DNA from: Phyllosticta citribraziliensis
Taxonomy: Eukaryota
DNA length: 64,000 nucleotides
Reading direction: 5' to 3'
Assembly (NCBI RefSeq): GCF_038025025.1
Contig: NW_027117339.1
Coordinates: 1,178,001 to 1,242,000, forward strand
Each line of letters starts with the position of its first letter. The first letter of the stretch is position 1. A program made the translations under genes and the position numbers. Of the stretch, positions 1 through 64,000 are shown piece by piece. The notes beneath the pieces were generated by a model, which was not told the DNA's origin, searched no databases, and saw only the letters and a program-made list of their open reading frames with translations.

Positions 1-269
1 CAAACTATACAACAGCGCGACTGAGCGCAAAACTTTTTGATTCCAACAATAGAAAGGCGACTTTTGAAGCAGATACTGACCTCGCGATACCCCCGGGTAT
101 TTTAGGAAAAAAAGAAGGGTAGCGTGCAAGTGGTCATTGAATCGTGAGTCGTTAGAAAATGGAGAGCGGTTGCCAAAAGAGCAACGACTGCTGGCGTAGT
201 GGCGGAGGACCGAGAAAAGCAAGCGAAGAGTGGAGAGGTGGAGCAGTTTGGTGCGAGAGAGGTGTCCTT

Positions 270-1855
270 TCAAGCGGCACACTTCACCCAACCCCTCCTG
301 ATGCCCTCCAAAAAGACGCCTTCGTTGACGCGCTCAAACACGCCTTCTTCATCCTTGCCATAGAGTCCTGTGCTGCCGTAAGGACCCTTTCTGCTGATTT
401 CTCTCTGCCCGGGCCATTCGCCGTCGGCCTCGATTTCTGGGATCTGCAAGTCGCCATGCACAGCATTGACGTGCGGTTCAAAGATGAAGCCACCGAAAAA
501 CAGCTCCACAGCTAGTTCTTTGCCAAGAGTGCTCCGGCGCCTGATTTGTGCCAGGGCTCTGGCATCAGCGAGTAGCTCCGCAAGAGGCTCCGCAATGCGC
601 GTGCTGGCCGCACCGAGGGAGCCATAGTCATGGTCGCAGAGACGCAGTGCGCGGACTTGACAGTCGCCGGACCAGCGGACGGATCTGTTGCTGAAGAGGG
701 CAGAGCACATGGAGGGAATAGAAATGGAGAGGGTGACGAGACGAGGGCAGGAGGCAAGGAGCTCGCAGAGGTGTTCATTGGATGAGGGAGAGCCGGGGTG
801 AGGATGGTAGAATCCGAATGCGGAACGTGGAGAGTGCTCCAAGACGCGGAGGGTGCGGTGTGAAGACTTGACAATAGCCATGACCCCTGCAAAAAGTCAG
901 CGGATGCCTGAAAAAAAAAAAAAAAAAAAACTCTCAAGAAGACGTCATACCGTCAATGGAAACCGTGTCGAGGCAGGTGACGTGAAACTCTTCGAGTGCC
1001 GTAGCCGTGCGGGCAATGGCGAATAAGTCATCGTCGGTTATTGGCATGAAGGTGGTGTTTCCAAACAGCTTGAGCTTCTTGAGCTTGCTAAAGTCGACCT
1101 TGTCGGACTGGAATGGTCGATGGTTGACCTGATTTTCGGCGTCCCTGGCCTGCATCTTCGTCAAGATGGTGGCCTGAAGTTCCAAATTTTCAAGAGGACT
1201 CGGGGAGTTGGGACGCAGGATTTGGCACCATTGGTCGGCGTCCAGGTGGCGCGCCATGGTCCAAGGGATGCTCAGGGAAGTCAGGTTTGAACAGCACTTT
1301 AGCGCGCTGAAGATGCGTGAGTTGGTCTCGGCCACGTAGAAACCGTTGAACCACATTCGGCGGATGTTGTCTGCCACGTCAGGATACTGGTTCAAGAGCT
1401 TGACCGTCTGCTTCAGGTTGCAAAAAGGATCGCGATAGACCGAAGCACCCATTGGCCTTTCGATTAGTTCGTAGGCGCCATACGACTCTATCGCCATGGT
1501 TAGATCTTGACTTGAGCTATTGGGGTAGTCGGTAGGATGGCTTACCGCGCTTCATGGGTAATTCAGCCCAACGCTCTGCGCCTTTCCACTTTCGGATGTA
1601 GACGTCTCTCATGGCATACTCGAGGGCCCACGCATGCCATTTCTTGCAAACGGCGCGAATAGCGGCAGCGGCATCCCACCTAAGGATATCTGGAGGCAAC
1701 GGACCGCGAACATATTTCTGCAGGGCGGGCTTCGCCACTAGGCCGGGCGCCTGAGAAAGACCAAAGGTAAAGGTAACGCCATCCCGTTCGTTCAGCTTGG
1801 TCGACTCCTCGAGGATGGTAGACAAGATCTCGTAGGGAAACTCGTTGAGGTGCAT
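270..1855 (-). CDS. F-box-like / LRR-like protein, 3 exons (1855-1546, 1487-951, 886-270)
   Basis: The N-terminus MHLNEFPYEILSTILEE...IRAVCKKWHAWAL is F-box-like, followed by LRR-like segments (LKCCSNLTSLSIP, LKKLKLFG, LLASCPRLVTLSIS). GT-AG introns at 1545-1488 (GTAAG..CTAAC..TAG) and 950-887 (GTATG..CTGAC..CAG) join three ORFs in frame. Confidence 0.8.
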
Positions 1856-1907
1856 TGGAGTGTTTGCACGAGTGGGCGGTGGAAAGGTCGACGCGGATGC
1901 CTTTTCC

Positions 1908-1913
1908 TATATA
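1908..1913 (-). promoter_or_regulatory. Putative TATA box of the F-box gene
   Basis: TATATA lies about 55 nt upstream of the ATG at 1855 on the minus strand. Confidence 0.4.
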
Positions 1914-4900
1914 AAGAAGTCGCGGCGCCAAGGAGGGGGAGCTAGACCTCGTGGGTGCGTGTCGGGACAAAGAGGAGCAAATTTTTTTGCAGAGTCACGA
2001 TGTGGCGCCCGAGGTTCTTTATATCGAGGTCAAGGCAGGTTGAGGAAAGACGTAAGACAGCGTTTCCGCGTGCTCGGGGCGCCATGTTAGTCACGGCAAC
2101 CAGGCCCACGGCAGGATGGATGGATGGATGAGCTCATAGGAGCAGGGAGCCGATTGGTCAGCCAGGCCACGAGCAACGTCTGGTCGCGCGAAGGAGATGA
2201 CCTTGTCAGAGCTCGTGGACAGGACAGGAGGGATGGGGAACAAGGTCCGATCCGAAGGTGGTTCGGTATGATGCTTCACGTCCTTCGTGTCGGCTGCCAG
2301 AGCAGGGCTCGTGGACGGGCCTGGTTCGGGACCGACGCCTGAGAGGCCAGCATCCATTTGAACGGGCGGTACGGGCGTGATCACAAGGTGCAGCCAGGCG
2401 TCTGAGGCCTCTTGTCGCTGAATTCTGCTTACCCCCAGGAAATTCCCAAAGCGGCAACATCCATGGCGCTATTACCCCATCAAATGCACCACCCTGAGCT
2501 GTCTCGACACCTGGCGAAGGCTGCGTGATTCGTGTTGACAATTGCAAAGTGGCGAGTTGCATGCGGTGTCAGAGGCTGTTCGGGACGCGACGAGAAATTT
2601 TTTTCGCGGCGACAAGACAAACGTCGCCGAAGAAGCCGATGCCGTGAGGTCGAACTGGAGGCCTTCTCTCCGTCGCAGACGCAGACGCAGTCGCAGAGAT
2701 GACTCAGCACTGCTCCCCTCCTGGCTGGGGAAAAATCTCGGATCTGGCCGCCCAGAAATCCTTCTCTTCGCCTTTGCGTCATTCGCACAAAACCTTCCAT
2801 CACCGCAGGCCAGCTCCAGTCACCACCGTTGCCAGCCGGCCATGTCATCAGATTCTCGTGGACCGCATACCGTATCGCTTCAACCCTCGCCCATGCAGCG
2901 GCCAGGCTTGTGCCTCATCATTCGACGCCTCGCGCACGCAATTCGTTACCAAATCAAAACCACGTCCAAGATGCGGTCCCTGAGCGACGGATCATTGTCG
3001 TGAGGTAGCACAGAGGTTGCATGCATCAGCCCAGGAGAACGACCATCTCCGCGGACCGCGCCAGGTACCTTACCCCACAAACTGGGAGGAGCAACGCGCC
3101 GTCAGCCTCATCCAGAGACAAGGCCGTTTTCGACCTGGCTCAAGTCGTCGCCCGTCAGCAGGGCCAGCCTCCGCATTCGACTCGTCTTTGACCAAACCTT
3201 CCTTGCATCACTTGACACATACAAACGGCCCCATACGCCAGCGCCCAGCCCAGGAAGCGGAGAGCCGCCAGTTTGGCCAAGTCCAAAGCAGTCAAGGCAA
3301 GGCTGGAAATGCGGGGAAGGCCGTTTTTGTTACTCATTGTTTCCGGCCTCGTCTAGCATGGCATGACGCCCTGCCGAGAAGCATGGTCCCATCTGGAAGA
3401 GCTTGGAGCAGCCAGGACACTCTGTGGCGTCACATGACCTTGCGCCCTCGTCTTTCCCCAGATTTCCAGATTTCTCTTACGCCATCCCCAGGCGGGGGGC
3501 TCGTAGCGGGCCCGAAAAGCGGGACTTCCCTTACCCGTTCACCGCCAGAAAGTTGTTGATCCCATGTCACGGTGCACGTCTGTCAATTCCCACTGGTCGA
3601 TCCGGAATGTTGCGAGCCGCCCCTGAATTTTTGCTATTCTTCCTCAACATCTCGCCTTTACGCGGCCATCAAGACGACTGCTTACTGGACGCCTCCGCAG
3701 TGTCAGATCTTTCGGCGGAATGTGGGATGGTCTAGCATCAGACTGTCACTCCAAGCGTTGCGCGTTTTTGATCCCGCTCGAAACATATCCGGAGCCGTGA
3801 GCAAACCCAAGTGCTCCGCACGCGGGGACGACAAACTCCTCGTACCCAGGACTCTACGTCCTAAAAGAGAAGGCGCGGTTGAATGTCTGCTCTTGATTAC
3901 GTTCGTTTTCGATTTGAAACCAGCTGATGATGCGGTTTGCAGACTCGATTTCAGGGGCTGCGGTCGATACGACAGACGTCCCGTTCGAATGGTGCCCGGC
4001 TGTCCGGCTCGTTATGCATGCCGATGGAGCTTGATGTGGAGAAGCCTTTGCTTCAATTTTTGACCCGAGTCGTGCTCAGGAAACAGCCTGAGCGACTTAC
4101 GAAACACCTTGCCATGCATGTTTGATGACAGTGTTGAATCCATCATCTTACAGCATCCTCACGGGCCAAGCAAAGTCTATCGGAAAGATTTTTTGAAACG
4201 ACTGGTTGCGCGAAAGCCTCAACTCTATGAACATCGTTCTCCCCCCACCGGACGAAAGCCGTATAGCCAAACGCAGACCATCCTTTTGGGTTCTTTCCCA
4301 AGACCTGTCCAAAGTGCTTGGCAGACCGTCGAAGACAGATAAGAAGGCCGATTCTCAGATCTTTTCAGCAGCAAACCAGTCACTCCAAATTTCGTTGCGA
4401 AAGTAGAAGATGGTCCTCGACTGCTGGCGGTACCAGGCCGCTTCCTCTCAAAAACTTTCTAGCTGCGAAGCCACACCCACTGTGGCTCTTGTCGCGCCAA
4501 GGTCAAGTTTGCAAAACTGCTGCCTGTCAACAGGACGAACGGAACGAAACTCCGACACAGCACAGCCTCAACCGTCGTCATTCTCCTGGTCAGCTGCGCA
4601 TTTCGACATTTTCTCCGCCGTCATCGTCGTCGCCGTCGCCACCACCATTGGAGTTGTCATCGGATGTGATGCTGTCGCTTTTTTCCCAGCCACCGTAGGG
4701 CACGACGGCAAGCTTCGGATCGAATGCTGCGGCGAATGACATAAGCCTGCTCCGTCATCCTCGATGGCAGACCGAGGATTCTCCAGATCCGAGTCTAACG
4801 AAGCCAGGACGAAGTGACGGCGGCGGCTGGTAAGGCTGATGATCGACACCAACAGCGAGAGTGTCGAAAGGGTGCACTGTCACGCCAAGACTGAGAGCAC

Positions 4901-6524
4901 CTACTGTCCATGTTGGAGATGTGCACACTCATGACCGTTTCATGCCAACCGTGGGTCTTGAACGCCTCACCCCAAAGTTTGACTGTTTCAAGAGGTGGTG
5001 TGAAACACGATAGCGTTAAGCTTACACCACATGGAAACGTCGATCTCCACTTTGTCGTCGAGGCTACATGTAGACTTGTTGCGCAGTTGTCGCCGTAGCT
5101 ACAGCCTTGAAGATGGATCATGAGAAACGAATGCCAGGTCGTCTCGTGTCGAGTGCAGTGCAGGCTCTGGAAACGAGGATGTGGGCCAAGAGTCTCGCGT
5201 TGGCTCTCGGGACAAGAAAGCTTGGCTTTGAATTTTTTGCATCAAGTCGGGAGACGCCGTACTCGACAGTCTTTTGCCGCCAAGTTCCGGTGTCGATGAT
5301 GGCAGTCGTGGTGTCCCCATGGAAGACTAGATGTCAATGGCACGATATACATGAGATTTTGCGCGGTGCACTGATACAAAAGACGCGACAGAAATGCCAG
5401 AGGGACTGCATGGGAAAGGACAAGAATAGCATTCGGCCGGCACATCATGTTGAGATCTGAACCAGGGACGAGAAGGTTCTTTGGTCATCAGGTGACGAGA
5501 CGCTAGCGATTGGGTTGGCGTTTGGCCGGGCCATGCAGGCCCATGTCAATCTGCAAGGAACGGAGCTACCGTCGCACGCGCATCCACAGCGGCATCCACA
5601 GCGACGAAGGTGGTCTCCAGGGCGCCGTCGAAGGAGCAGCGTGGCAGCAGAGGCGCAACTCATGGTCGCCAGGGCGCAGTGTTGGAGGAGCCTGGCTGAA
5701 GGCGGCGGGGGCAGCGTCAGGTCAAGCTTCGGACGAGGGTTGACAGGCAGACGCCTGCTCCAACGGCGGCGGCCCTGGTGGCGCTATGCAAAAAGCGCAC
5801 AAGGTTATCCGGAAATTGCGAGCCACAAAAGTCAGCGCCGCGAGCAACGATTCGATCGTGTCGGCAGAGGGGTGCTGGGGAGGCCGACGGGAGCCTGAGG
5901 TGAGGTGATGCCCAAAAGAGGTGGAGGTGTCGCGGTGGTGGTTGCGGGGGTTGGGGATGGGGATGGGGCCGACGGAAACAGCTGGAGAGGACGACATGGA
6001 CGCTGGACGCGACGACACAGCAACGGGGCAACGTCAGCGCAACGGGAGTGACAGACATCTGATGGCAGCGGCACCAGGGCCCCTTTCGCCCTCGACGGGA
6101 GGCTACGAGCAACCTTAACCACCACTAGCCGCATTGGGGCCGGGATGTGCCTGGATGCAAAAGAGGGAGCCCATTGGACCACCACCGCCACCATCTTCGT
6201 GAGCAGAAATTGCCTTTGCCCAAGCCTCTATTTGTGGACACCCAGCCCAAGCCGCATTCCTGGCCACGACTCTTTTGTGCATTCCTTATAGTGCCTTCGA
6301 CGCCGCGCCACTTCTCACTTCTCGTCTTCGTCCTACATCACCGCACCTTCCCTTTCCGCACCAAAACAGTGCACGGTCTCTGCTGCCTCCAAATATCTAT
6401 CACGGCCTCCGCCCAACATTCCACTCTCTTCCTCCACCACCACTCCATCCACCATCTTACGCTCGGCCATTGAACACCAACCCACATTCACAACACACCA
6501 CCGTATCGCATATTTGCCCTCACC

Positions 6525-7311
6525 ATGCGCTTCTTCACCACCATCGTCAGCGCCTTTGCGCTCGTCGCCACCGCCGTCGCCCAGTCCGCTTCGGTTCAGA
6601 TCACCGACTACCCCCAGTCTGTCACGGCTGGCCAGACGTACACCATCAAGTACACGGCCGCTGACGTCAACAAGGTGAGGACCCTCAAGCACTGGCTCAT
6701 GCTGAACAATCTCGCTAACCATTCCTCCAGCCTTGCACTCTCACTCTTCGCCGTGGCGATCCCAATGACCTGACCACCGTCAGCACTCTCACCAGTAAGT
6801 CACCATGTTCCAACCCTCCACCAAGCGTGTCCTCTGACATGCTGCAGCCGACGCCGTTGGCGGAACCTACCAGTGGAAGGCCGACGCGAGCCTCAAGGCT
6901 GGCACCGACTACGCTTTCCAGATCCAGCAGGGAAGCCAGATCAACTACTCCGGCCAGTTTGGTGTCAAGTCCGAGGCCGTTGCTACTTCCGGTCCCTCGA
7001 CGCCTCTCGTTACCCCTACGTCCCTGTCGACCATTGTCAACAACTCGACCATCCGGACTCCCATGACTCCCATGACCCCGTTCAACGCTACCGCCACGCC
7101 CATTCGCACCCCTCTCGGCAACACCACCGTCCGCACTCCCGTCACCCCGACTACTCCCGGCGGCGGAGCTGCTACCACCGGTCCCCAGGGCACCGGCAAC
7201 CAGGCCGCCACCGGCACCGGAAGGGCTCCTACTGGCGCTGCCTCCTCTTTCGCCGCTTCGTCGTTCGGCCTGGTGTTCAGCGTTGTCGCTGCCATGATTT
7301 TCTTGCAGTAA
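6525..7311 (+). CDS. GPI-anchored Ser/Thr-rich cell-wall protein with Kre9/Knh1-like N-terminal domain; exons 6525-6674, 6731-6794, 6848-7311
   Basis: Signal peptide MRFFTTIVSAFALVATAVAQ. The spliced product reads TLTLRRGDPNDL...GTYQW...DYAFQIQQGSQINYSGQF, typical of this domain, then a T/P-rich stalk and a hydrophobic GPI-signal tail (FGLVFSVVAAMIFLQ). Introns 6675-6730 and 6795-6847 are canonical. Confidence 0.9.
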
Positions 7312-8439
7312 ACTACTCGCCATCGGGAAGCAAATTCTGCGCATGACAGCGTCACCTGACGCTTGTATTATTATGCTGTGCCGGATCCAGGTCTGCTTTG
7401 CATGGGAGGACGTAATCCGCATTTGATTCTCAAGACCTTTTTCACTACCACACTGGAAACGGAAGGATGGTAACATGGGGCGGCACGCGTGCGTGCTTGG
7501 CAGCGGCCGGGCCGACGCGACGACGCAAGGATGCTCGGATGGATCAAATGAGTTCGGTAGTGGATGTTCCAAAGGACAGGCGTTGACGCACAAAAGTTGA
7601 GAGAATCGAGAGTCGGCGCCACGAAGCAAAAGCTCAGGTGCACACCAAGTTCAAGCTGCAGGGCCCCCTCGACTGGGCTCTCATTCTCACCTCGCACACG
7701 TGGCACTTGGTGTTTCTTTTCTTCATCCCCATCCAATCCACCCAGTCAGTGGCTTCTTGTATTCCTTTTCACTTCGAGCACTTCATGTAATTTCTAGTAC
7801 CACACAACTTCCCCCTTCTGAGCACCGTTACGATATAAGCTCCTTGTCTTAGAAGAGGCATTGGGTTAGATGAGATGGGGATTCGATCGTGGAACGGAAC
7901 GGCAAATGATTCGGGCGTTGCATGACGCGCATGCGCAAGGGGAGGCTGGCTGGTGCGAAGTTTAGGCAGAACAACAGAAATGAAAGCATTTTCGACCGAC
8001 ATGACAGACGCATCTTTGGTTGCACGATGGAAATTGTGGTCAAGTTGGTCATGCACCTACGCTTTGCGCAAGTGTCGTCGGCGCAAACCAGCCTAGTTCT
8101 GCTGCTGAAGGAAATGCCTGCTGCCAGGCCCGGTGCTGGCTAGCAGAGCGGATGCGACGCGACGTGATGCAATGCCGAGCTGGCCACAGCCTTGCTCGCA
8201 TCGCATCGTTGTCGTCGCGTTGAAGTGTTGGCACGGCACGGCAGTAGGTCAAATGGTCGCCGCTAGCCGGCCGTTTCACCGTTGCTTGTCACCATCCCCC
8301 CATCCGTGCAGCCATGCGTTGCCCTGCAGTCAGTCCATCATTCATGCACGCTACGTTGTGCCCGCTAGACCACCCTGATGATTACCATTTCCCCTGCAGG
8401 CACGACGACATGCAGCGCAGCGCAAACGTTTCATCTTCG

Positions 8440-8440
<1 letters not shown>

Positions 8441-8490
<50 letters not shown>
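8441..8490. repeat. (GTC)n microsatellite, about 16 units
   Basis: Perfect trinucleotide run seen directly. Confidence 0.95.
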
Positions 8491-8491
<1 letters not shown>

Positions 8492-10503
8492 TGCCAGCGA
8501 CGTTGAGAAGGAAACGACGTTGAGATGGAGACGTTCGAGGCGGTCGTTTCACGCGTCCGTCCACTGGGTGGCCACGTACATCAGCCTGGTCGGATTGCCA
8601 CGTCCTTGCGATTCGAGCAGGGCATCCATGGCTTGCGTGGCTGATTGGTTTTGGTGGCGGGGGTTCGGCGGTGTGGGTGGTAGGTTTGCTAGAGATGGCT
8701 CCGTGCCTGACGGACCGCCTCGCTGGTTTCTCAGCTTGTCTGCTGTTTGGGTTGCTCTCCCTCGATCATCTTCTCTCTGCCTTCTTCTTTCTTCCCAGCT
8801 TTGTCTTCTGCTCACTCGTCTGCGCACCTCAACAACAGACCCATCCAACCACAACTCCTCGCATGCCCAGCGTGGCGTTTGCATGGCAAGACACGGTCTG
8901 GCCCGGCCCGGCCTGCATCTCAGATTGTCGTGTGAAGATTGGGCAAAATGTCGGGGATGGTGGGTAGGTGGTGCAAGGGATCCAAAATGTGGCGTGGCCT
9001 GCGTCGGACCCACGTACCACGGCGGCTCTACGCGTGCGCCCACATGCGACAGTGCCTCCATCTTCTTCCCTCATCTTCCAACTCAGCCCCGGAAGAGGCT
9101 TCCTTGCTGCCCTGCTCGCCATCGACGTAGGAGGCGGTGTTGGAGCTGTCTTGTTCCTGGCAGGCAGGCAGTCAGCAGCAGATGAGTGCGTGGTAAGCAT
9201 GCAAGGCATAGTTACGGTTTCGCGGTGGCGTGCTTTCCTTGCGTTTCTCTTCCTTTTCCAACGATGTCGATGAGATCCCTCACGCATGTCTCAGCTGTCA
9301 GCAATCAAAACGCCACGAGGCGAAGTGCTGCGTTCCCCAATGCGTGCCCTGCCTCCCCCGCAGGCAGCGAGCGGGCTGCTCTCGTGGCTACCTTGGCTGG
9401 CTGGCTGGATGGTTCGAGATACATGTAGGCAGCCTGAGCGGACCTGATGGCGTTGGACCTGCCAAAAGAGTCACTGTATTACTTCGACTTCATTTTTCTT
9501 CAACGCCATGCCATGTCGCGGCCTGGCCAACACAAGAAAGAGCAAGGTGCAAAAGCAACAGATGTTAGGATGAGCCTCGGTCATCTGCTCTCTCCTCATC
9601 GACTACACTTGCCGAATTCTCAGTCTACATGTAGAGTTGAGAATCCACAAACGGCTCAAACCTTTGCGCGCTGTTCTTCAAACACCGATGATGGCCGTTG
9701 ATGGGTAATACACTGGCTGCTGCTGAGCTAGGATGCGTGTGTGGCATCTCTAGAACTGCCTCTAGGACGTTGGAGCTCTTTTTTGAGGCCGGTGGCCATG
9801 CACGTCTTCCTCTCTCGGAATTTGTTGCTGACTATGAAAGCAGAGAAGAAGTATGTGGCACTACTGCTGTCTCTTCAAATCGTGCCGCCTCTTTCAGTGA
9901 GAGATGGGAGGGCGCCGCTTCTCGACGCGGTCAGCACGACCAGCTTGCCAGAGTCACGGTCAGAAAAGCAACCACACCTGTCAGAGAGGTATCAACGAGA
10001 ACATTTGAACGGGTGTTTCCTAGAATTTTGTTCGATTTCAATTGTGTAAACCACGATGCAAGCCGCCTTCATCGACACTCTGACGACATGGCAACTCAGT
10101 TCCACCTAGAGCAATTCCGCGCTCCACTCCAACACGTGGTAAAGACCCCTCCATGGTGGCATTGCTCTTTGGACTTTCCAAGTGGTTCTTGTGCGGTCAG
10201 TCTCTGTTTTGCCAACTTCTCATCACACTCGACGTTTCTTTCCGTGGACGTGTGTAGCGTCCTTGTCCACGCCGTGGACAGGCGTCGAAAGACGCGGTTG
10301 GATAGAAGATCAGACGAAAGGTATGCCCTCGTTCCAATTTATCGGCATCCAGTCAGTCCGGCGCTTCAAGAATAAGACGCTCAAGTGCGAGAAAGACCCT
10401 TTCGCTTTGCTCCGGCATCACGGTCTTCTCTGACGTCGCTCCCTCCCTCCATCGCTCTCTCCAACCACACCGCACCGCAAAAGAGAGATGCAGCGCTACC
10501 TCC

Positions 10504-10704
10504 CTATGCCACCACCACAACTCCCCTCGGCACCTCCACTCCGCTGGCCGCCAGCTGCATCTGCCGCTGTCTCGCTATGAACGCTCTTCTTCTCATGACC
10601 GCGACGATCAGCGCGACGCACACGCCAGCGAAGACGGCGATAAAGAGGACGATGACGACGATGATGGCGACCTGCGAGGTTGCGAGGGACCGGGAGGAAG
10701 CCAT
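10504..10704 (-). CDS. Putative 66-aa single-pass membrane microprotein
   Basis: ATG at 10704 gives MASSRSLATSQVAIIVVIVLFIAVFAGVCVALIVAVMRRRAFIARQR..., a long hydrophobic helix followed by a basic stop-transfer cluster. Confidence 0.55.
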   Translation of the reverse strand: MASSRSLATSQVAIIVVIVLFIAVFAGVCVALIVAVMRRRAFIARQRQMQLAASGVEVPRGVVVVA

Positions 10705-12007
10705 GGGTGGCTCTGTGGAGACGGAGAGTATTGGCCTTGCGGATTGGTTGATTGGTCCGCTGATCGGTCGCGGAGGTGTTGATGTTGACTTCGACGCTGA
10801 GTGATGGATTCTGTGTGCCTGTGTTGGACCCATGGACCAGTGCGTCGGTTTTCTTTGTTCGACAGGTACGTACGGTACGTGGTCAGCTGGAGAGAGCATG
10901 TGGTTGCTCGGGCACCGTCCCTGGACTCTGACGACTGCAGAGACAAAGAAAAGAACGAGAAGAGGTGGACCGGGCAGCTTTGGCTGTCATGGTAGCATTT
11001 CCATCACTCTGCCCTGTCAACCCAGGTCTTTGGTAGTTGTGCTGTTGATTCGGCTGTCTGATGTCCCTCGCGCGCGTTTCTGCTGACCTGTTATCATTGC
11101 TCAGGAGATCGTCGTGATTGCGGAACCATTGAACAATTTTCTCGCGGCCCAATGCGCATCAAAAGATGCAGGTGGGTGAAGGGGGACAGAGGAGCTCTCC
11201 TCTTCCTGCTTGCCTACCTCTGTCATCAGCCAGTCAGCCCGTGGCGCAATCAATCCAAGTAACTGCCTCAACATCCTTCACATCAGGACTCTCTTGTCTT
11301 CGCTACTGCACTGGAATACTCGTCAGCTGCGGGAAAAGGGATAGAAGAAAAGGATTGCACACCAGAGGCGGTTGAGGCAGATATTCGTAAGGATCTCGCG
11401 AGTTCGAGGCCTTGAACGTGCTGCATTACCCACCCGCACCTACAGATTGATAGACGCCTATGGATGCTCCTGAGTATTCAGGATACGGGCATATCGAGTG
11501 CCCCCTGACACTCTTTCGTAGATGCGTTTGTATGTTCCTCATCTTACACAGGCGTCACGACTTTTGCTACCAGCCTCAGACGATGAATCCGGAATCAAAG
11601 ATGAATACAACCACTGCCTCTCTTAATTCTGTACGTACAACACACCGGCGTTCCGCGTCGAAGCATTACCCTCCAAATTATCTACTGCGTGGCAACGCCC
11701 ATGTCTTTTCCCAAGCTCGTGGGTACTCCCATGCTCCAAAGCGAGTAGTCCAAACAGTACACCCCTGCGACTCCGACGGGGCAGATCCCTCTACAAACGG
11801 CTCCGAATTACTCCTTCCGTCGCCCCCCCTGACCCCCCTGATCTCAACAGTTGTGCAGTTCCACTCTCGGGGCTCGTAGTATGTCTGGCCTTGACGATCT
11901 GAAAGCACCCCCCACCCCCCGACAGCCATCACCGTGGTTTCCTGGGAATGTGGAAAGATGGGGAGGCCTCATATCCGGTTCAAAAGCGGTCCCAGGAAAA
12001 AGTCTCT

Positions 12008-12226
12008 CTACGACTGGGTCCGCGCCCTCCGAGCCGCAAGCTTCTTGTGGATGAACAGGCCGACGAGGAGAAGAGCGATGGTGCCGACGATGCAAAAGAC
12101 GAGAATGACGCCCGGCTCGCGCGCGGCAAAGTTCTTTTTGCGCTTGAAGAGTTGGTGGACATGTGCAGCCGAGTCGTCGGCGGCGCGACGCGCGTGAAGC
12201 GAGAGGGCTTGTGCGAGGGCGGGCAT
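12008..12226 (-). CDS. Putative 72-aa single-pass membrane microprotein
   Basis: ATG in AAAATG context. The sequence KRKKNFAAREPGVILVFCIVGTIALLLVGLFIHKKLAARR is a TM helix with a basic flank and resembles small proteins recalled from other filamentous fungi (not verified by search). Confidence 0.65.
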   Translation of the reverse strand: MPALAQALSLHARRAADDSAAHVHQLFKRKKNFAAREPGVILVFCIVGTIALLLVGLFIHKKLAARRARTQS

Positions 12227-14154
12227 TTTGCGCGGGCCGATGTGGAGTGAGTGGGGCGCCTGGAAGCTGTCAGTTTACTAGTCGTTCGCTAAGATGGCAT
12301 CGTCTGTTGACGAATTGCCATATTCGGCACCGCAATGAGTCGCAAAGCGCGCTCTCCAGTCGCGGACGGATCGGACCAAGATGGACCTGTCGTGACTTAC
12401 AGTCTATTCGAATGGCTGACGCGAGTGTCTTAGTAGCAATAACTTCGAGGACGTGGAGCTGGATGCGGTCAAATCAGTCAGGACGCGATCAGGTCAACAA
12501 GACGAGTGACGTAGGAGCGGATTGACGGGAAAAGCGAAGAGTCCAAGACTGGCAACGGCGGCGGTCGGGCCCAGTTGCGGTATTTCTGGGTTCTGGCAGG
12601 TGGAGAAAGAGAATTGAGGCGCGTGGCGTTGCGAGGGCGAGCCAATTGGCCGTGCAGAGGGGTCCCCGGCGACAAGGAAGGTACATACAGTGCAGCTGGC
12701 GATATGCGATGTGGATGATGGTGTGAGCGGACGTGGAATGAAGCAGTCAATTGACGAGTAGCCGGTGAGTCGAGGGAGGGCGAGGAGGGTCGAGGGAGAC
12801 CTGGGTCAACAGCAACGCAACGGCAGAGAGAGGAGGAGCCGAGAGCAGACTGAATGGAAGGAAAGGTGCAGGTGGGTGCGTCCTGCAGTCCAGTGGTGAC
12901 CATGGTGACCTAGCACGCTTTGGGCCTAGCGGCGGGATGCGTGTTTACCGTCTCCCTGCCTCCCACCGGCCGCGTGCAGTCTCACCATGAACGAACCACG
13001 CACCTCATGCCGTCGTCTATTGCCTTGTTGCTCTTCAATGCACATCACATACTCTCGCTTGGATCACTGGCCGCCCCTGTTTGCGGGGGTGGATCCGCCG
13101 AGTAACAGGCCGAGGCCGGATACAGCAGCACGAACATTTCCCATCTCGATTCCATTTGGTATATCCTTGAACGCTCTCAAGCCCTTCCTCTCGGCTGAAG
13201 TAAGCTGAGCGCTTCTTTTTGCGTCTGATGGATACTGCCCACCCGTTGCAAATTCGTTGCCTGTCTGCGTCGACTGTCTGTCGTCTTCCGTCCCAGCCAA
13301 GGGAGCCAGGCCCGGCCAAGTCATTCACGCCGTTCGGTTCATCTCAACCGTAGCTGCGTACATGTATCAAGTCCCCTCTGGTACCGTACGCTGATGGACT
13401 CGTGACCGTCCACAACGACAGAGTTTGCGCCGGCACACTGAGGTACGGTACCTAGCCATGAGATATGCCGGTAGGATCGACGGCTGCTGTTCGGGATCTG
13501 CTCTGGGTTCGGTAAGCTTGGGCCATTTCTCCACAACCTCTCGCTTCTCGTCAGCAAGATTCTTCGCCCAATTTTGTTGGTTCATCGAGTCTATCATTCT
13601 CTTCACCAATTTCATCAAAATCCCGTCGTCGCTACATCGTGTTGAATCGCCATGTCCCTGTATCAGCTCATGCGACCCCCACGCGTCCCCTGCCGCTGCG
13701 GGGAGCTACCCGAGAATTTCACCATTCGTTAGGCATGATCCTTCTTCGACGCTTGAAACTAGACGCGGTCAGCTTGACCTCCACTGGCCGGAACCCAAGT
13801 ACGGCCTATCCAAGAGCTCAACCATCATCTACTCAACGCACTGGGCAATTTGCGAATTTTTGGCATCCTCATAGATTGGCTTGAGTTCCGTTCCGAGTGT
13901 TGCATTCAACTTCTCCAAGCATTCGTAACTGGACAAGTATCGCTACAAACTTCGTCATCGATTTATCCATCACTGTCGTCATCCTGCCGATGCAAGCAAC
14001 TGAATTTCGAGGCAGGCGCGCCTTTCTCAGCGACAACCTCGTCGATGGAGATGAAAAATGTACACCACAGTCGGGATTTGCGGCGGCTCTCGACTTGTGC
14101 AGCCGATTGAAGCCTGCTACGAGTTCCAAAAACTTAGCCCAGAGTTCACCGAGA

Positions 14155-14231
14155 TGAAGCTCAGCAGGAGGCAAGGCCTGGTGATGCGAATCGAGCACAG
14201 AGGCCCCAAGTGAAGCTCAGCAGGAGGCAAG
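14155..14231. repeat. 21-bp perfect direct repeat TGAAGCTCAGCAGGAGGCAAG (14155-14175, 14211-14231)
   Basis: Two identical copies with starts 56 nt apart. Confidence 0.9.
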
Positions 14232-14568
14232 ATCCGAAGGTCGAATCTTGATGAGATGGGGAGGAGAAGAAGAGAATACTCGGAGCGGCGGTCGTGGGTT
14301 GTATTAATACCTCAGTTGGGGTCCTGGCGAGGTCCGTTGACGTACCTATGCCAAAAAACACCGCCCACTTCACCCATGGTCCAACAGTGTCTCCCCAACC
14401 ACGCGAAAGGGACACGTTGGGGTCATGACCATCCGTACAAATCTATTCCAGCTCTGCGCCATTGTCCCTTCAACTCCATCCTCGCAAACCGAGCAAAATC
14501 CTCTCGAAAACACACGCAAAGACAGACTTCTTACAACCACCACAACACGAAAGTTTGGCCACCAAAGA

Positions 14569-15621
14569 ATGCCGCTCACGCAAATCCTGCACCATTTGCG
14601 CGAGCAAGGCCAACAACGCGACTCGGTCGTCGCGTCGGACGCCGCTTCAACTTCCAAGTCTTTGCCAGGGGCCGCGTCCGACTCTGAATCCAGCTCTGAA
14701 AACTCGACGTCGCCGAACACCACCGCCAATACCAACAACGGTCATGAGCAGCGGCGCACCACTGGTGCTCCCACCACCAAACCCAAACACGACCTCAACA
14801 AGCCCTTGCCTCCCCTGCCACCGAATCAGTCAGACACGGAGACATCAGATGTCGACAGCAACGAGAAAGACAGCTGCAAGAGCAGCAGCAAAATGTCAAC
14901 CAAAACCGCATCAGCGCCCTCGATTCCGTCAAAGGCAAGCTCAACCACACTGCTGTCCAACGGAAATCATCACCGGCACGACATCTCTGATGCCAGCATC
15001 GCCGCCATCCTCGACAAACTCGCGGACGACGACCGGGAAATTATCGTCCGCGCTCTCAACTCGGTGCGCTTGGATCCGTTGAACAACCCCATTGCTCCGG
15101 CCAACCAGCGCAAAACGGGTGGGTTGGAGGGGAGGTCGTCGCCGTGGCCATCACCAGCTGTAGACGAGGAAAAGAAGGAGAAGAACGCCAAGAACAAGCG
15201 CAGGTGGCTGAGCCGCTGGCCGTGGAGGAGCGGAAAACGCAGCAAAGGGAGGACCAGCAGTGCTCGTGACACTGCTTCATCTTCCTCTCCCTGTTCTCAT
15301 TGCCCCTCTTCACAGGCAACGACGGCGGCGGGGCACACCAGTGAAGGAAACACCGCGGCGCGTACTACGAGGTCACTCATCGGCGGCTCAGGAACGGCAG
15401 CAAAGCTACTGCGAAAGACGGCACAGGGAAAAAGAGAACGATCGCGACAAACGCAAAAGAAAACACTCAAAGGGCAAGCGCTACGGCAGATGCACGCGCG
15501 GAAGAAGGGACAGGCGCAGAAGCAGACGCTCGGAACGAGAGCTTTGAAGACCAGAGAGCGTTCGCCCGAGGCGATGGACGAGGGATGGGACATGACGAAT
15601 ACCTTGCTGACGCTGTTATAG
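14569..15621 (+). CDS. Hypothetical low-complexity protein (start and 3' end uncertain)
   Basis: 398-codon open frame from 14425 with a plausible ATG at 14569. S/T-rich, contains an NKPLPPLPP motif, no recognised domain. Confidence 0.45.
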   Translation: MPLTQILHHLREQGQQRDSVVASDAASTSKSLPGAASDSESSSENSTSPNTTANTNNGHEQRRTTGAPTTKPKHDLNKPLPPLPPNQSDTETSDVDSNEKDSCKSSSKMSTKTASAPSIPSKASSTTLLSNGNHHRHDISDASIAAILDKLADDDREIIVRALNSVRLDPLNNPIAPANQRKTGGLEGRSSPWPSPAVDEEKKEKNAKNKRRWLSRWPWRSGKRSKGRTSSARDTASSSSPCSHCPSSQATTAAGHTSEGNTAARTTRSLIGGSGTAAKLLRKTAQGKRERSRQTQKKTLKGQALRQMHARKKGQAQKQTLGTRALKTRERSPEAMDEGWDMTNTLLTLL

Positions 15622-16464
15622 ACGACGTCTGTACTGTGAGACCGCAGACTTTTCAACGTCGACGCTGTCCCTTCTTTTTCCAAAATGCAGACACACGAAC
15701 AAGTGGACGAGTTCAAGTGATGAATGCTGGATGGTACAATCAGCTCGCTGCCGGACTACCTTACTGCACAACCTCAACTCGGCATCCCAAACACTGTCCA
15801 ACCGACTTATCCACGCTTCATTGACCAGGACTATACATCCGCCGCCGCCTTTGTGCATCATTCACGCGCACAGTTTCCATGTCTCGCATCTTCCTCTACC
15901 ACACCCGCTAGTAATGCAGCAGACAACCGCCATCCCAATCCATGGCAAATATGCAAGCAGATACAGAAAACCAGCAGAGAGCGCCGCCACCATCTCGAAG
16001 ATCGCTCAGATAAACCAAGCCGAGCCAAGCCGAAGTGAACAAAGCCAAAACAGACGGAAAATGGATCGATGATCCAGCCAGAGTATCTCAACGCCAGCCA
16101 CGTACGCGAGCAAGGCAGTGGACGACAGAAGAGCAAGCGACCAAGCACGAGGAAAAGGACGCAAATATGGCTGGGGTCGAAGGACTGGAGTGATGAGAAA
16201 GACAAAGGGGGGAGGAGGGGTATCTATGCTACACGAGAAGGACAGGACGCAAAGGCGCAAGATGAAGAAAGGGCAGACCATTTGGGAAGCGAGCGCTGTA
16301 GGTACTGAGAGGAGGGGTAAAGGTCTATGCAGCATGTCGGGAGAAGATGAGGGAGGGAACAGAATTGATACAAACATGTCGCTTCGTAAACTCGTCGAGG
16401 ACACCAACCTCACTGTCTCATCGCCAACTCTTTGATTCGTTCATGCCAGACGCCTCTCTGTTAC

Positions 16465-19400
16465 TCACCAAGACCCATCATTCAGATCGCTCCTAAAGCC
16501 TGTCAATTCGGCAACTAAGTTGCCTGCCGTACTCAACGCCCAGAGGACGACCAAACAGGTACCGACCAGCCGATCCATGCGCCATCCGCGCATGGAGACA
16601 AGAGCAAGCAAGCCCAAGAGCGTCACAAGCAGCGTAGCGCCACTAATGACAAGCGTGCTGTCAACGTCGAGGTGGTACGGCTTGAATTTGACGGGGTGGT
16701 TGGGATGCTTGTCGTGAGAGCGCTCGGCCTTCTTGATCGTCATGTAGCAGCCGCTAAGGCCGATGCCGAGCAAAATGTTGAGCATTGGCCCGCCAAAGCA
16801 CGCCGAGAGCGCCATGACAGGGAAGCCGAGACGCGCAACGGTTATGTCCGCAACAAGGTCGCCCATGGAGTTTCCCACGGCGAAGATGGTCAACCCAAGA
16901 ATCGCGTCGCTAATGTCGAGGATGACGCCAAGGGTCTTGAGGACACCGACAACTTCATTAGCAATGGTCGAGATCCAGGCAATTGACACGACAAATCCGA
17001 GAAAGCAAAGCATCGTATGCCAGCGTGGTGGGCGCAGAGGCGTCGTTGTGGCCAAGAGCAAGAGAAGAACGGCAATGGAGCAACCAAGCGATATCGCGGC
17101 TGGAAGGAGGAGAGCGCGAGGATTGGAGAGATCAGTATTAGCCCAGACAATCAGCGAGACGAAGAAGGGGGCTGTGAAGATCTGCACGATAACAAGCCAG
17201 CGGTCCCATTGCTTGGGCTCAGGCGCAAGTGGCTTGTGGGGGTGAGGGATTGGTTCGGGTGATTGGGCCATCGGTCCGTCCGACGGCGAAAGTAACAACA
17301 AAGGCGGTTCGTCGCGATATCTTTCCTGACCAGCTATCCCGGCCGTGGTCTCATTCCCGTTGCCCCGCGATTGACCGCCAGAGGGACCAGCAGGCTCATC
17401 ATCGGGACCAGTGATGGTGATAGTGCTCGGTGCAGATGGGCGAACAACGGGACTGGGCAGAGCGAAATCTGGTTCTTCCTCCTCTGCATCCTTGTCCAAC
17501 TCCACAACAGGAAGCGTGATGGTCAGGAGAAAGACACTTGGTGCCGACACAAAGCCCAGCAACCGTTCCCAATGACTCTTCTTTTTCCAGTTGTAAAGTG
17601 TGGGAAACAATTTGGAGGTTAGTTGCCTTGGTGACGGCATTCTGTCGGGCCACCATTTGATTGGCCTCTCCTCTTCCTCTTCTTCGATCTCTGGGAAGTG
17701 CTCGTTGGGAAAGATCGAAGACAGCGGAGAGATACTGGGAGAAGCAAAACTGAGCGGTTTCGATCCTCCATGGGGAGACGCTCCTAGTTCGTGATATGCA
17801 GGGAAAGGCGACTTGGAGCCTTCGCCTCCTGACGGTGGAATTACCAACTTTGGCAAAGACTGAGGAATAGATTTTGGAGTATGTCGTAATCTCCCGGGCG
17901 ATGGAGGCTCAGGTGGTGCGAGACGATCTGGTGACTTGGCTCGACGGCCTTGAGGTGCAGGACTAGGTTCTCTGCTTCCAGGCTGGGAAGTAGGTGGTGA
18001 CAAGGATATGGCAGGAGATGGAATCATGTTGCTTGAAGCCGTCGAAGTCGAAGCATTTCTGGGGCGTCCAGTTGGAGGTACGTGCAGGTGATCGGTGTCC
18101 TCGGCAAGAGGACCGAGAAGATCAACGTTGCGCGACTTTTTGGACCACGCTTTCGGATCAAATCGTAACGAATCCGCGTCGTTTACCGACACGGCACGTG
18201 TGCGGCTTATCGCACTCTGCCTTGTTGGAGGGCGAGATTCATCGCTATCGCGGGATGACGGCCTCGCAGCGGGATCCGAGTAGACTGACAGCTGGTCCTG
18301 CTGTTGTGCAGTAGTAAATGTCGGATCATCGGAATACCGCCTCAAATTGATGGGCCGGGTCTGGATGTTCCGCGACTTTTGCAACGATGAGAGTACCGCT
18401 CGAAATTCCAAAGCTCCCACGAGACTTGGCCTGATTGGAGGATTCTTCGACGCGCGACGGTCGCCCAAACGCGGTCGGCTAAGTCGCATGTTCCTATTAA
18501 GTTCGCCGAGCCATCTTTCTCTTTCCTCTTCGTCCGCGGTTTCGAGTCCTGGTTCGTCATTGGCATTTCCCTGTTCCAAGGCAGCGAAGTCTTCAGTAGA
18601 GACATTGTGAGAAAAGTAGGACGAGGACCGACTTCGTCCATCTTGCTGAGGGAACGGGGAGAAGACTTCGGCCACTTCGCCGCCAGGGCTGACAAAGTGT
18701 CCCCGTGCGGTTGCTTCCACAAGTCTTTTGCGCTGTCTTCGTCCAAACCACCAATGCCACCAGAGCACAAAGACGACGTAGAAGATGTAAAAGACGACCA
18801 TGGCAATGCACTCCCACAACGATAGCTTACCGTCTATGAGGAAAACCATGCTGAAGGAAGCTGCGACGATGAAGAAGCCCACATCTCGCACAAAGGTGCG
18901 TTTGTCGACTTTGAACGGCCTGGCGAGAGCCATGGATCCAGCAACTACGGCAGTGATGAAGCTAGCTGCTCCAATGAGCTCTCCAATGGCCAAAGTCCCA
19001 CTGTTTGTGTTCATGGCGGCAAATGTCGAAAAGACATCTGGACTGCCATTTCCAAAGGCCAGAAATGTCACGCCCGCCATGCTCTCGCTCATACCCAAGA
19101 GACTCGATATTGTGCTGAGGTTTACGCAAAAGAAGTCGCTGGCAGCAATGCCAATGGTGCTGAAAAGCAGGGCGAGCCATAGGACGATAATGGCAAACGC
19201 CACAGGCTTGGCGTGGGGAAGGCGGCAGTAATAGAGCTGGAGGTAGGAGACGATACCGGCTTCTTCGTCAGGACAGTGCTGGCGGACAAAAGCGCACTTG
19301 TCGACGGCGTTGTTGACCAATCGGCACTGCAAGTGGGGTTAGCTAAAGTCGCGTGCCAGGAACAATGACGCTACCTCGAGATCATCTTGGGAAGAGAGTC

Positions 19401-19587
19401 CGCGCGCGCGCAATGACGAGACGGGAGATTGTTTCTGGGTATTTGAGAGAGAGTCGGCAAGCAGAGCGGCCACGGCGAGGAGGGACACCAGGACGAGGGT
19501 GGCTAGGAATGGGCGCGGCGAGTATGGCGATTTGCGACGTTGCGCGCGCGGCCGGCGCAGCAGCGCATAAGGATGGGATTCAGCCAT
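16465..19587 (-). CDS. Na+/Ca2+ exchanger family protein (CCX/NCKX6-like); exons 19587-19375, 19326-16465
   Basis: Alpha-1 repeat GVTFLAFGNGSPDVFST and alpha-2 repeat GLTIFAVGNSMGDLVAD...GGPMLNILLG. Two TM bundles flank a long cytosolic loop. Intron at 19374-19327. Confidence 0.93.
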
Positions 19588-20377
19588 GGCTCTTTGCAAA
19601 CGAAAGGAGGTCAAGGGTAGAAGAGGAGCATCGCTGGCTGGGCGGACGGGGAATTTTGAGGCGGAGAGATGGTGGAGAAGTAGCTGGGGCGGCGACTTGG
19701 CCTTGGACTACTTGTGCCAGGCAGGCAATGCCATGGCAGCTCGGCCGGGGGGAGCCACCAATGACGATGGTTGTGGCTGAAGGGACGCCACGCGGGTCCA
19801 GGCCGCGGGAAAGGAAGAATTGGCTCCAGCGCGGCGTACGGGAGTCAGTTGGAGATGGGTTTTCTGGCCCAGGTGCTGGCGCCGCGCCATGTCAGACCGG
19901 GAGATCATCGACTGGCCTGTTGCAGCAAAGTGTCATGCGCGTGCGGCCTGCGTCTTTCGGTTGGTAGTGTGGTAGTGCGGCGGTGCGGCGGTGCAAGCCA
20001 ACAGAGCTCCCGGCCGTCAGCTTCACTTTTGAATGTCGGTCAAACATTCCAGCTCTGGCCGCTTGATTCCCGCATGACGATCGTTTAAGACATTCCTTGA
20101 ACAATGCAATCAAGTAATGTAAAGTCTGACCTGCCTCTCAGCTTCCGGTTTCCTGTTTGCGCGGACCCCGAGTCATGTCTAATGCGCCTCAGGCACGAGC
20201 CGACTCAGATTCTGCCACATCCCCGTGACCGCCCTCCCGCCAAGGGCCCGCGCGTCGGCTCCGTTGTTTACAACCAAAGGCGCCAACAACTCGATCTCCG
20301 CACGCATTCGGCAACGACCCTATGCGTCGCAACCACAGCAGCCCGCCAAATATCTGTCGCTGACCTTTACAACAACC

Positions 20378-22977
20378 ATGGCTCGCCCGACAAAGCACAG
20401 GCTGTCTTCTGGCGGAGTGGGCGCCACGCCCAAATCCGGAATCAGGTCAGTGTCTGTATCTTTGCGAGAGGCCGCCTCTAACCTCCTACAGGGTGCCGCT
20501 CAACGATCTCAGCGATGACAAGCAAGAGAAGGCCAAGCGCCTTCAATCGCGACAGCTCCAACATGAAGCCGCCATGAACCAGATACGCGCCGCTGCGACC
20601 CCAAACAAGCGACGATTAACATTCACCGGACGCGATCCTCAAACCCCCTTGGCCAGCGACGAAAGCCTGATAGACCCGCGAAGCAGAGGACTGACTCCTA
20701 TGAGGAGAGGACCGATTCTAGCCAACTTCGAGGAAATGATAAAAATGGCAACGGATAATGTAAAGTCCCAGGCATTGCAGTTGGTGATGAAGGCTAATGA
20801 CGTAGAAAATCAACGCGGCCAATTCCTGGAGCTTGGAGCTGATTGACTACTTTCACGAAATGTCTCTACTCCGCGAAGGCGATAACATCAACTTCCAAAA
20901 AGCGAGTACCACCCTGGACGGCTGCGTCAAAGTCTACACCAACAGAATCGATAGCGTTGCGACAGAGACCGGCAAATTGTTGAGCGGCTTGGCTACTAGC
21001 AGTGACAAGAAGCGCAAAAGTGATGTGGGCGACGAGGAACGCGACGCTGAAGGAGACGAGGACGTGGATGAGGACGGACACCCAAAGAAAAAGACGAAGA
21101 AGAAAGCGAGGGCGGCCGAGGCTACGCTAGTCTCGAGCTTTTCACAGCTCATGATAAAAAAGATGGAGCTCGAATTCTCTGTGGATCCGCTTTTCAAAAA
21201 GGCAGCAGCAGACTTTGACGAAGGAGGCGCCAAAGGCTTGCTCATGAACAACCTATCCATCGACTCGAACGGCCGAATTGTATTTGACAGTAGCGACGAT
21301 GCACAGGATGCCACCGAAGAGATGCCGGACGAAGAAACCACCCAAGTCAAAGAGGAAGAAGACGAAGCGGAGCAGCCCCAAAAAGAATTAGATCTCTCGG
21401 CGTTGGGAGCCAAGTTCTTCCCAGACCTTTCAGTCCTCGACGGTCAGGATATTTGTCCGTCTCTGAAGGGGTTCGATTTTGGAGACCCAGACGCCGCTGT
21501 CAACCTTCCATTCCTCAAAGCGTCCGAAGACTGGCGCAACGAGCAGAGGGCCAATGAAGAAGATGGAGACGACGCGGCCGGAGATTTCCTCAACGATGGC
21601 TTTGACGATGACGATGATGGAGGACTTGGTGCCTTCGACCTCCCCGCTGAGACTGGATTTGGCGAAGGTGGAGAAGCTTGGGCAAGAGAAGCAGCCCTGG
21701 ACCCTCAAATGCGTGTCCACAAGGTGGACGTGGACATGGGAGACGAAGAAGGCGAGGAAGCAGTTGGCAAGACTGGTGGTTTCGACGCCGAAAGCTCGCA
21801 CTACGATATCACCGTGGGCAGCCGAGCTGAGCATGAACACATTCTCAGCTACTTTGACAAGACCCTATCCAAGAACTGGGCAGGCCCCGAACACTGGCGT
21901 ATCCGCAGAATAAAGGACGCCAGCAAGAGCCAGGCGCCCGCTCCGACTAAGCGCAAAGAAAAGGCACCATTCGAGATTGACTTTTCGGCGCCAATGACGC
22001 AATCCATGGCCGATTCTCTATACACCAAGGCAGTTCCGTCTGCCATTCTTCTCCCAAAGAATCAATGGCAAAACAAAACCCGCAACCTACTCCCAGACGA
22101 CAAACACTTCAACAGCCAACAGCTTCTCCATCTCTTCATCAAACCCAACGCTCGCGTCCTCTCGCGTAACAAGACATCGAAACGAAGGGGCAGCAATGTC
22201 CGGCCTGGAGAAGACCCGAAGGCCGAGACGGACGAGGTCATCTGGGCACAGCACAACGAAGACCCTACGACACATAATCCCGATCCGACTACGCTCGGCG
22301 TGGGCGGAGGCGATGATGACATGGACGACGACGGCATCGGCATGCCTCACAACGCCGATTTTTTCCAAGACGACGAGGAAGACATTTTTGCCGACGCGCG
22401 AGAAATGTTTTCGCCACACCCAGAAGACGGCCACGACGCGCAAATGTTGGGCGCGGATGGCATGCTTCCGCCCGCGGGCACGCAAGACACGGCATTTGGC
22501 GCGCAGCTCGTCACGGCCGGCCGTCGGTTGCGGCCCGAGTACGTGCAGTACGCGCGGCGAGCTAAGCAGGTCGATCTGCGACTGCTCAAAGACAACATTT
22601 GGAAGGGGATCGGCCTGCCCGGGGACGGAGATTCGGAAGGAGAAGAAGACCCGCCAGAGGTGCGTCCGCCCACACATCCCGCTTACAGTCCTGTGCTAAC
22701 GCGTCAACAGCAATCAAACCTCAGCATGTCGGCGCCGCCCAAGCCTACTCCAACGCCCGTCAAGCCTGACAGCGATGGCACGCTCATGTTTACAGACGTC
22801 ATGAATGCTCTGCCTGCTGTCTACCCGCTAAAGGCCATGGCTGACATTAGCACCAGTTATTGCTTCATCTGTTTGCTGCATCTGGCTAATGAAAAGGGCT
22901 TGGTCATTGAAAATCAACCCGAATATCTGGACTTGAGGATCCGCAAGGACGATGGCGCTGTTTCAGGAATGGAGTAG
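20378..22977 (+). CDS. BRN1: Condensin complex subunit 2 (kleisin, barren/Brn1/Cnd2); introns 20446-20491, 20760-20805, 22660-22710
   Basis: Motifs KMATDNKINAANSW, NFQKASTTLDGCVKVYTNRIDSV, DPLFKKAAADFDEGGAKGLL, NWAGPEHW and the C-terminal CFICLLHLANEKGL. Confidence 0.95.
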
Positions 22978-23523
22978 GGCGTGTGGGGATCGAGAGACTT
23001 TGATCGTTCGAGACGAGAAGGACAAGACAGCGTATCCAGTGCGTGTTTGCACGGCTGTTTGTTGTAAAAGAGATGTGCATACCAGGCGTTTTGGTGGGCG
23101 GTTAAGGGTGGGTTGGAGCCATGGACTGGCTTGTTTGGTTGGTTGGTAGATCTTCTTTTGGTTTCTGGCCGGCGCCTGTTGATTGTCGTGTATAGAGGCG
23201 CCAGGATGGTCTGCGGCGGGTCGGATGTGGCTACGGCCTTGAATAGACAGAGCTGTCTACCACGAATCCACTTTGCATTGTTCAGGGTTGCCTCGAGTTT
23301 TCGGTCAGTCAGTTGAACAGGCTTTGCCTTTTTCATGCATGCTACGTAACTCCCCGCCAAGCACTTCATTCCCTCGTGTCGTGGAAATGCTCCCTCTATA
23401 CAACCCGAACCCAACCAAAAGGAGGCAGTAAGGCTTTTTCCCGCGTTAAACCCACTTCCCGTTGGAACTTTTCGTTCATCCTCGATGCCATTGAAGAAAA
23501 ACCGCTAGCGCATTGCCTGCCGT

Positions 23524-25838
23524 TTAAGACACGACCTCCTCCGTCTCCTCGATAATCTCCTCGACCAACTCCTCAATGACCTCTCCGCCTTCGGCTTCGT
23601 TGGCATCGTTTGCGGCAGCCTTGGCGGCGGCGGCGGACTCGAAGCCCTCTTCGTGGAGGTCTTCGACGACACGGTCGCGCCAGGCGAGCCACTCCTCGAG
23701 CTGGCGGCGGCGCTTGTCGACGACGGCCTTGTTGGCCGTATTCTTCTTCTCAAAGTCTTGCTCATCGAAGATCTTGCTGTACTCGCGCAGGTTCTTGCGC
23801 ACCTTCTTCTGCTCCTCCTTCGACAGCAGCGTCGGCGGCCGCGGCCGCCACACGAATTGCTTGAAGCGCTCAATCTGCTCCTCGCGCAGCAGTTGGCCCT
23901 TGAAGTCCCAGATCTTGTAGCCGTTTTCAATCTGGATCGTCTTGTTAGAATTTTCGTCCCTGTGTCATTCACGAGGGTGGGGGCTTACCGGGTGCATGAA
24001 GGCGGACGAGACGGTGGCCAGGTAGCGGCCTGACGGATCCCACTCGACGCTGGTGATGCCATAGTGCTCGCCTTGGCCGATGGGCATCAGGTTGGCAGTA
24101 AGGTCCTTGTACGCCTCTTCCGGTTGACCCTCAAAGTCAAGGTCGAAAAAGTCCAGGTCACAGCTGACTTGCGAGTGGAGAGTAGCGACGACGACGAAGC
24201 GGCCCTTGGGCGACCAGTAGATGCCGTTGTTGTTCTTCTTGTCGAAAGTGCGCATGTGCTTGAAGTTGCCAACCTGATTGCCCTTTGCCTTTTCGGGAGC
24301 AAAGAACGAGACGGCGGTCTTGGGCGCGACTGCAGTGTTGCCAGGGACTTCACCGGTCGTGATGAGGACGAAGCGGTTACCCTTTGGTTCCCAGGCAAAG
24401 TTGATGACCGTGTCCTTGACCGAGTCGATAACCTCTACGGGAACACCCTTTTCGCGAATGCGGAAAATTTCGAGGTTTGTCGTCATGGATTTCCTCGACT
24501 TGGTCTTTTGGATATCGATCTTGACGCAGACGTATTCGGCATTCGATTGCCAGTGGAGCTTGGCGTCGGCGACGTTGAAGAGATTACGGGTCCGGACAAT
24601 CTCCTTTGAGGGGACGCTCATGAGACCGACCTTGGCGGGGGCGCTGCCAGATTCGGGGGTCCAGTAGCATATGAGCTGCTCGTAGCTCTTGATGCCCTCA
24701 CGCTGCGGCGTGGTGGGCGCCCACTCAAAATCCATGATGCCGTCGACCTTAATTGATGACTTATCGAGAAGGTTCATCCGGGGGGCCTCGTACACCGAAA
24801 TGGACTGGCCTTGAACCATGCGCGCGACGTACTTGTCATCAGCGGACCACTTGAAGGTGGGCCATTGAAGCTTCTTCTTGATGGGGTTGCCATTCTCGTC
24901 CATCGAAGGCGGTACGTCGATGGTGACGAATGAGCGGAGAGGCTTGGAGGTTGCAATGTCCCAGATGATGTAGTTCTTGCCATCGTCTTCAATCGAGAGG
25001 TTTGGAACGGGGTGAGTCTCGTCGACCTGCAGCGGCTGGGGAGACCAGGTGACGAGGTAATTTTCGTTGGGCGAAAAGTTGACGAGCTTCACGCCAGGGT
25101 GCGCAAAACGCTTTTGCCTGCTCCAGGACCTGCCTCCCCAGAGCTGCACACCCTGCTCGTGAACCGACATGAGAAACGTGCCGAGCGGCGACCATTCGAC
25201 AAAGAGCTCCGTCCAGTGCTCGCGATCCACAACCGGCTCCGGAGCGTCCTCCTTTTCGTGCCAAAACACGCCAACCTTCTTGTCCCGGTACATGGCGATC
25301 TGGTCGCGGGGGTCCGAGAGCCATGATCGAAGGTGCTCCTTTTCTTGGAATGGCTCGATGGTGGGCGGCTTGTACTCCTCGTCGACTCTGCCTTCGCGGC
25401 CGAAGCGCTCGACGTCGGTAAGCTTGTTGACGAGCAGCGTGTGCTTCTTGTCCAGAGGGACACCGTTGAGGGTCTTGGAGGCGGCAAAGGCCTCGCTTGG
25501 GGCGCCGAATTCGACAAAGGCATATCTGCAAGGTGTGAGCGCGGCTCAGAGCTACAGAGGCGCCGAGTATCAATTTACCCCTCGGTCATGCCCTGATCAT
25601 TCAGCGGCATGTGAACACCCTCCTCGGTAGCATGTCCGACGGTGTTGAGCTTGCGCAGCAAGAACTTGATGAGCTTGGAGCGGCTTGCTTCGGGCACAAC
25701 GGGCAGGCCATCGATGATGACGAACGCGTCGAGGCCCTCCTCAAGGCGGACCTCGAATTGGTCCTTGAGGTCGGAAAAGTCGATCTCGCTCTCGTCAAAG
25801 TCGTCGTCGACGGGGAGGTTCTCGTAGGAGGGCGCCAT
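23524..25838 (-). CDS. PRT1: Eukaryotic translation initiation factor 3 subunit B; introns 25578-25526 and 23988-23932
   Basis: N-terminal RRM ([14 protein letters not shown]...GYAFVEF), beta-propeller repeats ([28 protein letters not shown]) and the C-terminal WRPRPPTLL...RKNLREYS. Confidence 0.97.
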
Positions 25839-28800
25839 GGTTGCGGTGTTGTGGTCAAATGCCCGTGGTGGGGACGCGAAACTCGCCATAGATTTCATTC
25901 CAGTGCGCCCTCTGGGCCGGAGTTCTTCCGGGCGCCCGTTGCCAGCACCTTTCCGAATGCGGCATGGCACAACCGAGTTCGCAGTGTCTTTGTGCCATCC
26001 AGCTACTTACTGTACGTACACTCCTGCTGTCAAACCTGCCAGTGATTGTTCACCAGGAAAACCATGGCGAGAGCATTCTTGCACATCTAAGCCTCAGTAC
26101 GATCTGCGCACCAGCCACCAAGAAACCAGAGGGGGACTGTGAACTCCATCATCTTCCGCTTCCCTTGATGACAAGCTCTCCTGCACGACCAGATTTTGCG
26201 TCTTTCTTTCCAAAAGTCCATGGTTCTTCTTTTCTTGCCAATGAAAATTTCAGAATGGAGGGACTAAAGGTTCGAGACATCAAAACAGGCTGCAACATCG
26301 CTGGTCGCACTCAAGCCAGCGACATGATTGTTCAAGCCCGACATGTGTTGCATCCTACCTCGGCTCAATGGAACAAGAAATGGCTGGGAATTGGTTGAGC
26401 CTTTCACAAAGGCTTCTGAAGACATCGCCAGCTTCGAATCAACGTTACCGTCGTTATTTTCACCAACGATTGCCAGTTCCAAATCATCTGGCGCGTTGAG
26501 CCGCACCGGCCAGAGGGAAACTTTCGGACAGTCAAAACGGACATCATGCAAGCTGTTGCAAAATTTTTCTGGCTGCTGTTTTATCAAATCAACTACAGAA
26601 ATTGGAAACCGCTACCGGCGCTTGCAACCATCCTACGATTGAATTCCGCAAGCATACAGGACGCTCAGAGATTAGTCCACTTCCGAAGCTACGAATGGCA
26701 ACGCTTTTGGCTGTCCATCAAGCGGCGCTTGCAGTGCGAAGGATCAACTTGAAGCGGAATCATGATAAGGAAAGGTCCTGCATCAGTTGGTGACATGCAG
26801 GATTGTGATTTTGGTCGAACGGTTCGCAGTACTTGCTCTTGCAATGCCAAAGTTGTAGCCCACATCCTGACCGAGAATGGACCGCAGGACAGGGAACATG
26901 TGCGAGTAGGCATCGCCAATCTAAAGGACAACATTACTCCCAGCTCTTCACACCTCTCACAGTTCGGAGAGTCTGGTTTGGGGCTTTGACTATATCAAGG
27001 CTACAGCACTTTATGGAACTCATATCTCCAAGTTTCTTAGTGCCGGAATCCTCCACATGTCGCTGCAAGACCTATCTATCTGCGTCAAAAGCAGCCGCTG
27101 CGCAGCCTTACCAGAAAGGAGCAAGCCACCCTACGATCCAAGAGAACGAATCATCCCGATAAGGACATCATCAAAAAACACTGCCAAATCGGGCACGCAT
27201 TGTTCTTGTGACCAAGCAAAGCCAAAGGAAAGAGAGAAAAATAGCCATCAGCCTGCATACATGACGGCATCAACACTCCCTTATCATGGCATCTTCATGC
27301 AGCACCGCGTGAGCTGCCGAACTCCGAGCGATGCTGCATGTCTCCGCCTTGCCATCACGCCAATCTCGAGGCAGTTCTCACACACATGGCACGCACGCGT
27401 GCCCCAAAGCGCTGAGCTGGACATGGGGGCTGGTCGTATGTACTGTACATATCATCAATCGCCCTGCGAATTCGATTCGTTGGACGCGATAGATCGTCGC
27501 TATGGAGGGCATTCTGTTTAGCGAGAGCACACGCAACGCTGCCCGCGGGCACCCTCTTCGTTTGTCGGTCCGGGTGCGGGCGAGAGAGCGATAGATCAGC
27601 ACTTGATATTGTCGTTGCTGCCCTCGTGTTGATTCACTCATCGATCGTAGCTTTTCTTGTCAGTCTGTTGGTTCTGCTGGTCAGCTTCTATGCCAAAAGA
27701 GGTGGTGGGGGAAAAGTGGCGTTGATAGCGAGGCAATCAGAGGGAATCGTCAACAGACCAATCAGCATCTTCCTGTCTTCCGCTTGCATGGTTTTGGAGA
27801 CTCTTGTTGTTGGCAGTGGTACACAGAGGTCCGCCAAAATCGCACGGCTGTAGTGTAGCCGTTGTCTTGCGCTTCGTACCGGGCACCCACAAAAAAGCGT
27901 GGAGTCTCCGCCACTAGGTGTGCCAACGCAACGACAAGTCGACGACTAGACAGCACAAAAGCGGAGAGGAAGAGACCCGCAAGCGAGGCATCCGCGGAAA
28001 GGCTGTACGCATTAGCCGTCTCCCGCGAGCTGCTAAGATGGGAGAAAAATGGTAAAGGTGGAATCCAGAATGGTCGGGGCCTCTACTTTTGGGGGGAAGG
28101 CACAGTCTGGTCGACATGTCGATTTCTGTAAGCGAGCAAACCACCTCATGTTACCACATACCAACGACCTGTTCCAAGGAACAGAGTATTTCCAGACATG
28201 GAATTCTGATATCCAATAGGAAGCATTTATTATGCCTTGCTAGCCGTTGTCTCCACAACCCGACAGACCACTCCATCCACCGCCATGAATGCTCTCCTCG
28301 CTAAAATCCGTCAACAGCATCGGCTCTGCACACGACTCCGCTCTCACGGCCACGGCAAAGTAGTGGACAAGGAAAACACAGCACCGTCGCCGCACCTCAG
28401 CTCAACTCACCTCATACGCTTCTCACTCACTTGCCACCTCTTCTGTCCACTCACTCATTCCCCACATCCTCCGGACACTTTTTACACAAAGCCAAGGCGG
28501 GGATGCGGAGCATTTTCCACCCCTTTCCGCCTACTGTAGCCTGACAGTTGCTACGGCGGACTGGCCTGGCCCACTTGCCAAAGTTGTCTGTAGCGGCACA
28601 GAATGAATGGACAGACGGGCCGGCCGCGTCGCCCCGCGCGGGGCGGACCATGCGCTGCCGTCTGTTTGCATCCATGTATCTATGCGTGTACTGCCTTTGC
28701 ACGCTATCTGATGTAGTCGTGATGGAATGACTAGAAGAGAAAGACTTGCTGCGATCCGCGGCCTTTAGCATTGGGGCTTGCTGGAATGGGCGGAGGGGGG

Positions 28801-31787
28801 AAGAGAGCGACGAAAGGACAACTTCTCTCGATCGCCCCCCTCTCTCCCAATTGTTTGAGGGAATGTGGTCTGGTGTATCTGTCCAAGTCTGACTCTTACC
28901 TGACGCCCGGGTCGTGTGAAGAGCTGCATGGCTGAACATAGTCCTATGGGACAGGGGCGAAATGCATGCTCTACCTGCGTTGGTGCAATACATGTAGATG
29001 GTTCGGCAGTCGAGTGAAGGGCTAAGAGTAAGTAGTGTGCTGTGGTGTGGCGGCTTACTTGTGCTTTTTACTGCATGTTCTTCGACAGAAACACAGTGAT
29101 CGACAGAAAGCGTCTCTAGAACCTTCTCGTTTCTGCTCCGCCGGCGATTCAACTACTAGATGTCTGATGGTGCTGCAGGGACGACGGAAGAAGACAGTGA
29201 GTCAACAATGAGGAGAAAGGTGTAGAAGCCCACAGAGAGGTTCGGAGCAGATGAATCATCGCGGCCGCCACACGATGTTGACGTGATCAGTAATTCGAAT
29301 TCAAATGTATCCCTCCCTTTTGCCGACAACCTGGACGTATGCGTGTCGATGATGATTGAAAGAGCCCTGCGGTTGCGGACGAACGTGCGGACGACTTGGA
29401 TATGCGCTCGAAGATCGAGAGCAGTGGTCTTGTATGCAGGTAGATCTCGACGAAGAATCGGACAAGAGAGAGTAGTACCTATGTAGGTACGGATAGTTGG
29501 GCCGCGTAATCATCTGGAGCGTAGCGTAATTCACGTCCACAGTCTGGCGGTATTGATTGCATGCTTTGTGCAATGCGGGACACAACGGTCTCCTGTCTCG
29601 CGCCTACCTTTGGCCATGGGCGATTTCGAACATTTCGTAGAGCTTGTGGCCGTGCCATGTGCTGTCTTCAACGGTTTCTTCAACCGCGCCTCTTCTGAGT
29701 TCGTGCGAACAATCTGACCTGCTACTGAAAAGGTCTGATCACTCCGACTTACGGCTCGTCTGCGTCCCGAGTCCCGAGTGCCGTGATGAGGGAGTTCGGC
29801 TGCTGTTCGCTTGCTTTTCCCCTCGCTTCCCTGCCTCGGTCGGGCGCTCTGGCATGCTCGCACGAGTAGGGCCATGCGGTGCAGAAAGAGGGTCCAACAA
29901 GTGGCGGCGGCGGCCGGCGCCTCGATACGAGATGGCTGGTGCGGTGCAGCTGGTGGTGCTGGTGCAGGGCAAGCTTGGCCTGTACCCTAGCTTAGACTGT
30001 GCGTTGGTGGGTTGGCTCGTTCGCTCCAACGCCCGCGCCCCGCCACTCCATGCTCGTGGCGGTGGACGGATAGACGGACTGTAGACGGACTGTAGACGAA
30101 CGCCGTTGTTGGGCTCGTAAGTGGTACCCAAAGCTTTTTGAAATTTCTGACAACGATGAAATCGGAAACGCAGATTTGTGCGAGAAGAAGCATTGATAGT
30201 CGTGGGAAGCTGACAGAGTGCTGTACCACATACCAAAAGGGGAATGTTCTGGGGTGCGGGAGACGCATGCTGCGCTGTACTGTCCTGCACCACACATGTG
30301 CGAAATACATTGGTACTTTTTCGTGCAGCTCACTATGAGGACCAATCCTCTTGTGGGTGTATGTTAGTGGGGAACGGGCTCGGAGACTTTGGAAAAGTTT
30401 TTCCATACACCACTGTGGCAGGGAATCTGTTGCATATTTGGGCGACGAGCATTGCACAGGCAGCCAGAGAAAACTCTTGCTGGCGAGCAGGGCAAAAGTC
30501 TCGTGTCGGGGATTTACCCAGCGGGCAAGACGATGCTGAGCAGGCCACTGTGACGCTACTCGACACCCCAGTTGCAACGATAGTCCGTATCTTATAGCGA
30601 CCGTGAGAGCGAGGCGGCCATCGCGAGGCAAATAGGCGCAACGCGACTTGTCAACATGGTTTGAGGCGGACTGCTTGGCAACGGCGATTATGGTGTAGTT
30701 CGCTACCCTGAAGCACCAACTTACCAGCTTGCTCCTTGTCCCAATCGTTCTGGATTTTTCTGTCGCTACGGTTCATTTTGTCGGCGTGAACAATGGTACC
30801 CAGGTCAAGTACCACACTAGTGCGATACCTAGTAGTGAGCCATCTTTTGAATTAGCCCGCCACTCACCGCCCCCACTGCTGCCCGCCGAGCGGCACCGGC
30901 ACTTCAAGACGCGTGGAAATCAAAGGGTCCACGGTTCGGATGGGGAAAGCCTACCTTAGCGCTACCAATGGTGTTTGGAGAGGCATGGAGCACGGTGTTT
31001 GAACAACGGTGCTGCCTGTCGAGATACCTGCGCGGAAATTTGAGCGTCACTCTCGTAGGCCTGCTTTCATGTGCTTGTAGTCTGTCTCCGCGCGAATCTA
31101 GAAATGGAGATGAGCCATTTGGGCATGGCGATGCCAAGAGGTGTCTTGGTTGCCAGACAGATTGTGGCGGACACGTCAAAGGCTAGTAGAGACTGGCTGG
31201 GCCGGAGACGCGCTGTTTGTAGTTTGGATTTACATGGAGATGATTTCGGATGATCTTTGATAGAGAGGCGTCTTGTTGACTTTTCCGTAGCGCATGGTAT
31301 TCGGAGAGAGGTGACCGGCCTGCAGCAAACTGCCGCGCAGAATGAACATCCCGAGCTGCAGACGGGTTAGTGTGTCGGTTGAGATGTCAAGGCTTGAGCT
31401 TTTGTTGGCTTGCCGATGACAGCGGTTGAGCGACCTTGCCAGGGGCGTGGGCTGCGGTACGAGAATGGGGGTGGTGGGACATGACGGGTAGCGGCGTCGG
31501 GGAAAAAGGTCTGAGATGCTGGAGGCTTCTCCGCACGCGTCCGAGACAAAGGCAGACAGAGAATTGGAATGAAGCGGTGGAATGACGAGCGACGTGCTGC
31601 ATCAATTTTGCCCGAGACATTTGATGTTGTGTCAATGGACTTGGCGTCAGCTGAGGGCGCGTTCCCGCTCCCGCGCCGCGAACCCTGGCCATCATCTCAA
31701 CAACCTTTTGCATCATCATCGTCGCCCACTCTTGTTTCCCCAAACAACCTCAGCAGGTGGTTGTGAAACCAGCCTCACTTGACTCAA

Positions 31788-32517
31788 ATGGCACGCGTTC
31801 CCTCCCTGTCCATCTCCACTTTTCGCCTTTGGCCCCCGCTGCTTGCTCACCGGCTCCACACAGGCGCCAAAGTCGCTCCCGCCCGCTGCCAAGCAAGCTC
31901 TCATCCTCGACTGGTTCCACGAGTCAGGTGTCGCGCACAGCATCAAAGACCTCGAGAAAGCTCTCCCGGGCGTCGCCTCGATCAATGCCATGCAGGTCAA
32001 AGACTACCTGCAAGCCCTCTCCGACGACAACAAGATTCGCGTCGAGAAGATTGGCTCGGGCAATTGGTACTGGAGCTTTCCCAGCGAGGTCAAGCGCGAC
32101 AAGGAGGCGGAGCTGGCGCGAGCGCAGAGCGAGTGGGACAAAGCTGCCCGGACGCTGGAGGAGCTGGGGGCCAAGGTGGATCAGATGAGAGCGGCGCGAG
32201 AGGATGATGAAGAGCTCGAGGCCGCGGACAGCAGGCAAGAATTGGCGGGAAAGATGGAGACGCTCAAGACGACGCTGGCAGGGTTGCGCAAGGAGCTGGC
32301 GAGCTACAGCGACAGCGACCCGGTCGAGTTGGAGCTGAAGAGAGGCGCGCTGCAGAGGACGCAAGTCGAAACGGAAAAGTGGACGGACCAAATCCAATCC
32401 ATGGAGATGTGGTTCAAGCAGCAAATGGGGGGCGACCGGGAGGCTCTACTCAACTTGAAGAGGATCTACTATGGCGACGAATTCGACGACGACGACCAAG
32501 GCCTGCGAGAGCTGTAG
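31788..32517 (+). CDS. MND1: Meiotic nuclear division protein 1; predicted ATG-only first coding exon 31788-31790, intron 31791-31863, exon 31864-32517
   Basis: KDLEKALP..ASINAMQVKDYLQALSDDNKIRVEKIGSGNWYWSFPS is the Mnd1 winged-helix signature, followed by a coiled coil and WTDQI. The 5' structure is inferred. Confidence 0.9.
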
Positions 32518-33181
32518 GTGCGAGCGGGTACCCACAAGCGTGCGTCTCATTTTCCTGCCATCTGACGAGGAGTGCATCGTGGCATGGGTCTCGGTTGGGA
32601 CCGGGCGCCTGCAACTAGCTGGAGTGTCTTATCATTTTACGCCCCACCGACGACAACTCTATCTCCAACTGCTGAATTGCTTTGATCGGGGCTCAATAAG
32701 GGGCCTGTTTCTGAGATACGAGGCCGAAGCGACACTTGGCGAGGGGCTTGGTTTGCACATGTTCCGGGAGCGCGTCGCAGCCGGAGTGGGAGCCATGTCG
32801 CCGTCGTGCTTGCTGCGGGAGGAGGTTGCGTGCAGAAGACCGTAGGAACATACATACATGGCATGGCATGGCTAGCGTCCCCGCCCAAAAAAACGGTGTG
32901 GAAAAGAAAGTTGGCCTGTCTGTGGCGGTTCGTGTCCCACGTGGGCTCGGGCTCAGTGGCATTCGCGTGCGCGATTATTGCCGACGAGGCCCTGTGCGGT
33001 GTTGACTGGAGAGAAAAAAGAGGACAAGGAACAAGGGCTTGGCTGGAAGACGGTTGATGGGATGGTAGCTGGTAGCCAATGCAGAAAGAGGTCGAAGAAG
33101 TTTTTTATGGCATGGCGCCAGGATCTACGTGCAGGGATAAGGGTTCCCCTTGAAGCTAGAGCCAGGCGAGCAGGGGTCAAG

Positions 33182-33207
33182 GGTGGTGGTGGTGGTGGTG
33201 GTGGTGG
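33182..33207. repeat. (GGT)n microsatellite followed by GAGGAC repeats
   Basis: Seen directly. Confidence 0.9.
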
Positions 33208-34350
33208 AGTGGTGTTGAGGATGAGGACGAGGACGAGGACGAGGTGTGAGAGCACCACCACAGAAGTCCCAAGAGTCGGGTTGAAGTGTTTGCAACGACG
33301 ACGCGCGAAACAGGCCGGGCGTGCCATGATTTGTGAGATGTAGTCTCATCAACGGCAAAGATTCGAGTCGTTCTCTGTGTGACTTGTGCTGCAGCCGCAA
33401 CCCGCGCAATGCCGCCGACCAGAGTGTCCCAGGCTCCCGCCCGACCTCCAGCCACACGACCAAGACTTGACCGTCGCCTTGTTTCGACCTGCCGTGTGCC
33501 AACTTTGCCATGTCGCCCCACGAAGACCGGACGCGCGGTCATGCTGTCTTGAGTTGGAGCGCTCCCTGTCTGTTGAACGAGAGCTTCTCAGTGACTATCA
33601 AGCAAGTCCACGGTGCCGATCGCCATGCAGTACAGTATCCCCTGCCTCTGTCCGGCGTTCGTCTCTCCAAAAGGCGGGGCGTCGTCGCGCTGGCTGCGGC
33701 ATCAACTGGCGAGATGAAGGGGCCATCCCGTAGTTGGAATGCCTGAGGGCGAATCACAATGCACACGGCCTCAATCAGAGTTGGTACCGGTTGCGTGTGC
33801 TAGTGCTGCAGAACCCCGAACCGTGCCATCCCGTCTAACGCACCAACGAGAGCATTGGGCAACCGTCGGCTCTGGGATCGTCTGCCCATGCAAACATGGG
33901 TTTGCTCCACTCTTCACCCTCTCGGAGCATTGATCTTGACCACTCCTCCCGCCCTCTGGCGTTTTGAACGGTCGCCGGCCTCTTTGATCCTGCCCAACAA
34001 CTGAGGTGCTTTTTGTACGCCGTGTTTTTTTATTTTTTTCATTTTTTATTTTTGTGCTTGATTGTTTATTTCTCCAACCTTCCCCTGTTTCTGCCTGCTA
34101 CTGCTCAACCTCACCACCATCACCGTCCTCGTCCTCGTCGCCGTCGCCGTCGCCATCCTATCCACCTGCCCCGCTGCCCAACCCGTCGTCCTATGGAACT
34201 CGAGAGAATTCTTTAAGAGCCATTACTCGATAGTCGCGGGCCACCCGTGCCCGGCCACGATTTGCCGTGCTACAAGGACTGTGCTGCTTTTAAGCTCACC
34301 TAGCACCACCGCACGGCCAGCCTCACTTGCGTCACAACCAGCCTTTCGAT

Positions 34351-37300
34351 ATGGGCAACGCCCCGTCCAAGGAAAGTGGCCGGGAAAATGCACGCACCAA
34401 AGACCGCGTTCGTGAATTAAATCAACCGCCGGCGCCAATTGTCGACCGACAACCATCCCACAAATCCATTTCGCCAAAAGCTCCCGAAGCCACTGGTACT
34501 GACGTCGTTTGGACGTCGTCGGGTGGGGCATACAGAGAGAGACAGGGCGCCCAAGAGCATCTCCGAATGCATCTCCGCAATTCCCGCGACGATGCACCCT
34601 ATCGCGAGCCGGCGCCGGAGGAGGACGGCTTTGGAGAGCTCAGCCAAATGAGAAATCGTCTGTCGGGCGTCTCGCGCCATCCCTCTGTCTACTCGGACAT
34701 GCAAAGCAACCGCTCAACGTCTGTCAGGACCCGTGGTACAGGATCCAGGATGTCGATGCCACCGCAGAATAGCCCGGTCGACCTCGAAGCCACAATCTCG
34801 ATCCTGCAAGAATTGAGAAAAACGGCAAGTCCTGAGCAGCTCGTTGCCTTGCGTATGTATCATCCCTTTGCTCCCTGCAAGCTCTACGCTGACATTGTTC
34901 AAGATCGAGCACTGCTGCCGACAAAGGAGGAGGCTTCGACATCGGAAACGCGGAGCATCACACCTGGCAGTGATTCGGGCGCTGCTCTCGTCCGCCGGCG
35001 CTCCCTGGCTGTGCCCGGCCTTGCTACCCGCGACACATACAATGTGCTGCGGAAGAAAGAGGAGCCTTCGCCTCCCATGCCTGCCAGCGCCGACGGCTGG
35101 TGGGGATTCGAGGACTTTGGTCCTGCATCGCCCTCGCTGATTGTGCCTGCGTTCGACTCTCCTCGAGAAGAGAAAAAGTCGCAATTCCAAGCAAACGCCT
35201 CTGGCGACGAATTCGACGATTATTCTCACCTCGGCAACAAAATTGGCAAGCTGACGATCACCAACGGTGCTCCCTCGCCTGTACCCAGCACCATGTCTCG
35301 CTGTGTAGAAAAGGAAAAGTCCATGCGGGACCTTCTGGAAACGGAAAAGGCTGCCCTTGATCAGGAATCCACAGATGCATCCAAGATTCGAATTGCAAGG
35401 ATCCCACCCTTGGTTTTGGAGAACTCTGGCACGACCGAAAGGTCCAAGGACGGCAAATACAAGAAGCCCAGGCCAACCAGCCCACGTCGAGGCGAAAGCT
35501 ACGTAAAGGGCGACGATTCCCACGCCATGGGGCAACCGAGTCCGAGCCACTCCATGGCAGAAGAGTACGTGGCCGAACTGGCAGCAGGTGGAAACCCCTT
35601 CCACTGCAAGACCCCCTCTCCAAACGTTTCCCAAGCTGGATTTATCGATGAAGGATTTCACGAGGCTCGTTCACCAACAAAGTCCAGGGCAGCAGCAGCA
35701 CGCATTACCGACGTTCGTGGTTTCGACCAAACGGCCTCCGAGGACATGGATCGGAGCGGTCCCAATCAAGGTAAGCTCCGACGGCCTGTTCATTTGCATC
35801 ATCCGGACTCTGGATACTCGTCTGGAGTCAGCCTCAACGCGGTGGACCTTGCGAACCGCGACTCACAATATGCAGGTGCTACAGCTTCTTCATCTCCGAT
35901 CAGACTCAATGCCCAGCAACTCGACGGCGCAGACAAGAACGCAGGCGGTCCGCTCAGCCCTAGACAAGAAGTTACGTCTCCAACGAATGTTTCCGAGAGC
36001 CGCGCACCCACAGAGAACGGCGATGTCAAGAAACGCAGATGGATGACCGACCGGGTCAAGAATCGCAGACGCCTGTCTCTGAAAAATCTGCCCTTTACTG
36101 GCTCCGGAATGAATTGCACCGACAGCTCTCGACCTGGCTCTCGGGCATCCTATCTTGAGCCAGCAAAGCCAGTTCCTGCCAAATCCGAAGTAGTCGAAAG
36201 AACCCTGTCATCCAAGCCGTCACGGAGAAAGTTGCAAAAGCGACGTCTCTCGAGACTTGCACAATTCTCGACTGAGGACCCTCCCACCGTTCCTGAAGTT
36301 GTGAACGAGCCAAGCTTCTCAGTCATGCTTCCCCCCCAGACGAATGCGGATCCTCAAAAGAGTGCCGAGATGACGGTAAGCCACTCGACTCCAGACTCTA
36401 ATAATCAGGATTCGGTCCTCATCTTGTCGCCACGGCCTTCCACCAAAAATTTGCGTTCGGTAGCCGGACGCGACAACGACTCGCCCGACTCGCAGCGATC
36501 TAGCCGCAAGGGCAAGGAGCCTGTGTATCAGCAAGGCGGAGAAGATGAGCAACACATCACCCGGAGCGCCGCGCCATCTCGCCCCAGCAGCTCCGGCACC
36601 ACTGCCACCAAGACTGCCAGGTCCAAGGGCAAGGCTTCCGCTGCCAGGGAAGCCCGTGCTCTCAGCATTAAAGTCTTGCGCGATCAAGCTGCGGCTGCCC
36701 TGGACGCCGAAAGCCCGTCGGAGCTAGCGATCCTTCGCGGTCGCGGCAGCACAGTGCCTGACCTTACATCCCCGTCGACATCCCCCTCTCGCTACGACGG
36801 AAGCCAGGGCCGGTCTCGCCCCAACAGCTACTATGGCAACGATCAGTTGAGGGCAAATGCCAGGCGCGCCGACACACCCAACTTCTCCAGACCGCATAGC
36901 GTCGTGTCATCGTGCGACTCGCCGCCGCCGCTACCGGAAAAGAGGGTGAGTGGGCTGTCGCTCAACACCGATGTCGGCAACTTTGCGTTACGACGCAAGT
37001 CCAAGTCGTCGTTGCGGGAGCAGGAGGAGAAGATTGTCGTCGAGTACCCGGAGGAGAAGATTTGCGTCGACTCCGAATACCCTGAAGATCTCATGCCCAA
37101 GCGGGATTCGTCCGACTCCAAGGTGTCCTCCCAGTCCAAGGTTTCGTCGGACGAGGGCAAAACGGATAGCCCCATCGCAGGCTGGGAGTCTTCCAAGGTC
37201 CATCGCCACCAGCGTGCAAAGTCGGCCGGCGATGGCATGCGTCCTGTCAGCCTCCGCAGAAAGTCTGTCGGTGAGGGTCTCAGGCCTCGCGTGCCCATGG

Positions 37301-38214
37301 ACCGCTCTGCCATGGAGGAGCGCCGCAAGTCTACCGGTGAGGGCATCTTGAAGCAGCTGGAAGAGCGCGCAGGAGACTCACTCAGTCGCTCCAACGGCAT
37401 GCGTCGCAAGTCCGTGTCAGAGGGCCTGTTGAACCAGCAAAACCCAGAGGTTCGTCGGAAAGCCGTCGGTGGCGATGTCACCACTCCTGCCGGTGCACCC
37501 CCAATGCCGACACGACGTGCGCCTCGCGAGCCGCCCAGCAATGGCAACAGCAAAAGCAATCGTCGCAAACGCGCATCAACTACGCTCACGCCCGTCTTTG
37601 CTTCGACCAACAACTCGACGACTGCCTTGTCCGAGACGGGCTACTCGGAACCGCCGACGCCCCTGTCGGCCAACAGTTCCGACCTAAACCTGCCAGCCTA
37701 CTTTGTGCCCTCGCCACGGGCCAGCCAGCTCAGTCTCCCGGCGTACTTTGTCCCCAGCAGTTCGTCGTCGTCGGCAGGAAGCGGCCCCGGTCCCGCAGTG
37801 GCCGGCGGCAGCACCGCCACCTCTCGTCCATCCAACCACCAACACCGCCGCTCGTACGCGGGACCCAGCTCGCGCACGCAGGGCAGTAGCAGCCGCCCAC
37901 ACAGCCTGGCGCTGCAGCTCAACAGCGGCGGGTCGGCCTCTACGCCGGCGTTGCCGCTCCTCAACCACAGCAGCAGCAGCAGCCTCATGCGCGACATGCC
38001 GCCCATCCCCATCCCGCCGCGCAGCCCGCAGCGGCCCGGCCCGCGCGTCATCGATCGCTACAGCGGCGGCTTCCGGTTCAATTACGAGCACGGCGTCGGC
38101 GTCGGCGGCAGCGCCGGCACGCGCGGCCCCGAGACGCGTGCGCGCAAGAAGAGCATGACGTGGACCAGCATGTTTGGTGTTGACCTGGAGGACGTGCCCG
38201 TGTTGGTGAGTTGA
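34351..38214 (+). CDS. Large disordered fungal protein with predicted N-myristoylation (MGNAPS); 51-nt intron 34853-34903
   Basis: 1295-codon open frame. Removing GTATGT..CTGAC..AAG gives PEQLVALHRALLPTK. The C-terminus has the motif DRYSGGFRFNYEHGVGVGGSAGTR...FGVDLEDVPV. Confidence 0.8.
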   Translation: MGNAPSKESGRENARTKDRVRELNQPPAPIVDRQPSHKSISPKAPEATGTDVVWTSSGGAYRERQGAQEHLRMHLRNSRDDAPYREPAPEEDGFGELSQMRNRLSGVSRHPSVYSDMQSNRSTSVRTRGTGSRMSMPPQNSPVDLEATISILQELRKTASPEQLVALRMYHPFAPCKLYADIVQDRALLPTKEEASTSETRSITPGSDSGAALVRRRSLAVPGLATRDTYNVLRKKEEPSPPMPASADGWWGFEDFGPASPSLIVPAFDSPREEKKSQFQANASGDEFDDYSHLGNKIGKLTITNGAPSPVPSTMSRCVEKEKSMRDLLETEKAALDQESTDASKIRIARIPPLVLENSGTTERSKDGKYKKPRPTSPRRGESYVKGDDSHAMGQPSPSHSMAEEYVAELAAGGNPFHCKTPSPNVSQAGFIDEGFHEARSPTKSRAAAARITDVRGFDQTASEDMDRSGPNQGKLRRPVHLHHPDSGYSSGVSLNAVDLANRDSQYAGATASSSPIRLNAQQLDGADKNAGGPLSPRQEVTSPTNVSESRAPTENGDVKKRRWMTDRVKNRRRLSLKNLPFTGSGMNCTDSSRPGSRASYLEPAKPVPAKSEVVERTLSSKPSRRKLQKRRLSRLAQFSTEDPPTVPEVVNEPSFSVMLPPQTNADPQKSAEMTVSHSTPDSNNQDSVLILSPRPSTKNLRSVAGRDNDSPDSQRSSRKGKEPVYQQGGEDEQHITRSAAPSRPSSSGTTATKTARSKGKASAAREARALSIKVLRDQAAAALDAESPSELAILRGRGSTVPDLTSPSTSPSRYDGSQGRSRPNSYYGNDQLRANARRADTPNFSRPHSVVSSCDSPPPLPEKRVSGLSLNTDVGNFALRRKSKSSLREQEEKIVVEYPEEKICVDSEYPEDLMPKRDSSDSKVSSQSKVSSDEGKTDSPIAGWESSKVHRHQRAKSAGDGMRPVSLRRKSVGEGLRPRVPMDRSAMEERRKSTGEGILKQLEERAGDSLSRSNGMRRKSVSEGLLNQQNPEVRRKAVGGDVTTPAGAPPMPTRRAPREPPSNGNSKSNRRKRASTTLTPVFASTNNSTTALSETGYSEPPTPLSANSSDLNLPAYFVPSPRASQLSLPAYFVPSSSSSSAGSGPGPAVAGGSTATSRPSNHQHRRSYAGPSSRTQGSSSRPHSLALQLNSGGSASTPALPLLNHSSSSSLMRDMPPIPIPPRSPQRPGPRVIDRYSGGFRFNYEHGVGVGGSAGTRGPETRARKKSMTWTSMFGVDLEDVPVLVS

Positions 38215-41200
38215 AGAGCGTTGTCGGTTGACTACTGATGGTGAGCTTCGTTCGTGCTTGCTTTGATGTGGTAGAGAAAAAGGACGAGATTGTTGCACGG
38301 TGGGTGTGGTGTGGAGCACAGGCCGAGTTGAGTTGAGCTGCGCTTCGCTGGAGCAGTGCTCTTACTTTCTGAATTCTGTTTCTTTTCTTCCTCTTCGCTC
38401 TTCTCTTGCTCGACTCTTTTTTATGCATGGCGTATGGCTTTCTCGTCCTGATCACCTTCATCACCACCATCATCGTTACCTCTCTTCTTTTCTCCTTAGT
38501 ACCATGGTCGTCGTCATTTTCATCATCAGCAGCAGCAGCGGCATCATCATCATCATCGCCATGGATTTCTGGTCGCTTCTCAGTTCATTGCATCAAATCA
38601 TCATCGCGCGACTACAACAGTCAGTTAAGTAGCCGGTCAGGTAATCAGTCAGCCATACATACTTAGCATTCATAAATTCATCGATCGCTCATGCATTCAT
38701 CGCTGCGTTGAATGACTGCCCCCTAGACGTAGCTATGATGGATGGGTTGAGTGACAGCTTCCAAGATCACTGATGCAGCATGTGTAATTTCCGGCGCCCG
38801 TAGTGAGGCAAATCAAGAGGGCTTCCAGAGATGCGCCGTCTCAGCAGCAGTCATGGACTCACATGAGGGGTGATGGTGGGTTACAGTCTCCAACTTGCCT
38901 ACTCCCTCCAACGAGCGAACAGGACATGACGTTGCTTGGTCTTTCCTTAATCTATTTATCTCCAGATCCTGCCCCTTGCTTTCTTTCTGACCTCGCAACA
39001 TCCACTTGGCATATGTTCGTTTCATCTCATCTGCTTTCTCTGTCGCTTATGCAAATTGTGCATTTGCTTGAGCTTTCAAGGAGACTTGGATATGGTTGCT
39101 GGTCGGTGTACATCAAGCGAGCGCGTTATCAAACCCTTGTGCAACCAGGCTAGCTGGGAAGCTGTATTGATGATTGCTATGACGCAACCGCGCAAGTCGA
39201 GCAGTGCGTTTAGATCATGTGTGAAATGAGCGAGGGTGGCACCATCAACGCAAACAGTCAATCTCGCAGAGACAGCAAAGGAGCGGCATGACCGCATCGC
39301 TCAGAAGGGGGATGACAGGGGCCGAGGTGAAGCGCAAACGTGTCAACTACTCCAAGAAGAGCGCAAAGATGAGTCCGAAGCGTTGCATGCTGAGTGTTGG
39401 TATCGCCCGACAAGAGGAGTCCAAGAAAAGAACCGTCGCGCTCGGACGTCGTGCCTATTCCGCTGGTCCTTTCGTATCAGACAGGTACTGTCCAACGGCC
39501 CAGTTGCCAAATACAGGCAGGCAACAGCAAAGTACAGAAAACGGGGACCCGAAAGCGAGGCTGATTGGATGAAGGCAGACGACAAAACTTGTTTTTCTGA
39601 CAGCAGTCATCTCTGACTTTGTGACGTACGTGGAATATTGGGCAGGATAGTACGTGCAACAGTATTGCAATCAGCCCTGCGTTCATTGTCAACGGAAATG
39701 CGTTCCAGGTACCTGGCCGGCATGCCTGCCAGCCACGCCCGGCGCCACCCGGATTCAGATAGAATGACACCTGGCCGTTGAAGTCGTTGCGATTTGCGAG
39801 GCGCAGCTGTGTTGGTTGCTGTACGACACGCTGCCAAGTCGGAGGGTGCTGACGGCCACTGAGGTCAGCACGAGGCTGCGTTTCGGGTACATATTGTGAT
39901 TCAGGGACCGTGTTGGGCCGACACGCCGACGAGTGAGACGGTATCACTTCAAGACGTGGCGTTGAGCATCAACGGTTAGAACCTTGATATTGCGCCAGGG
40001 GGGTGGCTGGCCGATTGGTCTGGAGACTGCGCGTGAGCATAGTCAGAAAGCTGCTGGCGTCGTCATTGTGAGAGGGGACTTGGTGTGTTGTTATGCGATT
40101 CGAGAGGCTGGGCTCGGCTTAAAGGTGCTGATCGGTAGGGTGGCTAAAGACTGCCGCTCAGTCGAGAAGGCGACAGCGGTGAGGCGGCAACAATCTTTTC
40201 CATGGCAAAAGAGGTGTATGCTGCAGCCGTGGCCATTATGCAACGGGTCAAATCGGAGGGAGGCGTCGGAGGCGAGAAGCAGCAAACAACAGGGCAGCGT
40301 TGCATATGGCTGGCAAACAAAGAGCCCAGCCAAGCCAGCCATACGGTGCGACCGACGAAGACGAGTCACATGGAAATGGGACGAGTAAGGAATCAAGCCA
40401 TGGAGCCTGTTTGGGCGGGTGAATCTTCTCGAAAGGCCCACGGCTGGCGGCATATGCACGTGGGGGGCCATGTCGAAATTTCCAGCGGCCGCGAGACGGC
40501 AGAAAAAAAAATTGCCATGGTCGAGACGATGGGAAACTGGGTCTGCGGTGCAACCCACGCAGGAACAAGTGCCGCTGACAGCGCAGCTTGGCGTCGCAGT
40601 CGGACGTGGAGTTCTGGTTTGGGCACTGGGCGCATCCTGGTGCCGGGGAGCATTCCAGGCGCAGACGCGACGTCATGGCAGCGTAGTGATCGGGAACGAT
40701 CGAGGGTTGAAGGGACCGCAGCTCTGCCACGGCCGACGGGGCTGGGAGTGGAACTGCGACAAGCTGGAGCTGGAGCTGGAGTTGGAACTGGAGCTTGGGG
40801 CCGAAGACGAGTGGCACTCGGAGAGGCAGAGAGACGTGGGAGGGTGGTGTTCTTCGGCGTAGGACAGGGATGTCAGCTCTGGGGAGAAAAAAACAAACCG
40901 AGCACAACAAGACATGGAAGGGACCACAACCAAGGCGCAGACTTCCTTGTGCTGTTTCTCTCCTCTGTACGCTCAGGTCCGCTTCTCTTCCAGTTCGGCG
41001 GCCCGCGCACGGCCCGCTCATGCCGGTGACGAAACCGCCTGCCATCCTGGTCAACTGCCCAAATTCCTCCTCCACACCCTTCCATCCACCTCACAACCTC
41101 CTCTCTACTACTCCTCCACCTCGACCCTCCGACCCCTACCACCCTTTCTGCCTGTCAAGAACCCTTCCATCCCTTGATCTGCCACCTCGGCACCCTTCCT

Positions 41201-41318
41201 CTCCACCCTCGACACCTTCTCGCCCTCATCACTTAACCGTGATATCACCTCACTTTGTCGGTCAAAACATACCAGAAACATCCTTGGTGGTCCTCGTCGA
41301 CCACACTTACCATCGACC

Positions 41319-44300
41319 ATGTCTCACATCCACGTTTCTCTGTAAGCTGCCCCCGCATATGGAGCATTCGCGCGCGCGTCGACGTCCCGGCACCTACGTG
41401 TGGAGCATTCGCGCGTTGAGCGTCTGCCCGCCTGGGAGCATTCGCGCGGTGATGCAGCTTCACCCGCGTCAGGCTTGGGAGCATTCACGCGTTGACGACT
41501 CTTCATCTAAATTTGGAGCATTCGCGCGTCAAGCTCATCGTCACCTGCGCAGGGAGCATTCGCGCGTGTTGACGCACCTCACCTTTCAATTGCTAATCAA
41601 ATGCTTCCTAGCTTCCTCCCCATTACAATCGACTTCCATGCCCAGTCATCCCCAGCTAGTAGGCGACCAAGCCCACCTCCACGTGCCCCATCTCTGCTAG
41701 ATGCAAACAAGGACGCCAATGAGCAAAAGGCCAGCTTGTTCTCTCAGCCTACCCCGCCGCAGACTCCCTCTGCCAATGCTCGCCACGAGGAATTCTTCAC
41801 CCAGGTTCAGCCTTCCGTGCAGACGCACTTTCCCAAGCCGCACGACCCCAAGGCCCTGGTCCGCAGTGATGCCCACGTTCCAGAATGGGGCACAGGCCTC
41901 GCCTTCTTCAACCAGCCTCCCCGCTCGCGTCCCGCCAACCTGCCCCCGGATGACATCCTTAGGTACACAAAGACTTCTGATGGCCAGGATGCGACCTTTC
42001 CCAAGCCGAGGTACTCGCGCAAGGAGCCTGGCAGGGCCAGCTTCTCAAGCAGGCCCAGCCGCAGTGGATCCAGGCAGAGGTGGGATGCCGAGTGGACCGT
42101 CGAGCCTGCTGTTCAGGGCAACGGCGGCCTAGCAAATGCTGTCCGCGCCGCCATCAACGCTGGCACCATCAAAAACGTCCTCTGGGTCGGTACAGTTGGT
42201 TTCCCGACGGACGCTCTCGATGAGAGCAAGAAGCAAGAGATTCAGGACAAGCTAGAGTCCGAGCACGATGCACTTCCCGTCTGGGTCAAGGACGGTGACT
42301 TTGACGGCCACTACGCTCACTACTGCAAGACCATTCTCTGGCCCGTCTTCCACTATCAGATTCCTGATCACCCGAAGAGCAAGGCGTACGAGGACCACTC
42401 TTGGATCTACTACGAGCATCTGAACCAGGCCTTTGCCGACAAGATCATCAAGTCGTACAAGCGTGGCGATGTCATCTGGATCCATGATTACCACCTGCTC
42501 CTTGTTCCAGGCATGGTTCGCAAGAAGCTCCCAGACGCTCAGATCGGCTTCTTCATGCACACGGCCTTCCCGTCTTCAGAAGTTTTCCGTTGCTTGGCCT
42601 CTCGCAAGCAGCTTCTCGAGGGAATGCTTGGTGCCAACCTCGTCGCCTTCCAGTCTCGCGAGTACGCCCACCACTTCTTGCAGACTTGCAGCCGCATCTT
42701 GATCGTCGAGGCCACCAACGAAGGCATCCAGCTCGAGAACCGCTTCGTCAATGTGGCGTGGCTTCCCATCGGTATTGATCCTAAGGCTCTTCAGGAAGCC
42801 CGCGAAGAGCCCATGGTGGCGGAGTGGATCAAGGTCATGCTTGAGCGCTACAAGGGCAAACAGCTCATCGTTGCTCGCGACAAGCTGGACAGCGTGCGTG
42901 GTGTCAGGCAAAAGCTGCTCGCGTACGAGCTCTTCCTCAATAAATACCCCGAACACAAGGATAAGGTCAGTCTCTGCTTCAGCACCAATACTTCACCATC
43001 ATGTATACTAACACTTGCAAAAGGTTGTCATGATCCAAGTCGCGACCTCGACCACCGACAATCCTGAGCTGGCGAGCACAGTCTCGGATATTGTCACCCG
43101 CATCGACTCGATGCACTCCACGCTGGCTCACCAGCCTCTCGTCTTCCTTCGCCAGGACATTTCCTTCTCTCAGTACCTGGCATTGCTGTCTGTTGCGGAC
43201 ACGCTCATGATCACGAGTCTCCGTGAGGGCATGAACCTCACCGCGCATGAATATATCATGTGCCAAGATGGCATGGGCAGTGACAAGAAGCACGGCCCGC
43301 TGATTCTTAGCGAGTTCACGGGCAGCTCCTCGATCTTCAATGGCTTCGAACTGGCCGTCAACCCATGGGACTACCAGAAGTGCGCCGACGCCATCAAGGC
43401 GGCTTTGGTCATGGCACCTGAGGAGAAGGAGCGTCGCTTCACGAAGCTTCGCAACGTCGTCTCTCATCACACGGGCGATTATTGGATCAACACTCTGAAC
43501 AACGTCCTCGCCAAGGTCCACTCTGAGCACTTCATGAGGGACACCATGTCGATTCCCCGCCTTTCCCTCTCGCAGGTCAGCGAGAAGTACAAGAATGCCA
43601 ACAGACGCATCTTCATTCTCGACTACGAAGGCACGCTCGCGTCCTACGGCTCCCCCACCAGCATCATCTTGACCAGCCCCCAGCGTGTCATTGACACGCT
43701 CAACGAAGTCCTTATGGACAAGAACAATATCGTCTATGTGATGAGTGGTCGTACTCCCGAGGAGCTCGAGCGTTTGTTCTCCCGCGTCCCAGGACTCGGT
43801 ATCATCGCGGAAAATGGCTGCTTTGTTCGCGAATGCGGCCGTGACGAGTGGACCGCGTTCGCGGAGATGGACAAGGTCGACGAGTGGAAGGACAGCGTCA
43901 AGGGTATCCTCACCTACTACCTGGAGCGCATCGAGGGTAGCTGGCTCGAGGAGCGTCACTGCTCCATCATCTTCCATTACGACAGGGCCGACGATATCGA
44001 GATGGCGACTTCGCATGCTGGCGAATGCGCTACGCACATCAACGATGTTTGCGAGACCCAGCACATCCACGCGGTCCCCATCGACAAGAGCATCTTGATC
44101 GAGCCCCTCGACTGGTCCAAGGGCAGTGCTGCCACCCACATCTTCAACAAGCTTCGCAAGAGGAACGTTGACAACAATGGCGCCCCTCCGGCCGACTTCC
44201 TCTTTGTCGCTGGCGATGATCGCGAGGACGAGGTCATCTTCCGCTGGGCCAACAAGCTCGGCTCGACCGGCGACATTCGCGACGTCACGACCGTCAGTGT

Positions 44301-44394
44301 TGGAACCAGGAACACTGAGGCGACGGCGACCTGCACGCAGGGCACCACTGGCCTGCTGTCGATCCTCCAAAAGCTCGCCAAGATTTCCGGCTAG
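41319..44394 (+). CDS. TPS3: Trehalose-6-phosphate synthase/phosphatase complex regulatory subunit (Tps3/Tsl1, TslA-like; GT20 plus HAD domains); exons 41319-41341, 41612-42965, 43024-44394
   Basis: GT20 motifs LWPVFHY, WIHDYHLLLVP, GFFMHTAFPSSE, REGMNL and LSEFTG, plus the HAD-like motif FILDYEGTL. The spliced N-terminus reads MSHIHVSLFLPITIDF. Introns at 41342-41611 and 42966-43023. Confidence 0.92.
41361..41566 (+). repeat. Six-copy interspaced repeat array GGAGCATTCRCGCG within intron 1 of the Tps3-like gene
   Basis: Copies start at 41361, 41402, 41435, 41478, 41515 and 41553. Five are identical 14-mers and one has a G>A change. Spacers are 19-29 nt and non-identical. Confidence 0.95.
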
Positions 44395-45432
44395 AAATCT
44401 GGCACTACTTCACTCATCGGCTCAAATTGCCCATTTCCTTTGCTTTCGACCTTGCGAGTACCCCATTTGCGTTTCCTTCGTCCTCTGGCGATTTCAGCGC
44501 ATAGACAGACCTGTAGAGTAGCTTCCCCAGCAACGGGCACTCGGCATCATGGCCCCACAGCACACAACACACAGGGAGCGTATCGGCTGCATTTGCACTT
44601 TTCTCTTCGGGGCCTGGCTGCTGGCCACCGACTTGCTTCTCACAATTGCCTCTCACGACGGTGATTGGGCGTGGTCTTTTTTTGCTTTTTTCCTTTATCA
44701 TCTCCTCTCCACTTTGCCTTCCACACCCATGGGATGGATCAGGTCATGACGAGCAGGGACAGGCGCATGGTGGGACCCCAACGGTCATGTAGATTATGAC
44801 GATACGGCGAATGGACAGGACAAAATGGCATGATTTTGATGAAAACAATGAACCGAACGGTGAAATCAAACATGAAGCAAGGACAACGGCCTGCAGGTGC
44901 CAGACAGGCAGCTTGCAGGTACAGTGAGTGAGAGGGTTGGCATGCGGCCCGAGCGGGGTGTCGGGTTACACCCGCGACCCGCGTGGTCTGTGAGAGCGCG
45001 TCGGCGTTGGCGTTGGCGCGTACAAGTTTCCAGGACAGCTGCTGCAGCTTCGCCGTAACAACTGACAGCTCAAGTCGCCGCCCTCGGCCTCTTCATTTCG
45101 CGACCTCTGCCCCCGATCGAGCCTTGTCTCACAAAACCTGCCATCGCGCGTCCCAGCGTGCCAGAGTTTTTTTTTTTTTTCCCTCTGTTCAATTCCTCTC
45201 GTCGCGCCTTGCCACCCTCTCAACTCGCTCCCGCGCCACCAGCCTCGCTAGTCGTTTGAGCTTCATCTCGTTTTGGAACCAAGCTTCAACCTTGTAAAGC
45301 TTGCTGCCCTCTGCCATCCGACTCCTCCATACCGTAACTTCCTCCGTTGCTCAACATCGCCGACACGCGTCGCCCACGCGACTACCTTCTCAGTCTCCGC
45401 CGGGCTGGACTACTCACCTCTCTCGCGTCGCC

Positions 45433-48400
45433 ATGGCAGGCACTGGCCGTCCCGGCAGACCGAAAGGCTCGAAGAACAAGCCCCGCGTGACTTCGACATC
45501 AGCACCCAATGCCGACAATCCGTCGGCTTCTAGCTCACTCGACACTGGTCGCCCAGCTTCATCGACCCAGCCGTCAAACACTCCCCCTGTTCGCGCTCAG
45601 TCATCACTTCCTCCTTCCGTCATGGCTTCTTTGGAAAGACCGAGTGTCACCAATTATGCTCGCAACCACCCCATCTTCTCTGGCTCTGAAAAGATCTCGG
45701 AGAAGAAGTACATCAAAGAAGTCAAGGCCTTTGCCAGTGCCAAAAACATCAACGAAGATTTTGTCAACTCGTGCGTTGCTGAGGCCAAACGGTTGCTCGA
45801 GGAGCGAAATACAGACGGTGCTGCTTCTGCCAAGGACATGGGGGGCACAGCTGCGCGGCCAGACGACGACCATGGTCCTGAAAAGAAGCGCAAGAAGCAC
45901 AAGACGAATGACAGCAGTGAACAGGTTGAGGCTACCTCTATTATCAAACAAGAGGAGCCCGAGGAGCCTGTGAAAGAGAAGAAAAAGAAGCACAAGAAGA
46001 AGGATGAGCCGTCTGTACCCGTTTCAACTCAAGACATCGCTGTCAAGCAAGAACCTGAGGATCCCGCTGCCGAGCACGACAAGCCGAAAAAGAACAAGAA
46101 AAAGCACAAATCTTCCGAAAGTGCTGCCCTGGCTCTGGAAGAATCTGCTGCCCAGGCCGAAGACGCAGATAGCAAAAAGCCCAAAAAACACAAGAAGGGC
46201 AAGACACCCGATGGCACAGGCGAGTCTGCGTCTGCTGCGAATCCGGTGTTCATCAAATCCGAAGAGCCTTCCACCGAAAGCAAATCGTCCAAGAAGAAAC
46301 ACAAGTCCCGTCCGGAAGCCAAGTCAGCTGATGCACCCGAGCGCCGACCAACCGAGACACCCATCCCCCTGCCGACTTCGCGGAAGAGTGAAAAGCAGAA
46401 GGATCCTGAAGAGCAGGTATCGAAATCCAAGCCCAGCAAAAAGAGAAAACGCGACCAGTCCGACAACGGGGGCTCTAGGCCTGATCCCGATGAAGCAGAA
46501 GCCTCCGACGTGGGACATGTCTCAAAGAAGAAGAAAAAGCATGGGAAAAGTGGCCAAGAGTCAGACTCAAGGACTACAGAAGGCAATAAGGAAAAGAAGG
46601 ACAAGAAGAAGAAGCACAAAGCTCACCAAGCTTCTCGATCTCCTTCACCTCCTCCGCGTAAGAAGACCAAGCGCGTGCAGCACGATGGCGAGACCACACA
46701 TGTCGCGTCGGAGGCTCCACGATCCAGTCACAAGAGTCATGAACACGCTGACAAGGGCAAGGAGAAAAAGGTCAAAAAGACGAAAGAGCCGGACACGTCT
46801 GAAGTCTCTCGGCCTGGTGCGTCGAAGTCTGCCGCGTCAAATAGAGACATGGCCTCAGAGGGTTCAGGAGACGAACGGCCCATCCAGACTGAAGACAACT
46901 CCCGGACTTCCAAGAAGAAAGCCAAAAAGGAGAGGAGAAAGTCAAAGCTGTCCAAGTCTCTCGAAACGCAACCCGCGCAGCCAAGTGACGCCATGGACGT
47001 CGAATCGCCATCAAAGAAGCTAGGGGCAGACCATGAAGCAAAAAGCGAGAAGCATTCGATGAAGGCCCGGAGAAAATCTATTGCTGCACAAGAAGCACTC
47101 GCAGCGCTTCCATTCGCTGGCGCTCAAGACTCACCTGCAAAGCCATCCAAGTCTGGACCCCGGCAACACGACTCCAAATCAGCAAAGTCTCTACCGCCGC
47201 CTGCTCCTTCCAAACGCAAGCGCTCTCCATCCCCTCCATCTGATCATGAAATCCGACCTCGCGACGCAAGAAAGTCGTCTCTGGCGTCTACAACTTCGGT
47301 CTTTTCTTTGCCCACATTGACTCGTTTCGCCAACGACTCGCTCGTGTTCCCTGAGCCACCCGAGGGCTTGAGCAACAATGCAAAGAAGCGCTGGAGGAAG
47401 AAGTTGCGCAAGTCCATGCAGAGGCTGCCGAAGGAGGCTCGCCCTGTAACCGGTTCCGAAGTTGACGCTTCTGCTCCCCAGAAAACCCATGCTGGGGCGA
47501 AGGCTGCCAGGTCTGATGACGAGAGCGACAGCGGAAAGAAGCCGGATAGGAAGAAGGCGAAAGTGGAACACGATTCCGATGACCGGCAGCATGAAAACGA
47601 TGCGGCATCAAAGGTGCCCGCCGTCTTGAAGAAGCAGCAAGCCTCAACGTCCCAGGACGCCACAGTTCATCGACCGGCTCCCCAAAGACCTCAGGTTACT
47701 GCGACCGGAAGCTTTGCGCACGAAGAGCCTTTGTCACCTGTTTCTTCACCGGAGAGGCCTGCTTCGGCACATGAACAAATGCAAGACTCGACCTCTGGGG
47801 AGGTCACTGCCGCTGAACCGATTACCCGGAAGCCTCCTGTCAACTCGGCTGGACGTCTTGCTCACGACGGGCCTTTACCGGCAGTCCCTTCGTCAGAGAA
47901 GCCTGTTACAGCCCGCGAGACTCCTGCGCCCCCTGCAGCCTCAGAATCTCCTCTCAAGTCTGACGCACAAGGATGGGATGCTTTTCCTGCCCAGTATCTA
48001 TCCGACTCGGACCAGGAAGCACGGGACGATTCTGATGTCGAGCCTGACACACCGATCAAAGCTGCGGAGCCTCTTCAACCTCAGCAGACAGGAAACGAGG
48101 ATGCAAACACCGAGTCGTCCAAGGATTCCGAGTCTGAGTCCGAATCAGAGAGTGACTCCGAGTCTGAAGCGGAAGGGCCTTTCAAGCCCAAGCCGCTGCC
48201 TCTACATCTTCCCAAGACTCCATCCCAAATTTCCACACCCTCAAAACGCCCCCTTCCTGAGCCCCCCAGTCTTCAAGCGCAGCCTCTTTTCACGCTGTCC
48301 CAGCTCAAAGCATCAACGCCCTCACTCGCAGCAAACACACGTGCCGCAGTACCACCCAAGCCGAAGACTCCGCCAAAGGCGAATAGAAACGTCGACATAC

Positions 48401-51400
48401 TTGGTATTCCGCATGGAACCGACGATAGTGACGAGGAGAGTTCTGGAAGCTCCAGCTCCAGCTCAAGCGATGACGATGACGGTGATCTAAAGACGAATGT
48501 CAAAGCAAATACCACCAAGCCTACATCTTTGCACTTTCCAAGCTCTCGGCCAGGCAGGTCTTTTGCGAAGCCCAAGACGCCTCTTCAAGGAAATTCGATG
48601 CCAGCCATTCGCAAACCTAGTGCAGCTCCGGAGATGTCGACTGCGCAGGTGCAACAACCTCTGGCAGACAGCGATGCAGGTTCTGGAGATGGGGACTCAT
48701 CGGATTCCGCCTCAAGTGACGACGACAATAACGATGACCAGGAGGTCGCGGTGAATGGCAAGAAAACAACGCCTCCGCAAGCCCAACGTTCGCAGGAAAC
48801 CAAGCTCAACCGCCCTGAGAAATCACCTTCAAAGTGGGATGAATCAAGAAACGACAACTCGGGCATCGGCCTTCAACCTCAAGAGAGCGACGATGAAACT
48901 TCCTCCGAGAGTGAAAGTGACGGCGAGGAGAATGGCACGCGGGCATTAACCAACCGGAATTCCGTGTCTCATCAGAGTCAAAGCTCTCAGAGTATCAAGC
49001 TTGAGTCGCCTCAGAGCTCATCGCCGGCACCGAGAAGTCCACAGAGAGTTTCTACCATGCCATATTCCCAGCCGGACGAGCCTACGAAGGACAAAGCGCA
49101 AGTCGAGAAACACTCTCATCAATCCGAGAGTGAAGATGAAGGCGACGAGCATGTAAAAATCAATGAGCAAGCCGAGAGGGGTGGTCAAGACAACCCAAGG
49201 TCATCCAGTAGCTCTGACGCTGAAGATTCTGCGCCGTTTGAGAGTGCGCTCCAGACACCTGCCCAACATCCCTCCCCAGCGCCCCGTCAACAACAGCTCA
49301 ATGATTCAGCAAGTGACGACTCAAGATCGCCACCGGCAAACGACATCATCAATGGCATTGCTCTGTCCAGTTCTAAGAAAGCCAGCTCTGTCGACCATGA
49401 CGGGCTTCAAAGAGAACAATTCCCTGCGGATTCAGAAGCAAATGAGCCCCGAGTCAACCACGCCCCAGCTATCGACGAGGGTATGGAAGCTGAGACCCTG
49501 CCGGATGCTGATGGAGAAAGCTTAAAGTCTGCCGAAAAGTCAAACCACAACCACGGTTCATTGGGCAACTTTGGCGAACCGGACAGTCCGTCAGTCGACA
49601 GCTCTACGAACTCACCCTTTGCCCCCATCAAGCAAAGTCATTCGTCTCCGGCAGCCGCTTCCACCGAGAACGACGAGCCCAACATGGGTCAGGTCAACAG
49701 TAACGCCGAATTCGAAGATACCTCCATTCCGTCGGGGCCTCCTCCTGTTGAGAGCGAAGGTGCCGCGGTTTCAACCTCGCCTTCGCGCCCTCTCCGCGGT
49801 CGATCTAGACGGCTTCTTGCTAAGCAACAAGCTGATGCACTTGCTAAGCAACAAGCGGATGCTCTTGCTGAGAGCAAACGGTTTGTGAGTCCAGAGTCGC
49901 CTTCGAGCCCTCTCCGCAATGAAGCTGGACAGTTCTTTACGAATCAAGAGAATAGTCCTGCTGGCAGTCACGGGGTCGTGAATCCAAAGTCCCCTCCGAG
50001 CCTCCACAATGAATCTGGACAGTTCCGTGCGAGGCAGCGATCGGCTTCGTCTGCTGAGGGTGAAGGGCTGGTGGAGTCAAAACCGCCTCCACGTCCTCTG
50101 CGCAATGAAGCTGGGAGGTTCTGTAAAAGGGACGGATCGACCGAGCAAAATCGAAAGCCAAGGACAAAGACACCACGCCGGAAGAGCGCTGCTCAGTCTA
50201 TGCTTCGAGAGCTCGGTATCGACCCTGAGACGATCAAGGCAGAGGAGCTGGATGAGCGTTCTCCAATCATGACTCGGGGGCCTCAGAGGAGCCCGGCTGA
50301 AGAATCAAGGGTGTCTCCAATTTCGACCAGACAGTCCCGTCTTCGCGCAACACCCCGCGTTTCGTACCAAGATGGCTACGATTCGAGCGAGTCGGTCACA
50401 AAGACAACAGCGCGAAGACTGTCATTCACGTCTAACAAGACAAGATCCCACAGTCGAAGACCGTCATCATCTCAAAGGAGCCGTCCTTCTCTCACCCCCA
50501 AACCCGACGGCAACTTGCCACCGAAAGTCAAGACTCCTTTCAAAACAAGGAGCGAGTTTGTGGGGGTCTTCATTCCCATCCGTCGCCCAAGCAAATCAGT
50601 CACCTCACTCGATCCTCGCGATGGGAAGTCTGCAAAACAGCAGGATGAGGACGTGGTGGCCAGCACTGCTGACGCCGATCAGGCAAATAACGAAGACCTT
50701 GCGCGCGAGCCAGCGACTCCGCCGTCGCCCTCCGAAGGTGCTCGAGACGAACATTCAGCTGCTGATGACAAGAGTGCGCACGAAGAAGTGGCTCCGCAGG
50801 ACCATGACACAGCGGAGGATGAGCAGGATCGCGACAAAGGGTACGAAAGCTCGCCCTCTGTCTACCAGTCCCCAGAAAGGCCAGTCTTTACGGCTTCTCT
50901 ACCGGCTCGTTCTGCTCCCAAAGTAGTATCTGCGGACAACGAGTCTACTTCGGAACATGAGGGTTCGGATCATGATGGAGATGTCGACGACTCTGAATCC
51001 GAAGCCACCCATCCTGATTCTATCCAATCCGATTTTTCCCGACAAGGATCGCCTGTGCATGAGAAGCAAGACTCGGGTATCGACGAGAATGAAAAAGACC
51101 TTTTTTCTTCGCCTGAAGCCGAAATCGAAAGTCACGCCCAAGATCAAGACGAACATCAGGAGGTTTTTCAAGAAAATGGCCAGGATGAAAGCCAGGAGAG
51201 CTCAGACGAAGACAAAGTATCTGAGGCGCCAAGTCGAGGGTCCGACTACTCTTTTGACGATGAGCCGAATGGATTTGTAAACGAAGACGGTACAATCTCT
51301 GGCCAAGCCACGCCCCGCCGCAGTACTGGTCGTTTTTCAACCCATTTTTCGCCGGTTAAACCAGCCCGTCCCGCTCCTGGCACTGCGCGGCTCAAGTTTC

Positions 51401-52851
51401 CATCGACCACAGCTGGAGCCTTTGGGTTGATTCAGGAGGAAGTCTACCAGGAACCGTGGCGTCTCTTTGTAGCAGTCATGCTGCTCAATGTGACCAACGG
51501 CGAAAAGGCGATTCCAAAGTTTTGGGAGCTCATGGAGAAGTATCCGACGATTAACGATCTTCCCCATGCAAACTTGGATGAGCTCACGCTCCTGATCAAG
51601 CCGCTCGGCCTTCAGGCTCGACGGGCTGAGACGATGATCAACCTGGCCAGGTTCTTGATTACGAACCCTCCCACAGTGGGTCAACGCTTCCGGCGAATGA
51701 ACTACCCGTTCAGAGGTGCCCACCGAGACATCCGGCCGGGTGAGGTGCTGTCCGACGATGACCCGCGAGTTGGCGCATATGAGGTCTCCCACCTGCCAGG
51801 TGTAGGCCCCTACGCGATTGACAGTTGGCGCATCTTTTGTCGCGACCAGCTTCGCGGGAAAGCGACCGGATTCAACGGCGAGGATGCGGAGCCTGGCTTC
51901 GAGCCCGAGTGGAAGCGCGTCCGTCCGAACGACAAGGAGCTCAAGGGCTTTATTCAGTGGATGTGGCTGCGCGAGGGCTGGATATGGGACCCGGAGACTG
52001 GCGAGAAGAAGAGGACAAGTGAGGACGAGGCGCTGGCAGCAAGCTTGGCGAGGTTGAGGTGGGATCAGAAGAAAGGAGAGGCGTACATACTCCCAAGTGA
52101 CGACGAGGAGGACCAGGCGCCAAATGGCTCGTTGTCCCGGGAGGAAGGCAATGACCCTGAAGGACCTGCGAACGAAAACGCGCAAGCATCTCAAGCAGAC
52201 TCGGCGCCCCCGAGTCACGTCTCCTCCCCAGCAGACAATCCGTCCTCCCAGCTGGAGCGAGAACAACGCAACCGCGACGCACAATCGCAGCTTGCACAGG
52301 CCCAGCTCCTCCACGAAGAACAACAGCAGCGTCTCACCAAGTCGCAACCTCGTCCTTCGACCGCCTCCCACGTACAACGCACACCCAAGGCTAAAAATCC
52401 TAATGGCACGCTGTTAACGGCGCCCGCCACCTTGCCCACTCGCCTCCGCCGGACTACCACGACGGCAACGACGAGCACCTCGTCGTCGCCCGTCTCCGCC
52501 CATCGACCCAAGCCGACGCCGCTCGACCTCTTCTCCGACGACAATGACGATTCGGCGTCGAACCTCGGCCTCCGCAGCCTCTTCAGGACACCCCGTCGCC
52601 GTCGCGGCAGCAGCGCTAAGTGGGCTGCCGCTGGCGTCGTTGACGAAACACCCCCTGTTTCTCCGCGCCGCGAAGGGCAGCAGCAGGACAGGACTGGCGA
52701 CGAAGCGGCACACGACAACGACGGCGAGCAGGACATGGACCACTTCAGCGTCATTGGGGACGACAACGACCAAGATCACGGCCCGCAGGAGACGGTCAAG
52801 GTGAACGGGAATGGGATGAACGGACACAGAGAGGCAAGTATCGAGCTCTGA
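45433..52851 (+). CDS. 2472-aa protein: N-terminal AT-hook, long K/S/E-rich disordered region, C-terminal MBD4-like HhH-GPD DNA glycosylase domain
   Basis: AT-hook-like GRPGRPKGSKNK at the start. The segment FGLIQEEVYQEPWRLFVAVMLLNVT...LIKPLGLQARRA...LPGVGPYAIDSWRIFC...RPNDKEL matches the MBD4 glycosylase pattern, including the HhH motif and a putative catalytic Asp. The ORF is uninterrupted. Confidence 0.88.
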   Translation: MAGTGRPGRPKGSKNKPRVTSTSAPNADNPSASSSLDTGRPASSTQPSNTPPVRAQSSLPPSVMASLERPSVTNYARNHPIFSGSEKISEKKYIKEVKAFASAKNINEDFVNSCVAEAKRLLEERNTDGAASAKDMGGTAARPDDDHGPEKKRKKHKTNDSSEQVEATSIIKQEEPEEPVKEKKKKHKKKDEPSVPVSTQDIAVKQEPEDPAAEHDKPKKNKKKHKSSESAALALEESAAQAEDADSKKPKKHKKGKTPDGTGESASAANPVFIKSEEPSTESKSSKKKHKSRPEAKSADAPERRPTETPIPLPTSRKSEKQKDPEEQVSKSKPSKKRKRDQSDNGGSRPDPDEAEASDVGHVSKKKKKHGKSGQESDSRTTEGNKEKKDKKKKHKAHQASRSPSPPPRKKTKRVQHDGETTHVASEAPRSSHKSHEHADKGKEKKVKKTKEPDTSEVSRPGASKSAASNRDMASEGSGDERPIQTEDNSRTSKKKAKKERRKSKLSKSLETQPAQPSDAMDVESPSKKLGADHEAKSEKHSMKARRKSIAAQEALAALPFAGAQDSPAKPSKSGPRQHDSKSAKSLPPPAPSKRKRSPSPPSDHEIRPRDARKSSLASTTSVFSLPTLTRFANDSLVFPEPPEGLSNNAKKRWRKKLRKSMQRLPKEARPVTGSEVDASAPQKTHAGAKAARSDDESDSGKKPDRKKAKVEHDSDDRQHENDAASKVPAVLKKQQASTSQDATVHRPAPQRPQVTATGSFAHEEPLSPVSSPERPASAHEQMQDSTSGEVTAAEPITRKPPVNSAGRLAHDGPLPAVPSSEKPVTARETPAPPAASESPLKSDAQGWDAFPAQYLSDSDQEARDDSDVEPDTPIKAAEPLQPQQTGNEDANTESSKDSESESESESDSESEAEGPFKPKPLPLHLPKTPSQISTPSKRPLPEPPSLQAQPLFTLSQLKASTPSLAANTRAAVPPKPKTPPKANRNVDILGIPHGTDDSDEESSGSSSSSSSDDDDGDLKTNVKANTTKPTSLHFPSSRPGRSFAKPKTPLQGNSMPAIRKPSAAPEMSTAQVQQPLADSDAGSGDGDSSDSASSDDDNNDDQEVAVNGKKTTPPQAQRSQETKLNRPEKSPSKWDESRNDNSGIGLQPQESDDETSSESESDGEENGTRALTNRNSVSHQSQSSQSIKLESPQSSSPAPRSPQRVSTMPYSQPDEPTKDKAQVEKHSHQSESEDEGDEHVKINEQAERGGQDNPRSSSSSDAEDSAPFESALQTPAQHPSPAPRQQQLNDSASDDSRSPPANDIINGIALSSSKKASSVDHDGLQREQFPADSEANEPRVNHAPAIDEGMEAETLPDADGESLKSAEKSNHNHGSLGNFGEPDSPSVDSSTNSPFAPIKQSHSSPAAASTENDEPNMGQVNSNAEFEDTSIPSGPPPVESEGAAVSTSPSRPLRGRSRRLLAKQQADALAKQQADALAESKRFVSPESPSSPLRNEAGQFFTNQENSPAGSHGVVNPKSPPSLHNESGQFRARQRSASSAEGEGLVESKPPPRPLRNEAGRFCKRDGSTEQNRKPRTKTPRRKSAAQSMLRELGIDPETIKAEELDERSPIMTRGPQRSPAEESRVSPISTRQSRLRATPRVSYQDGYDSSESVTKTTARRLSFTSNKTRSHSRRPSSSQRSRPSLTPKPDGNLPPKVKTPFKTRSEFVGVFIPIRRPSKSVTSLDPRDGKSAKQQDEDVVASTADADQANNEDLAREPATPPSPSEGARDEHSAADDKSAHEEVAPQDHDTAEDEQDRDKGYESSPSVYQSPERPVFTASLPARSAPKVVSADNESTSEHEGSDHDGDVDDSESEATHPDSIQSDFSRQGSPVHEKQDSGIDENEKDLFSSPEAEIESHAQDQDEHQEVFQENGQDESQESSDEDKVSEAPSRGSDYSFDDEPNGFVNEDGTISGQATPRRSTGRFSTHFSPVKPARPAPGTARLKFPSTTAGAFGLIQEEVYQEPWRLFVAVMLLNVTNGEKAIPKFWELMEKYPTINDLPHANLDELTLLIKPLGLQARRAETMINLARFLITNPPTVGQRFRRMNYPFRGAHRDIRPGEVLSDDDPRVGAYEVSHLPGVGPYAIDSWRIFCRDQLRGKATGFNGEDAEPGFEPEWKRVRPNDKELKGFIQWMWLREGWIWDPETGEKKRTSEDEALAASLARLRWDQKKGEAYILPSDDEEDQAPNGSLSREEGNDPEGPANENAQASQADSAPPSHVSSPADNPSSQLEREQRNRDAQSQLAQAQLLHEEQQQRLTKSQPRPSTASHVQRTPKAKNPNGTLLTAPATLPTRLRRTTTTATTSTSSSPVSAHRPKPTPLDLFSDDNDDSASNLGLRSLFRTPRRRRGSSAKWAAAGVVDETPPVSPRREGQQQDRTGDEAAHDNDGEQDMDHFSVIGDDNDQDHGPQETVKVNGNGMNGHREASIEL

Positions 52852-53854
52852 AGGGTGTTGTCTTGCTCTTGTATGTTTTTGCTTTCAACGAGGTACTTCG
52901 ACGAACGACTTTTCTGATTCTTTTCTTCTTTGTAGGTAGGAGATGATTACGGTAACGGCGAGAATGAGGAAGAGCGTCTTGCTCCTGTTGGCTTGGATGA
53001 GGACAATGCAGACGCGGGCCATGTCGAGGGACACGAGGAGCAAGAGAGGCGATCTCCGCCCGGCGTCGTCAACGAGCCGATTCCTGGCGATGGGAGCCAG
53101 GAGAGCAACAAGTCTTGTCGCGTCATGTGATGCGGTGGTGGTGGTGGTGGTGATGGTGGTGTACATACAGGCATACAAGGACATGGGGAGGTACGGAGGC
53201 TCTTTGATTAACCTTCATTGCATCATGGCAAGGCGTATTGGTCAGGACAAGGGAGCACTTGGTCGGCGGCACGGTATTCAAAAGCCGGTTGATTGATTTA
53301 ATTCATTCCATTGCTCCATCACTTGTTCAGCTTGCTTGCATGACGTGCCGCATCTCGACAGCGGGAAAATCGACGTGATGGAACGACCACGGCCGGACGG
53401 TGTGGCTTGAGTCCTACCTTGCTGATTTAATGGCCATGCTGGGCCATGTTGGCTTTCTGAATGCTTCCCTTTCTCATGAACGAGACCCTACACGTACAGC
53501 GCTTATTGCACTTCGGGACTCCTTTTTGGTTTAGGTAACACTCGGGAAATAAAATTAGCTTGTGGGTGAGCTTAGTAAGAGAAGGGAGTTGCTGGCTGGT
53601 CAGCTAGCTGAAGTCGTGATTCTTGATGAGGGGAGCAATTGTGAGACGACTACTTCCCCGCCTTTGTTGTGTTTACATGGCTCTCGGCTTCGAGCCTGGC
53701 TCGCGGGATGAGAGTGGAAAAGTGGAGAACCAATCGCACCACCGACGGGCAGCCAAAAGGTTGTTGAAGATCGTGGACCGTGCTTGCTTTGTTTCTACGA
53801 CACCCCTCGATCAGGTCGCACTTCACTGTTCCACAACTCATGAGGTTTTACAAA

Positions 53855-53860
53855 ATATAA
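53855..53860 (+). promoter_or_regulatory. TATA-like element at about -29 of the 5S rRNA gene
   Basis: ATATAA lies 25-30 nt upstream of the 5S start, the position known for dispersed Neurospora 5S genes. Confidence 0.6.
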
Positions 53861-53884
53861 TCTGTGTTGTCGACGTATTTCTTC

Positions 53885-54003
53885 ACGTACGACCATAGCA
53901 GGTAGAAAACTCGGAACCCCGTCCGCTCTTCCATAGATAAGCTACCTTGCGGCCGATTAGTAGTTGCGTGGGTGACCAGCAGCGAATCCCGGCTGTTGTA
54001 CGT
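53885..54003 (+). rRNA. 5S ribosomal RNA gene (dispersed copy)
   Basis: 119 nt reading ACGTACGACCATAG...CCCGTCCGCTC...TTAGTAGTTGCGTGGGTGACCAGCAGCGAATCCCGGCTGTTGTACGT, matching the fungal 5S pattern. The termini pair (ACGTAC/GTACGT). Confidence 0.96.
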
Positions 54004-54023
54004 TTTGTCTTTTTTCTCTTTTT
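54003..54023 (+). terminator. RNA polymerase III oligo-T terminator
   Basis: TTTT followed by further T runs immediately after the 5S gene. Confidence 0.8.
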
Positions 54024-54354
54024 GCTCGGTGGTGTGGTGATAGAGAAGAGAATGTGCATGGGTGTGGATGGAAATTGACTAACGGTTGGGCGATGTAGGT
54101 TTGCGCTGAGGTCAAGGTGTTAGCATCATCTTGCTCTTTTGTGCGAAGAACGAGTGGTGCAAGGGAATTCGACAGCAGAAGACTGGAAAGACTGGATGAG
54201 TGACAAAAGGATGAGTGCTGCATTGTGCTACTGGGTATCTTGTAAATCAATGAATGAGAAGAAAAGAATCCATGCCGCAGTTCTTCTGCATGCCGTTTGA
54301 TTCCATGCACCTGTTACCCGTTTTCCCTCGCCCATCAATAATCAAGTACGCAGT

Positions 54355-54396
54355 CTTTTCCTTTTCCTTTTCCTTTTCCTTTTCCTTTTCCTTTTC
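54355..54396. repeat. (CTTTTC)7 microsatellite downstream of THOC5
   Basis: Seen directly. Confidence 0.95.
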
Positions 54397-54562
54397 CTGC
54401 CCGACTCCGTGTGTCTGCACGACTCCTTGTGTCCGTATGACTCCGTTTGTCTCTATTGAAAGCAGCCTTTTCGCTCCGCTTGTAGTAACGCCATTTGCGC
54501 TTGTCCGATTTTGGTTTGTTGTCACCCGCCGGTTTCGAGGGGGGAGATGGGTTTTGAGACTC

Positions 54563-55302
54563 CTAGTACTCCTTTTGGAACGTCTGCTCGATCGGTTTGG
54601 CGGCCTGCGTAGGACATGGGTCAGCGGAAATTCCGTTACCGGGTTTTTGTCCCAACTCACCTCGATGAACCTCTCCAAGCTGCCATCCAAGCGCGCCAAG
54701 TCTTCTCTCCTCTTGTTGTTCTCCGCAACCAGCTCCTGCTTCCTCCTCAGTAGACCCTGCCTCTTCTCCTCGAGCTCCATCCGCACCGCCAGCTCATGGC
54801 CGATCCGCGCTTCCATGACGACCTCCTCCCTGGCCACCAAATCACCACTATCCTCGAGGTCTCGCGCTCGCGCCGCGACCTCCGCGTGGGCCTCCATGGC
54901 CAGAAATTCGTCCTCGGGAATGAGCGGCAGGGCCAGGTACGGGTGCGGGTAGGCCTCGCAGGCGGCGATCTCGCTGCGCAGGTGGCGCTGCTCGTAGACC
55001 AGGTTCTGCAGCTGCAGGTGCAGCGTGTCGATTGTGGAGCGGGCGGCGGCCGTGGCGGCCTTTTCGCTGCGCGTGCTGTGCAGCGCCTTGCGGTTCAGGT
55101 GGCGCACGTGGGCCAGGTGCGCGTGCAGCTCCTTTTGCGCCGTCGACAGCGTCTGCGCGTCCGCCGGCGGCAGGTCGCTGGCCCGCGTGTCGGCGTGCGA
55201 GGAGAGGAGCGCGAGGATGGATTCGGCGGTTGTGCGCGCGGCGTCGGCGGCTTGGAGCACGGATTGCAGGTCTGTGCTGGTGATGATGTCGGATGACTCC
55301 AT
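54563..55302 (-). CDS. THOC5: THO complex subunit 5 / Fms-interacting protein family; exons 55302-54661, 54604-54563
   Basis: IDTLHLQLQNLVYEQRHLRSEIAACEAYPHPY..LPLIPEDEF is the FmiP/Thoc5 signature. The intron at 54660-54605 gives the C-terminus FIEAAKPIEQTFQKEY*. Confidence 0.88.
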
Positions 55303-55708
55303 GATGGGCGTCTTGAGCGTGATGGTCTTGTTTCTATTGATGCTTGGTGTTGGGCGTCCGAGTGTTTGAGGTGAGGTCGAGGCGGTGGGAAAGGCGGCCG
55401 CTGCGGCTGCGGGCCCTGCGGCTGATTGGCTGCATGGTGCGTGCATGGCTGGTTGCAATGTGCTGATGGCCGTGGAATGTTGGGTAGACGAAAAGGGTTG
55501 ATTCATGGTGTTGGAAGGTCAAGCATGGAGATGGAGGGTGGGATCTTTGTTGTTTGCGTTGGTTTGTGTCTGCTGGTGGGCGTTTGCAGGGCAGATGTCT
55601 GCCTCAATTCGTGGTCAAGCCTGCGAGGGTTGGTGGCAGAAGCGAGCCACACACACAGTTTGGGCTTGAATGATGTGGCATTGGCTCTTGCGAATACTTG
55701 AATACCTA

Positions 55709-55779
55709 GTGATGAATGCTCCGTCTGGTCGTATACTTTCACGACCGACGGAGCCCTGTGACAGAATTGACCAGACTGA
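55709..55779 (+). ncRNA. Candidate box C/D-like structured ncRNA
   Basis: GTGATGA (55709) and CTGA (55776) flank a 14-bp bulged hairpin. A CTAAC..AG signal follows. No target was identified. Confidence 0.3.
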
Positions 55780-56859
55780 TTTGATGTTTCTAACAAAGAC
55801 AGGTCACGACAGGTCTTGGAGCCAAGGCAGACGAGTGTTGATCAAAGCTATGATGGTCAAACACTGTTGAGTGATTTAGGTGCCATGGTCTCACAGCTCA
55901 TCAAACTCGGAGTTGCGGCAGAAATGGTAATGCGACTCGATCCTCCATGTTGCTAGGCGAGAGGCCGCGGAACAGTGTGTGGAAAGGAGAGGACGCGGCA
56001 TGGAGCGAGAGAAAGCCGTGCTCGGACGGAAGACAAGGGGCAATATATTGGAGCTCGGTTCGAGCGGTAGCAGGGCAGCAGCAATAGGAGAGCTTGGCAC
56101 AGTACAGTGCGTGTTTCTGCTCGGATGGGCGGTTCGGAGCGAGGAATTGGTTGTGTCAAGCAGCGGGCTGATGGCCGAGCCGGGACACGCATGCAGGCGA
56201 TAAGGAAGCGAAGCGAAGCGAAGCGATGGGGCAGGAGATGGCGGATGGAGAGCTTGGCTGGACGAGGACAAGGCGGGTGGCAAAAGGCGTGTGAAGGCGG
56301 AGGATGCGGAGCGGAGAGGCGCGGTGCTGGTTGGTTGTTTGGTCTGCCGTGGTGTTTGGCTCTCTCTCTCTCTCTCACATGCACTCACTTAGTCTTCCTT
56401 GGGTCCCCCCACCCCACCCGCCGCGCCCGCCGCCCGTCGCACCCGCCGCAGCACCACCGCGTCCACCCAGCACCCTGCGTCTCTACCCGTGCTGCCATCT
56501 TCTCAGACCCTCTTCACTCTCTTTCTCTCTTCTCTCCCACCACCCGTCACTCCCTCTCCGTCCACGTGTGTACATACTAGCCTCTCTTTGTCCCCCTCCC
56601 CTCCCCTCCTGCACTACACATTCCTCTCTTCTCTCTTCTCTCCGCTAGCGCCCACTTCTCCGTTCCTCGCCTCCTGGTCCTTTCGCACAAATCTTTTAGT
56701 GCTCCGCCGTCTTCGGAGCATCGACATCTCAAACGACCGGGGTTGGGAGCTGACGTATAATTTTACCACGCCCTCGCGCCCCACTGCCGTGCCCAATCCC
56801 CACGCCTTTCGCTTCTCTTGCTCCCCCATTTGCGCCTGGGCGCTTCTCTTCCGTCCACC

Positions 56860-58408
56860 ATGGCTTGCACTGGTACCGCCGTCATGACCGAATCCTACGA
56901 GGAGCCCGTCTTCAGCACCACCTCGTCCATATCAACCAGGAAAGACGAGCTTCGCCGCCGCCGCCACTCCTCCTACCATGTTCGCACATGGTCCATGGAG
57001 GACAATGTGCAAGCTCTGGTGAGCCCCGCCACGTCCAATCGTTTTCCATTCCGCAGACTAACCACTCGAAAAGTTGGACCGTTTTCTGTCTGAGCTAGGC
57101 TGCCGACTAGACTTTATCGAGTCCTATGGACAACTCAAGATAGACGCCGGAATAGAATCTGCCTATTCGACACTCCGCGCCGTTCGCGACTCGTGTTCGA
57201 ACGTCCGCGACGACGTCCTAGATGCTGGCAAGCGCCGCGCCAACATCCTCGTATCCACCCTCGAAGGCACGTACAACGATGCTCTGGCACGAAAAGAGAC
57301 CATGGAGCAAAAGGTACAGGAGGGTGTGCGCCTTCTCGAATCAACCCTCGTCGAGTTCGAAGCTCGAGCATACGCGATGCGGGATGCCGGTATCGGGGCC
57401 GTCGCTCATCAAGTTTACGACTCATCAAGAAGGCGCATGGACGATGCAAAAGGGAGGGCAATGGAGGTGGTAGGCGAAGGCATGGAGGCAGCGCGCCGCG
57501 CCAAAGCGCACATGAAAGAGAGTGTGGAGCAAACAGTCGTGCGAGCCCTCGCAAGAGCAAAAGAACACGGCCTCATCAAGTACGAAGACCTGCCGGATCC
57601 CTGGCGCGTCAACCCGCACATTCTGCGCGGATACCGATTCCACGAGGGCAAACTCGACTGCGTGCGCTCCGTCTTTACCATGTCCAACGAATTCTTCAAC
57701 ATTTGGTCGCACGCCATTGGCCTGTTGATCGTCCTTTCCATTGCCTTTTACTTTTATCCGACCTCGGTGCACTTTCACATGAGCACAAAGTCCGACATTG
57801 CCATTGCCGCCGTCTTCTTCTTCGCCGCCTGCAAATGCCTGGTTTGCAGTACCATGTGGCACACCATGTCGAGCATCAGCGAGCAAAAAATCATGGAACG
57901 CTTTGCCTGTGTCGACTACACCGGCATCTCGCTCCTCGTCGCCGCGTCCATCATGACCACCGAGTATACGGCCTTCTACTGCGAGCCTGTCTCCCGCTGG
58001 ACCTATCTTCTCACCACTTGCGCCTTGGGCATTGGTGGCGTCATCCTTCCTTGGCACCCTACTTTCAACCGCGCCGACATGGCCTGGGCACGCGTTTTGT
58101 TTTACGTCTCCCTCTCCGCCACAGGCCTGCTGCCTTTTATTCAGCTCATCCACACCCGGGGGCTGTTCTGGGCAGCATACTTTTACGCTCCCATTACCAA
58201 GAGCCTGCTCGTCTATCTGACTGGCGCTGTGCTGTACGCGGCCAAGATCCCCGAGCGCTGGTTCCCGGGCGTTTTTGATTACGTGGGCGGCAGCCACAAC
58301 ATCTGGCATGTGGCGGTGTTGGGCGGCATCTTGTTTCACTACAATGCCATGCAGTCTTTTTTTACGCAGGCGTTTTTGCGGGCCCAGACGCATTGCTCGG
58401 TCATGTAG
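56860..58408 (+). CDS. PAQR / haemolysin-III / adiponectin-receptor family protein (IZH-like); intron 57019-57073
   Basis: LPDPWRVNPHILRGYRF, NEFFNIWSH, STMWH, DYTGIS, IPERWFPGVFDYVGGSHNIWH; multiple TM helices. Confidence 0.95.
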
Positions 58409-59309
58409 AGGCGTTGGCTTAGACAGTCGTTTGATGTTTTGCTGCATTTCCTATCCTGACTTTTTCGACATTTAGGGTCCCCGGAACCATTCTTTCATTT
58501 CCTTGTCCAAGTGTGGGTACGCTGAGCAAGCGCCTTGAACTAGAGCGGTGGAGCATGGGCGGCGCTCGTCTCTCGTTGCTCTGATTTCTACGTTCAGCAT
58601 CATTGATGGACTTGATGTGGTCCGGTGAATATCGGCATAGCGTGGTACGGTAATTAGTCGGTAAAGACGGACTGGATATTGGCCATAGATCAATCGCTAG
58701 ATATGAGTCTCGCCGCTATATTTCAGATGGTGGAGTGATGTACTGGGAGCATTGAGAATGATGAGGATCCAGTCTAGGAGTAGATATTCCAGGTATGTCA
58801 GCTTTCGAACTCTGCATCCCTCCGTCTTTCGCATTGCCTCTGCTTGGATTCTCACCACGCATGTTCTTGATAGCATCTCCTGTCGCAGGAGGTTTAGTGC
58901 TTTTGTCGACTCCTAGCTGAGGCACAGAAGCCAGCCGGAGATCATGTTCATATTCTTCCTGAGGTTATCTGCGGGAAGCCCTTGTAGTCACTTCAAAGTG
59001 AGAGGGCAACATACCGTTGAACAGTCTTCCCCAGTGCGGTTTTGCTTGGAGATGCAAACGAATAGCAGTTGCCTCTCGGGTTTGAACGTGTCGCGAAAGT
59101 CCTGAATAAGGAGTCGGCGCCGTATACGGCGTGCGCCTTCTCGAATGCCCCTATCGCGCCGTCGACTGGCTCGGCGACCCCTCGTGGAAGTCACACATTG
59201 TGAGCAAGGTCAAAACTGTCATCCTGAAATCCATCTGCTTCTATCTTCCGCATCACACATCCGCACACAATCAGCATTCTCTTGATTTCAGCATCTCAAC
59301 AGTATTAAG

Positions 59310-62300
59310 ATGAACACAATTGATACGAAGGCATTCAATCACGCCGGTAAGCCAAAGCCTTCAAATTGTTCTCTGTCGGAGGTTGCCAAAAGCTAACATG
59401 TCGTCTGATTAACAGCGAAAACCATACGGTCAGCCAACATCGACCTTGCACAAGGTCGCGTGTGGGATGCTTATGAGGGCTACACTGAAGTCCTGGAGTC
59501 GGAAACTCCAGGCCACCCTTATGCCTTTCTCAATCGCGCTCTTTGTCTGATCATACTCGGCCATCCGGCTCTTGCTACATTTGATTGCTGGCGCGCCATC
59601 GCGGGCGGCAAATGGGCAGAGTGCAATGTCAAAGACCACCTTGGACTTTGCATCCGGACGTACGTGACCATGTACATGAAAGCGAAGAACGATGGAGAAA
59701 CATGGACAACCGGATGCGCCAATGGAGAGGTTCTCAAGGCAGAGGGTCGCTGGTTGGCACATCCGCTTGCCAGTTTTGCGGTGCGTACAGCACCAAAGCT
59801 GAAGCCTCAGATGACCGATTTTCCCCACGCGAGATATGTCATTCTCTGCGGCTACTACCGACTGGCCTACGCCTTGTTCAAGTGCGGTGGCGGTGCCCTG
59901 CAAAGTGCCCTCAACATGATCAACCTGGCGACCGAAAGTCACTGCCAGACAGACGTGCAGCGGGTCTGGTTCCTCCCTCTGCAAAACCACATCCTCGAGC
60001 ATATTCAGGGGATTTTCAAGGAGGAAGATGGATACATGCTGGAGCTTCACAACAAGGGTCTCATCGAACTCCCCCGCGACAGGCCGATGATGGAGGATAA
60101 TCTCATGCGCGGCCTGATGAAGTCGACTTTCACAACGATCCCCCGCGAGCAGTATCCCTGGGATTCTCTCAGCGTCACGACAGCAAATTTTGACGAGCTT
60201 CGTCCCGAACTGCAGGAATTTTTGGAAAAGCGCAACCATAACGTTCGCCTTGACGCCATTCGCTGCTCAGACAATCACCCGGTCATCAAGAACAAGGTTC
60301 CGCGACTGTACTTGAAGGCCTGTCGACCTGAGGGCGACAAGTCTCCAGTTGCGATTGTCGATGAGGAAGGAATCTTCGTTTGGTCAAGGAAGAACGGCGT
60401 TGATGTCTCGTGCGAAGGTTGCGGCGCCCTGCTGCAAGTCAATGACGATTGGCTTCCCCCTCCCGATGCACGCCAGAAATACTCCAGCCTTGGTACAGAG
60501 TCGGATATCTTCTCTGACAGACAGACGCCGGACGGAATTCCTGTTCCTCACGACCGCATGCCTTTGGTCGAAGCCGAGGAGACTCTTGGTAGTGCCATGT
60601 CTCCACCCCCAAAGCCTCTGACTGGCAGATACTATGCCAATCTGAATGCTGAAAGTTCTCGAGCCCCTCGGCCTGAAGGTCTCCCAAGCAATTCGGTGTC
60701 GGGATCGGACAAGCAAGATGAGGTGATGCTGGACACTCCCAAATCCCCACCGGAAGAGTATGTCACTCCTGAGCCTGGTCGTGCAGCGTTCGAGGAGAGG
60801 CGTCCTTCCCTGGAGTCTTTTGGTCTTCCCGAAGCCGGCGGGGATGTGTCTCAAGGCTTGCAAGAAGACAGAAAGGACAGTCTCTATCCCAACGTTGATG
60901 ATGCACCACCCGACTGCCCACCTTCGCCGCGTGCGGCTCCTCTGGAGGTGTCGTTTCCCCCTCTGCAGCCGTCTCCCGCTCTCCTACCACAGGTTGAAGG
61001 ATCGGAAGAGCCCGATGACCTAACGGACCTCTCGATCCGAAAGTTGCGTGAAAAGATGAAAAACTCTGGAGAAGAAGCGGAATTTGACTTGCGCACTTGC
61101 CTGGGCCAGAATTGCTATGTGTTTTTCTGCTCCAAGGAGTGCGAAGTCAGACACTCTGCTGCCCATGATACGATCTGCGACCATAGCCTGGAAGAACCGT
61201 TCCTAACGATTCACGCAGAGCAATCCACCAAGATTGGAGGGTGGTGGGGCGGCATGGTCCCGACAATTCCGAGGCAACGCGTCCTTTCTTATCTGATGAA
61301 AAAGGTCATGTCGACTTTGTGGTGGGAGACTGGCTGCGCGGCAGAGTTCGACAGCCAAGATGAAGAGGGAGGACAAGGAGCAGCATCTGATACAGGAGAG
61401 CCCAAAATCCCGCTCGAGATGCCCTGGGTCCGTCTGATGGATGGCAACCTTGATGAGCCGAACCCTATTCCAGATTACAATTCGGAGCATGGCGATATAG
61501 TCTTTGTCAACGACATTCCCGAAGGCGACATTCGATACCTCTTCCCCGGCTACATTAGTGGAACTGCCCGTCCGTCGGCGACTGATTTTGCTCAGTTCAA
61601 GTCCCACAAGCTCGTCTTTTCTCTTGATACGTCAGTCATTTGGCCGCTCCAGGTCCTCTTCGAGATGGGCCGGGAGGAGGCATTTTTCGACATCAGCTGC
61701 TGGGACGGCTGGATGCTGATGACTCTCGCGGCCAAGATCGAAGATTCAGCGCGCATCGACCGCTTTTGTCGCTTCTCCAAGTCCACCAACGCCAGGGGCA
61801 TGATTGGTAAGACCCGTTGTGTCGACATCCCGCACACAGTCCGCACCAACGGCTTGCAGCGACTCCAAAAGACCGATCCCGCCGAGGCTGCCCCGGGTAG
61901 CTTCACGGATTCCTACCTTGCAGAAGAGAATGAGCTCTTGATGGGCAGTCTTCACCCCCTGACCAGCCTGATTCGGAGTGCGAAAGAACTCGATCAGCCG
62001 TCAACAGTGCGCCTAGCCGAGCGCGCTGGCGATGTCTTCGTCTTCAACTGGCCCATCGATAGGCCTTTGGTACCAGGAAAGCCACTGTTGAAGGCTGACG
62101 ACGAAGTCTGGCCATTCAAGCTGCACAATGACGCGCTGGAGCACGACGAAAAAGCGGGCATTGGCGGCCGCTGGGCCAACGTTCGCTCTGAAGTTGTCGC
62201 GCGTTGGGTCCGCAGGGGCTACCAGGCCAGCAGAGAAGACGACATGGAACGGGAGGTCGCCGAGGACAGCGGCGTGATGATTGAAGAGCTGTTGGCTGGA

Positions 62301-63368
62301 TATCGCGTTGCGGCTCTGGGTCACCGCGGAGGTGCTGCTCGTCATCCTCCGGTTCCAGAGTCGTCGAGCGATGAGAACATGGATGGTCACAGCAGCCCCG
62401 TTGGAAGTGGACGTGATGTGCACATGGAGGTGGACAATGATGGTGTCGCCGCTGGCCTCCAGTTTCTTGGTGATGTCAACGGCGAGGATACATCCAATGG
62501 CAATGGCATGGTCAGCGGCTATGGAGTCAACGGAATTGGGGTCAACGGCAACGGCATGACCAACGGCTATGGAGTCAACGGCAATGGCATGGTCAACGGA
62601 AATGGCGTCGTCAACGGCAATGGTATCAACGGCAACGTCACATCCAACCACAACAGGGGCTTTACGGCCATCAATGCTAGAAGAGCCACTCCTACGCCAG
62701 CCGAACCTTCTTCTGAAGCATCCTCTGGCGCTCGCTCGCCCCCATCGGAGGGCAGCTATTGGTCTACTGACGAAGGCGAACAGTTCGTTCGCGACGAAAG
62801 CGACCTCGCATTCGCCAACGGTCGCTTGTGGGCCCACTTGCTTGCGGAGACTGAAAATCAAAAGCGAGGGGAAAAGTCCGAGTCCGAGTCTGAGCAAGAG
62901 GAGGAGATACCGTCCGAGCCCGAGTTCGAGCAAGAGGACGATGAGGAATCCGGGTACGAGGGCGAGGAAGAGTCCGAGAAAGAGTCCGAGCAAGAGGCAA
63001 AGGACGAGCATGAACGGAACGAGCATCAGGATGGTCATCAGGACGGTGGGTCCAAAGGGGGCGAGAAGGAGGACGAGGAAGAAGTGAAGAATCGCTATCG
63101 ACGCGACGACGAGGGTGACAGCGATAGTGACGAAGACGAGGAGCAGCCGTTGCTGAAGCGCTCAGGCAAGGGAGAGGACGGTGAGGATGGAGACGAGGAA
63201 AATAAACAGGGTGATGGTGAGGAGGGCGAGCGTGGCGAGACGAACAGGACCCCTATTGGCGGTGTTGTCGTCCGCACACCTCCCCCTCCGCCTCAGCAGG
63301 TTTCGGAAGACTCCTCATCTGATGAGTTGGATCTGAGCAAGCTGACCATGTATGAGTTGGGTCATTGA
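59310..63368 (+). CDS. TPR-like plus split MYND zinc finger / degenerate SET-like protein with acidic tail; intron 59347-59415
   Basis: Helical N-terminus (FLNRALCLIILGHPALATFDCWRA), REQYPW, CEGC ... CLGQNCYVFFCSKEC...HDTIC Zn ligands, an NG-rich repeat and an E/D-rich C-terminus. The first exon ATG..GCCG|GTAAG is in frame. Confidence 0.75.
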
Positions 63369-64000
63369 GGAGGTATCCTGGATTGTGGAGTGGCTCGACG
63401 GATGTTGTCCAGAAAGGGGAAAGGCATGAACGGAGCGGCAGCAGCGCAACTTGCGTACCGCATCATCTTGCTAACGGTCATTCCGGATACGGTTGAAATT
63501 GGGGGCGGTCGCGTGGGACGCCGATTTCTTTCGCTTCTTCTCCTTCTCTTTCTTTTCTCGACTGCTCTATTCGTTCGGGCTAGATCAGTCGGTCGGTTAG
63601 TTAGTTACTGGTTTGCCTTGAGCTGCATAACTACTCATCTCGGGTAGTCAGTTGGTCAGAAGGGGGCTAGCCAGTCAAGTCTGTAGCAAATCAAATGGAA
63701 AATCGGCCTCTCTTCTTACCTCTCTTGTTTGCCTTACCTCGGTCACTGTCTTCTTTTCACCTCGCTTGCTTGCTTGCTTGCTTGTTTTTGTTTTGGCATT
63801 TGGTAAACCGGGCTTCAGGAAGAGTAGTGTGCAGGTGTCGAAGAAGAAAGATGGTGGTGTGGATTTTGCCTACTTTGAAGATAATGGCTGGATCAAATTA
63901 CCCAAGACTGGTCCAGCAAGTCACGCTAATCACATTGTGAACTTTCAAGAATCGGAATCCGGGGTCCGACCAAAGGGTTATTCTTCTGTACGGGCATAGT

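Follow-up and report, generated by a model that had tools for sequence, protein, structure and literature searches.

A decayed intronic tandem repeat with a constrained 14-nt core in a predicted trehalose regulatory subunit gene: a putative cluster of protein-binding sites

To our knowledge, little is known outside yeast about how the expression of trehalose-complex regulatory subunits is controlled. These TslA/Tps3-type subunits carry GT20 and trehalose-phosphatase-like domains without catalytic residues; in filamentous fungi they have been described as affecting cell-wall integrity, the trehalose of spores and the tolerance of stress (PMC5405227). Two kinds of repeated DNA offer the closest comparison for the array considered here. 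Minisatellites (VNTRs), some of them regulatory, are made of head-to-tail units of about 10–100 nt and differ in copy number between relatives, while homotypic clusters of transcription factor sites repeat one short site many times near the 5′ end of a gene.

Several fungal binding sites are also relevant. The AbaA response element is given as CATTCY, usually in multiple copies per target (PMC8557821), and the StuA/APSES site as (A/T)CGCG(T/A)N(A/C) (PMC4631450); both are sites of Aspergillus development genes. The Rsc3/Rsc30 motif is reported as CGCGCG (PMC7822557), and its sites help to clear nucleosomes in budding yeast. The ATF/CRE site, used by AtfA/Atf1 at stress and spore genes, is reported as TGACGTCA, extended to ATGACGTCA; AtfA binds the extended form, and is described as directly binding the promoters of trehalose-synthesis genes in Aspergillus nidulans (PMC12731236).

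The array lies in the window (the whole 64-kb stretch of DNA that was analysed) and consists of six copies of GGAGCATTCGCGCG, with unit periods of 41/33/43/37/38 nt, head to tail. A motif scan allowing up to two mismatches returned exactly six matches, all on the + strand, five of them identical to the motif and the remaining one reading A instead of G at 41487, whereas dinucleotide-preserving shuffles gave a mean of 0.89 matches and at most three (0/100 reached six). The starts, periods and spacer lengths (19–29 nt) named in an earlier sequence-only reading were all recovered on remeasurement. Pieces of the core of at least 10 nt have no further occurrence on either strand within the 64-kb window, and no other array of like build was found there save a coding repeat at 62495–62635. 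The features of the locus are collected in Table 1.

Table 1. Features of the locus, in positions of the window.
Feature	Position	Strand	Evidence or remark
HSE-like site, perfect, three units, GAAnnTTCnnGAA	40421..40433		~700 nt upstream of first transcript evidence
Solitary upstream copy, first 9 core letters	40645..40675	+	9-mer at 40647, ~700 nt upstream
Exon 1, coding part (MSHIHVS + two bases of Leu codon)	41319..41341	+	RNA contigs of X2, X4, X11 end exon at 41341
Intron 1, 270 nt, GTAAGC...GCTAAT (41592-41597)...TAG (41609-41611)	41342..41611	+	sequence and RNA contigs
Core 1, exact	41361..41374	+	continues into longer CG run up to 41378
Core 2, exact	41402..41415	+	motif scan
Core 3, exact	41435..41448	+	extra unit of relatives B, C aligns to 41435-41471
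Core 4, single variant copy (A at 41487)	41478..41491	+	motif scan
Core 5, exact	41515..41528	+	motif scan
Core 6, exact	41553..41566	+	motif scan
Five inter-core spacers, 27/19/29/23/24 nt	41375..41552		diverged, weak residual homology
TGACG/CGTCA half-sites	41467 (-), 41493 (+), 41527 (-), 41539 (-); 41570 (+), beyond core 6	2 +, 3 -	motif scan
In-intron ATG, predicted start in frame with exon 2 (MLPS-FLPITIDF)	41601..41603	+	ORF 41601..43067; would apply to a transcript left unspliced or begun internally
Exon 2: N-terminal extension and most of GT20 domain	41612..42965	+	Pfam Glyco_transf_20, E=1.7e-105
Intron 2, 58 nt, GTCAGT...CTAAC...AAG	42966..43023	+	inferred: GT20 match runs across it
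Exon 3: GT20 end and trehalose-phosphatase-like domain	43024..44394	+	domain search; alignment to 5dxl

The intron that holds the array is supported by transcripts. The start codon occupies 41319–41321, the 5′UTR extends upstream at least to 41120, and contigs of the runs X2, X4 and X11 begin at or upstream of 41103–41132. Contigs from three of the four runs used (X2, X4 and X11, from three studies) carry the joint 41341>41612, which skips 270 nt between GT and AG, and the spliced reading MSHIHVSL|FLPITIDFH is the N-terminus of P0001, the closest database protein. Sequence and spliced contigs thus agree that the array sits, as had been proposed, between a GTAAG donor at 41342 and a GCTAAT/TAG end at 41611. 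The proposal that the other introns of the window span 46–73 nt holds for intron 2, the sole intron compared. Seven of 120 homologue gene models have a break exactly before FLPxT, and the position of intron 1 seems to be old and common to distant relatives.

The product is 96% identical to a Phyllosticta protein, and by its domains the host is a predicted Phyllosticta-like gene of the TslA/Tps3 type. Both domains are present, and the phosphatase-like domain reads DYEGT at the HAD motif, the basis of this assignment, where A. fumigatus Tps2 (5dxl) reads DYDGT. The domains and the spliced contigs together bear out the placing of the array in the first intron of a trehalose-complex gene of the regulatory type.

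Between the cores, the units have diverged almost beyond recognition. No two spacers are alike (the best pairs reach 0.59 identity), Tandem Repeats Finder gave no rows for the region at score 30, and the mean pairwise identity of the spacers is 0.52 against 0.47 (sd 0.02) in shuffles, a value reached by 2 of 300 shuffles. All five successive periods equal one unit length (33–43 nt) and no unit lacks a core, so selecting units by their cores cannot account for the pattern. Copy number differs between relatives, with six units in the window and seven in relatives B and C; in the X4 and X7 contigs a joint 41471>41435 goes back 37 nt, that is, one unit more than in the window. Divergence has reached the extra unit too: the 112-nt piece that includes it shows 10 substitutions. 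Judged by this structure, the array is probably the remnant of a decayed minisatellite with a unit of ~37–38 nt. The sequence-only reading had named spacers that align as a simply decayed minisatellite as a sign against its own proposal; weak spacer homology is seen, and the core is far better kept.

The difference between core and spacer is large. Within the array, 83 of 84 core cells carry the majority letter, against 89 of 137 aligned spacer cells; were the cores to vary as much as the spacers do, finding no more than one mismatch among 84 cells would have a probability of 8.5e-15. This contrast agrees with the earlier claim, made from conserved cores and diverged spacers, that the motif is under selection. 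In a comparison of organism A (the window) with relative B (X4), 2/56 core positions and 16/121 other intron positions differ (Fisher one-sided p=0.037), a weak test drawn from one species pair and from the piece 41435–41641, in which all 18 substitutions could be placed; the other X4 piece (41360–41471) has 10 substitutions, six of them unlisted, and was left out. Of these two changes in the cores, one gives the consensus letter: at 41487 both B and C have the consensus G, and B has a separate change at 41489. The spacers differ between A and B at 13% of positions, more than exon 2 (12/489) or the 5′UTR (6/239), and 10 of the 11 listed exon differences fall at third codon positions. This conservation is seen in very close relatives only, with exons about 97.5% identical. 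Taken together, the pattern of substitution argues that the core of every unit is held by purifying selection.

The whole core fits none of the consensus sites tested. It had been likened to a TEA/AbaA site, but every core reads CATTCG, with G at the sixth place, and none of the six fits CATTCY. A likeness to the CGCG site of APSES/MBF factors had also been suggested, and fails for most copies: within the intron the StuA pattern fits a single site, the variant core 4 (1/6). Among the cores ACGCGT occurs in 1/6, and CRCGAAA, AGGGG, a full CRE and a canonical two-unit HSE occur in none. A heat-shock element requires at least two inverted nGAAn units; the forms GAANNTTC and TTCNNGAA are absent from the intron, and the cores fit just the relaxed GAnnnTTCnnG. 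CGCGCG, the Rsc3/Rsc30 motif by sequence, ends five of the six cores. Across the window it is not enriched (35 matches against 30.5 expected), with 7 of the 35 inside this 200-nt stretch. As to the weaker second motif that had been described in the spacers, its TGACG-like part stands: the intron has five occurrences of TGACG/CGTCA, where the rate over the whole window predicts 0.73 (Poisson P about 9e-4). The intron has no full ATF/CRE site.

The solitary copy upstream of the gene makes a weak lead. Beyond the 9-mer its likeness to the units is not significant (66 of 1,000 shuffles reach it). It ends in CATTCC (40651), the sole copy to read so, and eleven bases past it lies CGACGTCAT, whose opposite strand agrees with the AtfA consensus at 8/9 positions.

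The reading that we prefer, tentatively and at somewhat less than even chances, is a selection-maintained cluster of putative protein-binding sites acting as an intronic regulatory platform. An old tandem repeat with a ~37–38-nt unit would have arisen in a first intron of ancient position, and its spacers would have drifted almost to randomness while purifying selection held the 14-nt core of each unit invariant and whole units were still gained and lost. Read as double-stranded DNA, the array may be a homotypic cluster of 6–7 sites for one factor or an adjacent pair. A candidate composite is a TEA-like half (GCATTC) adjoining a CGCGCG half of the Rsc3/Rsc30 or APSES/MBF type, with candidate bZIP (ATF/CRE-type) half-sites scattered between the cores. 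Lying ~240–450 nt downstream of the transcript start, the cluster may work as an intronic downstream enhancer or a nucleosome-clearing platform, and would determine how strongly or under which conditions the regulatory subunit is expressed. Recognition as DNA is favoured by the CGCGCG ends of the cores, by the TGACG half-sites, which occur in both orientations, and by the lack of excess RNA structure. The direct binding of trehalose-synthesis gene promoters by AtfA in A. nidulans (PMC12731236) also speaks for the preferred reading.

Two properties of the array sit less easily with this reading. The 14/14 invariance exceeds that of a typical single transcription factor site, and fits base-pairing or two abutting factors too. 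All copies, moreover, lie in transcribed, spliced-out RNA in one shared orientation, which would fit an RNA-level role as well.

An element acting at the RNA level is an unlikely but serious alternative: an RNA-binding protein, or another RNA that pairs with them, would recognise the cores in the pre-mRNA, and the efficiency with which the long intron is removed would be the controlled step. Transcription does run through the array, all of which falls within the intron, and a degenerate protein site would account less well than base-pairing for invariance over all 14 letters across the units. Retention would turn the gene off: the frame would end at TAA 41343–41345, and upstream ATGs would come into play, an out-of-frame ORF of 114 codons opening at ATG 41359. 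One X4 contig does run across the unspliced intron at a depth of 25, against 161–668 for the spliced contigs, but the kind of X4 was guessed and this contig may be DNA. The X2 contigs leave the intron entirely uncovered beside an exon depth of 415, so splicing in that run is efficient, and a single splice joint is seen among the contigs, which do drop rare forms. (The uncovered intron in X2 and X11 and the depth differences in X4 were not used as evidence of expression level.) The intron folds no better than chance (z=+0.5; an equal or better fold in 139 of 200 shuffles), and a search of Rfam at E up to 10 gave two lncRNA matches of 17.4 and 15.8 bits, far short of their gathering scores (200 and 70; best E=3.6). 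The complement of the core is absent from the 64-kb window, and TGACG half-sites in both orientations would be of no use to an RNA reader. The structure controlling splicing that had been offered as one option is therefore not borne out by fold, family or splice form.

It is improbable that the array is a functionless relic, an ordinary intronic minisatellite in which a non-selective process such as slippage turnover or local conversion made the cores look conserved, the gene being unaffected. In favour of this, homology seems to extend along the entire units, in the manner of a decayed minisatellite, relatives differ in copy number, the full motif occurs nowhere else in 64 kb, and no known site or RNA family fits. 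Turnover or conversion would, however, homogenise the spacers too, and these are all unlike one another; the extra unit of the relatives is likewise diverged. The core is also short, at 14 nt, for conversion tracts. The contrast between core and spacer, already extreme within the array, is repeated between species.

More improbable still is a dispersed family, in which the motif or unit would lie at further loci, as a regulon site or as a mobile or introner-like piece, with the intron array as its largest cluster. One X7 contig (depth about 160) fits just 41401–41448, with unlike sequence on both sides and another imperfect core upstream, and the first nine core letters recur twice in the window (at 40647 and, on the − strand, 55714), where 0.49 occurrences are expected for any 9-mer. 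X7, however, has contigs of several likeness classes (1/4/3/3), and the extra contig may come from a second haplotype or organism. Introner-like elements of Dothideomycetes are alike in belonging to the same fungal class and in making an intron far longer than its neighbours. They differ in that here there is no stable fold and the position is seemingly common to distant relatives. No relevant inverted repeats flank the array. Introner-like elements would have many near-identical copies as introns of unrelated genes; the 64-kb window has no second copy.

A bolder reading, to which we give little credence, is that the 14 letters are read by base-pairing: a trans-acting RNA, or else a protein of very long footprint that binds RNA or DNA, would find 6–7 identical targets here and the array would gate splicing or transcription, gain and loss of units tuning the dose between species. 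A selection-kept intronic ‘sponge’ or guide-target array in filamentous fungi was not found among the literature matches listed. Literature searches with core sub-strings and their reverse complements gave nothing related among the matches listed, as judged by titles and the starts of abstracts, and those on Phyllosticta, trehalose and introns, on first-intron enhancers in filamentous fungi, and on minisatellites in fungal introns gave nothing pertinent among the matches listed. In metagenome contigs, from a collection poor in fungal DNA, a two-core pattern gave two chance matches in bacterial coding DNA and no array.

CRISPR arrays are prokaryotic or viral, usually accompanied by cas genes, with repeats of a few tens of nt and near-constant, unrelated spacers. 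The CRISPR-like array of the sequence-only reading, or a precursor of small RNAs, is barely credible and was rejected: the resemblance is visual only (identical short repeats alternating with unlike spacers), cas genes do not come into question, the host gene is eukaryotic and fungal with the array inside a spliceosomal GT..AG intron, the repeat is just 14 nt, the spacers are unequal and weakly homologous, copy number changes by whole units, and neither hairpins beyond chance nor an RNA family match points to small RNAs.

The array is a clean natural case of tandem-repeat decay in which each unit has retained one short site, and the pattern of decay marks a putative functional 14-mer at single-base resolution without experiment. 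The 14-mer is a concrete motif to seek across the genomes of Phyllosticta and other Botryosphaeriales: its presence at further stress or spore genes would define a regulon, and were it unique to this intron, it would be a local curiosity. The locus also indicates that a fungus with short introns can keep, and splice efficiently, an intron four to five times as long as usual.

Compared with the described systems, each likeness is partial. The core resembles the AbaA and StuA/APSES sites of Aspergillus development genes in having CATTC adjoining CGCG. It shares CGCGCG with Rsc3/Rsc30 sites, although this accounts for just 6 of the 14 invariant letters and the factor has been described from promoters of Saccharomyces and is not known from Dothideomycetes introns. 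The enriched TGACG half-sites between the cores recall the ATF/CRE sites of AtfA/Atf1, but they keep no fixed distance from the cores and are far less conserved. From regulatory VNTRs the array differs in that the repeat has decayed beyond Tandem Repeats Finder scoring with only the 14-nt core unchanged, in that the host is a fungus with introns normally of about 50–70 nt, and in that the regulatory effect is putative here. With regulatory minisatellites and homotypic clusters of transcription factor sites it has in common head-to-tail units of ~38 nt in six or seven copies, and one short site repeated many times near the 5′ end of a gene.

The sequence-only reading had claimed six copies of a 14-nt core, GGAGCATTCGCGCG, in the first intron of the trehalose gene, and a motif search allowing up to two mismatches finds exactly that number in the window, all on the forward strand, five of them exact and core 4 with A for G at 41487. 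Six matches were reached by none of 100 dinucleotide-preserving shuffles (mean 0.89, largest 3), and the observation of the array is solid. Its periods are 41, 33, 43, 37 and 38 nt, with spacers of 27, 19, 29, 23 and 24 nt. Elsewhere in the window, neither strand contains a piece of the core of 10 nt or longer, and scanning all 64 kb by k-mers found no second array of such build except the tandem repeat at 62495-62635 (periods of 15-18, 33 and 51 nt, GTCAACGGCAATGG-like units), which is probably a coding Asn/Gly-rich repeat.

That the array lies inside a true intron is borne out by contigs of the public runs X2, X4 and X11 (three of the four runs compared; three studies), in which 41341 is joined straight to 41612, skipping 270 nt with GT..AG ends; intron 2 (42966-43023) is 58 nt long. 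The X2 contig (3236 nt, identical to the window) starts at 41120, so the 5'UTR is at least about 200 nt. Exon 1 codes for MSHIHVS plus two bases of a Leu codon, and the spliced reading, MSHIHVSL-FLPITIDFH, agrees with the N-terminus of P0001 at every residue. P0001 is the best protein match (source name Phyllosticta citriasiana; 96% identity), the next-best being other Botryosphaeriales at 73-81%, which places the window in a Phyllosticta-like Dothideomycete. The GT20 and trehalose-phosphatase-like domains and the HAD motif DYEGT, against DYDGT in the solved Aspergillus fumigatus Tps2 phosphatase, fit the non-catalytic TslA/Tps3 type as described in the accessible text of PMC5405227. The N-terminal ..VS(L/M)FLPxT is kept in 75 of 120 homologues, while 38 gene models start elsewhere and seven (P0026, P0057, P0059, P0062, P0074, P0075 and P0088) depart from the family consensus exactly before FLP, probably because the intron there caused the short exon 1 (about 8 codons) to be overlooked. 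Because of these seven broken models, an intron at precisely this position would seem to be widespread and often misread, as judged from proteins only.

Features of the array, intron 1 and the upstream region (window coordinates)
Feature	Position	Strand	Basis
Core 1	start 41361	+	motif search, up to 2 mismatches
Core 2	start 41402	+	motif search, up to 2 mismatches
Core 3	start 41435	+	motif search, up to 2 mismatches
Core 4	start 41478	+	motif search, up to 2 mismatches
Core 5	start 41515	+	motif search, up to 2 mismatches
Core 6	start 41553	+	motif search, up to 2 mismatches
Start codon	41319-41321	+	sequence
Branch-site-like GCTAAT	41592-41597	+	sequence
Acceptor TAG	41609-41611	+	sequence
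Solitary copy, first nine core letters, ending CATTCC (true CATTCY)	40645-40675	+	motif search

The array is no recent tandem repeat, since Tandem Repeats Finder gives it no score even at score 30. The spacers are nevertheless related (mean pairwise identity 0.52 against 0.47, sd 0.02, when shuffled; reached by 2 of 300 shuffles), and since two ungapped repeat families also tie the units together outside the core, the origin would be a tandem repeat with a unit of about 37-38 nt, which appears to have since decayed nearly to saturation. The cores have hardly taken part: the majority letter of the column stands in 83 of 84 core cells but in 89 of 137 spacer cells of the alignment, and at the spacer rate one mismatch or fewer in 84 cells has P = 8.5e-15. 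All five successive periods are a single unit length, so there is no unit without a core and the pattern is no artefact of defining units by their cores.

Contigs of two other labelled organisms, B in X4 and C in X7, cover the unspliced array, and both go back 37 nt, from 41471 to 41435, giving seven units against the six of the window; since the added unit has diverged too, unit turnover is slow. Between the window and the X4 piece 41435-41641 there are 18 substitutions, two among the 56 core positions and 16 among the 121 remaining positions of the intron (one-sided Fisher test, p=0.037, for one pair of very close relatives; of the 10 substitutions in the X4 piece 41360-41471 four are placed by the listing, and of those in X7 a part). 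Both core substitutions fall in core 4, where 41487 A>G in X4 and X7 restores the consensus, so the variant letter of the window is not common to its relatives. Divergence from X4 is 13% in the spacers, far above exon 2 (12/489) and the 5'UTR plus exon 1 (6/239), so spacer evolution runs close to neutral, and the cores appear to change about as slowly as constrained sequence does; 10 of the 11 listed exon differences are at third codon positions. Selection on the motif, as first proposed, is thus well supported by the nearly untouched core against decayed spacers, and our confidence in it is good.

Of the consensus sites tested, ACGCGT has one match in intron 1, and scans of the intron for CRCGAAA, AGGGG and the canonical two-unit heat-shock element gave none. 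Two earlier proposals fail: the TEA/AbaA site CATTCY (PMC8557821) occurs in none of the six cores, all CATTCG, and the StuA/APSES site, (A/T)CGCG(T/A)N(A/C) (PMC4631450), is matched by variant core 4 only. CGCGCG, which the accessible text of PMC7822557 gives as the motif of the yeast RSC subunits Rsc3/Rsc30, ends five of the six cores, and 7 of its 35 matches in the window lie within the 200 nt of the array. Between the cores are five TGACG half-sites against 0.73 expected (Poisson about 9e-4), two forward and three reverse, and occurrence in both orientations suits a reader of double-stranded DNA, not of single-stranded RNA. The full CRE, as defined in the available part of PMC12731236, is absent from intron 1; the same part reports that in A. 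nidulans the promoters of genes for trehalose synthesis are bound directly by AtfA, a binder of ATGACGTCA. On the RNA side, intron 1 folds no better than its shuffles (z=+0.5), and an Rfam search with it found no family near threshold.

Taken together, CGCGCG, two-way TGACG, AtfA at trehalose promoters and the RNA-side nulls favour reading at the DNA level, and we tentatively prefer a homotypic cluster of putative binding sites, which, downstream of the start, would work as an intronic enhancer or nucleosome-clearing platform for the trehalose gene. Fourteen invariant positions of 14 exceed one ordinary transcription-factor site and would fit a pair of factors bound side by side, a protein with a long footprint, or base-pairing. 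It is doubtful that the cores instead control removal of the long intron at the RNA level: with the intron retained, the reading frame would end at TAA 41343-41345 and an ORF in another frame would begin at ATG 41359, and an internal start at the in-frame ATG 41601 would allow a near-normal protein, but besides the folding and Rfam results the contigs hold one splice joint only, X2 has no intron cover beside an exon depth of 415, and no transcript evidence of intron 1 retention or of a start at ATG 41601 was obtained. A functionless relic is unlikely, being hard to reconcile with how differently core and spacer have fared. Membership in a dispersed family is more improbable still. A further X7 contig (depth about 160) matches 41401-41448 only, spanning cores 2-3 and spacer 2 with another imperfect core upstream and unlike sequence on both sides, and stems either from another haplotype or organism or from a further locus with the motif; the first nine core letters also recur at 40647. 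However, X7 seems to contain more than one related genome, and outside its nine letters the upstream copy shows no significant resemblance to the units (equalled by 66 of 1000 shuffles). The CRISPR-like analogy is contradicted on every defining feature.

Eleven nt after the upstream nine-letter copy stands CGACGTCAT, which on the opposite strand agrees with the AtfA consensus at 8 of 9 positions. Farther out are a perfect three-unit heat-shock-element-like site, GAAnnTTCnnGAA (40421-40433), and a two-unit one (40475-40482), both about 650-700 nt upstream of the gene's first transcript evidence, through which the gene would respond to heat shock in the conventional way, whatever the intron array does. 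The upstream region also holds 5.7 copies of the hexamer AGCTGG in tandem (40762-40795). About 2.9 kb (38215-41100) without a convincing ORF separate the trehalose transcript start from a 1295-codon ORF (34327-38214, forward strand), in which a Pfam search to E = 0.001 found no family. The X4 contig with exon 1 reaches 1460 nt further upstream, which may reflect a long 5' leader, a separate non-coding transcript upstream or the presence of DNA in the X4 run. Downstream, 45301-52851 (forward strand) is a single 2516-codon ORF. Most of it is of low complexity, rich in Lys, Ser, Glu and Pro, and close to its C-terminus it carries an HhH-GPD base-excision-repair domain (E=2.9e-6).

Literature searches on the motif strings, Phyllosticta trehalose introns, filamentous-fungal first-intron enhancers and fungal intron minisatellites returned no such element among the matches listed, which lay outside subscription journals. 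The closest known kind is a minisatellite with a regulatory role, or a homotypic cluster of sites, close to the 5' end of a gene. The array differs from this kind in that everything outside the core is extremely decayed, in its setting, a fungal intron four to five times as long as is usual, and in that the whole 14-mer matches none of the consensus sites tested.
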